A stretch of DNA of 64,000 nucleotides from an uncultured Planctomycetaceae bacterium (GTDB taxonomy: Bacteria > Planctomycetota > Planctomycetia > Isosphaerales > Isosphaeraceae): the NCBI GenBank assembly GCA_963833985.1, contig CAWIAD010000002.1, positions 4,896,001-4,960,000 of the forward strand. Reading direction: 5' to 3'. A program made the translations under genes and the position numbers. The notes under the pieces were generated by a model that was not told the origin of the DNA, searched no databases, and saw only the letters and a list, made by a program, of their open reading frames with translations. Positions 1 through 64,000 of this stretch are shown piece by piece; within the stretch, counting starts at the first letter, position 1; each line of letters opens with the position of its first letter.

Positions 1-160
1 TTCGGTATCGAGAAATCTTATTCTTTCTTTAGACCATTTCCGCAAAGTCCCTCGTGAATGCAGCCCGGATGATGGACCGCTCAGTTACGACCCCAGACTC
101 CATGGGGCACCGGCCTTTGGGGGGCTGCTCACACCACCCCTTCCCCTTTTCTCACAAGGT

Positions 161-1240
161 GTGATCATGGACATCGCCACGCTCGCACGCCTCGGCCTGC
201 GAGATTTTTCCTCGCTTCTTCCTGAGGCCCTCTACCTGACCACCGGCATTGACTTCACGCGGCCTACAGAGATACAGGCCAACCTTACACAACGATGTAA
301 TTACAAGTGCTTGCAGTGTGCATGCTGGCGTTATGAACCGGTTTCAGAATTGTCCATCGACCAGTGGAAGGAGTCGCTTGCATCCCTGAAAGACTTTGTT
401 GGACACTATAGACTGGAGTTTGTCGGGGGAGAGCCTTTCGTCAAGAAGGGCTTTCTCGATCTGCTGGAGTATTGCCGGGATCAGCAGCTCGACTGCGGAA
501 TCACGACCAATGGGTCGGCCTTTGTGAACGACCGGGTCGTCGACCGGGTCGTGGCGACACGTCCACTCAAGGTCGACATTTCGATGGACGGATCAACTCC
601 GAGTATGCACGACCGCCTCCGTAGCGCTCCAGGCTCATTCGAGAGGATCAGTAGCGGGATATCGAAGCTGCGAGCGGAACAAGCAGCCCAGGGTATCAAA
701 TTTCCAATACGCATAATCTCGACGCTGAACTCGATCAACTTCCGGGCGATGCCCGATATTGTCCTCTGGACCATGCAAATCGGCGCAAATTCCATTGATG
801 TTCATCCTATCCGTGAATGGACCGAAGAGTCGAAGACGATGCTGTGGCCGACCGAAGAACAGGTCGCAGAGCTGGAGCAGGTGATTTCGGAGTTGCTGCG
901 CATGAAGGATTCAGGGGCTCCGATCGAAACGTCGGAGTACAAGTTGCGCGCCATGCCAGATCACTTTTTGAGGAAGAAAGTAATTCCTGAGGTACCAACG
1001 TGCCGCGTCGGGATGCGCGCCTTTTTTATCAGTCCAACCGGCATGGTTAGCTGTTGCAGCGACTTTCAGGCACTGGGAGACTTGAAAATCCAATCTGCAC
1101 GAGAGATTTGGACAGGAGCTCTCGCGCGGGAAGTCCGGCATAAGACGGTCGGCTGTACCAAGGGATGTGCCTACGGGTGCCAAGCCGCCAAACCGATGCT
1201 CGAGAAGATCAAGCGCGGGCTTCTGCTTTTCAGCAACTAA
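161..1240 (+). CDS. Radical SAM protein with C-terminal SPASM/Twitch-like Cys-rich domain
   Basis: CxxxCxxC motif (CNYKCLQC), GGEP motif, TTNG, C-terminal Cys cluster (CRVG...SCC...CTKGCAYGC). Start may be ATG at 167. Confidence 0.88.
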   Translation: MIMDIATLARLGLRDFSSLLPEALYLTTGIDFTRPTEIQANLTQRCNYKCLQCACWRYEPVSELSIDQWKESLASLKDFVGHYRLEFVGGEPFVKKGFLDLLEYCRDQQLDCGITTNGSAFVNDRVVDRVVATRPLKVDISMDGSTPSMHDRLRSAPGSFERISSGISKLRAEQAAQGIKFPIRIISTLNSINFRAMPDIVLWTMQIGANSIDVHPIREWTEESKTMLWPTEEQVAELEQVISELLRMKDSGAPIETSEYKLRAMPDHFLRKKVIPEVPTCRVGMRAFFISPTGMVSCCSDFQALGDLKIQSAREIWTGALAREVRHKTVGCTKGCAYGCQAAKPMLEKIKRGLLLFSN

Positions 1241-1257
1241 ATAGAAGCTTGGAAACG

Positions 1258-1320
1258 GGAAAGTGTGGCCCAGCCGCCCTCGGCTGGGAACGACAGCCGA
1301 GGGCGGCTGTCCCACTTTCC
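1258..1320. repeat. REP-like imperfect inverted repeat downstream of the radical SAM gene
   Basis: ggaaagtgtggcccagccgccctcggctg ... cagccgagggcggctgtcccactttcc; the arms are near-perfect reverse complements. Confidence 0.75.
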
Positions 1321-1442
1321 AGGTGGTGTGGACCTATTTAGAAGGCTTATTGAACAATCGAGCAACGTAAAACTGACTACTCAATTTATTGCAATTTGGT
1401 GTGTCGTGCTGAATTGCTGATTCTTTTGTCGGGGATAATTGC

Positions 1443-2711
1443 TTGTGCAAGATGGAGGGACTCGGCAGCGCTCACCGGCAGTGCGACTCGTTACGGATTG
1501 CTTATTTGCTAGGCACGTACCCCACTCCGAGCCAGACGTTTATTAGGAACGAGATCGAAGCTGTTGAAGTGAGGAATGTGCTGGTCCAGAGATACACCCT
1601 TCGCAGATGGGCTCACAATCTCGTCGAACCACGTGATGTTGCGGAGCAAGGCCGAACTCGCGCGGTACTCGAGGTTGGGGTGGCCGGTCTCATCTCTGCG
1701 TTCCTGGCAACTGCACTCAAACGCTCGGTGATGTTCCTGCGAGCTTTGAGGCTAGCTTTGCGGTTCGGAATGCGCTCCGAGCGAGGTATCTTCGTCAATC
1801 TAGTCTATCTGTGTGAGGCATGCGTGTTGAGAGAGTGGTTTGAACGCGCTTCGATCCAGCATGTTCACACACATCACGCTACCGATCCGACGACCGTGGC
1901 GCTCTTGTGCAAGGTTCTCGGTGGTCCGACTTTTAGTTTCACGGTTCATGGCCCAGAGGAATTTGACAGACCATGGTCGCTCAGCCTCGGGGAAAAGGTC
2001 CATCATGCCAGTTTCGTCATCGCGATCAGCGCTTTCACTCGAAGCCAGCTCTATCGCTGGGCTGATTACCATGATTGGCCCAGGATTCATGTGGTTCAAC
2101 TCGGCGTCAATTCAAGATTCTTGAATTATGATCCGGCGCCGGTCCCTTCAATGCCCCGACTCGTATGCATCGGCCGTATCGTCGAGCAGAAAGGGCATGC
2201 CATCCTGATTCAAGCTGCGGCCCTCATGCGTAACCGCGCGTTGGACTTCCAGATAGTTATAGTCGGCGACGGTCCGAAACGCTCGGAGATCGAGCGCTTG
2301 ATCGCGCATCTGGACCTGGAAGAAAGAGTCCTGATCTTGGGTTGCCTGAGCAATCAAGGGGTTCTCGACGAGTTACTCGAGGCTCGAGCCCTGGTCCTGT
2401 CCAGCCTTGCCGAGGGGCTTCCCACCGTTTTCCTGGAGGCGCTTGCGTTGGGCCGTCCGGTTATTACCACCCGCATTGCGGCCCACGCTGAACTCATTGA
2501 GCCGGGAATTAATGGCTGGCTCGTTCCTCCTGGTGCCGTTGAACCTCTGGCCGATGCCATGGCCATCGCGCTCACTGCCAGTCCGATAGACCTTGAGAGA
2601 ATGGGACGTGCCGGTCGATCGATCATCGCGACTCGTCACAACCCTGAAGTCGCGTCCAAGAAACTTGTAGAACTCTTTGATCAAAATGTCTTCCATCGAT
2701 CCAGGTCCTGA
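1443..2711 (+). CDS. Glycosyltransferase family 4 (GT-B, WcaL-like)
   Basis: YPTPSQTFI N-terminus, HGPEEFD, GRIVEQKG, EGLPTVFLEALALGRPVI motif. Confidence 0.9.
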   Translation: MCKMEGLGSAHRQCDSLRIAYLLGTYPTPSQTFIRNEIEAVEVRNVLVQRYTLRRWAHNLVEPRDVAEQGRTRAVLEVGVAGLISAFLATALKRSVMFLRALRLALRFGMRSERGIFVNLVYLCEACVLREWFERASIQHVHTHHATDPTTVALLCKVLGGPTFSFTVHGPEEFDRPWSLSLGEKVHHASFVIAISAFTRSQLYRWADYHDWPRIHVVQLGVNSRFLNYDPAPVPSMPRLVCIGRIVEQKGHAILIQAAALMRNRALDFQIVIVGDGPKRSEIERLIAHLDLEERVLILGCLSNQGVLDELLEARALVLSSLAEGLPTVFLEALALGRPVITTRIAAHAELIEPGINGWLVPPGAVEPLADAMAIALTASPIDLERMGRAGRSIIATRHNPEVASKKLVELFDQNVFHRSRS

Positions 2712-3047
2712 TGTCCGCAAAAACGCCGTGTTCGGGTTGAATCCAGTAAAGGCACAATGATTCGTGTGTATCTTGACATAATGCACCTTGATGCCCAGTG
2801 GAACTGAGGGCAGCATAAAAAAGCAGGGAATTCCGTTGCCATTCCAGATCGCTGAGTTATACTAGGAAACGAGTCAACGACAGACTATGCAAGGGCCATG
2901 AAGCCTCAAGCGTGCTTCGCGCCGTTACGATTTGAGTGCAACCGTGATGCTGCGACAAGTAACTCAACAGGTTTCTTTGGAAGGATCCGTGCATGGCAAC
3001 GGATCGACGCTCGCCTGGGAATCAACGTTCTGATTCACCGTTTCCAA

Positions 3048-3111
3048 GTTGACGGACCACCGACCGACCACCTGCGACGGTTGACGGACCACCGACCGAC
3101 CACCTGCGACG
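3048..3111. repeat. Perfect 32-bp tandem duplication
   Basis: gttgacggaccaccgaccgaccacctgcgacg x2 (3048-3079, 3080-3111). Confidence 0.9.
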
Positions 3112-3345
3112 ATTGCAGACCGCGGTATGTGACGGAATCCCGGGCCAGCGGCCCGGGCGCCGATCTGAGGTTTTGCGAAAGCCTCGATCTCGAAACAAAC
3201 GTTCTGCCGGGGCATGGCTCCCGGCGTGCATCACCAGCCTGGCCGCGTGCAGCCAGCGGACTTCGACGCGGCCGGCACGAACGGTAGGGACGATGCCAAT
3301 CCCAGCCGCTCGGCAACTGTGTCTCCTTTTCCGTGGAGATCGGCC

Positions 3346-3897
3346 ATGGACCTCGTATGCGCGGAACCCGCAGCAGAAACGATCAGGGTTTCCAGGTACC
3401 ATAAGAATGGGCCGCTGACCGGCGAGCAGCAAGCACTGATCGAGAAGTGGTACGTGTACGCAATGGCCGTGGCCTATGACCACGCGCACTGGCCTTATGA
3501 CGACGATGAAGTCCGCACGGTCGCCCACGACGCACTCATCGGCGCCGCACGCTACTTCCGTGAAGGGCGCGGCTGCAAGACCTTCAAGTCGTTTTACAAA
3601 CACTGCCTCCTGCCGCAACTGGCGCGTGCGTTCCGCAAGCGAATCGCCAGGTCGGCACGGCAGATGCCGCTGGGGATGGACGTGCCGACGCATCCGGGAC
3701 CGGCCCCCTTCGAGACCCAGGAGTTCGTCGACCACCTGAAGCGCGGCCTGCCGGAGCACCAGAGCCAGGTCCTCCATCAGGTGTATGACATGGGCATGAG
3801 CCACCGGCAGATTGCGGCCCTGCGCGGCTGCCAGCGGCAGAACGTCTCGAACATTCACAAGCTGGCGCTGCGGCAGATGCGCCGTCGCGCGCAATGA
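3346..3897 (+). CDS. Sigma-70 family (ECF/FliA-like) RNA polymerase sigma factor
   Basis: Region-2-like ALIGAARYF...FKSF and region-4 HTH (LPEHQSQVL...GMSHRQIAALRGCQRQNVSNIHKLALRQMR). ATG at 3346 follows GGAG. Confidence 0.7.
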   Translation: MDLVCAEPAAETIRVSRYHKNGPLTGEQQALIEKWYVYAMAVAYDHAHWPYDDDEVRTVAHDALIGAARYFREGRGCKTFKSFYKHCLLPQLARAFRKRIARSARQMPLGMDVPTHPGPAPFETQEFVDHLKRGLPEHQSQVLHQVYDMGMSHRQIAALRGCQRQNVSNIHKLALRQMRRRAQ

Positions 3898-3933
3898 GCC
3901 CCGGTCGCTGGAGCACGGGCGGGCCAGCTCCGG

Positions 3934-4755
3934 TCAACGATTACGGTTGAACTGAACGAAGGGGACCTGCTTGTAGAGCACCAGCTGGGTCAGTATCAGG
4001 CCGCGAGGCGCGATCTGGAGCGGCAGCATGAAGGCAAAGTCGCCCTTGCGGGCCAGGGCCGCGGTGCCGCGCGTGACCTCCGTCATGGTCATCTGGCCGG
4101 AGTTATCAGGCACCACCGTGGCCGCATTGTTTCCGGGCAAGCCAACGCGAATCATTGGCCCCTGGGGGCTGCTGCTGATGGCATTGCCCACCACGTGCAA
4201 CCTCGAGGGAATGCCGCTGGTATTGGCCGGTACCGGGTAGGCCCAGCCATAGAGCATGTTCTGGCCCGCGTAGTCCCAGGGCTTCATGAACCGGTTGAAC
4301 CCGGGATCCAGGGTGGTGACCACCATGTTGTTGGACAAGAGGCTGTTGTACGTGGGAGCGACCAGGGTGCGGTTCGTGCCGTTGAAGATGTCGATATGGT
4401 TGGTCATCACGACGTTCGAGCCGGCATCCTGGCCCACGGCTTCGATCCAGGATTGACCGTTCAGGTCCAGATCGTTCAGGCTGGTCGGCCAGCGAATGAG
4501 GAATTCCTGGATATCCTCGATGGCGACCGGAAACTGCTGGCCGGTGTGGTTCTGGATGACCAGCCACCGCGTGGTCACGTTGACCACCTCACCCCAGGCA
4601 CCCTGGGGTGGCAGTTGCGGCAAGCCCTGCGGCTGACCCACGATCGCCTGAAAGGCGACGTCCCCGTTCTGCGCCAGGAGACGGTCACCCGTAGAGACGC
4701 AGAGGGCCAGCCACGCCACGGAGAATCCGGCCCACCATTGCCGCGTGCCGCGCAT
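3934..4755 (-). CDS. Hypothetical secreted protein
   Basis: 273-aa ORF with signal-peptide-like N-terminus and coding-like codon usage; no family recognised. Confidence 0.7.
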   Translation of the reverse strand: MRGTRQWWAGFSVAWLALCVSTGDRLLAQNGDVAFQAIVGQPQGLPQLPPQGAWGEVVNVTTRWLVIQNHTGQQFPVAIEDIQEFLIRWPTSLNDLDLNGQSWIEAVGQDAGSNVVMTNHIDIFNGTNRTLVAPTYNSLLSNNMVVTTLDPGFNRFMKPWDYAGQNMLYGWAYPVPANTSGIPSRLHVVGNAISSSPQGPMIRVGLPGNNAATVVPDNSGQMTMTEVTRGTAALARKGDFAFMLPLQIAPRGLILTQLVLYKQVPFVQFNRNR

Positions 4756-5158
4756 TGTTCAACCTCCCAGCCCCCTCGGCGTTGATCTCAGCGGCGCTGG
4801 CCGGGCCGCCGGTCCGGGTCTTCAGAGGGCGAGGCCCGGACGCCCGGCTGCAAGCCGATCACATCATCTCACGATAGGCGTTTTGACCGGATCGGGCAAC
4901 GCGCTTCGATCCACTTTTCCGCGGCGTGCCCGCGGTTCAGCTTCAGGGCAGCATCGCAGCCGGCCGGCCCGCGCGCTCCAACGATCTTCGGTCCCGTCCC
5001 GAACGGCCGTTCGGCGCAGAGTATTTCCGGCCAGTCACGGTTTCGCGTTTGCGAGTTTGGGAGGGTCTCCTGTAAAATACGACATAGGTCCGAGCAAGAT
5101 GAGCGGACCGAGCAACCGCCTGCTTCATCTCGGCATCTTCAGGATTTGAACCGGTACG

Positions 5159-6937
5159 ATGAGTCGTCAGGATCAGGGAACAGCCGCCGACACGTCGGCC
5201 TGGTCGTCCGAGTCGACGGAAGGCCCGGTCCGCGACCTGACCGGCACGACCCTGGGCGACTTCGAGGTCAAGCGACTGATCGGCAAGGGTGGCATGGGTC
5301 AGGTCTACCTGGCCACTCAGGTCAGCCTGAGCCGATCGGTCGCACTCAAGGTACTGCATCCGCGCTACCTGTCCAAACCGGTTTATCTGAGCCGCTTCGA
5401 GACCGAGGCCACGGCAGTGGCCAAGCTGAACCACCCGAACATCGTCCACGTCTACACTCTCGGCTACGTCGACCAGGTTCGCTTCATCGCGATGGAGTAT
5501 GTCGAGGGCACGAACCTGCGCGATTATCTCAACAAGAAGGGGGCCCTCGACCTGCCCCTGGCGCTGTCGATCATGCGCCAGGCGGGTCAGGCGATCGGTG
5601 CGGCCGGCGAGGTGGGGCTGGTCCATCGCGACATCAAGCCCGAGAACCTGCTGCTCACCCGCAAGGGCCGGGTGAAAGTTGCCGACTTCGGGCTTTGCCG
5701 CGACCTGGGAGCGGATCGGCTGCACGTCACGCAGCCGGGAACGACCATGGGCACGCCGCTTTACATGAGCCCGGAACAAGCGCAGGGAAAGCCCCTGGAT
5801 CACCGCAGCGATCTTTACTCGCTGGGGGTCACCTTCTACCACATGCTCAGCGGCGAGCCCCCGTTTCGCGCCGAGTCGGCCATCGCCCTGGCCATGAAGC
5901 ACGTGACCGAGCAGCCGGTGAGCCTGCGGGTTCGCCGTCCCGACGTGCCCGCCGAGCTGGATCGGCTCGTGCTCAAGCTCATGGCCAAGAGCCCCGCGGA
6001 TCGCTACCCGTCGGCGGCCGAGATGCTGGTCGACCTCGCGAGGATCCGCAGCTCGCTGCAAGCGACTCTCGGTACCATGGGCGATGACAACGCCCTCTCC
6101 ATATCCCGGCAGTTCGAGGAGAACTCTCGGCCCTTCTCGAGCACCCCGAGCAGCCCATCGGGCACCAGCCTTCTGACCGGCAGCCAGAGCGGCGTCGGCG
6201 TCACGGCCACAGGGTCTCAACTTGCATCGCTCGTACGACGGATCGACCGTCCGATGACACTTCTCGCGGCCGGCCTGATCTTCGTCGTCGTGGGTGCGGG
6301 GCTGGGGTGGAACGCGCGGCCGGCGGATCTGCCGGAGGGCGAGGCCGCAACGCGCAGGCTGCCCGCACTGGCGGCGGAGCCACGCTGGGCCACCGTTCCC
6401 CGGCAGGAGACGGCCGAGGAACAGTACCGGTATGCCTTGCTCCGTGCCGCCGACCTGGATCTCGACGCCGCCTGGCTGGCCGTGCCGGGGTTTCATCCCC
6501 ATTCCTCGGAATGGGTCTCGCCGGCCTACCTCCAGTACGCGCGGCGACTCTACCGGCAGCGCGACCAAGATCGCCTGGTGCACCTGAAGGCGGACCTGGC
6601 GGCCTGGCAAGGCGCCAAGACCCCCGATCAGGAGCTGGCACAGATCATCGACTGCGGCATCGCGCTGCTCTCCAGGGACCTCGACGGCGTGATCGACGGC
6701 ATGTCGCGTATCGCCGCACCGGACGAACGCGCTCGGCCGGGTGCACGTGACGGAGTGAACCTGTATGATCCCGGTCTGATCGAGTTCTCGGTCGAGGTGG
6801 TTGCCGACGCGCTCAGGCTGGCGACACAGCCAGGTCCGCTGGCGTCGGATCTCAAGAAGCAGAAGCTGGCCGCCATTCAGAGTCGTCTGGCCGGTTACCT
6901 CAGAAGAGTTCAGATGTTAGAATGGGCCAATCGCTAG
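5159..6937 (+). CDS. Membrane Ser/Thr protein kinase (Hanks type)
   Basis: GKGGMGQV, VALK, HRDIKPEN, DFG, GTPLYMSPEQ motifs; one TM segment then a C-terminal domain. Confidence 0.95.
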   Translation: MSRQDQGTAADTSAWSSESTEGPVRDLTGTTLGDFEVKRLIGKGGMGQVYLATQVSLSRSVALKVLHPRYLSKPVYLSRFETEATAVAKLNHPNIVHVYTLGYVDQVRFIAMEYVEGTNLRDYLNKKGALDLPLALSIMRQAGQAIGAAGEVGLVHRDIKPENLLLTRKGRVKVADFGLCRDLGADRLHVTQPGTTMGTPLYMSPEQAQGKPLDHRSDLYSLGVTFYHMLSGEPPFRAESAIALAMKHVTEQPVSLRVRRPDVPAELDRLVLKLMAKSPADRYPSAAEMLVDLARIRSSLQATLGTMGDDNALSISRQFEENSRPFSSTPSSPSGTSLLTGSQSGVGVTATGSQLASLVRRIDRPMTLLAAGLIFVVVGAGLGWNARPADLPEGEAATRRLPALAAEPRWATVPRQETAEEQYRYALLRAADLDLDAAWLAVPGFHPHSSEWVSPAYLQYARRLYRQRDQDRLVHLKADLAAWQGAKTPDQELAQIIDCGIALLSRDLDGVIDGMSRIAAPDERARPGARDGVNLYDPGLIEFSVEVVADALRLATQPGPLASDLKKQKLAAIQSRLAGYLRRVQMLEWANR

Positions 6938-6992
6938 TCGCCTCCGCGGTTGCGCGTCTCGGGTAGACGGGCGGGGGTCGGGAGCACGGGTC

Positions 6993-8711
6993 ATGGCTTT
7001 ACTGAAGCGGATCAGCGGCGCCGCCGCCGGACAGATCATCGAGCTGAAGCAGGATCGGACCGTCATCGGACGGTCACCCGAGCATTGCCACGTGGTGCTC
7101 GATCCCAACGGCGTCAGCCGCCGTCATGCGGAGATCTACCGCAAGGGCGACGAGTATTTCGTGGCCGACCTGAACTCGCGAAACCAGACCAAAGTCAATA
7201 ACGGCAAGCTCTTCCCGGGCGCCGACCATCGCCTCGCTCCGGGCGACCGAATCAATATTTGCGATGTCGAATTTCTCTTTTACTACAAGCTGCCGGCGGG
7301 CGACGCGGAGGCAAATGGCGAGATCGTCATCGTCGCCGACGGCGACAGCGCTGAAGTGCCTCATCTGCATACGCTGGACGCCTCGCGGTCCAGTGCGATG
7401 GCGAGCATGGTCAAGCCCGAGCTGAAGCTCAAGGCCATCCTCGAGATCACGCGCAACCTCTCGACCGAGCTCGAGATCGACAAGGTGGCCCCGCGGATCC
7501 TCGATTCGCTCATGGAACTTTTCCCGCAGGCCGAACGGCTCTTCCTGATCCTCGTCGACCAGGAAACCAAGCGGCTGGTGCGCAAGGCGTTCCGCTGCCG
7601 CCCCAACCGCCGCGCCAACTTCTCGTCGACCATCCCGGCCGACGAGGCCCAGGTGAGCATCAGCCGGTCGATCGTGAACCACGTGCTGGTCCAGAAGAAG
7701 GCCGTGCTCAGCCAGGACGCGAGCATGGACAAGAACCTGCCGACCAGCGCCTCGATCGCCGATCTGAAGATCCGCTCGGTGATGTGCGTCCCTCTGGTCA
7801 CGCCCGACGGTCAGGCGCTGGGGATCTTGCAGCTGGATACCAGCGATCGCAAGCAGTTTCATCAGGAAGACCTCGATGTCCTCACCGCGGTGGCCAGCCA
7901 GGCGGCCATCTCGATCCAGAACGCCACCCTGCACGAGTCGCTGCTGGAACGGGAGCGGCTGGACCGCGATCTGAAGCTGGCCGAGCAGGTGCAGAAGCGG
8001 TTCTTACCGCAAGACGTGCCCGAGATCCCCGGCTACGAGTTCTTCGCGCATTATGATCCGGCCTACGAGGTGGGTGGAGACTACTACGACTTCGTTCCGT
8101 TGCCGGAGAATCGCTGGGCGGTCGCCGTGGGCGACGTCTCCGGCAAGGGAGTGGCCGCGGCGCTCATGATGGCCAAGTTTTCCGGAGACACCCGCTACTG
8201 CATCCTCACCCAGAACTCCCCGGGGGCGGCCGCCAGCGAGTTGAACAACCTGCTGCTTTCCGCTGGCATTGATGAAAAATTCATCACGCTCAGCCTGTGT
8301 GTGCTCGATATCGACAGCCGCACCCTGGCCTTGAGCTCCGCCGGCCACCCTCCTGTGATCATCCGCCGCGCGAGCGGTAAGGTGGAAGAGGTCGGCGAGG
8401 AGATCGCCGGCTTCCCACTGGGGATCGTGCCCGGCTCGGAGTACCGGTATCGCGAGGTCATCCTGAACGTCGGCGATGTCGCTGTCGTCTACTCCGACGG
8501 TGTCACCGACGCCCGCAATCTGCGCGAGGAAATCTACCACACCCGCGAGAATCCCCGGCTCCTGCGCAAGGTCGCCGAGGCGGCAGGCAGTCCGGGAATG
8601 GTCGGACGTGCCATCCTTCAAGATATCCGGGAGTATTCGACCGACCACGTTCAGGTGGACGATATCACCCTGGTGTGCTTCGGTCCCGTCGCGTCGCAGC
8701 CGTCACGTTGA
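6993..8711 (+). CDS. FHA-GAF-SpoIIE (PP2C-type) protein phosphatase
   Basis: FHA (IGRS...VSRRHA...SRNQT), GAF (IRSVMCVPL), SpoIIE (VGGDYYD, GDVSGKG, SAGHPP, YSDGV, DDIT). Confidence 0.93.
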   Translation: MALLKRISGAAAGQIIELKQDRTVIGRSPEHCHVVLDPNGVSRRHAEIYRKGDEYFVADLNSRNQTKVNNGKLFPGADHRLAPGDRINICDVEFLFYYKLPAGDAEANGEIVIVADGDSAEVPHLHTLDASRSSAMASMVKPELKLKAILEITRNLSTELEIDKVAPRILDSLMELFPQAERLFLILVDQETKRLVRKAFRCRPNRRANFSSTIPADEAQVSISRSIVNHVLVQKKAVLSQDASMDKNLPTSASIADLKIRSVMCVPLVTPDGQALGILQLDTSDRKQFHQEDLDVLTAVASQAAISIQNATLHESLLERERLDRDLKLAEQVQKRFLPQDVPEIPGYEFFAHYDPAYEVGGDYYDFVPLPENRWAVAVGDVSGKGVAAALMMAKFSGDTRYCILTQNSPGAAASELNNLLLSAGIDEKFITLSLCVLDIDSRTLALSSAGHPPVIIRRASGKVEEVGEEIAGFPLGIVPGSEYRYREVILNVGDVAVVYSDGVTDARNLREEIYHTRENPRLLRKVAEAAGSPGMVGRAILQDIREYSTDHVQVDDITLVCFGPVASQPSR

Positions 8712-8754
8712 ATGACCGGCTGATCCTTCTCTTCGCCTCCTCGCGCGGCCACCC

Positions 8755-10350
8755 ATGTCCGTCAAGATCAGCAATATCCGTCTGGACATCGACGATCCCG
8801 AAGAGACCCTGCCGGACCACGCCGCCCGCCGCCTGGGCGTCGACCGCCAGGCCGTCGCGCGGTGGAGAATCCTGCGCAAGAGTCTCGACGCCCGCCGCCA
8901 CGACGACCTGCACTTCGTCTACGCGATGGAAGTGGATGTCCCCGAGCTGGCCTCCAGGCCGATGGGCCAGGGATCGAACCCGGATGTCCGGGATTTCGTG
9001 CCGGACCGGTTCTGGTGGCCGGATCCCGGCAAGCAGCCGCTGGCACACCGGCCTGTGATCGTCGGCGCCGGACCGGCCGGGCTGATCGCCGGCTACCTGC
9101 TGGCCAGCGACGGCTATCGCCCGCTGATCCTGGAACGCGGGCGGGCCATCAAGGACCGCGTGGCGGACGTGCGCCGTTTCGATGCCGGTGGATCCCTCGA
9201 TCCCGAGAGTCACTACCTGTTCGGAGAGGGCGGCGCAGGGACCTTCAGCGACGGCAAGCTCACGTCCCGTAACTCCGGCCCGGACGTGCAGCGGATCCTC
9301 GAGATCCTGGCGGAATGCCATGGTAAGCCGTCCATCGTGTATGAACACCGGCCGCACCTGGGCTCCAACCGCCTGCCGCTGGTCGTACGGACCCTGCGCC
9401 GCAAGTTCGAGGAACGGGGTGGTGAGATCCGCTTTTCCTGCCGGGTCGAGGACCTGGAGATCCACAATGGCCGGCTCATGGGACTGTCCACCAGCTCGGG
9501 CCACATCCCGGCCCAGGTGGCGATTCTTGCCATTGGCCACAGCGCCCGTGATACCTACGGCATGCTGCTGCGCCGCGGCGTTCCCATGGAGGCCAAGCCT
9601 TTTCAGCTTGGCGTCCGGATCGAGCAGCCCCAGCAGCAGATCGATTCGGCGTGCTACGCGGACCGGGCCGGACACCCCGCCCTGGGAGCCGCCGATTATG
9701 CACTGTCGGTGCGTACGGGAACCGGCGATCTGTTCACCTTCTGCATGTGTGCCGGGGGATACGTGATGCCCAGCGTCAGCGAACCCGGCTACTTCTGCAC
9801 CAACGGACAGAGCGAGAGCCGGCACGACTCACCATTTGCCAACAGCGGCCTGGTCGTCACCATCGACCCCGCCTTGACGGGGAGCTCTCATCCCCTTGCC
9901 GGCATTCATTTTCAGCAGCGCTACGAGCGGCTTGCGTATCTCATCGGCGGCCGCAGCTACGCCGCGCCAATCCAGTGGGTGAGCGACTTTCTGCGCACCG
10001 TCTCCAGCCGCGGCGAACTTCCCTCGAGTTACTGCCGGGGGACCCTGGCCACCGATCTGGCCGGGCTCTTGCCGGAGCAAGTCATCGCAGCGCTTGTGCA
10101 AGGCTTGCCCATCATGAACCGGCGATTCGGCGGGATGTTCCTCAAGGAGGCCACGCTGACAGGCCCCGAGGCCCGCGGCAGCTCGCCGGTGCGGATCCTG
10201 CGTGATTCCGCCAGCCGCCAGAGCCCCGTCGCCAGCGGCCTTTACCCTTGCGGAGAAGGCGCTGGGTTCGCCGGTGGAATCATCAGCGCCGCGGTCGACG
10301 GTCTGCGGACAGCTCGGTCCATCGTCGCCACCTATGCGCCGTGTGCTTGA
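8755..10350 (+). CDS. FAD/NAD(P)-dependent oxidoreductase (uncharacterised FAD-dependent dehydrogenase family)
   Basis: GAGPAG, FGEGGAGTFSDGKL, TFCMCAGG, GEGAGFAGGIISAAVDG motifs. Confidence 0.88.
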   Translation: MSVKISNIRLDIDDPEETLPDHAARRLGVDRQAVARWRILRKSLDARRHDDLHFVYAMEVDVPELASRPMGQGSNPDVRDFVPDRFWWPDPGKQPLAHRPVIVGAGPAGLIAGYLLASDGYRPLILERGRAIKDRVADVRRFDAGGSLDPESHYLFGEGGAGTFSDGKLTSRNSGPDVQRILEILAECHGKPSIVYEHRPHLGSNRLPLVVRTLRRKFEERGGEIRFSCRVEDLEIHNGRLMGLSTSSGHIPAQVAILAIGHSARDTYGMLLRRGVPMEAKPFQLGVRIEQPQQQIDSACYADRAGHPALGAADYALSVRTGTGDLFTFCMCAGGYVMPSVSEPGYFCTNGQSESRHDSPFANSGLVVTIDPALTGSSHPLAGIHFQQRYERLAYLIGGRSYAAPIQWVSDFLRTVSSRGELPSSYCRGTLATDLAGLLPEQVIAALVQGLPIMNRRFGGMFLKEATLTGPEARGSSPVRILRDSASRQSPVASGLYPCGEGAGFAGGIISAAVDGLRTARSIVATYAPCA

Positions 10351-10639
10351 GCCGCGACGCTTATTCATGCCATCGAAACCCTCCACCTGGTGCCACCTCT
10401 CATCCCTCACGATCACGATCCTGCGTGTGCTCAAAGCGTCGATTAAAGCCGCCTAATGTTAAGGTAATGCAGCACAACGTTAATCATTCCTCAGCTTGGT
10501 TCCTTCCTTGCAGGGCATTCCCGTCAACTTGTTGAATTTGGCGAACATAGTTTTTTTTCATTGGACGGGCGACGAGTGCCCTTCCTAGCATGAGTGTCGA
10601 GAAGCGGGTCTGAGGGTCCGGCAAACCGGAGTGATCCTG

Positions 10640-11392
10640 ATGATCATCCAGTGTCCGAGCTGCCGGTTTTCCGGCCGGATCCCAAGCTATGCTCTCGACA
10701 GCCCGCACGTCGCCAAGTGCCCGAAATGTCACTATCGGTTCGAGTTGCTCGGTGAGCCCGCGATCGGCATGCACGCCCAGCCAGAGCTGCATACCGACCC
10801 GGGGTCTTCCTCGTATGAGTTGAAGGCTATTACCGAGGTTCCCGAGGCATACGGCGATGAAGAAGATCAGGATCTCTGGGAAAATCAGGAGAGCCCCGCG
10901 GATGCAGGTCATGACTCCAAGCCGGCCCTGACCACCCCCTCCCGTGCTTCCTCAACCGATGCATGGCCAGCGCCGGAGTCCATTCCTCGGATCTCCTGGC
11001 ACACCCAGGCCGACCCCTGGTACTGTCGCGTGCTTCAGATTTGGGGCGTGGTTTTTCTCTTCTGGGCGGGGGTCATCGTCGCGCATAGTTTGTTCATCTC
11101 GCTTGGATCCGAGGTCGTGCGGGACGGCCATGCCGGGATCCTCTCGAGCGTCGTCTCCGTGTTGCTCCTGGTTCCTGGTGCCGCAGCGTTGTTCCTCCTG
11201 GTCGACCTGAGCCGCTACATCCGCGGGCTTTTGCCCACGTTGCCGCAGGCAGTCGCACAGCCCTCCCCGCCGACGGCATCGCTCGCGAGCGCACCGCCCG
11301 GTCGCCTCTGGAGCCGCATCCTCCATCCCGGGCCTCAGCCGGGCGCGGAATTCAAGGTGGCTCAGCTTCCTGCCGAGTCGACGGCGGTCTGA
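10640..11392 (+). CDS. Zinc-ribbon (CxxC...CxxC) membrane protein
   Basis: MIIQCPSC...CPKCHYRF, acidic linker, two hydrophobic helices. Confidence 0.7.
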   Translation: MIIQCPSCRFSGRIPSYALDSPHVAKCPKCHYRFELLGEPAIGMHAQPELHTDPGSSSYELKAITEVPEAYGDEEDQDLWENQESPADAGHDSKPALTTPSRASSTDAWPAPESIPRISWHTQADPWYCRVLQIWGVVFLFWAGVIVAHSLFISLGSEVVRDGHAGILSSVVSVLLLVPGAAALFLLVDLSRYIRGLLPTLPQAVAQPSPPTASLASAPPGRLWSRILHPGPQPGAEFKVAQLPAESTAV

Positions 11393-11533
11393 CACCGTGG
11401 CAGCCTCAGCACGAAAGAGCCCAGGGTGCTGGCCGGCCGCATGCTTCCATCCTTCCCTTCCACCCGAATCGTCTCGGCGTTGACGCACCAGCCGCACCGC
11501 CGTACGATCTGCGGGCAGGAAGGAACGGGAACC

Positions 11534-12514
11534 ATGGATGCGGTTCAGGTCGTCGGTGCTGGAGGTATTGGCTGCGCCATCGGATACTCGCTGCGGTCCG
11601 CCGGCGTGCCCGTGCGTTTCGTGGAGGCCAATCCCCGCAAGATCCTGGCCGGGCTGCGTCACGGGGTGCAGATTCAAGGCCATCCGCCAACCGACGCCGG
11701 GTTTGTGACGTTTGACTCGTGGATTCCACCGGCTGGCGCCACGGTTCTCCTGTGCACCAAGGCGTTCGACAACGGAGCCGTGCTGGCAAGGCTCCCCGCC
11801 GGTGTCTGTCTGGTTCCCATCCAGAACGGGTTCGACCCGCTGCTTGAAAGGCACGAGCACCAACTTGAAGGGATCGCCTCCTTCGTCTCGGAGTGCCACC
11901 CGCACCGCCCCTGCACGCGGATCACCCGCGCCGGCTGTCTCCATCTCGGCTGGCGGTCCATCACGGCGGCGCCGCGCGACCGCCCCGAATGGATGGACAG
12001 GCTGGCAGGTACACGGTTCTTCCGCCTATTCGAGGTGCCGGCGATCGGACCATACAAGCACACGAAGCTGATGTACAACTCCGCGATCTCGCCACTGTGC
12101 GCCATGACCGGCGTTGACAATGGCACGCTGCTGTCGCTGCCCTCAGCGCGCAGGCTGTTCTTTGCACTGCTGCAAGAGAACCAGCGAATCCTGGCGGCGG
12201 CCGGGGTCGTGCTCGGAAGGCTCGGCCCCTTCCCTCCCGCGGCGGTGGCCGCGATTCTGAAGCACCGATGGCTGGCCAACCCACTGGCCCGCGCGCTGGA
12301 GCCCTCGCTGCGCGGCACCTATTGCTCGATGGCCGGAGAGATCGAGAAGGGCCGCACCGAGATCGAATACTATAACGGGCATTTGCTGCACCTGGCCCGG
12401 CAGAACGGCACGCCTTGCCCGCTCAACCAGGCTGTTTATGACGTGGTGGTCCGGATGAGCAACGAACGGGCGCGGCCATCTCCGGCCGCCTGGCGCCGGC
12501 TGGCCGCGGCATGA
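11534..12514 (+). CDS. Ketopantoate reductase (ApbA/PanE) family protein
   Basis: GAGGIG, LLCTKA, IQNG, KLMYN, SM...GRTEIEYYNG motifs. Confidence 0.82.
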   Translation: MDAVQVVGAGGIGCAIGYSLRSAGVPVRFVEANPRKILAGLRHGVQIQGHPPTDAGFVTFDSWIPPAGATVLLCTKAFDNGAVLARLPAGVCLVPIQNGFDPLLERHEHQLEGIASFVSECHPHRPCTRITRAGCLHLGWRSITAAPRDRPEWMDRLAGTRFFRLFEVPAIGPYKHTKLMYNSAISPLCAMTGVDNGTLLSLPSARRLFFALLQENQRILAAAGVVLGRLGPFPPAAVAAILKHRWLANPLARALEPSLRGTYCSMAGEIEKGRTEIEYYNGHLLHLARQNGTPCPLNQAVYDVVVRMSNERARPSPAAWRRLAAA

Positions 12515-12571
12515 CGCCCTGAAGTCGCTCGCGATCGCATCCATTCGAGCGGGAAGCCAGCCGCGTCAGGC

Positions 12572-15500
12572 TCACACCGTTTCGGGTGCCGATTCGATCT
12601 CTTCCGGACTTCCCGAAGGCTCTGCGCCATTTCCGTTTCCGTCGCGGACTGGTTCCCTGGCGGGCTCCGGCGCAGGCTCGGTTTCAGGTTCCCGCACCGG
12701 TCCGGGCCGGGCCTGGAAGCGGCGGCTGACCTCCTCGAGCCAGGCGTGGTCGGGCAGGCCGTAGGGCCGGAACTTCTCGATCTTGTTCTCTTCCTCGCTG
12801 AAGAAGAGGGCCCGGTTGGGGCCGAGCTTGCCGGCGGCCGGCGAATCGATGAGCGAGCTGCTATCGTTCGCGCTCATCTGGAAGAGCACCCGGATCTCGA
12901 ACTCCTTGAGTGCCTGGCGATCGAACGTGCGGTTCAGGTTGTTCACGCTGTCGCACCAGACCAGGGTATGGACGGCCACCGAGGGGCCATCCTTGAGGAT
13001 GGTCGCGAACGACTTCGACGGTGAGGCCGGCTTGTCCTCACCGAAGCTGGACGAGAAGCCGAAGTCGTCGTCGCCCTTGCGGATGTCGCGGAAGCGCTGG
13101 ATGTCGTAGATGAGCAGGTAGATCGGGGCCAGAGTCTCGGTATCCTCGTCCCTCCGCCGCTCCACGTCGGCGGCAATCTCACCCATGACCTTGCCGAGCT
13201 CGCGGGCGGAGACGGTCTTGACCGGGTGCGGGAGGTACCGCTCGAGCTTGCCCAGCTCGCCGGAAAGTGAAGAGTCCACCGGGCTGCCGTCCAGCAGGTA
13301 AAGCCGCAGGCCTCCCTTGCTGCGCGGGGGGTGCTGTGCGGCCACGCTCAACCCCGCCATCATCAGCATGGCCAGGGCGGCCTCGTCGTTCTGGCCGATG
13401 ATCAGGAGGTTGCTGCCGCTCTGCGGGCGGAAGACGGCGGAAGTCGGATCCTTGATCGCGATCGCGTCGCCCAGCCAGGCCTGCTCGAACCGGGGGAGTG
13501 TCGCGGGCCACTCGGCGCATCCAGCAGCGCGTTCAGGAGCGGGTTCTTGCTGGCGATCGCCGGCAGGTTCCCTTCGAACACGATGGGCGTCGCCGGCGGC
13601 CGGTTCTGGGCGCGGGCCAGGTCTTGCATGTCCCTGAGGTATTCTTCGCGCCGCTCGTCGGAGAGCCAGACCACCTGGAACAGGTTGTTCCCCTCGATCA
13701 TGCCGTTGGCGTCGTTGTAGATCGCCTCGCCAGGCCGTGTCAGCAACCGGGCCGCGGTATTGTCCTCGCTGAGGATCAGGTGCGCGTCGGCCTCGCTGCA
13801 CTGTAGTGCGATGCGTACGGCCATCTGGCCGAGCGTGGCCCTGGCCAGCGAGTACGCTCCGCCCAGGGTTTGCGAGCCCAGGTTGACGTGGATGCCGAAG
13901 GCCCGGCCTTGCCGAACCAGCCGGTCCAGCAACAGCGAGACTTCCTGCGAGATCTTGTCGTCCTCGACGAAGAACTCCTGGAACTCATCGACGATGAAGA
14001 GGATCCGCGGCATCGGCGTGTCGGGCCGGGCGTCGCGAAACCCCTTGAGGTCTTGCACGCCCACCTCGCGATACAGATCGCCGCGCCGTTTCAGTTCCAG
14101 GTCCAGGCGCTGGAGCACGCTGAGCCCGAACTCGCGCTCGCTCTCGACGGCGATGACCTTGGCGTGGGGCAGCTCGAAGGCCGCATAGACCTTGAACTCG
14201 ACGCCCTTCTTGAAGTCGATCAGGTAGAGCTCAAGATCGTCGGGGCTGTACCGCAGCGCCGAGTTGACTATCAGGGCATGCAGCAGGGTCGACTTGCCCG
14301 AGCCCGTCTTGCCGGCGATCAGCACGTGCTGGCTGGTTCCCTTGCCGAGGGTCAACGATTGCAGCTTGGTGGCGCCGGCCCGGCCCAGGGGGACGTCCAC
14401 GCCGCTCCGGCTGTCGCTGGCCCAGTACGCGTCTCGAGGCGGAGCGATGAAGTCGAACGGCACCTCCACGCGGTTGGCGTCGCGTGCTTTCTCGCCCACC
14501 AGGTGGAGGATCTGCGAAAAGGTTCCAGCGCCGGGCGGGGTGTCGAGCACCAGCGGGAAGCGGCCGAAGTGGCTGTCGCGCCATTGCAGCCGGTTCTCCT
14601 TCCAGTTGATGTTCACGCAGAAGGATTCCAGGTCCTTGAGCTGGCAACCGGCGGGCAAGGGGAGCTTGGTGTCCAGCGAGATGAGTGCGTACACTCCGCA
14701 CCGCGCTCCGGTGCTGACAATACTCATGAGCCGGCGCGCGGCCGACTCGTTGAAGCTGGTCGGGAAGTTGGCCACCACCAGCACCCGGAACGGCTCGGCG
14801 ACCTCGCCGGCGAAGGCGTTGTATTCCTCGATGGTCTCGAACTCGTTGCGCAGGTATTTCTGGATGACGTTCTCCATGTGCGCCTGGAGATCCGTGAGAC
14901 GCTGGTCGAAGTGGGGCGTTTCCGTCCAGATGCGGCTGGTGACCAGCAGCTCGTGGTAATCGGCCAGGTGCATGAACGCGGCGAAGTTCTCACCCAGTCC
15001 CACCGGGTCGAAGATGGTGAAGCGGACCTTGCCGGGGGGCACCGAGGTGAGGAACCGCAGCATCAAGGCCTGAAGCAGCTTCACGGCCTCGGGCTTGCCG
15101 GATTCGGCCGTCTTGATGAGCACAGAGGACTGGATGGGGAAGGGAATGAGGGCGGGGAGGTTCAGTTGCGTGGGACCGGCGTCCTTGAGGCGCGGATCGA
15201 CGGGCACGCCGCCCTGGAAATCGCCAAGCTCGATCTTGAACCGTCCGAAGGGGAGCGCCGGAGGCACCTCCGCGGGAGGGTTCCAGGCCTCCAGCGGCGT
15301 GCCGTTCCAGTCCAGGTAGCGGCGTGCCGATTCGTCGTTGACCTCGCCGGCCAGCCCGCCCACGCGGGCCAGACCCTCGGTCCAGGTGCGGATAAGCTTC
15401 TCCCAGGTCTGATCGTAGAGCTCCTTGGTCGCCTGGGTGGTCTTGCGGTGGTTCTCCTGAAGCTGGCGCGTGTCGCGCTCGTACGTCTCATCGAGCGCCT

Positions 15501-16644
15501 TGATGCGCGGCGGATACTCCTCGTCCACGCGTTTCAGCTCGGCATCGCGGCGTGCCGCAAGGTCGGTCATCCGGGCGGGATACCTCGCGTCGGCTTCCTG
15601 GCGGTCACGCTGCTGCCGTGCTTCGGCCTCGGCCAGCTTGCGTGCCAGCGTCTCGTCGGCTTTCTTCACTTCGCGTTCGCGGTTCTGTTCCGAGTCGCGC
15701 TGGCGGCGCTCGAATTCCGCCTTCACCCACTCCGCGGTCTCCGCGAGCAGGCGTTCGGCGTTCTCGAGCGCCCGCAGCAGGGGGTAGTAATGCAGGGCGA
15801 CCTTCGGCCGGGCCAGGCTGGCAAGACCGAAATAGCAGCCCGCGGCCAGCGCCACGGTGAGGAGCGCACCGGCAATCGCTCCCCCGGTCCAGCCGATCGT
15901 CAGCCCCAACCCGACGATGGCCCCAGCTCCCAGGGCCAGGAACGGCCAGACGAAGTTCTGAAGCTGGAGGAAGCCGGGTGTCTTCAATCGTTCCAGCGCC
16001 AGCAGCTCGTCGTCGGCGCGCTTGATGGCCTGCTGGAGCGTCGTCACCTGCGACATCTCGCCGGGATCGGTGGCGTCGGGATCGGTGGCCGCGGTCGTCA
16101 CGGCGACCACCGGAGGCGTCTGCGCCGAGGCTGCCGGCTCAACGCCGGCGAGCTTCTTGCAACGCGCCAGGACCGGCCGCGCCATCTCCTTGAGGTTCTC
16201 GTAGTCCGCGCGGCTGGCGGCCAGCATCTCCTCGTCGCGCTTCCGCGACTTGACCGTTCCGTCACGCGCCGCCTCGTACATCGCCAGCGCCTGCCAGCGC
16301 GCGTCCTCGTGCGTTTTCTTCGCCCGGTTGCGGTCCGACTTGGCCTGGGCGTCGATCTTCTGCTTGACCTGTGAGTACTCGGCCTGCGTCGCCTGGTTGT
16401 CACGCTCGAACGTCTGCACGATGGTGGCGCGCGCCTGCTGGTACTCCACCTCCAGCGCCGCCTTCTCCGACTTGAAGCGCGCCGCGCGCTGCCTGGACGC
16501 GTTCCGGAAGTCGTGCTCCTCGCGCTCGCGACGGCGATGAAAGACCAGCTCGGTCTCGGTCTCACCCTTGGCGCGTTCGGCGATGAGGGCTTCCAGGTCG
16601 GTCAGGGCAGCAATCTCTTTTTGAACCAGCGGTGATTCAGGCAT
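12572..16644 (-). CDS. FtsK/SpoIIIE-domain ATPase, EccC/EssC-like (1-bp frameshift near 13514; ~1357 aa if restored)
   Basis: Coiled coils, TM hairpin, three FtsK-like domains; the middle one has GKTGSGKS, IDFKKGVEF, IVDEFQE, RQGRAFGIH. ORFs 13402-16644 and 12572-13801 join as LLDA(P)EWPATLP on adding one base. Confidence 0.88.
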
Positions 16645-16689
16645 CTTGGGCGCAGTCCCGGTTTCATGTGAAAGGCAAAGTTGGCCGCG

Positions 16690-16905
16690 TCAGTCACTTT
16701 CCTGGCACTGGCGGCGGATCTTACCCAGCGTCTCGGAGAGCTTGTCCATTCCCACGATCGTGTGCTTGACCAGGTGGTCCACCGGATCGAGGTGGTGCTT
16801 CTCGAAGTCCTGAGCGACCTTGTCGGCCCAGGATTCGCGGGCGATATCCCACTTCTCGCGGAGATCTTTCAGTGCGTGCTGTAACCGCGCGGAATGTGCG
16901 CTCAT
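16690..16905 (-). CDS. Small WXG100-like helical protein
   Basis: 71 aa, helix-SWADKVAQDF-helix; ATGA overlap with the upstream gene. Confidence 0.7.
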   Translation of the reverse strand: MSAHSARLQHALKDLREKWDIARESWADKVAQDFEKHHLDPVDHLVKHTIVGMDKLSETLGKIRRQCQESD

Positions 16906-17639
16906 GCCTTCTGCTCCTGGCCCCTGGGCGGCTCCTTCAAAGATGCGGGATCTGCCATGGCGGATGCCGTTTCAGCCGCCACGGCCGCGTGTTCTTGCGA
17001 ATCCTGCAACGCCTCTGTCTCTCCCTCTCCCTGGGCAGGGTCCGTTGCGATCGGCCCGCTCGCCGGGCTGGCCGCATCCGGGCCGCCAGCACGGGCCGCG
17101 GCCGACGATCCGGCCGAGCCAGACTCTCCAGACCCATCCAGCCGAGGAGCAGCGGGCGCCTGCAACGCCAGGTAGGATTCGAGAGAATCGATCATCTTCG
17201 CCAGGCTCCCCAGCGACTTGTCCACACCCCCGGACAGATGATCAGCCAGCGGCGTGGCGCGCGAAGTATACTCGGACATGGCGTGGTGGAAGATCGGGAT
17301 CAGCTTTTTGACCGCCTCCACTTTCTCCTCCGCAACTCGCAGCTTGCGCTGCGCCTCGCGGAGGGCCTCCTTCTGCTCCGTATCGGAGATCGCGTCACTG
17401 CCTTGCTGGGAGATCCTGCGGCGCGAGAGCTCGGTCCGCGCGGTCATCATCGCTTCGTGCCGGCGCTTCACCTGCATCTGCCAGTATGAGAGCTGGTCGC
17501 GCTCCAGCCAGTCGCGCATTCGCTTCAGTTCCATGTCCACCCCACCCAGCGCATTGCGCGCCTCCTCGGTGAAGGTGACCAGCGCCACCCGGAAGTCTTT
17601 CAAAGCCTGGACCGAAAGGACTTTCGCGGAATCGGCCAT
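16902..17639 (-). CDS. Long helical/coiled-coil protein of the WXG100-FtsK operon
   Basis: ATG at 17639 follows GGAGG; alpha-helical N-terminal ~160 aa ending LESYL, then a low-complexity Ala/Ser/Gly tail. Confidence 0.75.
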   Translation of the reverse strand: MADSAKVLSVQALKDFRVALVTFTEEARNALGGVDMELKRMRDWLERDQLSYWQMQVKRRHEAMMTARTELSRRRISQQGSDAISDTEQKEALREAQRKLRVAEEKVEAVKKLIPIFHHAMSEYTSRATPLADHLSGGVDKSLGSLAKMIDSLESYLALQAPAAPRLDGSGESGSAGSSAAARAGGPDAASPASGPIATDPAQGEGETEALQDSQEHAAVAAETASAMADPASLKEPPRGQEQKA

Positions 17640-17780
17640 GGAGTGGACCCTCCGTCGGTGGCCAGTATTCATTGAGCAGCGGTAAACTGTCCCACCCGCG
17701 GTTCCGGCGTCTTCGCCGACGCCCTGGGTTTGCGGCCCGCAGTTCGCCGCCCACGGCTCGCCACGCGCCAACTTGTCGAA

Positions 17781-18053
17781 TCATCGCTGCTGCAAGTACT
17801 CGTCCGCCCGGTCCGCCTTGCGCATCAGGAAAGGGATATGCTGGTTGGTGGCATCGACAAAACGCTTGACGACCTGCATGGTCTGCTCGAATTCCTCGAC
17901 GAACTTGTCATGCTCGCGGTCGCGCCAGCTCTGGCCCAGGCCGGAAACCTGGCCGTGGAGCACGGTCAACTGGTTCATCAGGTCGTTGTTGAACTGCTTG
18001 AGCCGCGCAGCGAACCGGCGGATTTCTTCCGGATTCACAATGGCCTGTGCCAT
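17781..18053 (-). CDS. WXG100 family type VII secretion target
   Basis: 90 aa: MAQAIVNPEEIRRFA...GQSWRDREHDKF...ADEYLQQR; central W-x-D turn between two amphipathic helices. Confidence 0.85.
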   Translation of the reverse strand: MAQAIVNPEEIRRFAARLKQFNNDLMNQLTVLHGQVSGLGQSWRDREHDKFVEEFEQTMQVVKRFVDATNQHIPFLMRKADRADEYLQQR

Positions 18054-18335
18054 GCCATGCCTCTTTCCGGGACGAGTACCAAATCGAAGAGTGACTGCCT
18101 CGCAACAATCGCGCGATCGCGCAGCTCGGTGCAGCAGACCGCGCAATGCCAAAGATTTGACGTCTCTTATGTTATACGGACCAAAACGTACTGTAAAGCC
18201 ACCGATAGAACTGAGCGACGGGGCGCGAACTTCAGGCTCCCCTTTTGGCGTGCGCTTCGCTTGCCGGTGAGAACCGGATAACATCTCTGGGTGCACGCGA
18301 GCCGTCGCGGCCGCCGGATCGAAAGAGGTTATTTC

Positions 18336-18842
18336 ATGCGTCAGCTTTACATCCTGCGGCATGGCATCGCGGTGCCTCACGGAACGCCCGGGGTTGAGGA
18401 AGATCAGCGGCCGCTCACGCCCAAGGGAGTTAAACGCATCAAGGAAGTCGGCCGCGCCCTGGCGATGCTCGGTCTGGAGCTCGACCTCATCGTCACCAGC
18501 CCCCTGCCCCGCGCACGCAGGACTGCGCAGATCGTGGCCCAGGAACTGAACCTCGTGGATCGATTGGAAACCTCCGCGGTCCTCAGCGCGGACTCTGATT
18601 GCCAGGCCATCCGCGACTGGCTGGCCGGCCTGGGCGCTGAGCGGGTCATGATCGTGGGCCACAATCCTTCGCTCGGCGAACTGGTCGGGCTGCTGCTCCT
18701 GGGCGAGCCCGGGAAGCTGCCCTTCGACCTCAAGAAAGGCGCCGTCGCGGCGCTCTCCGCCACACCGAGGACCGGTTCGTTGTACCAGCTCGACTGGACG
18801 GCTCCCCCCGCAATGCTTCGCCTGCTGCGCAAGCGGAAATAA
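18336..18842 (+). CDS. sixA: Phosphohistidine phosphatase SixA
   Basis: LYILRHG, RPLTPKG, TSPLPRARRTA, VGHNP motifs. Confidence 0.9.
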   Translation: MRQLYILRHGIAVPHGTPGVEEDQRPLTPKGVKRIKEVGRALAMLGLELDLIVTSPLPRARRTAQIVAQELNLVDRLETSAVLSADSDCQAIRDWLAGLGAERVMIVGHNPSLGELVGLLLLGEPGKLPFDLKKGAVAALSATPRTGSLYQLDWTAPPAMLRLLRKRK

Positions 18843-18871
18843 CCCCAGCAACGGGGCGGCACGAAAGCTCT

Positions 18872-21575
18872 TCAGAACACTTCGTCCAGGAATCTCGTTC
18901 CCAGCTCCTGGACCGGCTGGAAGGCCGGTGAGGCGGCGTACGCCTGCAAGCTGCGCAGCATCTGGCGGGCCGCCGGGTTCCTCGCTGCCAGGCCCGGCAG
19001 ATCGATCGTGCAGACCAGCAGCCGCCCTGCACCGACGCGGGCCTCGAAGAGGTTCCCGAGCTTGTGGTTGCGGGCAAAGTTGTCAATCACCTGGATGATC
19101 GGCCGGAAGCCAGGCGGAGTGCCATCGAGCACCACGCTGCGGCTCTGGTCGAGCAGCTCATACCATTGCCAGTTCGAGTGCGAATCCGTGGGGAAGCCCC
19201 TGAGCGCGGGATGGGCGGGATCGCAGAGGATCCCCATCGTGTTCGGCTGCTGGTCCGGGAACCAGACCGGGCTCCAGAACACGGGCAGAAACCGGCCGGG
19301 CAACGATTTCGACGTGCCGAGCTTGCGCGGGAACAAGAGCACCACTTTGCCGGCGGCCAGCGCCGACCTCGTGGCGTCATCCCAATCGTCGCTCACGAGC
19401 AGGCCAGACGGCGGAGGCTCGGCCGGTCCAGGCGGATAGACCCAGATGTCCCACTCATTGGAGAACTCGAACCCGGTCCCGCCCAGGCCGAGCGTGACGA
19501 CCAGACGGCAAGGCGCCGAGGCGCTGTGGAGCGGGGCGCGGATGGTCCCCAGCCGCGTCAGCGCCTCCGGTTGGTACCTTGCGAGGCTCGAAAGTCCCAG
19601 CAGCCACCGTGCGGCCGCGGTCGTCGCGGATCGTCCAGGCCGGCGCGGCGTCGGCCAGCGGCCCCGGCCCGTAATGAGCCACCTCGGCTTCGGCCACGAA
19701 ACTTTCGTCGCTGGTATAGATGCGCCGGGGCATCCGCACGAGCGGCACCGTCGGCCCACAGTAGCGGCGATGAGCCTCCGGAGTCACGATTCCCTTGGAC
19801 TCCCAGAATGGATCCAGCAGCCCCACCAGCGCAGTCCCCTGGCCCGGATAGTCGTGCAGGTCCAGCAGCGAAAAGCCTGCATAGTTTGGCGTCCGCAGCA
19901 GGATCTCGATCTCCTCCTTGTAAAGCAGTGCGGCGTGCCGGCCGGTCGCCTCGAAGAACCGGGGGGCCAGGTCGAGCATGTGCCTGGACTGGAGGTCCGC
20001 GCGGACGATCTCGAAGTTCCGTGCGGCGAGCACTCCGTTGTACTTGGCGATCTCACCCAGGTTCGGATAGAAGGTCCACTGACCGATTTCATGACCGGTG
20101 AGCGGCCGGTCCTGGCGCGCGACCTCGGCTCCGAAGTCGCGGTCGGTGCCCGGGCCGTGCACGCCGCGCGGGCCTCCCTCGGTGAACTGGCGGTTGGCCG
20201 TCCCCTGGCCCGCGGACGGCGACGCGTAGAGATGCCGGGGGTCCTCGCGGCGGAGCCGGTCAATCCACCGCGAAAGCAGCGCGTCCTTGCCTCCGTACTC
20301 GTTCCCCAGGGTCATCAGGCAGAACGAAGGATGATTGCCGTAGTTGCGGACGATGCGCAGCAGCTCGGCTTCGACGAAGGCGTCACGCGCGGGGTCCGAG
20401 CCGGCATCCACGTTCGCCAGGGGGCCCTCCGGCTGCACGATGACGCCTTCCAGGTCGGCAGCCTCGAAGGCCGCTTCCGGAGGGCACCAGGAATGGAAGC
20501 GCAGGAAGTTCAGGCCGTACGACTTGATCGTCCGGGCGATTCGCCGCCACTCGCCCACGGTGGCCGGCGGATAACCGGTGCGCGGGAAGATCGCGCATTC
20601 CAGGGTCCCGCGCAGCAGGATCGGCCGGCCGTTCAGGGCGAACCGCGTGCCAAGAGCGGTGAACTCGCGCAACCCGAACCGCACGGCCTTCTCGTCGCGG
20701 CAGGTCTTGCCTTGCGTCGCGGCCGACACCTGGGCGCTGGCGACAAGCAGCCGGGGCGAGAATTCGTCCCAGAGCGGTGCGTCGGGCCCCAGGTCCAGCT
20801 CCCGCACCACCTCCGCGGAGCGACCGAGCCGCACATCCAGATGATCGCTGGCCAGGACCGCGCCACCGCCGCGCGGTTTGACCATGAGCTCCAGCTGCGC
20901 CGTCACGGGCTGCTCCAGCGTGCTCGTCAATCTCACCCGGACCCGGGCCCGCCTGTGCTCCACGTCCGGGTAAACCTGGAGGTCCTCGATGGCCACGGCA
21001 TCGATGGCGCGGATCTCCAGGCTGCCCACCAGGCCGTTCCAGTTCGTCTGCGTCCCATCGTAGAGGATCGATACGAAGCCGCCCAGGTCGAGCTTCCTCG
21101 TGTTGTCGACCCGGATCGTGAGCCGGCGCGTGCCGGCGATCGTCCCCAGGTCGTGCACGTGCGGCGCCACCAGGCTGTCCTGCATTCCCGGCACGGCCTT
21201 GCCGTCGATCCAGACCCGGGTTTCCCAGTGCACCCGTTCGAGCACCAGCGAGATGCGCTTCCCCTTCCAGGAGCCGGGAATCATCAGCTCGCACTGGAAC
21301 CACGCCTGCCCCTCATAGGGGTAGAGGCGGTACAGCCCGTCGAGCGACGGCTTCGCGGTGTTCGGCGCGCCCAGCCGGGCCTCGTCGGTCGAGCCCGGCA
21401 GCGTGATCGTGCCGGCGAGCTCGCGCTCGTACCAGCGTTCGGCCTCGCCCACCCGCCCGGGATCAAGCTGCACCCGCCACTGGCCCGCGATGGACCGGGT
21501 CTCCGCGGCCCTCAGGCCCGGCGCTCCCGAAAGAACACCAATTCCCAGTGCCAGGGTCAGAAAGAAGCGATTCAT
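18872..21575 (-). CDS. Glycoside hydrolase family 2, secreted (frameshift near 19565)
   Basis: Signal peptide, sugar-binding N-domain (LERVHW, RVDNT), FGLREF, YGLNFLRFHSWCPP, NHPSF...GNE; continues in ORF 18872-19759. Confidence 0.85.
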
Positions 21576-21702
21576 GATGAGAGTCCATCCAGGTCCCATG
21601 GAGTTCAACGGGCGGCAGTGAGCTCGCCCCCATGTGCGCATGCCGGGGCTGGCCGTGCGGAGCCAGGCGGCGCCACAGGACAATACCCTCGACGTCGCTT
21701 GC

Positions 21703-21869
21703 CTCTTCATCTCTCGTGGGACACGCTTCCATTCGTGTCTCTTCATCTCTCGTGGGACACGCTTCCATTCGTGTCTCTTCGTTCCCACTGATACATTTTA
21801 TTTTAATCTTGATATTTACTATTGTTTGCATTTTTTTTCGTGACAAGATCGGAGTCTTGTCCCACGAGA
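21703..21869. repeat. 36-bp tandem repeat (x2) plus an inverted partner; REP-like
   Basis: ctcttcatctctcgtgggacacgcttccattcgtgt at 21703-21738 and 21739-21774; AT-rich spacer; gtcccacgaga (21859-21869) is the reverse complement of tctcgtgggac. Confidence 0.8.
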
Positions 21870-21996
21870 AGGGAAGCCAAGCCTCCCCTGGGCGTCGAGC
21901 CCAGTTCTCATGTGTCGCAGACCCGAACGGGTCGCGGCGTTGCGGCTGCGGAACGAGGGAATGCAGCGGAACACCGCGACCCCGGGGCGTTTCCGA

Positions 21997-22741
21997 TCAC
22001 TCCCGGCGCGCGGCCCAGCGGCATGCTGCGCACGAGGATCTCCCGGTAGCTGGGGTGATGCCACGCTCCCGCGTCGTGGCCCGCTTGAAAGTAGACGACA
22101 CGGCTCTTGCCGTACTCGGTCGTCCATGCGAACGGGGAGACGTTCTTGGGATTGCTGGCCTTCAGGAGCACGTGGACATCGCTCGAGACAAAGGTGTTGC
22201 CGTAAGCCTCGTCGTGGATCACGAAGCTGGTCAGCCCGCGCGTGATCGGGTGCTCCGTGTCGGCGACTTCGATGGCAATCTCCTGGCCGTGCTCGTACGT
22301 CGATGGCCCGTAATCGCGGCCGTCGATCGACTGCTTGCCGTTCAGCCAGGAGCCGCCGATGACCCGATGATACTCCGGCCAGCCGGGGCTGGCATTGAGA
22401 TTATGGTGCAGCGACACCAGCCCGATGCCGCGATCCAGCAATGCCAGGAAGTCCTGCTGCTGGGACGGAGTCAGCTCCTTGACCATGTCGTAGCAGACGA
22501 TGACGTCGTAGTCTTTCTCGAGTCCGGGCTTGAGCAGGCCCGCGGAGGCGGGCAAGGGCGCCCTGGTATACGAAACTCCGGGCAGCCCGTCCCACAGGGC
22601 AAAGAACTCTTTCTCTTGAAAGTCATGCCCGCCGTAGGTCAGCAGCACGCGCAGCTTCGTTCCGGGGGGCTCAGAACGCGCGGGGCTCCCTGCCAGCACG
22701 GCAACCAGGCAACCGAGCGCCACGATGGCCGATCGCTTCAT
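21997..22741 (-). CDS. ThuA-like (class I glutamine amidotransferase-like fold) secreted protein (1-bp indel near 22022)
   Basis: Signal peptide, VLLTYGGHD, GLVSLHH, HPITRGL, DEAY, YGKSRVVYFQAGHD; the alternative frame ends RWAARRE*. Confidence 0.82.
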
Positions 22742-22786
22742 CGAAGAAGGCTCCTTGTAGGTCGAAGGTCGTTTCCCGCCCCGGGG

Positions 22787-24043
22787 TCACAGCGTCCAGG
22801 GCGAGCGCAAGGGGCGGTGCATCATCCTGGCCGCCTCCGAGTCGCCCACGATGGTCTCGGACCGCGGGTCCCAGGTGATCTTGCGATCAAGCCGCACCGC
22901 GAGATCGCACATGTGGCTCATGAGGTCGCTACGGACCGCGTCGACCAGGGGGCTCACGGTCGCCCCGCGCGTCTTCACCGCGTCCACGAAGTTGTGGTAG
23001 TGGTTGGTGCTCTCGAGCACAGTCACCTTGCCGCCTTCGACCGTTGCGCCGAGCAGGGATTTCGGCTCAGCGTCCCAGTTCTCCCTCCAGATGCGGATCC
23101 AGCCCCTGGTGCCGATGAACTTCGTGGAATCCCGGCCCGGCTTGAACGTCATGCTCACTCCGCCGGTGAACTCGAATCGCATGTCCCAGTCATAAACCGT
23201 GTCATAGAGGCCGGAATCGGGCACCTTCCCCGTCCCCTCCACGCTCCAGGGGCCATCCAGGTCGACGCGGCTGCCCCAGACAAGGAGGTCCAGCGGATGC
23301 GCACCCCAGCCGGCCAGGTAGCCAATTGATTGGTCATAGATCCAGTAGGTGCCCTGGGGATGGCAGCGATCGGCGGTGAACGGCTTTTTCGGCGCGGGAC
23401 CAAGCCACATCTCGTAATCGAGGCCCGGCGGGACGGGGGCTTCCTGGGTGGAACCGCCGGTACCGCCATTGGGCGCTGTCACTTCGAGCGTCTTGAGGTC
23501 TCCAATGAATCCATTTCGCACCAGCCAGCATCCCAGCCGGCAATGGGCAGAGCTGCGCTGTTGCGTACCGTACTGGAAGACGCGGTTCTGCTGCTGAAAG
23601 ACTCTGCGGCAGAGCAGGTCCTGCTCGACACAGATGCCCAGCGGCTTCTCGACGTAGCAATCTTTCCCCGCCCGGGCGGCCATCAGGGCCACCGGCACAT
23701 GCCAGTGGTCGGGCGTGGCCACAATCACGGCGTCGATGTCCTTGCGCGCCAGGACCTCGCGGAAGTCGGCGTACGCCTTGCCCCCGCACTGCGCCGCACG
23801 CTGCGCCCGGCGCTCCGTGTAAGCATCGGCGCAGGCCACGCTCTGAACGTCCCGGAGCTTCTGGAACTGGGAAAACAGGTAGCTCCCCTGCCCTCCCACG
23901 CCGATGTGCCCCAGCGTGACGCGCTCGCTGGCCGCGGCGCGTGTGCGGGTGCCGAGGGCCGCACTGGTGATCACGGTGGGAAACGCCACCGCTCCGGCCG
24001 AGGTTTTCAAGAACCCACGTCGTGTCGGATGACTGGTTGTCAT
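22787..24043 (-). CDS. Gfo/Idh/MocA oxidoreductase with Tat signal
   Basis: TRRGFLK Tat motif, GVGGQG, ATPDHWH, EKP, QYGTQQRS. Confidence 0.92.
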   Translation of the reverse strand: MTTSHPTRRGFLKTSAGAVAFPTVITSAALGTRTRAAASERVTLGHIGVGGQGSYLFSQFQKLRDVQSVACADAYTERRAQRAAQCGGKAYADFREVLARKDIDAVIVATPDHWHVPVALMAARAGKDCYVEKPLGICVEQDLLCRRVFQQQNRVFQYGTQQRSSAHCRLGCWLVRNGFIGDLKTLEVTAPNGGTGGSTQEAPVPPGLDYEMWLGPAPKKPFTADRCHPQGTYWIYDQSIGYLAGWGAHPLDLLVWGSRVDLDGPWSVEGTGKVPDSGLYDTVYDWDMRFEFTGGVSMTFKPGRDSTKFIGTRGWIRIWRENWDAEPKSLLGATVEGGKVTVLESTNHYHNFVDAVKTRGATVSPLVDAVRSDLMSHMCDLAVRLDRKITWDPRSETIVGDSEAARMMHRPLRSPWTL

Positions 24044-24740
24044 CGTTCTCTCCGTTTAGAACAAGGTACTTCTTCGAATTCACGCACGACCACCTTTTAG
24101 CATTGCATGACCGAAGCGCGTGCTCAACCACCTGGTCCGCAGAGTACGGACGTGTTCAAAGCTTTAACCATTCTGCGCAGTCTGCTCGCGATCAGAGGGA
24201 TGTCCCCAATAGTGTTCCTACCTGCTCTCTGCCCATTTCCTCCACCCACTTGCAGATTTGTGTCCACGTGCGCAGAATGGCTTCAATGTGCCGATCAGGA
24301 TAGTACGAACTGTTGAAGTGTGGCGGGGCGAACGTAATGACTCCAGCCGAGCTCGCTGACTCAGCCCGACCCCAGCGAGGCTGCCACCATGTGCAGATTG
24401 TTCGTGACCCGGAACGATAACAGTGCCCGGTGCGAGGAGACTGCTCGGGTCGACGGGATGCCCGAGCATTCGCGACTTTGATCATTTTCCGGGATGCTGC
24501 CAATACCTCCCGCGGCATATGCCGAGCCTCCCTTCTGACCCGATCCGCGATTGGGTATTCCTATCCCTGATAGAGCCTGCTCAGGTCGACGACTGCGGGG
24601 TTTTTGAGCGTAGGTTCTGGCTGGCTCGCGAGCTGGAATCGCGATATTGAGTCCTTCTCGGTGTTGCCACTCCGCTCCGCACGTTCTACGGGAGCCTGAC
24701 CTGTACCGGGATGTCATCTCACCAACATCGGAAGTAGGCC

Positions 24741-24938
24741 ATGGATTTCATCGAGAGCATCTTTCACGTCTCGCCTGACGGCGGCAATGGGACCTTGGAA
24801 ACGGCTTTCCTGGTCATCAGTGCGACCGGCATCGTATTGATCGCTGTCGGTCGACAAATCTCTCATCTGTTGCGACGAAGTGTTGCCTCGGACTCGCCCC
24901 CTCCGGTGGCCGTGCAAGGTGCCGACGTGCCAGGATGA
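24741..24938 (+). CDS. Small single-TM membrane protein
   Basis: MDFIESIFHVSPDGGNGTLE followed by a hydrophobic helix. Confidence 0.65.
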   Translation: MDFIESIFHVSPDGGNGTLETAFLVISATGIVLIAVGRQISHLLRRSVASDSPPPVAVQGADVPG

Positions 24939-25058
24939 TCTCCACCTGGATTGTCTGAAGGACACGAAGCACTGCGGACCCCCTGGGTGCCAAAGGGGGC
25001 ACGCTGCTTTGGACGGAACGTCAGTGACCAAGGCCTCCACAACCAAGGAATCTACAGG

Positions 25059-25808
25059 ATGACCCAAGCAGACTTGCCGAGCGTCGTCGAAGGGGCGGGA
25101 TTCATCTTCCGAGGCCGAGTGGTCCCGGGGCGACGAGCACAGGTTCAGCTCCCGGCCGGCACCGCTCAAAAGGCCGTGACGGTCCTTGTCGAGGAGATCC
25201 TCCTGAGCACTGAAGCCCTGAGCAGCCTCGTCGGGCAGGAAGTGATTGTCATCAGCGAACAGGAGGCACTTCTCGACAAGGAGCCCTCCCTCCTGTTCTT
25301 TACCAGGTGCGTCGTCCTGGGCCAGCAGGTGATCGTGGAAGGAGTCGGCTATACTCAGTGGTCGCCCGACGCCGTGCGCCAGGTTGCTCAGCAGGTGAAA
25401 GCCGCTGGCGAGCGACCCCTGCAGGAACGCGTCGCGTCCGCAGCAATGATCGTCACTGGGACTGTGCTGAGTTGCGTCCCTGCTGGACCTCGTTCGAGGC
25501 CAGAATCCGAGCACGATCCGGACTGGTGGATTGGCCGCGTCAAGGTGCGGTCCATCATCAAAGGCTCACCGGGGGAAGCCGAGCTCGAGGTTCTGTTCGC
25601 CAACAGCACGGACATTGCCTGGTACAAGTCTCCCAAGTTGCGTGAAGGGGAGAGCAGGCTTCTGATCCTTCAGCACCTGGAGGCAAACGAGGCCCCACCC
25701 GAAGTAGCGCGGTCCATCTATCAGATCATCCACCCCCTCGACGCCCTTCCCGCCGAGCGGCTTCCCGAGGTGCAGCGCGCGCTCGAGCTTACGAAAGGGG
25801 GTCTCTAA
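25059..25808 (+). CDS. Hypothetical protein with two TIMP/NTR-like OB-fold repeats
   Basis: Repeated motif AGFIFRGRV / AAMIVTGTV, plus SEHDPDWW; ATG follows AAGGA; stop is 1 bp before the next ATG. Confidence 0.6.
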   Translation: MTQADLPSVVEGAGFIFRGRVVPGRRAQVQLPAGTAQKAVTVLVEEILLSTEALSSLVGQEVIVISEQEALLDKEPSLLFFTRCVVLGQQVIVEGVGYTQWSPDAVRQVAQQVKAAGERPLQERVASAAMIVTGTVLSCVPAGPRSRPESEHDPDWWIGRVKVRSIIKGSPGEAELEVLFANSTDIAWYKSPKLREGESRLLILQHLEANEAPPEVARSIYQIIHPLDALPAERLPEVQRALELTKGGL

Positions 25809-25809
25809 G

Positions 25810-28177
25810 ATGTCGGACCACATCAAGGTCGTCAATATGATTCCTATCAAGTCAAGCGCGGAGACGAACCAGGACAGCGAGCCCAATCTTGCCGTCAACC
25901 CCACCAATTCTCTGGAGATGGCTGCCACCTCGTTCACACCCAGCCCAAATGTGGGGAGCGCGAATTCGCCTATTTTTTACTCGAGTGACGGCGGGATCTT
26001 CTGGAGCCTTCTGGACATCATCAGCGGCACACCGGTCCGCGATCAGACACTGCGCTTCTCACCCAGCGGCACCCTTTATGCTGGAGTGCTTTGGGGCCCC
26101 GGGTCCTTCGCAACTATCAATTTCGATATATTGAGGACGAAAGACTTCTCCGGCCTGGTCCAGATGACGAGACTGGCGACGAGAGTGAACGATGATCAAC
26201 CTTTCATTCAGGTGGGCTTCGTGTCGCGCGGCCCAGGCGCGGGCAACGATCGCATCTACGTTGGCAGCAACGATCATGCGAACGCGAACATTCCGGCTAC
26301 CATCGACCTCTCGTTGGACGCGACGGCCTCTCCGGCCGTCACCAAGACCGTCGTGATCGAGAGTCGAACAGTAGGGCGCGACAGCCCTCAAACGAGGCCC
26401 GCCATCCACCCCGACGGAGTTATCTACGTCGTCTACTACGCATTGCTCAGCGGAACGTCATGTGACGTGGTCATTGTTCGCGACGACAACTGGGCCACAG
26501 AGCCGTCGCCGTTCAATGCCCTGCTTGATCTGCTCGATTTGCAACGCGGTGTTCGCATTGCAACAGGCATCAAGAATCCGTTCAATTCATCGACACCGAC
26601 GTACATCGGTCAGCAGAGAAGCGTGGGAGATCTCTCCATTGCGGTCGACTCAAGCAACAGCGCTACGGTCTACGTTTGCTGGGGCGATCTTCAGGCGGCG
26701 GGCACGTACACGCTCCACGTCGTGAAATCAACCGATTCGGGCGCCACATGGTCTGGAGACATCAGGACGGTCACGAATGCGACGAACCCTGCGCTGGCGA
26801 TCAACCATGTCGGTAGACTCGGCTTTCTCTACCAGCAGGTCACCGGTGCAGCGCCCAGTCAGCGCTGGCAGACCCGCCTCGAGTTGACGACCGACGACTT
26901 CGGTTCGTTCACGACTCATCTCCTCGCCAACACGCCGGCCGCCACGCCCGCGAAGGCCAGAGATCCGTACCTGGGCGACTACCTGTACATGATGACGGAT
27001 GGGAACTCCTTCTACGGGATTTTCAGTGCCAACAACACGCCCGACACAAACAACTTCCCAAGCGGCGTCGCTTATCAAAGGAACGCCGACTTCGCAACCC
27101 GGACGCTGCTCAACCTGGACTACAAGACTCCTGTCCCGGTCTCCATCGATCCCTTCTTTTTTGCAGTGTCCGACACGCCTGACAACGTCATTGCCGGAAT
27201 AGTCACCGATATCAATACCAACCCGCTAGACGATGCATCGATACTCATCAAAACAGCGGCTGGATCCACACTTCAACTGTCAACAGATGTCACAGGCCGC
27301 TATATTACCCCTATTCTGCCGCCAGGCCTCTACGACATCTCGGCGACGCGCAGTGATTTCCTAACGTCCGCGGCTGCCGTTACCGTGCTTGATGCGGTTT
27401 CCCTAACCCTTCAGAACTTCGTCCTTCTAAAAGCATTGCCATTCACTCTCACCGGCCAGGTCAGCGATACAACCGATGTTCCGATCAACGGCGCAATCGT
27501 GAGCGTGGCGGGCTTCACCGCACAGACCGATGCAACCGGACATTACGCTTTCAATGACATAGACCCCGGCCCATCCAGCGGCCTGTACGTTGTCGACGTG
27601 CGCGCACCAGGTTTTGTGTCGGCAAGTTTGACCTTGACCATACCCAACGGAGCGACTCTCGTCCGCGACTTTGTTCTGAAGAAACAGGGCGCTTTGACCG
27701 GCCATGTTATGGACTCGGGAGGCGTGTCGTTGGGTGGTGCTTCCGTGAGTCTCGGAACTCCCCATACTTTTACGGATGTCACCGGCTTCTACAGCTTCAT
27801 CTTGGACCCTGGACAATACGCGGAGACCGTAACTCTTAGGGGCTTTCGGCCGAGTATGGCCTCCGTCACCATACCGATCGGAGGCACAGTCCTTCAGAAT
27901 TTCACTCTCGTCAGGGCTGTGCCAGGCACGGTCACCGGAGAGGTGACCGATGACGGGGGAAGCCCATTATTCAATGCCAGTGTCGTCATCGCCGGATCAA
28001 CACCCACCAGAACCGATGTCAACGGCCATTACACACTGGCCAATCTCATTCCGGGGTCCTACAACATCGCGGCATCGAGGGGAGCTCGAGTATATCCCCG
28101 ACACTCAAACCGTAGTCGTTCTGGACGGCCAAACCACGGATTTGGACTTTGTCTTGGTATCCAGATCACGCAATTGA
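25810..28177 (+). CDS. BNR/sialidase-like beta-propeller protein with four carboxypeptidase-regulatory-like beta-sandwich repeats (frameshift near 28085)
   Basis: Asp-boxes SSDGGIFW and STDSGATW; four (I/L/V)xGxVxD...TDxxGxY repeats; the natural-looking C-terminus (YIPDTQTVVVLDGQTTDLDFVL) lies in ORF 27950-28177. Confidence 0.75.
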
Positions 28178-28235
28178 CTCGAGTCGCTTCCGGGGAGGGA
28201 AAGGGGTGGTCGCGGATTAGCACCTGGCAAGTACG

Positions 28236-30146
28236 GGTCGGGACGCACTCCCCGGCGGCGCCACAGCGCCGTCAGGCCCACGAGGATCGCCAGTGAGGCA
28301 CAACCCTCGGCCACGCGATCGGGTTCGGCCGCGGGGTCCCGCTCGTCGCGGAGGACGTCGAGGGCCGATCGGCCCAGCGTCGCGCGCGCGATGCGGTCGA
28401 GCCGCTCGCATTCCCCGAGGAATCCCGGCTCGGCCTCGATGAGCCAGGACGCCGCGCCGGCCGGGGCCGAGCCGGCGTCCGGATAGACGAACGCGAGGCT
28501 CGGAGGCTGTCGCCGCGGGCGATCGGACGGCCCCGCCTCGGGCCGGGCCGCGAGGTCCTCGAGCCCGGCGAGGAGCCCGGCGGCGTCGGTCACGACGAGG
28601 GCCCGGCGGGCCGGCAGGTGAGCCCGCCGACGCGCCGCGGTGACGCAGAGATCCCTCGCGCCTGCGCGTCGGGAGGCTGGTCGCGGACCATCTCGGCGAG
28701 CCGCGCGGCGAGGTTCCGAAGCGCGTCTGGCGTCGCGGCGGAGAGCGGCAGGATCCATGACCGGCGCGTCGCCAATACTCCCCGAAGCGGAGAGTCGTGC
28801 GCCTGGAGGACGGCATGCACATTCGCCCCGCCGAATCCGAAGCTGCTGATCCCGGCGATCCGCCTGCCGGCGCCGGCCGGCCAGGGGATTGGCTCCCGGC
28901 AGACGACGAGTCCGGCCGTGTCCCCGTCCGATTCGGTGATCGGCTCGTCCACGTGGAGGCTCGGCGCGATCGTCCGGTGTTGCAGGATCAGGCACGCCTT
29001 GATCAGTCCCGCGACGCCCGCCGCCGCCTCGGTATGGCCAAGGTTCGACTTCAGCGAGCCGAGGTAGCAGGGCCGGCCGGGCGGTCGGCCCCTGGACAGG
29101 ACCTCGCGGAGCGCCTGCAACTCGATCTGGTCGCCGAGCGGCGTGCCGGTCCCGTGTGCCTCGAAGTAGCCGACCTCCGCCGGGTCGACACCCGCCCCGC
29201 GGTAGGCCGCGCGGAGCAGGTCCACCTGGGCCCCGGCGCTGGGGGACATCAGCCCGTTGCTGCGGCCGTTGGTGTTGGCGGCCGTCGCCCGGATCAGGGC
29301 GATGACCTGATCGCCGTCCGCCTCGGCGTCGCCCAGCCGCTTGAGGACGACCAGCCCCGCCCCCTCGCCGCGGACGATCCCATCGGCGCGACGATCGAAC
29401 GCCCGGCATCGCCCCGTCGCGGAGAGCAGGCCGGCGCGTCGGTAGACGACATCATTGCGACGGAGCTGGATGAGCGAGACCCCGCCGGCGATCGCCAGCG
29501 AGCATTCGCCGATGCGCAGGCTCTGGGCCGCCATGTGGACGGCCATCAGCGACCCCGAGCACGCCGAGTCGATCGCCACGCTCGGCCCGCGCAGGTCGAG
29601 GACGTACGAGACCCGGTTGGCGATCACCGAGTCGGAGGCGCCCGTCCCGCTGAAGGCCCCGAGGAAGTCGGGGTCGGCGGGGATCGCCAGCTCGTAGTCG
29701 CCGTTCTGCGCGCCGACGAACACGCCGGTCGCGGTGCGCCTCAGCCGGTCGGGGGGGATCCCGGCCGATTCCAGGGCCTCCCAGGCCAGCTCCAGGACGA
29801 GCCGCTGCCGGGGGTCGACGTGCCGCGCCTCGCTCGGCGAGATGCCAAAAAACCGGGCGTCGAAGTGCTCCAGGTCGTCGAGGAAGCCGCCGGCATCGCC
29901 GCCGAGGGCGGGCCGCCGCCCGGGCGGCGGGGGACCTACGGCGCATCGGCCCCGGATCAAGAGGTCCCAGAGTGCCGCGACCGACGGCGCGCCGGGATAC
30001 CGGCAAGCCATGCCGACCACCGCGATCGGCTCGCTCTGGGCCCGCTCGTACGCGGCCAGGCGCGCCTTCAGCTCGCGGATCGCCTGAAGCGCCCGGAGCA
30101 TCGTCTCGTCGCTCGCCGCGCCACCGTTGTCATGGGGTCCGCTCAT
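28236..30146 (-). pseudogene. Type I PKS, KS plus partial AT, truncated (also 1-bp frameshift near 28653)
   Basis: N-terminal docking helix, EPIAVVGMACR, DSACSGS, HGTGT, KSNLGH, SSFGFGG; AT-like sequence stops at LWRRRGVRPD, before the GHSxG site. Confidence 0.85.
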
Positions 30147-33108
30147 AATCCGAGTTCATCCAGTTCGCTCAATAGCATCGCCTCGGCATCGCCCGGCGCG
30201 AGGGCGGGACCCGGCGGGGGCGGGCCGGTCCACTCGCCCGCGGCGACGTCGAGCGTCGCGGCAAGGTGGTCGGCGATGCGCTCAATCGTCGGGAAATCAA
30301 AGATCAGGGTCGACGCGAACAGCCGCCCGGTCCGTCGCTCCAGCCGGGTCTTCAGCTCCACCCCCATGAGCGAATCGAAGCCGAAGCGGCAGAACTCCAC
30401 GCCGGTCTTGACCTCGGACGGGTCGTCAAGGCCGAGCGTCCGGGCGACCTCATCGCGGACCAGGCCGACGATCGCGGCGCGACGTTCCTCACCCGGCAGC
30501 TCCCGCAGCCTCTCGCACCAGGACGACACCGCCGCGCCCGGGATGGCGGCATCGTCCGCGGAGGCGGCGGGCTCGTGCAGGCCCGGCCCCAGGCAAGCCA
30601 GGTCGATCACGATCTTGCCGACGTGCCGGGCCTGCGCCATGAACCGGAAGGCGTCGGCGACCCGATCGCCTGGGAAGCTCCGGACCGGGAGCGGAGGCAG
30701 CGACCCGTCGGCGACCGCCGCGAGCAGCTCGCCCAGCAGGCGCGGCAGCAGCCCGGGACGCTCCCGATCGACCTCGCGGAGGTCAAGGATCGTGTAGGCG
30801 ACATCGGGCCGGATCGCCGCGACCCGCTCCGGGGCCCAGGTCCCGACCTTGCCAATCTCGACGAATCGCCCGCCCTCGACAAGGAGTTCCAGGCTCCTCG
30901 GGATCATCTCGCCGGACAGGCTATTCAGAACGAGGTCGACTCCGCGGGCGCCGGCGGCGGCGCGGATCGCGGTGGCGAAGTCGGGCGATCGCGAGTCGGC
31001 CACGGCCGCCACGCCTCGCGATCGCAGCACATCCCATTTCCCGCGGCTCGCCGTCGCGTAGACCTCGGCCCCGGCGCGGGCCGCCAGGTTGACGGCCGCG
31101 AGCCCCACCCCGCCGGCCGCGGCGTGGATCAGGACGCGGTCGCCCCGACCAATCCGCCCGAGCTCGTGCAGGGCGCAGGACGCCGTGAGGTAGGCTATCG
31201 GCAGCGCGGCCCCGCCCTCGGCCGGCAGGGCCGCCGGCCGCGCCGCGACGTGGGACGCGCGGGCCAACACGTGCGAGCCGAGCCCGCCCTCGACCGGTCC
31301 GGCGACCACGGCATCGCCGACCGAGAAGCGGTCGCCCCCCGCCCCGACTGCCACGACCCGCCCCGCCACCTCAAACCCGTACGGCCAACTCGACGGCGCC
31401 TCGAGCACCCCCAGCGCGAGCAGGACGTCGCGGAAGTTCAGCCCGGCCGCGTCGACCGCGATCTCGACCTCGCCGGGCCCGGGCGCGCGTCGCGGGTGTG
31501 GGACGAAGGCCAGCCGCTCCAGCGTGCCAGGCGCGGCACTGGTCAGCCGGAGCGACGACCCAGATCCCCGGCCTTCGGACGGCCCGTCGGGAATCCAGAT
31601 GCCACGACGCCGGGACAAATCGACAAATCGGCAGGTGGCGCCAGCTTCTCGCCGCGGAGGACCCGCTTCAGGACCTTTCCCGTCGGGCCCCTGGGGAGCG
31701 ATTCGGCGAACTCGATCTGCCCGGGGACCTTGTTCGGAGCCAGCGACCCCCGGCAGTGAGCCACCAGCTCCGACGCCGTGACTCGCGCGCCGGGCGTGGT
31801 CACGACCCGGGCGGCCACGACCTCGCCGAGGAGCTCGTCGGGGATCCCGAACACGGCGGCCTCCGCCACGCAGGGGTGCCGGCCCAGGACGCCCTCGATC
31901 TCGGCGGGGTACGCCTTCAACCCCCCGGTGTTGATCATGTCCTTGACGCGATCCAGCAAGTAGAAGTAACCCTCCTCGTCGCGTGTCCCGATATCGCCGG
32001 TATGGAACCAGCCGTCGCGGATCGCCTCGCATGTCGCCTCCGCCCGGCCCCAGTAGCCGAGCATCTCGTTCGGGCCGCGGATCGCGATCTCGCCCACCTC
32101 TCCGGCCGCAAGTTCCGCGCCGGTCTCGCATGAGACGACCTTCATCGCGACCCCCTCGATGGGCGTGCCGATCGAGCCGGGCCGGTAGCGGTCGCGATGG
32201 TTGTAGGACGCGAACGGCGAGGTCTCCGTCAGGCCATAACCCTGGTTGATCGGCCGGCCGAACTTCGAGAGCCAGCCATCCTCGACCGGCCGGGGCAAGG
32301 GCGAGGCTGCCGAGAAGAAGAGCCGGACGCCCGGGAACGCTCCCGGATCGGCAGCATCGAGCAAGATCCGGAAAACGGGGGGGACCGCGAACACCATCGT
32401 CACGCCGTCGTTGACGATCGATCGGAGGACCTCCCCGGGATCGAACGCCCGGTGCAGGACGATTGCGGCCCCCGCCTGGAGGGCCGCGTTGAGCACCGCG
32501 TTCTGTCCGAAGCAGTGGAACAGCGGCAGGAACAGGAGCAGCCGGTCGTCGGGGTGAATCCCCAGGTGGCTCCGTTTCGACAGCGAATTGAAGAGGACGT
32601 TCGCGTGGGAGAGGGTCGCTCCCATGGGGTGCCCCGTCGTGCCCGAGGTGTAGACGATGGCCGCGGGGTGGTCCGGAGGGACGTCAACCACCGGATGCGT
32701 CGCGATCGCCGGAGCAGGCCATCCGTCGCCGAGGCCGACGACGACCGGCGGGTCCGGCCTGCCACCAATGCCGGCTGCGACCGCCTCCGGGCGGAGCGTG
32801 AGGACCACCTTCGCGCCGCAGTCGCGGACGACGAAGGCGAGCTCCTCGGCCGTCAGGCGAGGGTTGGCCGAGACGGCGATCGCGCCGAGCCGGACCGTGC
32901 CGAGGTAGCCCTCGATGAATTCAGGTACGTTCGGCAAGGACAGCACGACGCGGTCGCCCGTGCCGACGCCGAGCGCCGCCAGCCCGGCCGCAACGGCCCC
33001 GGACCGGCGGTCGAGCGTGGCCCGGTCCAGAGAACGGCCCTCGAAGACCAGGCTCGTGTCCCGTGGCGCCCGGCATTCCGGGCCCTCCGGGAGTCTTCCG
33101 ATGTTCAT
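30143..33108 (-). pseudogene. PKS loading module: acyl-AMP/CoA ligase - enoylreductase - ACP, interrupted by an 8-bp duplication
   Basis: A domain (YTSGTTG, GYGLTE, FHTGD, PTGKVLK), ER (GLNFRDVL, HAAAGGVG, HVGKIV), ACP (GFDSLM); removing one acaaatcg copy at 31615-31630 gives a single 985-aa ORF. Confidence 0.8.
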
Positions 33109-34296
33109 GAACGGGCCCCAGAAAGACCTCTACGCTCATCCCCGCGAGGACCTGGTCCCAATCGTGGTGGCGACAATTCGCCCCGCCGATCCTCTCCGGA
33201 CCGTCGACCGATCACGTTCGGAATCGGCACGGCGCGATTCTGGGGATCCGTCGATTAATATCCGCGACCGTGACCTCTCCCACAAGGGTCCGGTACGCGC
33301 GGCCCCAGGCTGGAAACCGTGGTGTGAATCCGGGACGACCACCGCTTGCGGGGAGGTGCGTTCGGCAGTCGGCTGAAAATGCGATGTTTCGACGATTCAA
33401 GGCTCCTCGACCCGGAGATCGTAACCAGAAGGTAAAAAACATAAGATCTCGACGGATCTAGAAAATGTAGTGATGCCGATTGCTTTGGCACAGGGACCGA
33501 TGTCAAGAAGCAGACAGTCAAGTATGGCCTGCTTGCGGTTTGCCGGATCGATGTGCTGAGCCGTCGTCGGCATCGGGGAACCTGATCTTCGCTTATCATC
33601 TATCATCGCTTTCCACGCGCTGGACAGGTCGATAAACGAATTTACAGTTCTTCCGGTGAATGGTGACGTTCACCACCGAGCGCCGGGTCGAGAAAATGGG
33701 GAGGTAGTTCGGGGTCGCCGTCCGCTCGCCGCACGCAAGGCTGGGGCACGCTTTTGTGACCGGAGGCGTTGAGACGATCCGAAAACACGAGCGGGACCGA
33801 CGCCGTCGCCGTTCCGGGCGCAAGGCCAGCGGGAGCCAGATCCGGGGAACGCTTTTTTGTCGGTCAGAGCCTTGGCTCTCGATTGCGGCGAATGCTAAAC
33901 TGCGCGTGGGGGAATCCTCATCCGAGCCGCCCGACGGCCGAACCCGGGGAATCTGGCCTCCCGCCGAGCCTGCTTGCCTTGCCAGGGTTCCTCGACCCCA
34001 CCGCTTTGTCCCGCCAGCGATTCGCGTCTCCAGGGCCGTCCTGCGCGAATCCTCCAGGCCCGAGGCCGGCCGCCCTGAGCCACGAGAGGAAGATCCGAAA
34101 ACCATCAACGGGAGCCTGTGCGATGCCGGCTGCCTCTCGAGCACCCATTCGCCGCCGTGACCGACGTCGCGCGTTCCGCCGGCTGTTGCTGGTGCTCGCG
34201 ACCGCTGCCGCGCCTGGCGGCCCGCGACCTTCTGAACTCCGTGCCGGCGACTCGGTCCGCATCGAGCTCCAGCGACACGGTATGGGAGGCTCCAGC

Positions 34297-34972
34297 ATGT
34301 GGGAATCTCAGGCCAAGTCGTTACTCGTGGATTATTACGAAGCGTTCCTGCGACAGCGCGATCTCGATCTCTTTGCGCAGCAGGTCATGGGGCGCTGCTC
34401 CGAAGGGACGCTGGGACGGATCCTGATGTCTTCCGGCAGCGTCCCAGCACGCCGCGCGGCCGTGCTGGCCCTGGGTGTGCTGGGCAGCTTCGAGCACAGC
34501 AACGCGGTCGTGGGCCGGGCACTCCGCGACAACGACCCGGTCGTGCGTACGATGGCGGAAAGCGCACTCTGGGCCATCTGGTTCCGCGCGGATTCACCGG
34601 AGAATAACCAGAAGCTCGAAGAGATCCGTCTGCTGATCGGCCATGATCGCACCGACGCGGCCATCAAGGCATGCACGCAACTGATCGTGCGCGCACCGGG
34701 CTATGCCGAGGCCTACAACCAGCGGGCCATCGCGCTGTTCGTGCAGGGACGCTTCGCCGAGAGTGCTCAGGATTGCCAGCGCAGTGCTCAGGCTGAACCC
34801 GTTTCACATGGGTGCCATGTCGGGGCTGGCGCGGTGCCAGATCCAGCTCAATGAACCCCGCGAAGCGCTTCAAACGCTGCACCAGGCGGCGAAGCTTCAG
34901 CCGCACAACCGGGCGATCCGCGAGCATATCGAGATTCTGGAGGCCCAGATCGAATCAGAGGAGTCGCGGTAA
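34297..34972 (+). CDS. HEAT-repeat/TPR protein (1-bp frameshift near 34783)
   Basis: ATG follows GGAGG; RRAAVLALG...DPVVR HEAT repeat, AEAYNQRA TPR; continues VLRLNPFH in ORF 34703-34972. Confidence 0.8.
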
Positions 34973-34979
34973 GCGAGGC

Positions 34980-36365
34980 TCAGGAGGGGTCCGCCAGGCC
35001 GCGGATGGAGGGTCGCCGGAGCGATGGCCGGTGCGGGCCCGCGAACGCGGCGACCACCTCGGGGAGCGCCCCGAGATGGAGGTGAATCAGGCTGCCCACG
35101 GCATGATGGTGATAGTAAAGATCTCCATGGGCGGTGAGTGAGCCGAAGCACGCCGGACACTCCAAACGCTCAAGGCTGGCATGGAGGCGCCAGCGGCAAC
35201 TCCGGTATCCGCGTACGACGGTGCCTTTCTCTCCCAGCCAGCAGTCGTGCAGCAGGGTCCGGGTCACCGGCCTGGGCGGTTCGGCTCGGGCCAGCAGCTC
35301 GGCACTGAATGGCAGGATGCCCACTCCCGGAAAGGAGTGGCCGCCGATGATCAAGGACCGGCCCAGGTAGGCTGTGCCTCCGCCCTCGGAGTAGATGCGC
35401 CGGCCGCGGCACACGTGCTGACGCAGGGCGGCCATCATGCTCACGTTCGCGGCCAGCTTCTCGGCGTGAAGGTCGGGCGTGCCGCAGCCGATCATGACCA
35501 GGTCGACTCCCTCGGGCAGTGCTTCGTCGCGCAGCGGAGAGAACTCCACGAGCTCCGCGCCCAGCGCCTCGAGCGCCTCGAGCGTGTCCGGAAAGTAACG
35601 GCCGAACGCCTCGTCCTGGGCGTAAGCCACGCGGAAGCAGCGGCAGCAATCCATCAAGCCGCAGGCACAGGAGGGAGAACTGGATGCCGGGAACGGCCGG
35701 CTGCGGGCCAGGTCAGCCAGCGCCTCGAGCTTGCAGTGGCGAAGGAACGATGCGGCCAGCTCATGAACCAGGCAATCGTCGATCGCCGTATCGGTTCGAT
35801 CATGCTCGATCGCCCGGCGCACCACTGGCATGGCCTCGAGCGCTCCCAGAACCGGCACCGAGTAGGCAAGCTGGATGGACCGAGTCAGCCGCGGCAAATC
35901 GGCCGGATCAGCAAGCCGATCCAGGAGTACGCCGTCGGTGCCCCGGGGCAATCGAGGCAAGTGCATGATCCTGCCCGGCCCGTCCTCGAGGGAGACCACG
36001 GCGAGCATGGGCAGATCGAGCGACTGTGCCACCATGCTCAGGTCGCCCGGCAGATCGCTCTGGGTGCAGGACTGGAGTTGCAGGGGAGGCTCGAGCGTCC
36101 CCTCCACGATTGCCATCTCGGCGTTGCGTGTGCCGCGCAGGAAGAGTGCCCGGCAGAGGTCCTCGGGCATCAACCAGGAATCCAGATGGCGGCCCGGCAG
36201 CCCCGTGACACGGCCCACCAGCTCGGTGGCCGTGGGGCAGGCGCGGGTGCGGAAGTGCTGCACGCGCACCCGCTTCTCCGTGAGACCGGCCAGCAAGGCG
36301 AGAGCCATGATGGAAGGCTCTGGACCTTTGGCGGCAGTCGTAAGTGCGAGACGAGGAACTTCCAT
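34980..36365 (-). CDS. Cobyrinate a,c-diamide synthase (CobB/CbiA)-like protein with degenerate catalytic motifs
   Basis: VPRLAL N-terminus, HLDSWLM, AIVEG, VAYAQDEAF...FSPLRDEALP, HLH; lacks GKT and AECGG. Confidence 0.75.
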   Translation of the reverse strand: MEVPRLALTTAAKGPEPSIMALALLAGLTEKRVRVQHFRTRACPTATELVGRVTGLPGRHLDSWLMPEDLCRALFLRGTRNAEMAIVEGTLEPPLQLQSCTQSDLPGDLSMVAQSLDLPMLAVVSLEDGPGRIMHLPRLPRGTDGVLLDRLADPADLPRLTRSIQLAYSVPVLGALEAMPVVRRAIEHDRTDTAIDDCLVHELAASFLRHCKLEALADLARSRPFPASSSPSCACGLMDCCRCFRVAYAQDEAFGRYFPDTLEALEALGAELVEFSPLRDEALPEGVDLVMIGCGTPDLHAEKLAANVSMMAALRQHVCRGRRIYSEGGGTAYLGRSLIIGGHSFPGVGILPFSAELLARAEPPRPVTRTLLHDCWLGEKGTVVRGYRSCRWRLHASLERLECPACFGSLTAHGDLYYHHHAVGSLIHLHLGALPEVVAAFAGPHRPSLRRPSIRGLADPS

Positions 36366-37028
36366 CAGCGACGTTCCGGAAGACGCAAGTTCAAGTCATC
36401 ATCGTCCAGACAGGCGACGGCGGAGCTCAGTGCCCCGCGGGAACGAAACAATCTGCTGCCCGGCCTCGGCGTCTCTTACGACGATGCCGGTTGACCAGAA
36501 CTGCCCGTAAGTCCCGGCCTATTCGTGGGGTTCCACCCTGCTTCACAGCCTAATCAGGAACAATGGCGAACTTTGACGGCGAGGGTGAAGCCCAGACGCT
36601 CCTGGCGTGGGGTGCCCCCTCACGACTCCGTGTCTGCGCAAGACGCAACGGCAAGGGGATATTGCAAGCAATCATGGCCCCGTCATATGCCGTCGTGCTG
36701 CGAGGAAGGATCCGCTACACACTCACACTGTATCGAAACAGTGAAGGCAGCCATATTCTCTGGCGTATCAAATACTAGCGCTACCCGGGGAGAGGTCAAG
36801 GCTGAACCGAAGTGCATAAGGGGAAAACCCATGCGAAACGGTGGCGGCCGAAGATTCAATTGCGAAGCCTCATGTCTCGCTTTTTCCGGTGCGGCCTTTC
36901 GCCTTGCTGCCGGCGGTCCGGCGCGTATGGTACTGCCTCGCTGACCACAGGACCAGCTTTTTGAAGCCCGCGCCGGGCTTGGGGGGCAAGGATTGCAGGA
37001 AGCAAGCGGGGCGATCCCGGGGCCAGGG

Positions 37029-38117
37029 ATGGCGGAAGTTGTGCAAGGAAATGTGGCTCGTCCTCGAGCGACGATCTGCGAGCGCGGACGAAGGTTCCGG
37101 ACGATCGCGGCATGCGTGACGGCGGCCTGGGCGCTGGTCTGCGGACCGCATCCCTGCGCGGGGGCTGGTGAGCCCGTACCGGGGCAGGCCACCGTTCCGG
37201 CCGGCGAAGCCTCCGGCGCCCGCGCGAGGAGCCATGCCGAGGGTGCACTCGATCAGTACCGCACCAGGCGGCGGGCGGACCTGCTTGAGCTCGAGTCGCG
37301 CGTCGTCAAGCACGAGCAGGCCCTCACCGTGGCGGTTCCTCCCGTGCTCGAAGAGCAGCGCGTTCTGGCCGACCGGGCCGAAAGCGACTTCGCACAGGTC
37401 AAGCAACTGCTCGACGACGGCGATGTCAGCCGTCTGGATGCACTCCGGCTGAACAACGACTTCCGCCGCATCGGCCCGGAACGCGACCGGATCCTGCGCA
37501 CCGAGCTGGCGGCCATCGAATCCCAGTTACAGTATTATGAGAATTTGTTAACCAGCGTTGAGCTCGAGCTCATCGAGGACTCGCTGGCCGACCAGGCGGA
37601 ACACGACTCTGTTCTGGAGCGGCTGGTGCCAGAGCTGCACAGCCAGGCCCGGCAAGATTTTGCGGAGCTGGATCGCGCGCACAAGCAATTGCTGGTGCGG
37701 CGAAAGACGGTGTTGCTGAAGCTGGTGTCTCTGGTCTCCGAGACCCTCCGTCAGGTGACGCGCCGGCTGGACGTCCTTGAGCAAGAGTATGCTTTTATTC
37801 GCACGCATATCTTCTGGGTTCGCGACCAGGAGCCGCTCGGCCGGGAGACGCTCCAGCAACTGGGCCGCGAGCTGAAGCGGCTGGCAAAGGGAATGATCGC
37901 GCTGGCCGAAGCCTTCGGCGACCGCACGTCGTGGTCGGTACCTTCCAGCGAGTTCCTCTCGGCGGCGGTCGCCGCGCTGGTCCTGCCGCTGGGCTTGTTC
38001 CGGTTGCGGAGGCTGCTGCGGCGAAGGATCACCCGGCGCATGCCGCCGAGCCATTTGCACGGGCCGCCGGCCCGGCCGGTGCGGATCGACATGAACCCGG
38101 CGATCACGCGGACATGA
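37029..38117 (+). CDS. Coiled-coil periplasmic protein resembling the N-terminal part of MscK-type channels
   Basis: Signal-like segment, long heptad region, HIFWVRD motif, C-terminal TM; start uncertain. Confidence 0.6.
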   Translation: MAEVVQGNVARPRATICERGRRFRTIAACVTAAWALVCGPHPCAGAGEPVPGQATVPAGEASGARARSHAEGALDQYRTRRRADLLELESRVVKHEQALTVAVPPVLEEQRVLADRAESDFAQVKQLLDDGDVSRLDALRLNNDFRRIGPERDRILRTELAAIESQLQYYENLLTSVELELIEDSLADQAEHDSVLERLVPELHSQARQDFAELDRAHKQLLVRRKTVLLKLVSLVSETLRQVTRRLDVLEQEYAFIRTHIFWVRDQEPLGRETLQQLGRELKRLAKGMIALAEAFGDRTSWSVPSSEFLSAAVAALVLPLGLFRLRRLLRRRITRRMPPSHLHGPPARPVRIDMNPAITRT

Positions 38118-38202
38118 CCGGTTGCCCGCGGTCCGGAGCCGACCGGCGCGGCCCGGCACCGAGCCATCGCGGCCGGACGCACGCCACACGAGAGGCAAGG
38201 AC

Positions 38203-40176
38203 GTGAAACGAGCGATCCGATCGTTGCTCCTGGGGCTGGCATGGGCCTCGCTCTGGCCGGCGTACCTCGTGCTGCTGGGACAGCTGGCGCAGCGGGCCCC
38301 CCTGCCCAGGAACCTGTGCATCCTGGGGTCCACGGTGTTGCACGGACTGGCGCTGGGAGCTTTCCTTCCGGCCGTGCTGGCCTGGATGACCCGGCGGGAC
38401 GGCTGGTCCGAGCGGTTCCTGGGAATTCCCGAGGCCGTGGGGCGGCAAGTTTGCCGCACCGGACGATTCCTGGCGGTCATGGCCGTGATCTTCCTGGTGC
38501 CGGTCCACGTGCTGGCCAGTGGTGAATTCGCACCCGGGGGCCGGCCGATCAAGGCCGTCGCCCTCCAGCGTGTGCTCGTCCTGGGGTTCGAGCTCGCGGT
38601 CTGGGGCGCCCTGGTGACGCTGGTGCGCCGGAGATCGCCCCTCTTGCAATGGTGCGACCTGAGTGAGCGGGGCGTTCCTGGGGAAGACGGCTTACCGGCA
38701 CACACCTCGGGCTCGGGCTCGGGCTCGGGCTCGTTCGACGCGAAGCGTTCCTCCGCCTGGCCGGAGCGGATCAGCCGCCACCGGCGCCTGGTGGGCTGGG
38801 CGCTCGTGCTCCTCGCCGCCGGCGTCATCGTCCTGGATGTCCGCGGCTACAGCTTTACGGCCCGGCGGCTGGCGGCAGGCAGCGCGGCAACTTTGGGGCT
38901 CTTTCTCGCCTGCTGGGCTGCGCACCGCGGGTCCTGCCGCCTGATTGCCCGCAGCGCGCACCGCTGGGGAGTCGCACAGCGGTCCGCCTCGCTCGTCCTG
39001 GTCAGCGCGGTGGCGCTGCGTGGCAAGCCCCGCACCGTCACGCCCGGCGCCTCCGGTGAGGGCGCGAGGGCTGACCTCGGCAGCCGGGAGGACCTGGCGG
39101 CCCGGCTCAGCCAGCTCGTCTTCTACGTGCTGATCATTCTGGCGGCGCTGGGCGTCGCCTGGATCTGGGAGCTTGACCTGACGCTGGTCCGTTTCCTGGC
39201 CGGCCAGACGCTGTGGAGCTTCTCCGACAGCCCGGTCACTCTTGGCAACCTGACCACCGCGCTCGCGGCCATTGTGCTGGGCAGCCTGGCCTGGCGGTAC
39301 ATGGGCGCGGTCTTCACGCTGACCCTCTTCCCGCGCATGGCCGATGATCCGGGAGTGCGGTTCGCTGTGGTGATGCTCTGCCGTTACGCCGTGCTGGGCA
39401 TGACGGCTGTGATCGCGCTTGGCGCCATTCATATCAGTTCGGCGCAGATTGGCATGGTCGTGGCCGCTCTGGGCGTGGGTCTGGGTTTCGGTCTTCAGGA
39501 GATCGTGTCGAACTTCGTCTGCGGAATCATCATGCTCCTGGAACGGCCGGTGCGGATCGGCGACATCGTCACGGTGGCCGGCACGACGGGGAAGGTGGAT
39601 CGCATCCACATCCGCGCCACCACGATCATCAACGGCGATAACCAGAGTATGATCGTCCCGAACCGGGAGTTCATCACCGGCAACCTGGTGAACTGGACGC
39701 ACAAGGACCGTATCCTGCGCGTGACGATCCGGGTCGGCGTTGCCTACGGTTCGGATCCGCAGCAGGTGGTCGATCTCTTGCTGGGCATCGCGGCCGGCGA
39801 TCCTGACGTGCTCCAGAATCCGCCGGCCTCGGCGCTGCTCGAGGAACTGGGCGATTCCGCTCTCAAGTTCGCGCTGTACACGTACGTTGCGGATCCCGCG
39901 CTGGTTGGCGCGGTGAGGCACCGGATCTCCGCAGGAATTCCGCGCGTGCTGGCCGGCGCGAGCATCGGCATACCCTACCCGATTCAGGAGTTGCACATCG
40001 GCCGCCTCGCCGACGACCTGATGCAGGCGATCACGCGGCCGGGGCACCTGGGGCGGGATGCCGGCCTGCGCCTGGACGCGGCTTCAGCGGCGACGGCCAT
40101 GCCGCATGCACAGGAGCGCAGGGGCCCGGGCAGGCCAGTGGAACCCGCGGATCGCTCGGCGACGGGCGCCCGCTGA
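38203..40176 (+). CDS. MscS family mechanosensitive channel
   Basis: ALGVGLGFGLQEIVSNF, ERPVRIGD, IVPN, VGVAYGSD motifs; multiple TMs. Confidence 0.92.
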   Translation: MKRAIRSLLLGLAWASLWPAYLVLLGQLAQRAPLPRNLCILGSTVLHGLALGAFLPAVLAWMTRRDGWSERFLGIPEAVGRQVCRTGRFLAVMAVIFLVPVHVLASGEFAPGGRPIKAVALQRVLVLGFELAVWGALVTLVRRRSPLLQWCDLSERGVPGEDGLPAHTSGSGSGSGSFDAKRSSAWPERISRHRRLVGWALVLLAAGVIVLDVRGYSFTARRLAAGSAATLGLFLACWAAHRGSCRLIARSAHRWGVAQRSASLVLVSAVALRGKPRTVTPGASGEGARADLGSREDLAARLSQLVFYVLIILAALGVAWIWELDLTLVRFLAGQTLWSFSDSPVTLGNLTTALAAIVLGSLAWRYMGAVFTLTLFPRMADDPGVRFAVVMLCRYAVLGMTAVIALGAIHISSAQIGMVVAALGVGLGFGLQEIVSNFVCGIIMLLERPVRIGDIVTVAGTTGKVDRIHIRATTIINGDNQSMIVPNREFITGNLVNWTHKDRILRVTIRVGVAYGSDPQQVVDLLLGIAAGDPDVLQNPPASALLEELGDSALKFALYTYVADPALVGAVRHRISAGIPRVLAGASIGIPYPIQELHIGRLADDLMQAITRPGHLGRDAGLRLDAASAATAMPHAQERRGPGRPVEPADRSATGAR

Positions 40177-40191
40177 GGATGGCAGGAACGG

Positions 40192-41931
40192 TCAAGGCCG
40201 TCCCGCCGGGGCAGGCGGTCCAGCAGGATCACGGGCGGGGACGCGATCGGAGGGCGATGCCGCTTCTCCGTTGCCTGCGTAGAAGAGCTCGCAGAACTTG
40301 CCGAGCAAGCGGCCGGCTTCCGCAGTGGCGTCCGCAGACGTATGGCCCGGCCGTGGCGAGTCGAGCACCACATTGTTCACGAACAGGGCGAGTATCAGCG
40401 GGCGGCCCGAGGCCGTTTCCAGGTATCCGGCCAGGGCCTTGCTGGTCAGAACCATCTTGCCGCTCAGCTCGTTTTGCACCCAGTAGGTTCCGGTCTTGGC
40501 GTGGGCGTGCCCGCGCGCCGGGCTCTCCGGGCCGACAGCGTGAGCCAGCGTTCCGTCACGACCAAGGACCGGCAATGCGGCTTCGTAAGCAGGAAAATCC
40601 GGACGCCTCGCCATGGCCCGGAGCAAAACCACCGTGGCGCGAGGAGTGACCAGGTCGGCACGCGAGCCGCCGGCTCCGCCTCCGAAAGACGCCTCCGCCG
40701 GATCGATCCCAAGGCTTTTCAAGAACTCGCCTTCTCTCCGCAGACCATCCTCGAGCGTCCGCTCGCCGTGCTTCGCGGCCAGGAGCAGAGGGAGTGTGCT
40801 GGCGTGCAGGTTATGGCTCACCTTGAGAATCACCTTGATGAATTCACGGAATGGCGGCGACGTGTACTGTGCGACCCTGGGCAGCCGGGCCACGTCTTCG
40901 CGCGGGCCCAGCCGCGCCGGGTCGTTCCGGCTCAGGAACGATGCGCCGCTGCGCACGTCATGGCGAATGAGAGCTTCGATGAAAAGGCCCCGCGCCGAGG
41001 ACGCCGGATCCTCGATCTCGTGGGTCAATACCCTCCGCGCGCTGCCGGCGGGAACCTTGCCGCGGACGCTGAAGGAGCGCGGGCCGATGGCTTCAACATG
41101 CAGATCGGGCCCCTCCCCGGCGGCGACAGTCTGCACCTGGGCGTCCATGGTGAAAGAGCGCGTGGGCGGCAGGAACGACACCGCTGCGCTCTCGCTCCGG
41201 GTTTTGCCCGGGTGGACCAGTATGTCCAGAACGTTGTCATTGACCAGGATGGGGCTGACGCGACGCGGGCCGCTTCCCGTACTTTCGGTGCTGTCGAAGA
41301 GCCGGTCGTCGACGATCACCTCGCCGGTGACGGCATTGATTCCGGCCGCATGGACCTCGCGTGCCAGGTGATCGAGTCCGGCCAGAGGATCGGCCGAGAC
41401 GATGTCGCTGCGCGGATTGCCGCCCGCGTAGGTGTGATCGTCGTCCTTGAAGAGGAGGGTGCCGTCGGGCCCGGCCCGTCCGCCCATGCCCAGATCGCCC
41501 TGGGCAATGAGAATAAGGTCACCGTGGAGGACCCCCTTCTCGTCCACCAGGCCTCGGCGCACGACCGGTGTCTCGAAGCGATAGTCGGGTCCCAGCTCGG
41601 CCAGCGCGGCTGCCACGCTGAAGAGCTTGGTGACAGAGGCCGGGGCGAAGAGCTGCTCGCTGTCCTGCTCGAAAACCTGCTCGCCGGTGCGGGCGTCGAT
41701 GACCAGGATCCCCCAGTGCCCATGCTGGTAGCCGGGAGTTTGCAGCAGATCCAGCACTCGCTGCTTGAGGGAATCCGGCCGGGCACTGGCACGCGGCGCA
41801 TCGTCACCGCGTCCCGCCGGGGCGATCAAGAGGATGAAGCTCAGGACCGCGGCCACGGACAGGAAAGGCAAGCGCGATGGACAGCCGCCGGTGCCCGAGC
41901 CCCTCGTGATCGGCAGTCGCGACGTTGGCAC
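40192..41931 (-). CDS. dacB: D-Ala-D-Ala carboxypeptidase/endopeptidase (peptidase S13, PBP4)
   Basis: SxxK (PASVTK), SxN (VSHN) and KTG motifs; start uncertain. Confidence 0.88.
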   Translation of the reverse strand: MPTSRLPITRGSGTGGCPSRLPFLSVAAVLSFILLIAPAGRGDDAPRASARPDSLKQRVLDLLQTPGYQHGHWGILVIDARTGEQVFEQDSEQLFAPASVTKLFSVAAALAELGPDYRFETPVVRRGLVDEKGVLHGDLILIAQGDLGMGGRAGPDGTLLFKDDDHTYAGGNPRSDIVSADPLAGLDHLAREVHAAGINAVTGEVIVDDRLFDSTESTGSGPRRVSPILVNDNVLDILVHPGKTRSESAAVSFLPPTRSFTMDAQVQTVAAGEGPDLHVEAIGPRSFSVRGKVPAGSARRVLTHEIEDPASSARGLFIEALIRHDVRSGASFLSRNDPARLGPREDVARLPRVAQYTSPPFREFIKVILKVSHNLHASTLPLLLAAKHGERTLEDGLRREGEFLKSLGIDPAEASFGGGAGGSRADLVTPRATVVLLRAMARRPDFPAYEAALPVLGRDGTLAHAVGPESPARGHAHAKTGTYWVQNELSGKMVLTSKALAGYLETASGRPLILALFVNNVVLDSPRPGHTSADATAEAGRLLGKFCELFYAGNGEAASPSDRVPARDPAGPPAPAGRP

Positions 41932-42375
41932 GGCTGGCCCCCCATGGTTGGGACGGTCGACCAGAGACACGAAAGCAGTATATCGCAAGGGCCTGCGAAG
42001 GGAACGTGTCGAGATTGCGGCATTGGGTGCGCAACCTGCACCCTCCCGGCGGAGCCGTCCGCAGCTCAAGGGCGACGGCGAAGCAAGGGGAAGCACAACG
42101 TGTCCCGGAGCAGGCCAGCGGCGCCTGTGCTTGTCCTCGTTCCCCTGGAGCTCATCGCAGTCGCGACTGAGAGGGGAGAACGTGCGAGCCGAGTGAGAGC
42201 GTCGAGGGAACGCGGGCAAAGCCCTGATCGAGACCGGTTCCTCTCCGCGGGAGGAGAGACCGGAGCAAGCGGAGATAGGAATCTTCCCCACGGTCGCGAT
42301 CGCGGAAAGGCGGGCGGTTTCGAAAGGCCCGCTCCGGGGTGCGTCAGCGCGAGCGCAAGCCCACCCCGGTTTCAC

Positions 42376-42651
42376 TCAGCGAATCAACTGCAAGCAACTC
42401 GCGGAGAGGAAGCCGTTGATCATCCGGCGGCCAATCGCGAACACGGGGCTACCGTGGCAGAGGTTTTCGCCAAGATCTTCCAGCCAGCCACCGTCCGGTA
42501 CCAGTGAGGCCTCGGCCTCGACGATAACCATGTCTCTGGGACGGCCCTTGGGGGCGATCTGGAGAACGAGGCGGGAGCTGTCATCGCTCACACCCGATGT
42601 TTCCACCCAGGAATCAATGATCGCTCCATTCACCACCATTTCCGATTCCAT
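42376..42651 (-). CDS. Small hypothetical protein, possibly OB-fold
   Basis: 91 aa after a strong GAGGAG; beta-strand-rich pattern. Confidence 0.6.
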   Translation of the reverse strand: MESEMVVNGAIIDSWVETSGVSDDSSRLVLQIAPKGRPRDMVIVEAEASLVPDGGWLEDLGENLCHGSPVFAIGRRMINGFLSASCLQLIR

Positions 42652-43369
42652 CCTCAGCTCCTCCTCTTCACTCTTTTGACCTGTGGAGATCACCGACCCT
42701 GAAGGAACCAGCAACTCGCCATGTCGCGTGCTTGTCTACATCCATCCTAGCAAAGAAAACTGGTTCGTCAAGTACGAGTTTGCATGGACGCTTCGGCGAC
42801 GCGGCAAATCACCCTGGAAATAAGAAGAGCACATGATGACGGACGGGCATTCCAGTATTCATTATTTCGGGGATGCCCGTCAGCCCGCGACAACAGCCCG
42901 TTCGTGCCAGCCGAAAAATGTAAAATTTCCAGGAAAATGTACGAATTGACCGACACCTTCAGGATCCATGGTTCACGGCGAAGCCCGTCCGCTTATTGAA
43001 AAGGGCTTCATTTTGCACTTAGGAGAGAAGTTTAGCGATCCTCCCTGCCCCACGCAAGCACTCTAGGTGCAGACTCGGCAACTTTTTCTTCATGAAACTA
43101 AGACCGTTACGGCAGGAAAGCAGGACGCCTGCCGTGTATGAATGGCTGGAGGCAACAACTGCCTAATTGAACGAAGTCCTTGCTGAGTTAATCTTGTTCG
43201 AGTGATGATCCTGGCACCGCGTGCGACTGCGATGTGAAGATTGATAGCAAGTTTGGTGCCACTTGCGACGAGCTTGTTGGCATGATGAGATCTCTGGTTC
43301 AGGCGTCGCCGATTCCGGGAAACCGCGGCGACAGGCCAGTTCCTTTGGCTTACTGGGAGCAAGCGTCCG

Positions 43370-44361
43370 ATGGGCTACCGCATTGAAGTTCAGTCGCGTG
43401 GGCAGCACCCGGTTCACTTGTTGCACAACGATGGCAACGGAGCCTCTGCCTCAGTCTTGCCTGCCTACGGGTTCAATCTGTTCGACCTCCGGCTGCCGCT
43501 GGCCGGCGTGGTTCGTCCGGTGATCGTGGCCGCAAGCGATTTCCCTGAGAACCCGCGCGCGCGGCAGGAAACGGAGTTCCCATCCTCTTTCCGTATCCCA
43601 ACCGGGTCCGTGACGGCACCTTCACGTTCCGCGGCCGCAAGTACACATTGCCCAGGAACAACGGTCCACATTCCATTCACGGCTTCGCGAGTGACGCGGC
43701 ATGGGAGGTGGTGGACCACAAGGCCGGGCCCGATTCGGCCTTCATCGTGGGGCGTTACCAGATCTCGCGATGCACTCCTCAGCGACTGGCCGACTGGCCG
43801 ACCGACGCGGTGCTCGAGGTCCGCTACGATCTTGCAGACAGTCGGGTCACGATGACGGTGACCGTCTCCAATCCGACAGCGCTGGACCTGCCATACGGTT
43901 TCGGCATCCATCCGTACTTCCGCCTGCCGTTTGCTCCCGGAGGCATGGCCGAACAGACCCAGGTGGTTCTACCGGCCTCGAAATACTGGGTGCTCGATCA
44001 TTTCCTGCCAACGGGAGAGATCCATGACGTGGACGCTCGGCTGGATTTCCGGCAGGGGCAGCCGAGAGCAGGCCTGAGGCTGGACGACGTGCTCACGGAC
44101 CTCGAATACGGCAACGACCGCGGCGTTTGCCGGCTCGTGGACCTGGCCAAGAAGGCGGAGCTGCGGCTCGAGTTCGACCGCTCGGTGCGCGAGCTGGTCG
44201 TCTACACCCCGCACGCACGCGACGATGTGATTTCGGTTGAACCTTATACCCAGGCGACAGATGCGATCAATCTGGAAGCGCGGGGCGTGGCCGCAGGGTT
44301 GCGAATTCTGGGGCATGGCGCTCATGATACTTTTGTGATCGCCATGGAAACCCATGGCTGA
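43370..44361 (+). CDS. Aldose 1-epimerase family protein (frameshift near 43558)
   Basis: GVPILFPYPNRV, IHGF, GFGIHPYF, LDD, SVEPYT across two frames. Confidence 0.85.
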
Positions 44362-44592
44362 GATGCGCGGTCGAGGCCGTCAGCTCCGCGGGCCCGCTCC
44401 CCATGCCCCGGTCCAGCTCTGGCCCGTGACCGCGGCCCGGCAGCGATGGAGGGCTCTCGCCATCCTCCTGCGGCACAACCGGCGCGCTTTCGACTGTCTA
44501 TGTGTGTCGGCGGCGCGTCGAACCGGTGACCTGCTGAACTTGAACGACGTGAGGTTTGACTCATGGAGCCCTCCAGACCAGGCCCCGAGGGG

Positions 44593-45117
44593 ATGAGCGG
44601 ACTGCGGCTGGACCTGCTCCGGCGTGCTGCCGAGGTCTACATCCGGATTGCTTACCCCTCCGGGGATGTTCCGGAGATCGTCCGCCGCCGGCTGGTATGG
44701 TCGGACGGACCCCTTGCCGAGGGTATCCTGGTCAGCCCTCCGTTCGAGCGCGCAGGTAAGGTACCGGGGCACCAGACGCCCATCTACGCCCTGCGCCTGG
44801 GCAACCTGCGCTACCCGCACATGAAGCTCCAGATCCAGACCTGGGAGAACGACGCCGGTTTCATGCTCTCGGTCAACACGCACGACCAGGTCGCCGGACT
44901 TGACGTGGGAGCGGCCGACGCACAGGCGTTCCGGGAATTGCAGACGGAAAACCAGCGGCTCAAAGAGGCAATCGAGCAAGCCTGGGAGGACGAGGGATTG
45001 CCCACCTTCCTGAGCTACCTGAGAAATTACATCCTGCGGCAGTCACAAGATCCGGTTGATCAGCGGAACCAGGAGCCAGGTTCCGAAGCCCCCATGGATC
45101 GACCCACACAGGGTTGA
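44593..45117 (+). CDS. Hypothetical protein
   Basis: Coding-like ORF with YALRLGNLRYPHMKL and NTHD motifs; function unknown. Confidence 0.7.
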   Translation: MSGLRLDLLRRAAEVYIRIAYPSGDVPEIVRRRLVWSDGPLAEGILVSPPFERAGKVPGHQTPIYALRLGNLRYPHMKLQIQTWENDAGFMLSVNTHDQVAGLDVGAADAQAFRELQTENQRLKEAIEQAWEDEGLPTFLSYLRNYILRQSQDPVDQRNQEPGSEAPMDRPTQG

Positions 45118-46376
45118 GTCGGAGAGGTGCTCGAGTCGGAGATTGCTGGAACACCGTCGCGCACGCCGGCCGGTACTCCGAGATTCTGTTCCGGCGCGGG
45201 CCTGTTCGTCGCTGGCTGGCGGCGCGGCAAGAGAAACGCGAACGAAGAGCCGCGCTCCGGACTGCTTTGCACTTCCACCCGTCCGCCATGGAGCTCCACG
45301 AAGGTCTTCACCAGGCAGAGCCCCAGACCAATTCCCCGCTTGCCGAACTGATAGTCCCCCGAAGAATGGTGGAGCGTATCGAACCCGGTGAAGAAGGGCT
45401 CGAAAAGATATTGCTGCTCGCTGGGGTGGACGCCGACTCCCTGGTCCGAGACGATCACGCGGACCCAGTCTCGGTCCTCCGGCACGACGACGGCACGGAT
45501 GGTCCCTCCGTCGGGAGTGAATTTGATGGCGTTGGCCAGCAGGTTGATGAGGACGTCCACGATCTTCGAGGAATCCGCCTCGATCGGTCCGACCTGGGGA
45601 TCAACCTGCACTTCCACGGATTGGCCGCGCACCTCGAGATAGGGGCTCAATTCCTCGATCGCGCCCTTCAGCAGCGGTTCGAGGTGAACGGTCTGCAAGT
45701 CGAGCGCATTGTCGAACTCGTTGTGCTTCACCAGCAGCAACATCCTCTGAACGATCCGGGCCAGCCGCCTGGCAGCGCCGTTGATTCGCTCCACCCACTG
45801 CCGCTCCGAGCTGGCGGAGTCTTCCTTGAGTGAGAGCTTCCAGAGATCGGTCAGCCCCAGGATGACGGTCACGGGTGTGTTCAACTCGTGGCTGGCGACC
45901 TCCAGGAACAGTCCTTTGAGCCGGATGGCTTCGGTCAGCTTGGAGTTGGCAGTCTGCAACTCGGTGAGCAGTGTGTTCTTCTCGACGACCAGGTCGTAGC
46001 GTTCGACGGCCTGGCGGACCACCGAATCCAGTTCATCCGGCTCCCAGGGCTTGGTGATATAGCGAAAGACGTGGCCTTGATTGATGGCGTCAATGACTGC
46101 GTGTAAGTCCGCGTAAGCGGTGAACAGGAGCCGGGTGGTCTCGGGACGGATCAAACGGGCCTGCTGGAGCAGCTCCACGCCGCTCATTCCTGGCATTCTC
46201 TGGTCGGAGAGAATGACGGCGATGTCCGCATCCTCTTTCAGACGTTCAATCGCGTCGTTTCCGTGCTGGCAGGTGAGGACCTCGTAGTCGATGCGTAGCA
46301 GGTCATGGACCGAGCGCAAGACGTCGATCTCATCATCGACCACAAGGATCTTCCGGCCGGACCGGGTGCGTTGCAT
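45060..46376 (-). CDS. Hybrid receiver-histidine kinase (cytoplasmic)
   Basis: REC (LVVDDE, SDQRMPGMSG, KPW), H-box ASHELNTP, NAIKF, DQGVG, GIGLGL. Confidence 0.93.
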   Translation of the reverse strand: MQRTRSGRKILVVDDEIDVLRSVHDLLRIDYEVLTCQHGNDAIERLKEDADIAVILSDQRMPGMSGVELLQQARLIRPETTRLLFTAYADLHAVIDAINQGHVFRYITKPWEPDELDSVVRQAVERYDLVVEKNTLLTELQTANSKLTEAIRLKGLFLEVASHELNTPVTVILGLTDLWKLSLKEDSASSERQWVERINGAARRLARIVQRMLLLVKHNEFDNALDLQTVHLEPLLKGAIEELSPYLEVRGQSVEVQVDPQVGPIEADSSKIVDVLINLLANAIKFTPDGGTIRAVVVPEDRDWVRVIVSDQGVGVHPSEQQYLFEPFFTGFDTLHHSSGDYQFGKRGIGLGLCLVKTFVELHGGRVEVQSSPERGSSFAFLLPRRQPATNRPAPEQNLGVPAGVRDGVPAISDSSTSPTQPCVGRSMGASEPGSWFR

Positions 46377-46543
46377 GGACGAGCTTCCCAGGCTGATTCG
46401 AGTGCCCCGCGAAATTCCGGACAGGCACTTTGGCGGCCGCGGGTTGCGATGGCGAGGCTGCCACGGCTGGACCGGGTCACACTCCAGCCTATCTTATTCC
46501 TTGGGGAAGTGATCGCCAGCGACCTCGCCTGCGGTCGACGTGA

Positions 46544-47383
46544 TCACAACGATCGGGAAGACCCGAAACGCTTGATGAGCGTAACCTCGTTTCCCGTTTC
46601 GTTATAGCGCATTTCGTCGACCATTCCCTGGCAGATCAGGAGACCAAAGCCACCAGCCCTGAGCCCTAGTTTTTCACGAACATCCAGATGAGTGAACGGG
46701 TCGTCGGGAATGGCCGCGTGGGGCAGGTGCATGCGGTTGAAGCCCTTGCCCTGGTCGCGGACCACGATCTCCAGGTGGTCCTCATGGATGCGATAAATGA
46801 TTCTCACCGGCCGCTCGGCCTGGTGCTGGTTGCCCCACTCGATGGCATTATGAGCCATTTCCATGACGGCTTGCCGGAGCTGCATGACCTGCTCGCCGGA
46901 AAGCGGCGTCGTCTGGCAAACATGCATCAAGAAGTTATTGAGGTCCTGGAGCAGGGTGATCTCGCTGTTCAGCTCCACGCTGACCTCCCCGCGGAGCAGC
47001 CGTTCCGCCATGCTGGCGCGCCAGGAGCGGGCCGACGAGATGGCCTGGAACAGCTCATCCACGCCATAGGGCTTGGCGACATAGGCGTTGGCACCGACCC
47101 GGAAGCCGTGGACGCGGTGCTGCATATCGCTCAGCGCCGTGAGCATGACAATGGGAATCAGCATGGTTGCCCGGTCAAGCCGGAGCTGGCGGCAGACGTC
47201 GAAGCCGTTGATGTCGGGAAGCATGAGGTCCAGCAGCAGGACATCCGGCACGTGCTCGCGGGCCAGCATCAATGCCGTCTTGCCGTCCTCGGCAATGATC
47301 GTCTTGAAGTCGCGCGTTCCAAGAATCCGGGCCACGAGCCGCGCTTGATCCGGATGGTCTTCCACGATCAGAGCCGTCGCCAT
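46544..47383 (-). CDS. Response-regulator receiver fused to an RsbW-like HATPase_c (anti-sigma kinase) domain
   Basis: LIVED, LDLMLP, KPY; then EMAHNAIEWGN, DQGKGF, GGFGL. Confidence 0.85.
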   Translation of the reverse strand: MATALIVEDHPDQARLVARILGTRDFKTIIAEDGKTALMLAREHVPDVLLLDLMLPDINGFDVCRQLRLDRATMLIPIVMLTALSDMQHRVHGFRVGANAYVAKPYGVDELFQAISSARSWRASMAERLLRGEVSVELNSEITLLQDLNNFLMHVCQTTPLSGEQVMQLRQAVMEMAHNAIEWGNQHQAERPVRIIYRIHEDHLEIVVRDQGKGFNRMHLPHAAIPDDPFTHLDVREKLGLRAGGFGLLICQGMVDEMRYNETGNEVTLIKRFGSSRSL

Positions 47384-47495
47384 CGTTCTGTCCCCTGCGA
47401 GGCGGTTCCTTGCCTCGAATCGACGTGGTCCCCGCGCCGGGCCCTCTTCCTGGTTCCCGGACGCCTGGGCCAGGTCGGGCTCGCGCTGGGCTGTC

Positions 47496-48491
47496 TCACG
47501 AGACATGCAATTCGACGACGTCGGAATCATGCAACTCATGGTCCCTCTTGACGGTCTGGCCATCGAAGACGCCTTGACCCCAGATCCGGGCGAATTTCAA
47601 GCCACTCTCGACTTCCTTGTGAATATCTCTGGCAAGGTCCAGGACGCAACTGCCGATGGGCAGTGTGAAGGGATGGGACCGATCGACCGGCTTGCCAGGG
47701 ACTTTCGTGTAGACGCGCAGCAGACCCAGTAAATGGTATGCAGCATCACGCAATGTTTCCAGTCCTTCCCCGCGGTGCACGGAGACCGGGCAAATGGGAA
47801 AGCGGCTGCCCATCCAGTCGCGAACGATCTCGAGCCGCTCAGGGGCTCCTTCAGCCTCCATCTTGCTGGCAACCAGCAACGTCTTGACGTGGCGGATCGA
47901 TTCATCGTCCACGTCAAACGGCAGCGTTCCGACCAGTTCGGTGTGCACCGCGGCCAGCCGCTCAAGCACCGCGCCGGTCGCCTCGACGACATCCTCCTGA
48001 CTCATGTCGGCCACCAGCAGCGCGGCGTCCGCGGAACGGATGACGCCGGGAACCCAGGGCTCGAGGAACTCCGGCGAAACCGGCGGCAGGTCCACGAGCT
48101 GGATTGGCACGTCCTGCCACATCAGGATTCCGGGCTGCGGTGTCCTGGTCGTGAACGGGTAGGCGGCCACCTCGGGATGCGCCTGAGTGAGAGCCGTCAG
48201 CAGCGCGCTCTTGCCCGCGTTGGGTGCTCCCACCAGCGCAATCTGTCCGGCCCCCTCATGCGGTACACGAAAGCTCGGTCCAGACTTCTTGCCGCTCCCC
48301 TTGCCGCTCTCCAGCTCGTCCTTGAGCCGGCTCATCTTCTGCTTGAGGTCCGACTGGAGCTTCTCGGTGCCCTTGTGCTTGGGAAGCAGCCGGTACATCT
48401 CGCGCAATTTTTCAAGGCGATCTCCGGGCGTCGAAGCGGCCCGGAACTCTTGCTCGGCCTTGAGGTACTGGGGCGGGAGATTTGCCGGCAT
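47496..48491 (-). CDS. Obg/DRG-family GTPase with TGS domain
   Basis: MPANLPPQY, PKHKGTEKL, GAPNAGKS, YPFTT; C-terminal TGS (RVYTK...DSDVVELH). Confidence 0.88.
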   Translation of the reverse strand: MPANLPPQYLKAEQEFRAASTPGDRLEKLREMYRLLPKHKGTEKLQSDLKQKMSRLKDELESGKGSGKKSGPSFRVPHEGAGQIALVGAPNAGKSALLTALTQAHPEVAAYPFTTRTPQPGILMWQDVPIQLVDLPPVSPEFLEPWVPGVIRSADAALLVADMSQEDVVEATGAVLERLAAVHTELVGTLPFDVDDESIRHVKTLLVASKMEAEGAPERLEIVRDWMGSRFPICPVSVHRGEGLETLRDAAYHLLGLLRVYTKVPGKPVDRSHPFTLPIGSCVLDLARDIHKEVESGLKFARIWGQGVFDGQTVKRDHELHDSDVVELHVS

Positions 48492-48614
48492 CGCGGAAAC
48501 TCTCCACGGCGCTTGAAGATGCTCTCCAGAACCCTAGCGTGTTCGGAGATGCTTTGCAAGAGCCCGGCGTGTTTCCGCCTCATGGCCGGTTCGCGGCTGT
48601 CCGGACGGGCCTGA

Positions 48615-49673
48615 CTACGCTGGCGAATGCTCGTGATGCGCCGCATCCGGCAGTTCGTTGTTCAGGGCGGCCGCTTTCTCGGTCAATGCGGTGGCCCACG
48701 ACGGCGACACCGCCGACTGGCTCTCCCGGCCCCGTGCCGTGTTACGGCCGATGCCCCCGGCATCCGGAAGCATCCAGCTCGCCAGGCCAAGCAGATCTGC
48801 GGTGAATTCCGGAAACAGTCCATGGAACCGGACCGCGACCTGCGCGGGAAGCGTGAGGAGAAGCTCGGCGTCACCATACTGGCAGGCGCGGATGATCCGT
48901 CGCGCGGCCGCCGTGGCGCTCGTGGAGAGAACCGGCACCGAATCGCTGATGCTGAACCACGCGTACTCGGCGCGGTGCTTTCCCTTGAACAGCGCGTTCC
49001 GCGGGCTGCCGGTGCGCATCAGGCCCGGGATCACCGTCGTCACGTAGATGCCGGTGCCGGCCAGCTCGGCACGCAGGCCTTCGGAGAACCCCGTGAGTGC
49101 GAACTTGCTTACCCCGTAGGGCAGCAGGTGTGGCACACTGATCTTGCCGCCGATCGACGACACGTTGACGATCCTCCCGGCTCCCCTGTTCCGCATCCCG
49201 GGAAGGACCGCCTGCGTGGTGTACAGGGGCCCCCAGAAATGAGTTCGCAGCGCCTGCTCATAATCGTCCAGCGTTGTCACCTCGAAGGGCCCAACCTGGA
49301 TCACTCCCGCGTTGTTGACCAGGACATCGATCCGGCCGAAGCGATCGATCACGAGATCAACCAGGGCGTCGACGTCTTCCCGGCGTGTCACGTCGCAGGC
49401 AATGGCCAGCACGTCGGCACCCTGTCCGGAAAGCTCGTCCCGGGCGCGCTTCAGCTCGGCGTCGTCACGCGCGCAGAGGGCCAGCCGCGCGCCGTGGCTG
49501 GCAAGCTGGCGTGCCAGCACCAGCCCCAGTCCACGCGAGCCGCCAGTCACCAGCACCACCCGGCCCGCCAGCGGCAAGTAACGCCGTTCCCGGGCAATCC
49601 GGCGAATGGCCAGTACCGAACCGAAGGACGCTGCCGCCAGGGCAGCCGCCTTCCATGTGCTCCTGTTCATCAT
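48615..49673 (-). CDS. SDR family oxidoreductase
   Basis: TGGSRGLG, NNAG, YGVSK motifs. Confidence 0.92.
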   Translation of the reverse strand: MMNRSTWKAAALAAASFGSVLAIRRIARERRYLPLAGRVVLVTGGSRGLGLVLARQLASHGARLALCARDDAELKRARDELSGQGADVLAIACDVTRREDVDALVDLVIDRFGRIDVLVNNAGVIQVGPFEVTTLDDYEQALRTHFWGPLYTTQAVLPGMRNRGAGRIVNVSSIGGKISVPHLLPYGVSKFALTGFSEGLRAELAGTGIYVTTVIPGLMRTGSPRNALFKGKHRAEYAWFSISDSVPVLSTSATAAARRIIRACQYGDAELLLTLPAQVAVRFHGLFPEFTADLLGLASWMLPDAGGIGRNTARGRESQSAVSPSWATALTEKAAALNNELPDAAHHEHSPA

Positions 49674-49798
49674 CAGGCTCCCGCCGGACTAGAGAGCCGG
49701 TCATGCAAGCCGGCTCCGGATACGGGTGGACCGCGTCACGGACCGTGGATCGGAGGGTCCTTCAGGTGGCGAGGCTGCTCCCATGGTCATTCGACATC

Positions 49799-49814
49799 AG
49801 CAAATTCCTTGCCG
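49799..49814 (-). promoter_or_regulatory. Putative sigma-54 -24/-12 promoter for the SDR gene
   Basis: Minus strand reads cGGcaaggaattTGCt: GG-N10-GC spacing, ~125 bp upstream of the start. Confidence 0.5.
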
Positions 49815-49870
49815 CCCGCGCTGGCGGTGCGAGGCCGGGCCGACGCCACGCCGCTCGGGAATTGCCGTGC

Positions 49871-49886
49871 TGGAACAGGAGTTGCA
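49871..49886 (+). promoter_or_regulatory. Putative sigma-54 -24/-12 promoter
   Basis: tGGaacaggagtTGCa: GG-N10-GC, ~80 bp upstream of ATG 49967. Confidence 0.5.
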
Positions 49887-49966
49887 GAGAATCACATGAC
49901 CGCCCGCAGAAAGGTTTCACCGGCCTTTTTGCCAGCACGAGTGCTCTTCAACAGGAGGCAAATGGG

Positions 49967-50263
49967 ATGAGCCAGACGACAAGCCAGATCGGCATGGGCC
50001 ACGCATCGAACTTCGGGCGTCCCGGCCGTGCCGATCATCGCGAAGGGATGATTGCCCGGACGATCGAGGAACAGACGGCCAGACTTCCTTCCGATGTCTT
50101 CCTCTGGGCGGCAGGGGCCTCCATCATCGGCTCGCTGACGCTGCATTTTTCGGGACGCAAGGCGGAGAGTCTGTTCGTCGGCCAGTGGGCGCCCACGCTG
50201 CTGATCCTCGGGCTGTACAACAAGATCGTCAAGGTCGCCGGCTCGGATTCCGAAGGCGGTTAA
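49967..50263 (+). CDS. Small membrane protein (hypothetical)
   Basis: 98 aa after AGGAGG; two TMs; FVGQWAPT...GLYNKIVK. Confidence 0.75.
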   Translation: MSQTTSQIGMGHASNFGRPGRADHREGMIARTIEEQTARLPSDVFLWAAGASIIGSLTLHFSGRKAESLFVGQWAPTLLILGLYNKIVKVAGSDSEGG

Positions 50264-50287
50264 GCGCTCCCGGGATCGACGCGCCGC

Positions 50288-50322
50288 TTGCCCCGCCCGG
50301 GACGCCATTCCGGGCGGGGCAA
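50288..50322. terminator. GC-rich hairpin (terminator or RNA stabiliser)
   Basis: Perfect 13-bp stem ttgccccgcccgg/ccgggcggggcaa with a 9-nt loop; no U-tract. Confidence 0.5.
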
Positions 50323-50403
50323 CAGCCCGGGGCTGCTGGCCCGACTGGTTCGCCTCTCGCCTCTGACGTGCCATCCATTCCCGCCCACCCCGAAGGAACC
50401 GAT

Positions 50404-50862
50404 ATGCTGACGATCGAGCAGGAGGTGAATATCAAAAAGGTTGCCACGATGATACGCGGCATCAAGGTCGCCATGTTGACGACGGTCTGTGCGGACAGAA
50501 CCCTGCGCAGCCGGCCCATGGCTGCGCAGGAGGCCGAATTCGACGGTACGCTCTGGTTCTTCAGCAGGGCCAGTTCGGGCAAGTCACACGAGATTCGCCA
50601 TGACGAGCAGGTGAATGTCAGCTACGTTGCCGCGGACGAACACCGCTACGTTTCTTTGACGGGACGCGCCAGCGTGGTCCAGGACCGCGAGAAGATGAGC
50701 GAACTCTGGCAGCCGGCCTACAGGGCGTGGTTTCCCCAGGGCCTGGATAATGCGGACATGGCGCTGCTGAAGGTGGACGTCGACCGCGCCGAGTCCTGGG
50801 ATATGCTGTCGTCGTCGATGATCAGTCTGTTCGATCTAGGAGGGGTCAGCGAAGAGGGGTAG
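50404..50862 (+). CDS. General stress protein 26 / pyridoxamine 5'-phosphate oxidase-like protein
   Basis: AMLTT...SRPM...GTLWFF...VNVSY...YVSLTG...AWFPQG. Confidence 0.88.
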   Translation: MLTIEQEVNIKKVATMIRGIKVAMLTTVCADRTLRSRPMAAQEAEFDGTLWFFSRASSGKSHEIRHDEQVNVSYVAADEHRYVSLTGRASVVQDREKMSELWQPAYRAWFPQGLDNADMALLKVDVDRAESWDMLSSSMISLFDLGGVSEEG

Positions 50863-50938
50863 ACGCACACGAGCCTGGGGCCCGGCAGGAGAGCCTGGGT
50901 GCTTCCGCGGGCAGGCACAATCAAGCGTGGAAGATCCT

Positions 50939-50965
50939 CGGCCGGCCCGGTTTTCAGGCCGGCCG
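50939..50965. terminator. Hairpin between convergent genes
   Basis: cggccggcc-N9-ggccggccg. Confidence 0.45.
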
Positions 50966-50980
50966 ATGGTACTTATGGTC

Positions 50981-51331
50981 TCAGTTGGCCGCCTTCTTCT
51001 TCGTCATCTCCAGCTTCGAGGCCACTCCACCCTCGTGTGTGATCTTGACCTGGATTCCTTCGGCGCCGTTGTCCTGCGCCTTCTGGAGGTACTTCTCGAG
51101 CTTCTCCAGGTCGACCTTGCGAGTTCCCTTCTTGGTGACCTGCTCGGTCTTCTCGGTCACCTTGACCTTGATTTCCTTATCGCTGCCTTTCTCCTTCACG
51201 ACCAGCACCTTGGCGTCGGCATCGACCTTGATGATCGTGCCCATGAGCTCGTCGGCGATCACCGAGCCCACCACGAGCGTCATTGCGACCAGGCCGGTTG
51301 TCAGGCAGAGCACAAATCCGCGGCGGTTCAT
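50981..51331 (-). CDS. Small Lys-rich secreted protein
   Basis: MNRRGFVLCL signal peptide followed by a beta-rich basic domain. Confidence 0.75.
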   Translation of the reverse strand: MNRRGFVLCLTTGLVAMTLVVGSVIADELMGTIIKVDADAKVLVVKEKGSDKEIKVKVTEKTEQVTKKGTRKVDLEKLEKYLQKAQDNGAEGIQVKITHEGGVASKLEMTKKKAAN

Positions 51332-51555
51332 CCGAATTCCTCCGACATGCAGGGAATACTTCTCACTCGGCCGCGGGCCGCGTGCGTTCCGGGAATCGGC
51401 TGCCGCAACGACCCCACATCCGGCCGGGTGCTGGCCACTCAAGGGGGCTCGTCTGCTGGCAGCGCACAGCTCTGGCCAGCACTCGAGCCCGATGCGCCTC
51501 ACTGACTATAAGTGATCCCACAAGCCAGGAATAGCAACCAGCGTTCGAGCCGCCC

Positions 51556-52798
51556 TCAGGGGTCTCGCGGCAGCACGCTTTGCGCCAGGGCCTGGATCAA
51601 ATCCTTGCCGAAGGCAAGCCGATCCGCGGCGGTGAGCCGGCGGCCCAGTTTCTTGCTGGTGCCGATGCGCTGCTCCATCAGCACCACCGGGATCCCGCGC
51701 TCGTGGTAGAGTGCGTTGGCCGAGTGATCCGGCGGCCCACGGAACCTCGGGCCGTCTGGCGGATCGAAAGAGCTGTGCGCGACGAGCTGGTCGAAAAAGC
51801 GCTGGACCCGCCTGCGCGCTGGCCCGTCCGTGGCCTGCGTCTCCAGGTATTCGTTCGTCTCGGTGTTGTGCAGGTTGACGAACAGGTCGATCGCCGGTGC
51901 GGCACCGGCGCGGCCGACAATGGCCTTCTTCATATACCAGATCTCCGGCATGTGCAGCAGCTGGTGCTTGCTCCGCAGGTCCACTTCGTCCCAGTGCCGG
52001 TTCAGATCATAGCCATTGGCGTTGAAGCGGACCGTCCCGAGGGCACACCCATCCGGGTCGACCATCGGCGTGAACAGGAAGACGACCCTGTTGCGCAGGT
52101 CTTCGGCCGCCGGATCACCGGACGTGATGAACTCGAGCGCTCCCTCCATCACGTAGGACGTTCCGGCCTCCCAGGCATGCTGGCGGGCCTGGAGCCAGAC
52201 GGCCCGCTTGCCGGCGTCGGACCGCTCGAAGTTGGTCACCGTGACCAGGTGCAGGTCTCGACCCCGGGCGGACTTGCCAATCACCTCCAGCCGCGCGGCG
52301 GGCCGCGCCGATCCGATCGAGCACCTGGATGAGCCGGCTGTGCGTGTAGGGCGGCACGTGCGCAATCCAGATCCGGTCGTCGCTGGGGCGGAAATGGAGG
52401 GTCGCCTCGTGCCGCGCTGCGTCCCAGGTCATCGCCGCGAAATGGTGCCAGTGCACGCCGTCGTCGCTGTAAACCGGGACGGTGTCGGCGTCCATCGGGC
52501 ACGCACCCGGCTTGCCATCGTACTCCCCGACCAGGTCTGTGAGCGTCAAGGTGATGGCCCTGCCGGCCACTCCGTCCATGCGGAAGAAGTACCAGTTGGC
52601 CTGCCGGTTACGCCCATGTTCGTCGGACTGGCCGGGCACCGCGCAGCGAAACCGGTGTTCTCCGAGCACCTCCACCTTGCCCAGTGCCGCGCCCTCGAAA
52701 TGGATATTGAAGACGATCTCCGCGGTGCCCTCTGCTTTCGCCGTCGCGACAAGGGCTGCGCAGAGAGCAGGAAGCCACACGATGTTTCCCGAACGCAT
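51556..52798 (-). CDS. M14 zinc carboxypeptidase family protein (frameshift near 52305)
   Basis: Signal peptide, WYFFR N-domain, ARQHAWE (HxxE), DPDG, DLNR, NLH. Confidence 0.85.
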
Positions 52799-52917
52799 CT
52801 CGATTTCCCTCCCGCGACAGTCTGGCTCTCGTCCCGCTTCCGCCTTCGATGTATAACATGCTCGTTCGCCCGTGTCGTGCAGCCGGCACTGGCCTGTCGC
52901 CTGAAAGGGACTCGCCG

Positions 52918-53655
52918 ATGAGAAAGACATTCCGGTCGTACCCGGCTCCCTGCGTTCTTGCGGTCGTCGCACTGGCGTGCCTCGCGGTCGTCGCGGACGA
53001 GCCGGCCGGGGTGCCCAGGGCGTTCCTCGACGGCACCGGACCGGGCTGGCGTGCGCTCGGAGAAGTGGACTTCACGGCGGTGAATTGCGATCCTGACACC
53101 TGGAGCTTCCGGGGCGGCGTGATCCACTGCACGGGCCAGCCGGTGGGCGTGATCCGCACCAGAAAGCCGCTCGTGAACTTCGAGCTCGTGGCCCGCTGGC
53201 GGCACCTCAAACCGGCAGGAAATTCGGGGATCTTCGTCTGGGCGCCCGAGCAAGCCCTCTCGGGTCTGAAGCGGAACGCACTTCCACCCGGCGGCATCGA
53301 GGTCCAGGTGCTCGACAACGGTTACGCCGAACAATATGAAAAGGAAACCGGCAAGAAGCCCGACTGGTTCACCACGCACGGCGACGTGTTCCCTGTCGGT
53401 TCCTCGACGATGAAGCCGTTTCCACCCATCTCGCCCGACGGCTCGCGCAGCTTCCCCCGCAAGCACCTGTCGAAAGGGGTCGGCCAGTGGAACCACTATT
53501 ACGTCCGCTGCATCAACGGCGAGGTGCGTCTCTGGGTCAACGGCGAGGAGGTCTCTGGCGGCACCGCCTGCAAGCCCGCGGCGGGGTTCCTCTGCCTGGA
53601 GTCGGAAGGGGCCCCGGTCGAATTCACTGACCTGCGGCTGCGCGAGCTGCCCTGA
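52918..53655 (+). CDS. DUF1080 (3-keto-disaccharide hydrolase) family protein
   Basis: GNSGIFV, IEVQVLD, GQWNHY, LESEG motifs. Confidence 0.88.
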   Translation: MRKTFRSYPAPCVLAVVALACLAVVADEPAGVPRAFLDGTGPGWRALGEVDFTAVNCDPDTWSFRGGVIHCTGQPVGVIRTRKPLVNFELVARWRHLKPAGNSGIFVWAPEQALSGLKRNALPPGGIEVQVLDNGYAEQYEKETGKKPDWFTTHGDVFPVGSSTMKPFPPISPDGSRSFPRKHLSKGVGQWNHYYVRCINGEVRLWVNGEEVSGGTACKPAAGFLCLESEGAPVEFTDLRLRELP

Positions 53656-53771
53656 GGCACGTCCGTGCGGCTTCCGCCCGCCTCGTCTGGCTGTCATGAG
53701 CACCCGGTTGCAGATGCAGCCAATCGCTGCCGGACGATTCCGTCCGGGTTGGCGGATCACGCCAGGCTCGC

Positions 53772-53801
53772 TTGACAGCCTTGCCGGAATGTCGGGACAA
53801 T
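53772..53801 (+). promoter_or_regulatory. Putative sigma-70 promoter of metH
   Basis: TTGACA-N18-GACAAT. Confidence 0.4.
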
Positions 53802-53918
53802 CAAGACCCATTTGGCTTTACGCCGTGACGGCCAAACCCTGTTCGGCCCCCCAGACAGCTCTCCACGCCCGGGCGCCGGCCGAGATGACGGGATTCGCTT
53901 CCTACCCGACTCGAACGA

Positions 53919-57641
<3,723 letters not shown>

Positions 57642-57682
57642 TTCAGGGCACTCCCGGCGCGGCCGGGCGCACGCGGCATGTT

Positions 57683-57892
57683 CTACCTGGGCCGATCGCC
57701 GGCGGGCCGGGAAGCGATGGCCGAGAGCGACAGCGCGATGTAGGCCAGCGCGACCAGCACCATCAAGCTGCCGGAGTGAAAGTGTGCCGTGCGGAGCGCG
57801 GCCTGGCCGTTCCGGATCAACAGGCCCATGACCATCTGAGCCACGATCAGGATCGCCGAGAGAAGTCCAAGAATAATGAGCAGTGCCTTCAT
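57683..57892 (-). CDS. Small two-TM membrane protein
   Basis: 69 aa, two hydrophobic helices with a central HFHSG. Confidence 0.65.
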   Translation of the reverse strand: MKALLIILGLLSAILIVAQMVMGLLIRNGQAALRTAHFHSGSLMVLVALAYIALSLSAIASRPAGDRPR

Positions 57893-58093
57893 GGAACGAA
57901 CCGACCTTTATTCAAAAGAGACCACAGTGAACCGGCCGCTGTCGCGGGGCGGCTTTCGAGAAGCGCGGGAACGGTTGGCCCGACAGCGCCATCGCATTGA
58001 TTCTCGCGCCCGGGCATCATGGAGGATAGTCGATCATGGCGATGGCGTCATCCGGGAGATGGCGGCGGGCCAGGCACCCTCGAGTGTCCTCCC

Positions 58094-58799
58094 TTGAACC
58101 AGCAGAGCGAGCAGATTCGTCAGAACGTGCAGAGTGTCCAGAGCCGGATCGCGGCAGCCGCGCGCCGGGCGGGACGAGAGCCGTCGTCGGTCCGGCTCGT
58201 CGCCGTCACCAAGAAATGGCCCGTGGAGCTGGTCCGTCCGCTCCTGGCTTGCGGCGTGCTCGACCTCGGCGAGAACTATCCGCAGGAGCTCTGGCGCAAG
58301 GTCGAGGCGCTCTCGGACGCCGATCCCCCCGCGCTGGCACCTCATCGGGCACCTGCAATCAAACAAGGCGCGCCGCACCTTGCCGCTGGTCCGCATGATC
58401 CACGCCGTCGATTCGCTCAAGCTCCTGCAAGGGCTCGACGACCTGGCCGAGAGCGTTTCCAGCCCGCCGGCGATCTGCTTGCAGGTGAATACTTCGGGAG
58501 AGGAGTCCAAGCACGGCTGGTCCGGGGAGAGCCTTTTCGCCGATGCCCAGTCCATCGCAGCCTGCCGGCGAATGCCGATCGTTGGCCTGATGACCATCGC
58601 CGGCTGGGGCACGGATTGCGAGACGGCCAGGCCCTCGTTCGTCCAGCTTCGCCGCATACGTGACGCGCTGCGGGTGCGAACCGGCCTGCCCTTGCCCGAG
58701 CTGTCGATGGGCATGTCCGGAGACTTCGAGGCCGCCGTCGAGGAGGGCGCCACGCTCGTGCGCGTGGGCTCCGCGCTGCTGGATGGAGTGCAGGGATGA
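58094..58799 (+). CDS. yggS: YggS/PLP homeostasis protein (frameshift in C-run near 58330)
   Basis: [36 protein letters not shown]; start approximate. Confidence 0.88.
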
Positions 58800-59119
58800 T
58801 CGACCTGGCGGTTCATTCCGAGGGTACGGTGCTGGCGGTGCACGCGCAGCCGGGTGCCCGGCGGAACGCCGTTCTGGGGCTCCGCGCGGGAGCCCTCCGG
58901 GTTGCCGTCACCGCGGCGCCGGAGAAGGGAAAGGCCAACGCCGCCATCGCCGCCGTACTGGCCGATACTCTCGGCTGCCGCTCGTCGCAGATCGCGCTGC
59001 TTTCCGGCGAAACCTCGCGTCAGAAGCGGTTCCTGGTCGCCGGCGTGGCCCCCGATGAGCTGCGTCGCCGTCTGGATGCCCTGCTGGAAGCCGGTGGGGC
59101 GAGCTTACCTCTGTCATGA
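58796..59119 (+). CDS. DUF167 (YggU) family protein
   Basis: VHAQPGARR, VTAAPEKGKAN, GETSRQK; overlaps the yggS stop. Confidence 0.88.
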   Translation: MIDLAVHSEGTVLAVHAQPGARRNAVLGLRAGALRVAVTAAPEKGKANAAIAAVLADTLGCRSSQIALLSGETSRQKRFLVAGVAPDELRRRLDALLEAGGASLPLS

Positions 59120-60452
59120 AGGCCACGGATCCCGCCATGCCCACGTACCCCGAGGAGATCCTCATCGAGCCCTGGAGCGGACCGCCGCCAACGGCCACGG
59201 TCCAAGTGCCCGGCTCCAAGAGCCTCACCAACCGGGCCCTGGTTCTCGGGACCCTGGCGGAAGGCCCCAGCACCTTGACCGGGGCTCTCGACAGCGAGGA
59301 CACGCGCGTGCTCATCGACGCGCTGCAAGCGCTGGGGATCGCCGTCGCGCACGATACGGGCGCCGCCCGGATCCGCATCGAGGGCTGCGGTGGTCGCATC
59401 CCCCATGCCCAGGCGCGCCTGCACGTGGCGAACTCGGGGACAAGCCTCCGTTTCCTCACGGCCATGCTGGCCACCGCGACGGGAAACTACCACCTGGACG
59501 GAACTCCGCGGATGCGCCAGCGGCCCGTGGCCGACCTCATCTCGGCGCTCCACACCCTGGGCGTCAAGGTGCGGAGCGACCTGGGCACAGGCTGTCCGCC
59601 GGTCACCCTGGAAGGCGCGGCCTCGACGGCGGGTTCTGCACCGTGCGCGGCGACGTCTCCAGCCAGTTCCTGAGCGGTCTTTTGATGGCCAGCCCCTACG
59701 CCCGCGACGCCGTCACCATCGAGGTGCAGGGCACGCTCGTCTCCAGGCCCTATGTCGCGATGACCCTGGCGGTGATGGAAGCCTTCGGCGTGACCATCAG
59801 CAACCGCAAGTTCCGCCGCTTCGACATTTATCCCGCCCGCTACCGAGGCCGCGCGTACTTCATCGAGCCCGACGCCTCGGCCGCCAGCTACTTCTTCGCC
59901 GCGGCCGCGCTCACGGGCGGCAGCGTGAGCATCCCTGGCCTTGGAACGGCCAGTCTCCAGGGCGATCTCGCGTTCGTGGATATCCTCGAGCACATGGGCT
60001 GCACGGTGGATCGCCGGGCCGACCGCACCACGGTCACCGGCGGACCGCTCCGCGCGGTGGACGTGGACATGAACGCCATCAGCGATACGGTCATGACCGC
60101 GGCCGTCGTCGCGCTCTTCGCGGACGGGATCACCCGCATCCGCAACATCGGCCACATCCGCCACAAGGAGACCGACCGGATCGCCGCGCTGGCCACGGAA
60201 CTGCGCAAGCTCGGTGCCCGCGTGGACGAGCGGGACGACGGCCTGGTGATCGAGCCACCCGGCCCGGACCAGGGCCAGCGCCCGGGCATGGGCCCACCCG
60301 CCCGCATCGCCACCTACGACGACCACCGCATGGCCATGGCCTTCGCGCTGGCGGGGCTCAAGCTCCCGGGTGTGACGGTGCTCGACCCGGGCTGCGTGGC
60401 CAAGACCTATCCCGGCTACTGGGACGACCTCGAATCCTTGCGGTTACAGTAA
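59116..60452 (+). CDS. aroA: 3-phosphoshikimate 1-carboxyvinyltransferase (frameshift near 59616)
   Basis: PGSKSLTNR, NSGTSLRF, SSQFLS, RHKETDR, DHRMAM, KTYP. Confidence 0.93.
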
Positions 60453-60489
60453 CAGGGAGCCGCGCAATCCCTGGATGGAAAGCAGAGTG

Positions 60490-60637
60490 CTAGAGCGGTT
60501 TTCTGACGCGTTGCGGGCAGCTTCTGAGTTTTGGAAAGGGGGGCAGACATTCCTGTCTGCCAGGACAGGTTTGCTCCGGCAGGCAGGAATGCCTGCCCCC
60601 CGGTCTCAGTCTGCGATCCGAGTGAAAACCGCTCTAG
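60490..60637. mobile_element. 148-bp MITE-like element, copy 1
   Basis: Perfect 14-bp terminal inverted repeats CTAGAGCGGTTTTC/GAAAACCGCTCTAG; internal inverted palindromes ggggcagacattcctgtctgcc and ggcaggcaggaatgcctgcccc. Confidence 0.8.
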
Positions 60638-62017
60638 TAGCGCTGCTTGAACCGGGTCTCGCCGTCGCCCAGGCCACCCTTGAGCGGGACCTTGCGCTCG
60701 GGCGCGGGGGTGGCGGCGTCGCATCGTCCTCGTCGTCCTCCTCGGCAACAGCCGCCTCCTTCCCCTTGGCGGGAAGCAGCGAAAGGGCGATGCGCTTCAG
60801 GTCCGGCTCGACCTTGAGAATCCGCACCTCGACGTCCTGCCCGGCCTGTACGATGTCGGCGACTCGACGAACGCGGGTGGGAGAAAGTTCGCTGATGTGA
60901 ATGAGCCCCTCGACGCCCGACTCGAGCTCCACGAACGCGCCGAATTCCATGAGCTTGGTGACCTTGCCGGTGATCATCAGCCCGCGTGGGTATTTTACCT
61001 CCACCTTTTCCCAGGGACTGGGGGTGAGCTGTTTCAGGCCCAGAGTCAACTTGCGGGCAATGGCATCGATCTTGATGATCTTCACCTGGATCTTGTCGCC
61101 GGTCTTGACCAGGTCGTCGGCCTTCTGGACGCGCGACCAGCTCATCTCGCCGATCGGCAAGAGGCCGTCGACGCCGCCGAGATCGACGAATGCCCCGAAG
61201 TCCTTGATCGAGCGCACGGTTCCTTCGCGCACCTGACCGACCTCGAGCTCCGCCCAGGTCTTCTCGCGCAGCTCGGCCCGTTCCTGCTCCAGCAGATCCC
61301 GGCGCGAGATGACCAGGTTCTTCTCACGCGGGTTGACCTCGGTGACGATCGCCTTGAACTTCTGGTTCACGTACTCGGCGGCGTCCTCGACGCGCGACAG
61401 GTCGATCTGGCTGATCGGCATGAAGCCGCGGATGCCGTCCACGTCGACTTCCAGGCCGCCCTTGACGACCTTGGTGCCGCGCGCTTCCACGATGACCCCC
61501 TGGCGCAGGTTGTCCCAGCTCGCCTCGATCGCGGCGCCTTTGAGCCGCAGGTGCTGGATTCCCTCGCTGGTGTCGAAGTGATCGACGATGACCTCGATCT
61601 GGGCCCCGGGGGCGGGGACCTCGCCCTCGAACTGGTCAAGCGGCACAACCCCCTCGCTCTTGCCGCCGAGGTCGACGAAGAGGCTCCTGCCGCGGACGCC
61701 GATCACCTTGCCAACGGCCGTTCCCTTGCGCGCTTCCTGCCCGCGTTCCTTTCTTTCGCCATGCGGCTTATCGCCTGCGCCGGCCGGTCGCGGGCCACCT
61801 CGAACGATTTGGGGTCAAAGCCCGCCAGCGCAGCCTCCATCTCGGCCTCGAGCTCGGCGTCCCACTGCCGCTTGAGGGGAACCTCCAGGCTGGGTGCCGC
61901 GGGCGAAGCGTCCGCCATGGCCCGGTCCAGGGCCTCGTCGAGCGCCGCTTCCCGGCGGGAAGCGATCTTGCTGGGATCGGGAGTGGAGTGTGGTCCAGGA
62001 TTCGTCGTTTCGGCCAT
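60634..62017 (-). CDS. Ribosomal protein S1-like protein with four S1 domains (frameshifts near 61710-61800 and 60700)
   Basis: S1 repeats (FVDLGGKSEG, KGGLEVD, DFGAFVDLGG, EFGAFVEL); restored C-terminus ERKVPLKGGLG...RY*. Confidence 0.82.
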
Positions 62018-62283
62018 GGGCGTCTATCCGTCTGCGATCGTCGTCGCCGCGCTCGCGGCGCAAGTCTGTTCCTGCATAACAGCCTAGCGACTCCGGAAAG
62101 CACGGCCAAGGCAGACATGGCCAGAAGACGCTTGCGAAGCCAATGGAAGAATCAGAAGAGATCAACCACAGAGATCACCGAGAACACAGAGAAAGAGAAA
62201 TCAATGCAAAAAACGGTATGTTTTGCGTCCGACTCTTTGTAGTTGATTCTGCGTCCCGCGTTCCAGGATTTGACTATTCTTTG

Positions 62284-62339
62284 TTCTCAGTTCTCAATTC
62301 TCAATTCTCAGTTCTCAGTTCTCAGTTCTCAGTTCTCAG
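62284..62339. repeat. Heptamer tandem repeat (TTCTCAR)x8
   Basis: ttctcag/ttctcaa in eight consecutive units. Confidence 0.92.
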
Positions 62340-62483
62340 GGCGATTTTCTGACGGTTGCAGGCAGCTTCTGAGTTTTGGAACGAAGGGGCAGACATTCCT
62401 GTCTGCCAGGGCGGGCCTGCTTCGGCAGGCAGGAATGCCTGCCCCCCGGTCTCAGTCTGCGATCCAGATGAAAACCGCTCTAG
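62336..62483. mobile_element. 148-bp MITE-like element, copy 2 (left end degenerate)
   Basis: Colinear with 60490-60637 in the same orientation; left end tcagggcgattttc, right end gaaaaccgctctag. Confidence 0.78.
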
Positions 62484-62690
62484 TTCCCCTTTTCTCTGTG
62501 CTCTCTGTGGTTGATTCGTCTTGTCTGCCTTTCGACTGCCGACTGTCTTCTCGCAACCTGCACGGGTACTGGCCTCGTCCTGCCGGTTCGGTTAGGCTGA
62601 GGTGATTGCGACGAATCGCGCCGGCGGCCACGCTGGAGTCAACCATGGCTTCCGGCGGTTGAAATGCTCAACAGCACGGAGAGTCCGCCG

Positions 62691-63401
62691 ATGTCCCCAG
62701 CGCGCCTGACTACCGAGGAGCTCGAGTCGCTCCGGCGCTACAACACGCCGACGATCTCGAACGCCATCGAACTGTTCAACGTCCGTCCTCGGGATACCGG
62801 CTTCCTCCCCCATTTCATCCGCTGCCTGCTGCCGGAGCTGGGGGTGATTGTGGGCTACGCGGTCACTTGCCAGACCACGGCGGCCCCGCCTGCCGCCGGC
62901 GAGACGCCCGCGGACGTGCTGGCCGACTACTTCCGGTACGTTGCCTCCGTACCCGGCCCGAAGATCGCGGTCGGCGAGGATATCGACGACCCGCCGGGCC
63001 TGGGCGCCCAGTTCGGCGAGGTGACGGCGACGATCCACCAGAAGCTGGGCTGCGTCGGTCATATCACGAGCGGTTGCCCGCGCGACCTGGACGAGGTGAG
63101 GGCACTCGGGTTCGCTCTTTTCGGACTCAACCCCTGCGTCAGCCATGCCTACGTGCGGCTCGTCGATTTCGGCAATCCGGTGACGCTGGGCGGCGTGACG
63201 ATCCGGCCCGGGGACCTGCTCCATGCCGATCAGCACGGCGCCTGCATCATCCCTGAGGAAGTCGCACCGAGGCTGGTGGACGCCTGCGCCGAGGTGGAGC
63301 GGGTGGAGCGGCCCTTGCTGGAGATCTGCCGGTCACCCGAGTTCTCTCTGGAAAGTTATATAACCCTGCGCACCCGGACGCAGTCCAGGACCCATGAATG
63401 A
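62691..63401 (+). CDS. RraA / HMG-aldolase family protein
   Basis: TPTISNAIE, GYAVT, FGEV, GCPRD, PGDLLHADQHG. Confidence 0.88.
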   Translation: MSPARLTTEELESLRRYNTPTISNAIELFNVRPRDTGFLPHFIRCLLPELGVIVGYAVTCQTTAAPPAAGETPADVLADYFRYVASVPGPKIAVGEDIDDPPGLGAQFGEVTATIHQKLGCVGHITSGCPRDLDEVRALGFALFGLNPCVSHAYVRLVDFGNPVTLGGVTIRPGDLLHADQHGACIIPEEVAPRLVDACAEVERVERPLLEICRSPEFSLESYITLRTRTQSRTHE

Positions 63402-63455
63402 CGAGCCAGGGCCGATAAGATGAGATGGGAGAGTACAAGGGTGCGGGCCCGCCGC

Positions 63456-63926
63456 TCAGACCACGCGTCGCGCGCCTGGCTGGACAACCGCGACTGGCTC
63501 GAAGCGGCGGTTCCGTCCCACCACCTCGTCGGGCCGGATCTCGTCAAGCCGCTTGCCGGTGGCGAGCCACTGCCGCTTGTGGTACTCGAACACGGCGGTG
63601 GCAAGCCTGCCCGAGGCCAGCGGGTCGAACGGGTTGGCGTCGAAGTGAACGCACACCAGCGCCAGGAAGCGCCGGGTCTGCCGGTCGCGCGCCCAGAGCA
63701 CGTCGTCGTGCCAGCGGGCCTCGTCCCAGCGCGTGCCCTCGGCGGGGTCGACGCGGCAGAGCGCGGTCATGAACCGTGCCTCCAGCCACTCGCGCTGCTG
63801 ATGGAACGACTCGCGGGCCTGGTCCACGTGCAGATCTTCGAAGAAGACGCGGAGCGGGCGGTGCAGCAAGAAGAATGCCGCAACCAGGCAGAGGGGCAAG
63901 ACACCAGCCCAGATCAGCCAACTCAT
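63456..63926 (-). CDS. Hypothetical protein with N-terminal TM anchor
   Basis: MSWLIWAG hydrophobic N-terminus; REWLEARF...ATAVF soluble domain. Confidence 0.7.
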   Translation of the reverse strand: MSWLIWAGVLPLCLVAAFFLLHRPLRVFFEDLHVDQARESFHQQREWLEARFMTALCRVDPAEGTRWDEARWHDDVLWARDRQTRRFLALVCVHFDANPFDPLASGRLATAVFEYHKRQWLATGKRLDEIRPDEVVGRNRRFEPVAVVQPGARRVV

Positions 63927-64000
63927 CTTCGGATCCCCGGCGATGCCCCGGAACGTGCACACGGACGCCTTATTCTAGAGTTGCCGGCTTGAAGTAAGCA

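Follow-up and report, generated by a model that had tools for sequence, protein, structure and literature searches.

A four-gene WXG100 and FtsK-family ATPase operon of Planctomycetota, a candidate minimal type VII-like exporter

Described systems and layout of the planctomycete operon

To our knowledge, studies of type VII secretion have been confined to Actinomycetota and Bacillota, in which several membrane proteins are needed. EccB, EccD and EssB/YukC are the membrane parts of the known systems. A pair formed by a WXG protein and a three-domain ATPase was already noted in planctomycetes in 2012, as “mobile T7SS”: the corresponding passage (PMC3482391, Table 1, note 6) describes a solo WXG linked to a YueA-like ATPase with three HerA/FtsK domains, the middle one active. 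Two other relatives are the EssC-like module of the type III-A CoCoNuT/TerY-P islands (described in part of PMC11090510) and the HP0062/HP0066 “WXG100 secretion system” cluster of Helicobacter (passages of PMC4978471 and PMC3397514). The literature searched contained no functional study of the HP0062/HP0066 family. The examined supplements of a Planctopirus limnophila transposon paper contained one FtsK and no WXG100 or YukE entry, and the terms “type VII” and “WXG” were absent from a Verrucomicrobium paper.

The locus analyzed here lies in a 64,000-nucleotide stretch of planctomycete DNA (the window) and consisted of a minus-strand run of four genes, A-B-C-D. Their number, common orientation and positions were as originally predicted:

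17781-18053, minus strand: gene A, 90 aa, SWRD, a WXG100 protein of the HP0062 type (PF06013, 3FX7, WRD alignment)
16902-17639, minus strand: gene B, whole, 245 aa (ORF)
17160-17639, minus strand: conserved domain of B, about 160 aa, predicted long helical hairpin (AlphaFold, profile scores)
16902-17159, minus strand: variable low-complexity tail of B, rich in A, P, S and E, predicted to be disordered (composition, model, domain scan of relatives)
16690-16905, minus strand: gene C, 71 aa, SWAD, short and WXG100-like, W-x-D (alignment, profile match)
12572-16644, minus strand: gene D, FtsK-family ATPase, frameshifted (Pfam, profile and fold comparison)
15823-15951, minus strand: two predicted membrane-spanning segments of D, residues about 232-274, hardly any loop between (hydropathy scan)
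13663-14406, minus strand: active ATPase domain of D, GKTGSGKS, FIVDEFQ, QGRAFGIH (motifs, alignment)
13500-13515, minus strand: frameshift in D, likely an assembly error (one base short of close relatives)

C overlapped B by ATGA, an arrangement for translational coupling, and a promoter/terminator scan of the operon gave chance-level results. The diderm planctomycete host that had been proposed was supported by the presence of lpxC and by the nearest named ATPase relatives (Isosphaeraceae and one unclassified Planctomycetales record). Operon neighbors were variable: among the best 80 of 470 loci from the genome scan, nearly all planctomycete, no neighbor family occurred in more than 11, and neither a recurring defense gene nor a conserved neighbor indicating a DNA-transfer region was seen.

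The planctomycete operon shared the ATPase layout and the WXG partner with “mobile T7SS” (D had three HerA/FtsK domains with only the middle one active, and its solo WXG was linked to the ATPase), planctomycetes are among the hosts named in that passage of PMC3482391, and D grouped with Helicobacter/proteobacterial ATPases. Neither a B or C component nor a membrane anchor or stalk is mentioned in the same passage, and it terms the system mobile, whereas the planctomycete form tracked host families and survived operon break-up.

The CoCoNuT/TerY-P module, as described in that part of PMC11090510, likewise has three ATPase domains, of which only the central one is described as active, a long N-terminal coiled coil, and a pair of WXG100 proteins (the WxG motif is missing from one) with a coiled-coil protein between them; the ATPase of one example (Caballeronia, L107) fell in the same clade as D. 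However, its coiled-coil protein carries a nuclease and is followed by a small protein, its ATPase has no membrane segments, and it belongs to a defense island. In the planctomycete operon B had no nuclease, B and C were adjacent, D had two hydrophobic segments and the operon stood alone, and it was not assigned to this module.

A resembled HP0062, reported to be a homodimer (passages of PMC4978471 and PMC3397514), in its WRD turn. A Helicobacter plasmid locus (L108) had the order WXG, coiled-coil protein, small protein, ATPase, with an ATPase of the D clade which was shorter (823 aa) and had no counterpart of the long N-terminal arm of D. There, the homologues of A and D flanked a WHH nuclease and a SUKH immunity gene, in favor of export, whereas the planctomycete operon had neither of the two.

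The T7SSa, T7SSb and T7SSc-j systems also combine a WXG100 substrate, a membrane-bound multi-domain FtsK-type ATPase and a carrier domain with a small helical partner, and EccC/EssC have four NTPase-like domains (both from part of PMC11217815). In T7SSa/T7SSb, EccC/EssC go together with EsxA, and the LXG toxin with Lap1/Lap2. D had only three RecA-like/NTPase-like domains, which counts against export, and differed from T7SSa/T7SSb in its long stalk, in a coiled coil that takes the place of the FHA domains and in a separate ATPase clade; the host is LPS-bearing, and no linked YukD/EsaB was found. EccB, EccD and EssB/YukC (PF05108, PF19053, PF10140) gave no match in the host genome (96% complete), with positive controls, and their absence also argues against an exporter; LXG gave no match in the same genome. 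A YukD match there was rejected as a component, being located in an unlinked Ub-E2-E1-JAB operon, and a second WXG100 match (C1:2529314) was rejected because it fell within a coiled coil at the C-terminus of a larger membrane protein.

The ATPase and its relation to the membrane

The single ATPase ORF of about 1357 aa in the original prediction had to be corrected: a 1080-aa ORF was followed by the C-terminal part in another frame, a frameshift near 13505 which had gone unmentioned. GC3 periodicity changed frame between 13584 and 13494, and the junction was read through in one frame in 16 of 17 informative related loci; L018 broke near the junction, in a genome with several other shifts in its D gene. 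In the same window aroA was likewise divided between frames (59116-60449), so that the frameshift in D is probably an assembly error, likely an indel.

D matched Pfam FtsK/SpoIIIE and was far under the TIGR03924/03928 cut-offs. Exactly one GxxxxGK[ST] was present in 60 of 62 aligned D proteins and, judged by motifs, only the middle ATPase domain was active, in favor of export; in EssC, the Walker motifs of D1 are the only ones needed for export, according to a section of PMC13355648. The model of an intact D homologue (L002, residues 110-1305, pTM 0.54) had three alpha/beta domains and a predicted 190-residue stalk. Profile (E 4e-36) and fold comparison (E 1.7e-25, L002 model) both gave T. curvata EccC (4NH0) as the closest solved structure, and EccC, EccC5 and YukB ranked above FtsK and TcpA, also favoring an exporter.

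In a 27-row tree (planctomycete rows reduced, the degenerate, long-branched second domain of L081 and an Arthrobacter row left out) the D family formed its own clade (support 100/97), beside the D1 and D2 domains of EccC/EssC and the DNA translocases, and separate from FtsK/TcpA (100/97 and 100/99). The original prediction had named clustering with FtsK/TcpA as evidence against a type VII/ESX-like system, and no such clustering was found. That reading itself stood in part: A is a WXG100 protein, C has its best, though weak, PDB match in EsxA and the model of B is a long hairpin, but D lies outside the EccC/EssC clade. It is highly improbable that D is a DNA translocase or a conjugation coupling protein with the small genes as accessories. 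The Pfam match and the presence of FtsK and TcpA lower in the structure match lists would agree with such a role; its separate clade, the canonical FtsK encoded elsewhere in the genome, the strict WXG100 partners and the lack of a conserved transfer-region neighbor (best 80 of 470 loci) argue against it.

At least one membrane-spanning segment was predicted in 65 of 68 full-length D relatives. No segment was predicted in the Caballeronia and Rhodococcus (L106) members, the Helicobacter member was marginal, and the D homologues covered in part of PMC11090510 have none either, suggesting that the core activity of the family may not need a membrane pore. Two further features weigh against export: D lacked a periplasmic domain and had just two hydrophobic segments, and the modeled stalk, if straight, would keep the motor far from the membrane.

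These anchor-less kin, the very long predicted stalk and the missing channel partners (EccB/EccD/EssB) would also suit a membrane-tethered motor which, on the cytoplasmic side, assembles, moves or dismantles rods or filaments of A/B/C, for membrane shaping, as a scaffold or in stress response, and exports nothing. The WXG100 pair EsxEF reportedly forms filaments and binds membranes, in agreement with such a role. We regard it as rather unlikely: both the toxin-immunity pair in the related operon and the arrangement of B as carrier plus cargo position suggest that the family serves export, although B itself had no cargo.

The small helical proteins and the cargo position

A passed the Pfam WXG100 profile PF06013 (43.6 bits, cut-off 27.3) but not TIGR03930 (32.5 vs. 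44.85). The likeness to Helicobacter HP0062 that had been proposed for its SWRD turn was confirmed (PDB 3FX7, E 7e-6), and the W-R-D turn, with the same motif as in HP0062, was invariant in 50 of 50 aligned rows. The predicted helix-turn-helix protein is thus a WXG100 hairpin and not a DNA-binding HTH, and A is likely an EsxA-like core substrate. C had no Pfam match, but W26 and D28 were invariant in 50 rows; its profile aligned best in the PDB with S. aureus EsxA, on the Trp turn (E 0.008, weak), and matched A proteins weakly. The nearest named Atlas cluster was WXG100 at 0.85, a lead only. C is likely the partner of B. Comparisons between the A, B and C profiles were not significant (hhalign). 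A hydrophobic signal-like segment was absent from A (50 of 50 rows), B (46 of 49) and C (50 of 50), in favor of this kind of export.

The AlphaFold model of B had pLDDT above 90 across residues 11-160, with helices at 10-78 and 87-158. The B profile scored 21.9 and 24.3 bits against the effector-position proteins of L144 and L106 (none of 200 shuffles reached these scores, and coiled-coil controls stayed at or below 8.5), and the N-termini of the L144, L106, L114 and L107 proteins matched the B domain above all 200 shuffles. At the sequence level, the B hairpin matches the N-terminal domain which carries putative toxins in the island versions, and the two appear related. Several results speak against this: the score against the Helicobacter toxin was -4.1 (171 of 200 shuffles as high), neither of two L115 proteins was convincing, hhalign against single effectors was not significant, and Foldseek returned only generic coiled coils, none at E 0.001 or below. 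The B profile found nothing meaningful in a PDB sequence search.

Where B had a disordered tail, its kin carried a putative nuclease or an Imm33-like domain. B showed no toxin domain in any of the 40 complete operons, and the B-C gap was at most 207 bases; both observations favor a domesticated exporter. The 26 long relatives scanned among the best 150 of 3265 B matches had no toxin domain, and 21 of them had an Imm33-like domain at the cargo position (19 of 21 above the Pfam cut-off). Such a domain was also present in L088 and L122; most B proteins, including this one, had none. A word search for longer B fusions gave three proteins, two of them rejected as B+C joins which look like frame slips; this search was weak, because it missed the Imm33 fusions.

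With no toxin at the cargo position and no immunity gene, the system is likely domesticated, and we tentatively favor, at a little under an even chance, a toxin-less minimal exporter across the inner membrane. The four inherited parts would work together as a type VII-like machine: D, with its predicted membrane anchor, would drive helical-hairpin proteins through the inner membrane. If type VIIb systems are a guide, A may be an EsxA-like homodimer required for export, and B with C (perhaps also A) may form a rod recognized by D; LXG toxins are accompanied by two small WXG100-like partners (passages of PMC9600955), which fits this arrangement. The same carrier domain bears a putative nuclease in the island versions, but in planctomycetes it is followed by nothing more than a disordered tail or an Imm33-like domain, suggesting that the system has a non-toxic role, in the periplasm or in the cell envelope.

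The exporter might instead deliver toxins encoded elsewhere, which would travel on the A/B/C rod or have carrier domains of an unrelated kind. Putative nucleases do occur in island versions, one of which (L144) lies in a planctomycete genome (G300) that also has the toxin-less operon, and system genes can work from separate loci (family f4). The L144 B-like gene was missed by the genome search for B, so that distant carriers can escape it. Nevertheless, remote toxins are unlikely, considering that both B-domain genes of the host genome were toxin-less, that the other 38 positive genomes had one B match each, and that neither the 26 long relatives among the best 150 of 3265 B matches nor the LXG search of the host genome yielded a toxin.

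Still less probable is a defense device, in which the rod (with the Imm33-like domain where present) would sense incoming toxins or phage, or act as a decoy for them, and would be released or activated by D. The Imm33-like domain at the cargo position, listed in part of PMC3482391 as an immunity family for HNH-type toxins, and the location of kin in TerY-P/CoCoNuT defense islands would fit, but most B proteins are without this domain, the flanking genes are variable with no recurring defense gene (best 80 of 470 loci), and descent looks vertical.

Co-inheritance and descent in Planctomycetota

A, B, C and D each matched the same 39 of 301 Planctomycetota genomes, so that the joint conservation on which the original prediction depended was observed; the 39 genomes are related and are not independent observations. 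In family f4, the genes were at 2-4 separate places in 13 of 14 positive genomes (in the closed genome G157, D at 0.235, A at 0.711, C at 1.936 and B at 2.664 Mb). Co-inheritance and retention after dispersal both favor the exporter; strict retention of four parts after operon break-up would equally fit a fixed cytoplasmic machine. The system was not found in the other 262 of the 301 sampled genomes, indicating that it is not a universal cell-biology part, against the cytoplasmic motor.

When host-family labels were placed on the ATPase tree (40 labeled of 65 rows), 7 family changes were counted vs. 23.7 for shuffled labels. This agreement with host families speaks for vertical descent and against mobility, and the patchy distribution could reflect loss or old transfer.

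To the 2012 pair these data add the four-gene co-inheritance, even with dispersed genes, the vertical descent, a toxin-less B hairpin matching a toxin carrier and sometimes joined to an Imm33-like domain, and a D clade separate from EccC/EssC and FtsK/TcpA whose closest solved structure is EccC. It is possible, if somewhat doubtful, that they represent a third major type VII-like branch, with one ATPase polypeptide as the whole membrane apparatus. Early in Planctomycetota, a toxin-delivery module would have been domesticated into a toxin-free, four-part housekeeping machine exporting or remodeling WXG100 rods at the inner membrane, sometimes with an immunity-type domain in place of the toxin, and selected even after gene scatter.

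A four-gene version in an LPS-bearing phylum offers a direct test of whether an EccC-like ATPase alone moves WXG100 proteins over a membrane, and bears on the role of WXG100 proteins with no toxin to deliver. The planctomycete form was also present in records of Singulisphaera, a cultured genus; being small and toxin-free, it gives convenient access to the HP0062/HP0066 family.

Gene layout and the reading frame of the ATPase gene

The type VII-like operon was read from the sequence, as originally predicted, as four co-oriented genes on the minus strand, with C coupled to B by an ATGA overlap with the stop codon of B.

Genes of the operon
Gene A, 17781-18053, minus strand: 90 aa; Pfam WXG100 (43.6 bits, cut-off 27.3 bits)
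Gene B, 16902-17639, minus strand: 245 aa; without a Pfam family
Gene C, 16690-16905, minus strand: 71 aa; without a Pfam family
Gene D, 12572-16644, minus strand: FtsK/SpoIIIE domain (Pfam)

The predicted likeness of A to Helicobacter HP0062 was recovered (PDB 3FX7, E 7e-6), and Bacillus EsxB entries matched about equally. The W-x-D of C was invariant in the alignment, and the best PDB match to the C profile was EsxA (E 0.008). D had been described as one open reading frame of ~1357 aa, which did not hold: a 1080-aa frame stopped at 13402, the final ~310 residues lay in another frame, and the GC3 pattern changed frame near 13500. The junction was read through in one frame in 16 of the 17 related loci in which it was readable; the exception, L018, had a break near the junction, and its genome showed several shifts in the D gene. 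The second D copy of the host genome was also split across frames, as was aroA (EPSP synthase, 59116-60449). Because relatives read through and these two genes were likewise split, the frameshift in D is more likely an assembly indel than a real lesion. Further genes had a split look (18872-21788 and 60609-61918), and the split-looking genes of the window together suggest indel errors in the assembly. Polyketide-synthase-like and acyl-CoA-ligase-like frames, judged from sequence only, occupied 28593-33108 (minus strand).

Conservation, co-inheritance and descent

A strong D match (best E < 1e-60) was present in 34 of 40 relatives, the remaining 6 having canonical FtsK only, and the A-B-C-D order was present in 15 of 19 fetched loci. 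In the scanned part of the species genomes 470 loci were confirmed, of which the best 80 were analysed: 40 were complete, 22 were truncated at a contig end and 18 were partial although the contig extended far enough (7 D, 6 C-D and 5 B-C-D). Each flanking gene family occurred in at most 11 of these best 80 loci.

That the four genes are conserved together was supported by an evenly drawn sample of 301 Planctomycetota genomes. B, A, D and C each served as a separate query, and every query matched the same 39 genomes; none of the four genes was found in the other 262 (related genomes in this count are not independent observations). One family (probably Planctomycetaceae, by ATPase tree position) had 14 positive genomes, and in 13 of them the genes were scattered over two to four places; reading the neighbourhoods placed all four genes apart in a closed genome (G157) and showed three sites separated by 1.6-1.8 Mb in another (G032). 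The other 25 positive genomes had an intact operon in 24 cases and a copy cut by a contig end in one (G107). That all four were kept once the operon had come apart is good evidence that A, B, C and D form one obligate machine.

The host genome, which carries lpxC, held a second copy, B-C-D without A (contig C1:2996598-3001497, locus L143), with a frameshifted ATPase. Such A-less copies formed their own clade within Isosphaeraceae, which suggests that A is shared. The ATPase of the host grouped with Isosphaeraceae sequences, and the FastTree tree of 65 planctomycete ATPases (40 carrying submitters' family labels) required 7 family changes where shuffled labels required 23.7, a pattern consistent with mainly vertical descent of D. 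Three records labelled Ca. Kuenenia or Alcaligenaceae (L054, L055, L042) had ATPases close to planctomycete ones; these are likely mislabelled bins, since the Kuenenia-labelled pair nested inside Planctomycetaceae.

The ATPase and a putative minimal exporter

D comprised an N-terminal coiled coil, two hydrophobic segments (residues ~232-274), a long helical stalk and three RecA-like domains; at least one hydrophobic segment was found in 65 of 68 full-length relatives. The model of an intact homologue (L002, residues 110-1305; mean pLDDT 81.5, pTM 0.54) showed one helix of 190 residues leading into three alpha/beta domains. Walker A and B motifs were confined to the middle domain, and one GxxxxGK[ST] was present in 60 of 62 proteins. 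The profile search (E 4e-36; FtsK 6e-9, TcpA 3e-8) and the fold search (E 1.7e-25; FtsK 1.8e-8) agreed on Thermomonospora EccC as the closest solved structure. In an unrooted tree of 27 motor domains, with groups labelled by us from record annotation, the planctomycete proteins grouped (100/97) with those of Helicobacter, Caballeronia, Rhodococcus and Deinococcus plasmids. The first domains of EccC/EssC (94/89), the second domains (100/98) and FtsK/TcpA (100/99) fell outside this group. D thus did not cluster with the DNA translocases, and DNA translocation appears highly improbable.

In the host genome (96% complete; controls positive) no match was obtained for EccB, EccD or YukC/EssB, none of which had been recognisable in the window, or for LXG. 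The YukD-family gene of this genome lay 4.5 Mb away in another operon:

Ubiquitin-like operon, host contig C2:388361-392555 (locus L142, about 6362-10556): YukD-family protein, E2 (UQ_con), E1 (ThiF) and JAB protein

A membrane protein with a long C-terminal coiled coil, adjoining a large repeat-containing protein (C1:2529242-2533147, locus L022), was rejected as a weak false WXG100 match; we take it to resemble a MotA/TolQ-type gene.

On the best, if tentative, reading the system may be a minimal exporter, in which D, likely a ring, would recognise both a dimer of A and a rod of B and C. The one active ATPase domain of D would power their crossing of the inner membrane, probably into the periplasm, as no outer-membrane part is known. 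This mechanism is borrowed from type VIIb secretion, where the accessible parts of the sources report that EsxA is a homodimer required for export and not bound to the toxin complex, that of the Walker motifs only those of D1 are needed (PMC13355648), and that LXG carriers require small WXG100-like partners (PMC9600955). The main objection is that D has just two membrane segments and a very long predicted stalk, and that kin without segments exist (hydropathy here; also the accessible part of PMC11090510). These features make a motor acting on WXG100 rods from the cytoplasmic side a serious rival, if a somewhat unlikely one.

B, its island relatives and earlier descriptions

In the model of B, two helices of ~70 residues formed a hairpin and the tail was disordered; Foldseek returned no specific structural match. 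B measured 159-245 aa in 39 of the 40 complete operons, the exception having 360 aa, and no more than 207 bases lay between B and C in any of them; these operons therefore contained neither a toxin domain nor a usual immunity gene, in agreement with the original prediction. Toxins supplied in trans seem improbable, and a decoy or defence role decidedly so.

In related islands the gene in the B position was longer. The Helicobacter plasmid (L108) had a WHH nuclease and a SUKH immunity gene, and the Caballeronia locus (L107) sat within a TerY-P-type island. One planctomycete (G300) had a stand-alone operon and also an island version (contig C3, L144, 1-15700). The island contained genes for a helicase, PLD, a sigma-54-type ATPase and a D-like ATPase bearing a hydrophobic segment, two WXG-like genes, a gene for a B-like protein whose C-terminal domain is unclassified, a C-like gene, vWA and DnaJ-TPR. 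This C-terminal domain was shared with a Rhodococcus protein (L106; 33% identity, E 1e-13), had no Pfam match and is presumably ParB-like. The B profile scored 24.3 (L106), 21.9 (L144, in register at both ends), 16.7 (L114) and 12.6 bits (L107), each above all 200 shuffles, whereas the 42 coiled-coil controls reached 8.5 bits at most. The profile did not match the Helicobacter toxin or two candidates from a Rhodococcus plasmid (L115). From these matches, B is probably the carrier domain of the family minus the toxin.

A library-wide B profile search gave 3265 clusters. Among the best 150, 26 proteins of at least 260 aa were scanned: 21 had an Imm33-like domain (19 of them above cut-off), one was a WXG100 fusion and none matched a toxin family; one further long protein, outside these 26, was a B+C join. 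Imm33-like fusions were common among B relatives. An Atlas cluster of 433 members (Imm33-like in 64%) scored 0.83 and is a lead only. Fusions of B to an Imm33-like domain were also encoded in two compared loci (L088:6533-7612 and L122:5055-6077).

The four-gene system is real and strongly conserved, and its kind is already known from comparative genomics. The accessible part of PMC11090510 describes the island form (two WXG100 proteins and a coiled-coil nuclease) and credits a 2012 Ter-system paper with stand-alone copies; HP0062/HP0066 are treated in PMC4978471 and PMC3397514, in the parts accessible; and the accessible text of PMC11217815 lists T7SSc-j for Gram-positive phyla, with planctomycetes and Helicobacter unmentioned there. 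In the open-access literature (subscription journals lying outside this scope) we found neither an experimental functional study of the D/WXG100 family nor any account of B or C, of the form lacking a toxin or of the fusion to an Imm33-like domain. Possibly new to specialists are the co-inheritance of the four parts, strict even where the operon has broken up, the vertical descent, and the toxin-less carrier B with an Imm33-like replacement cargo.

On the Rhodococcus plasmid (L115:2472-5678), Hsp70, TPR and GrpE genes preceded the D-family ATPase, and a DnaK homologue is listed in the literature with the Helicobacter WXG100 cluster.
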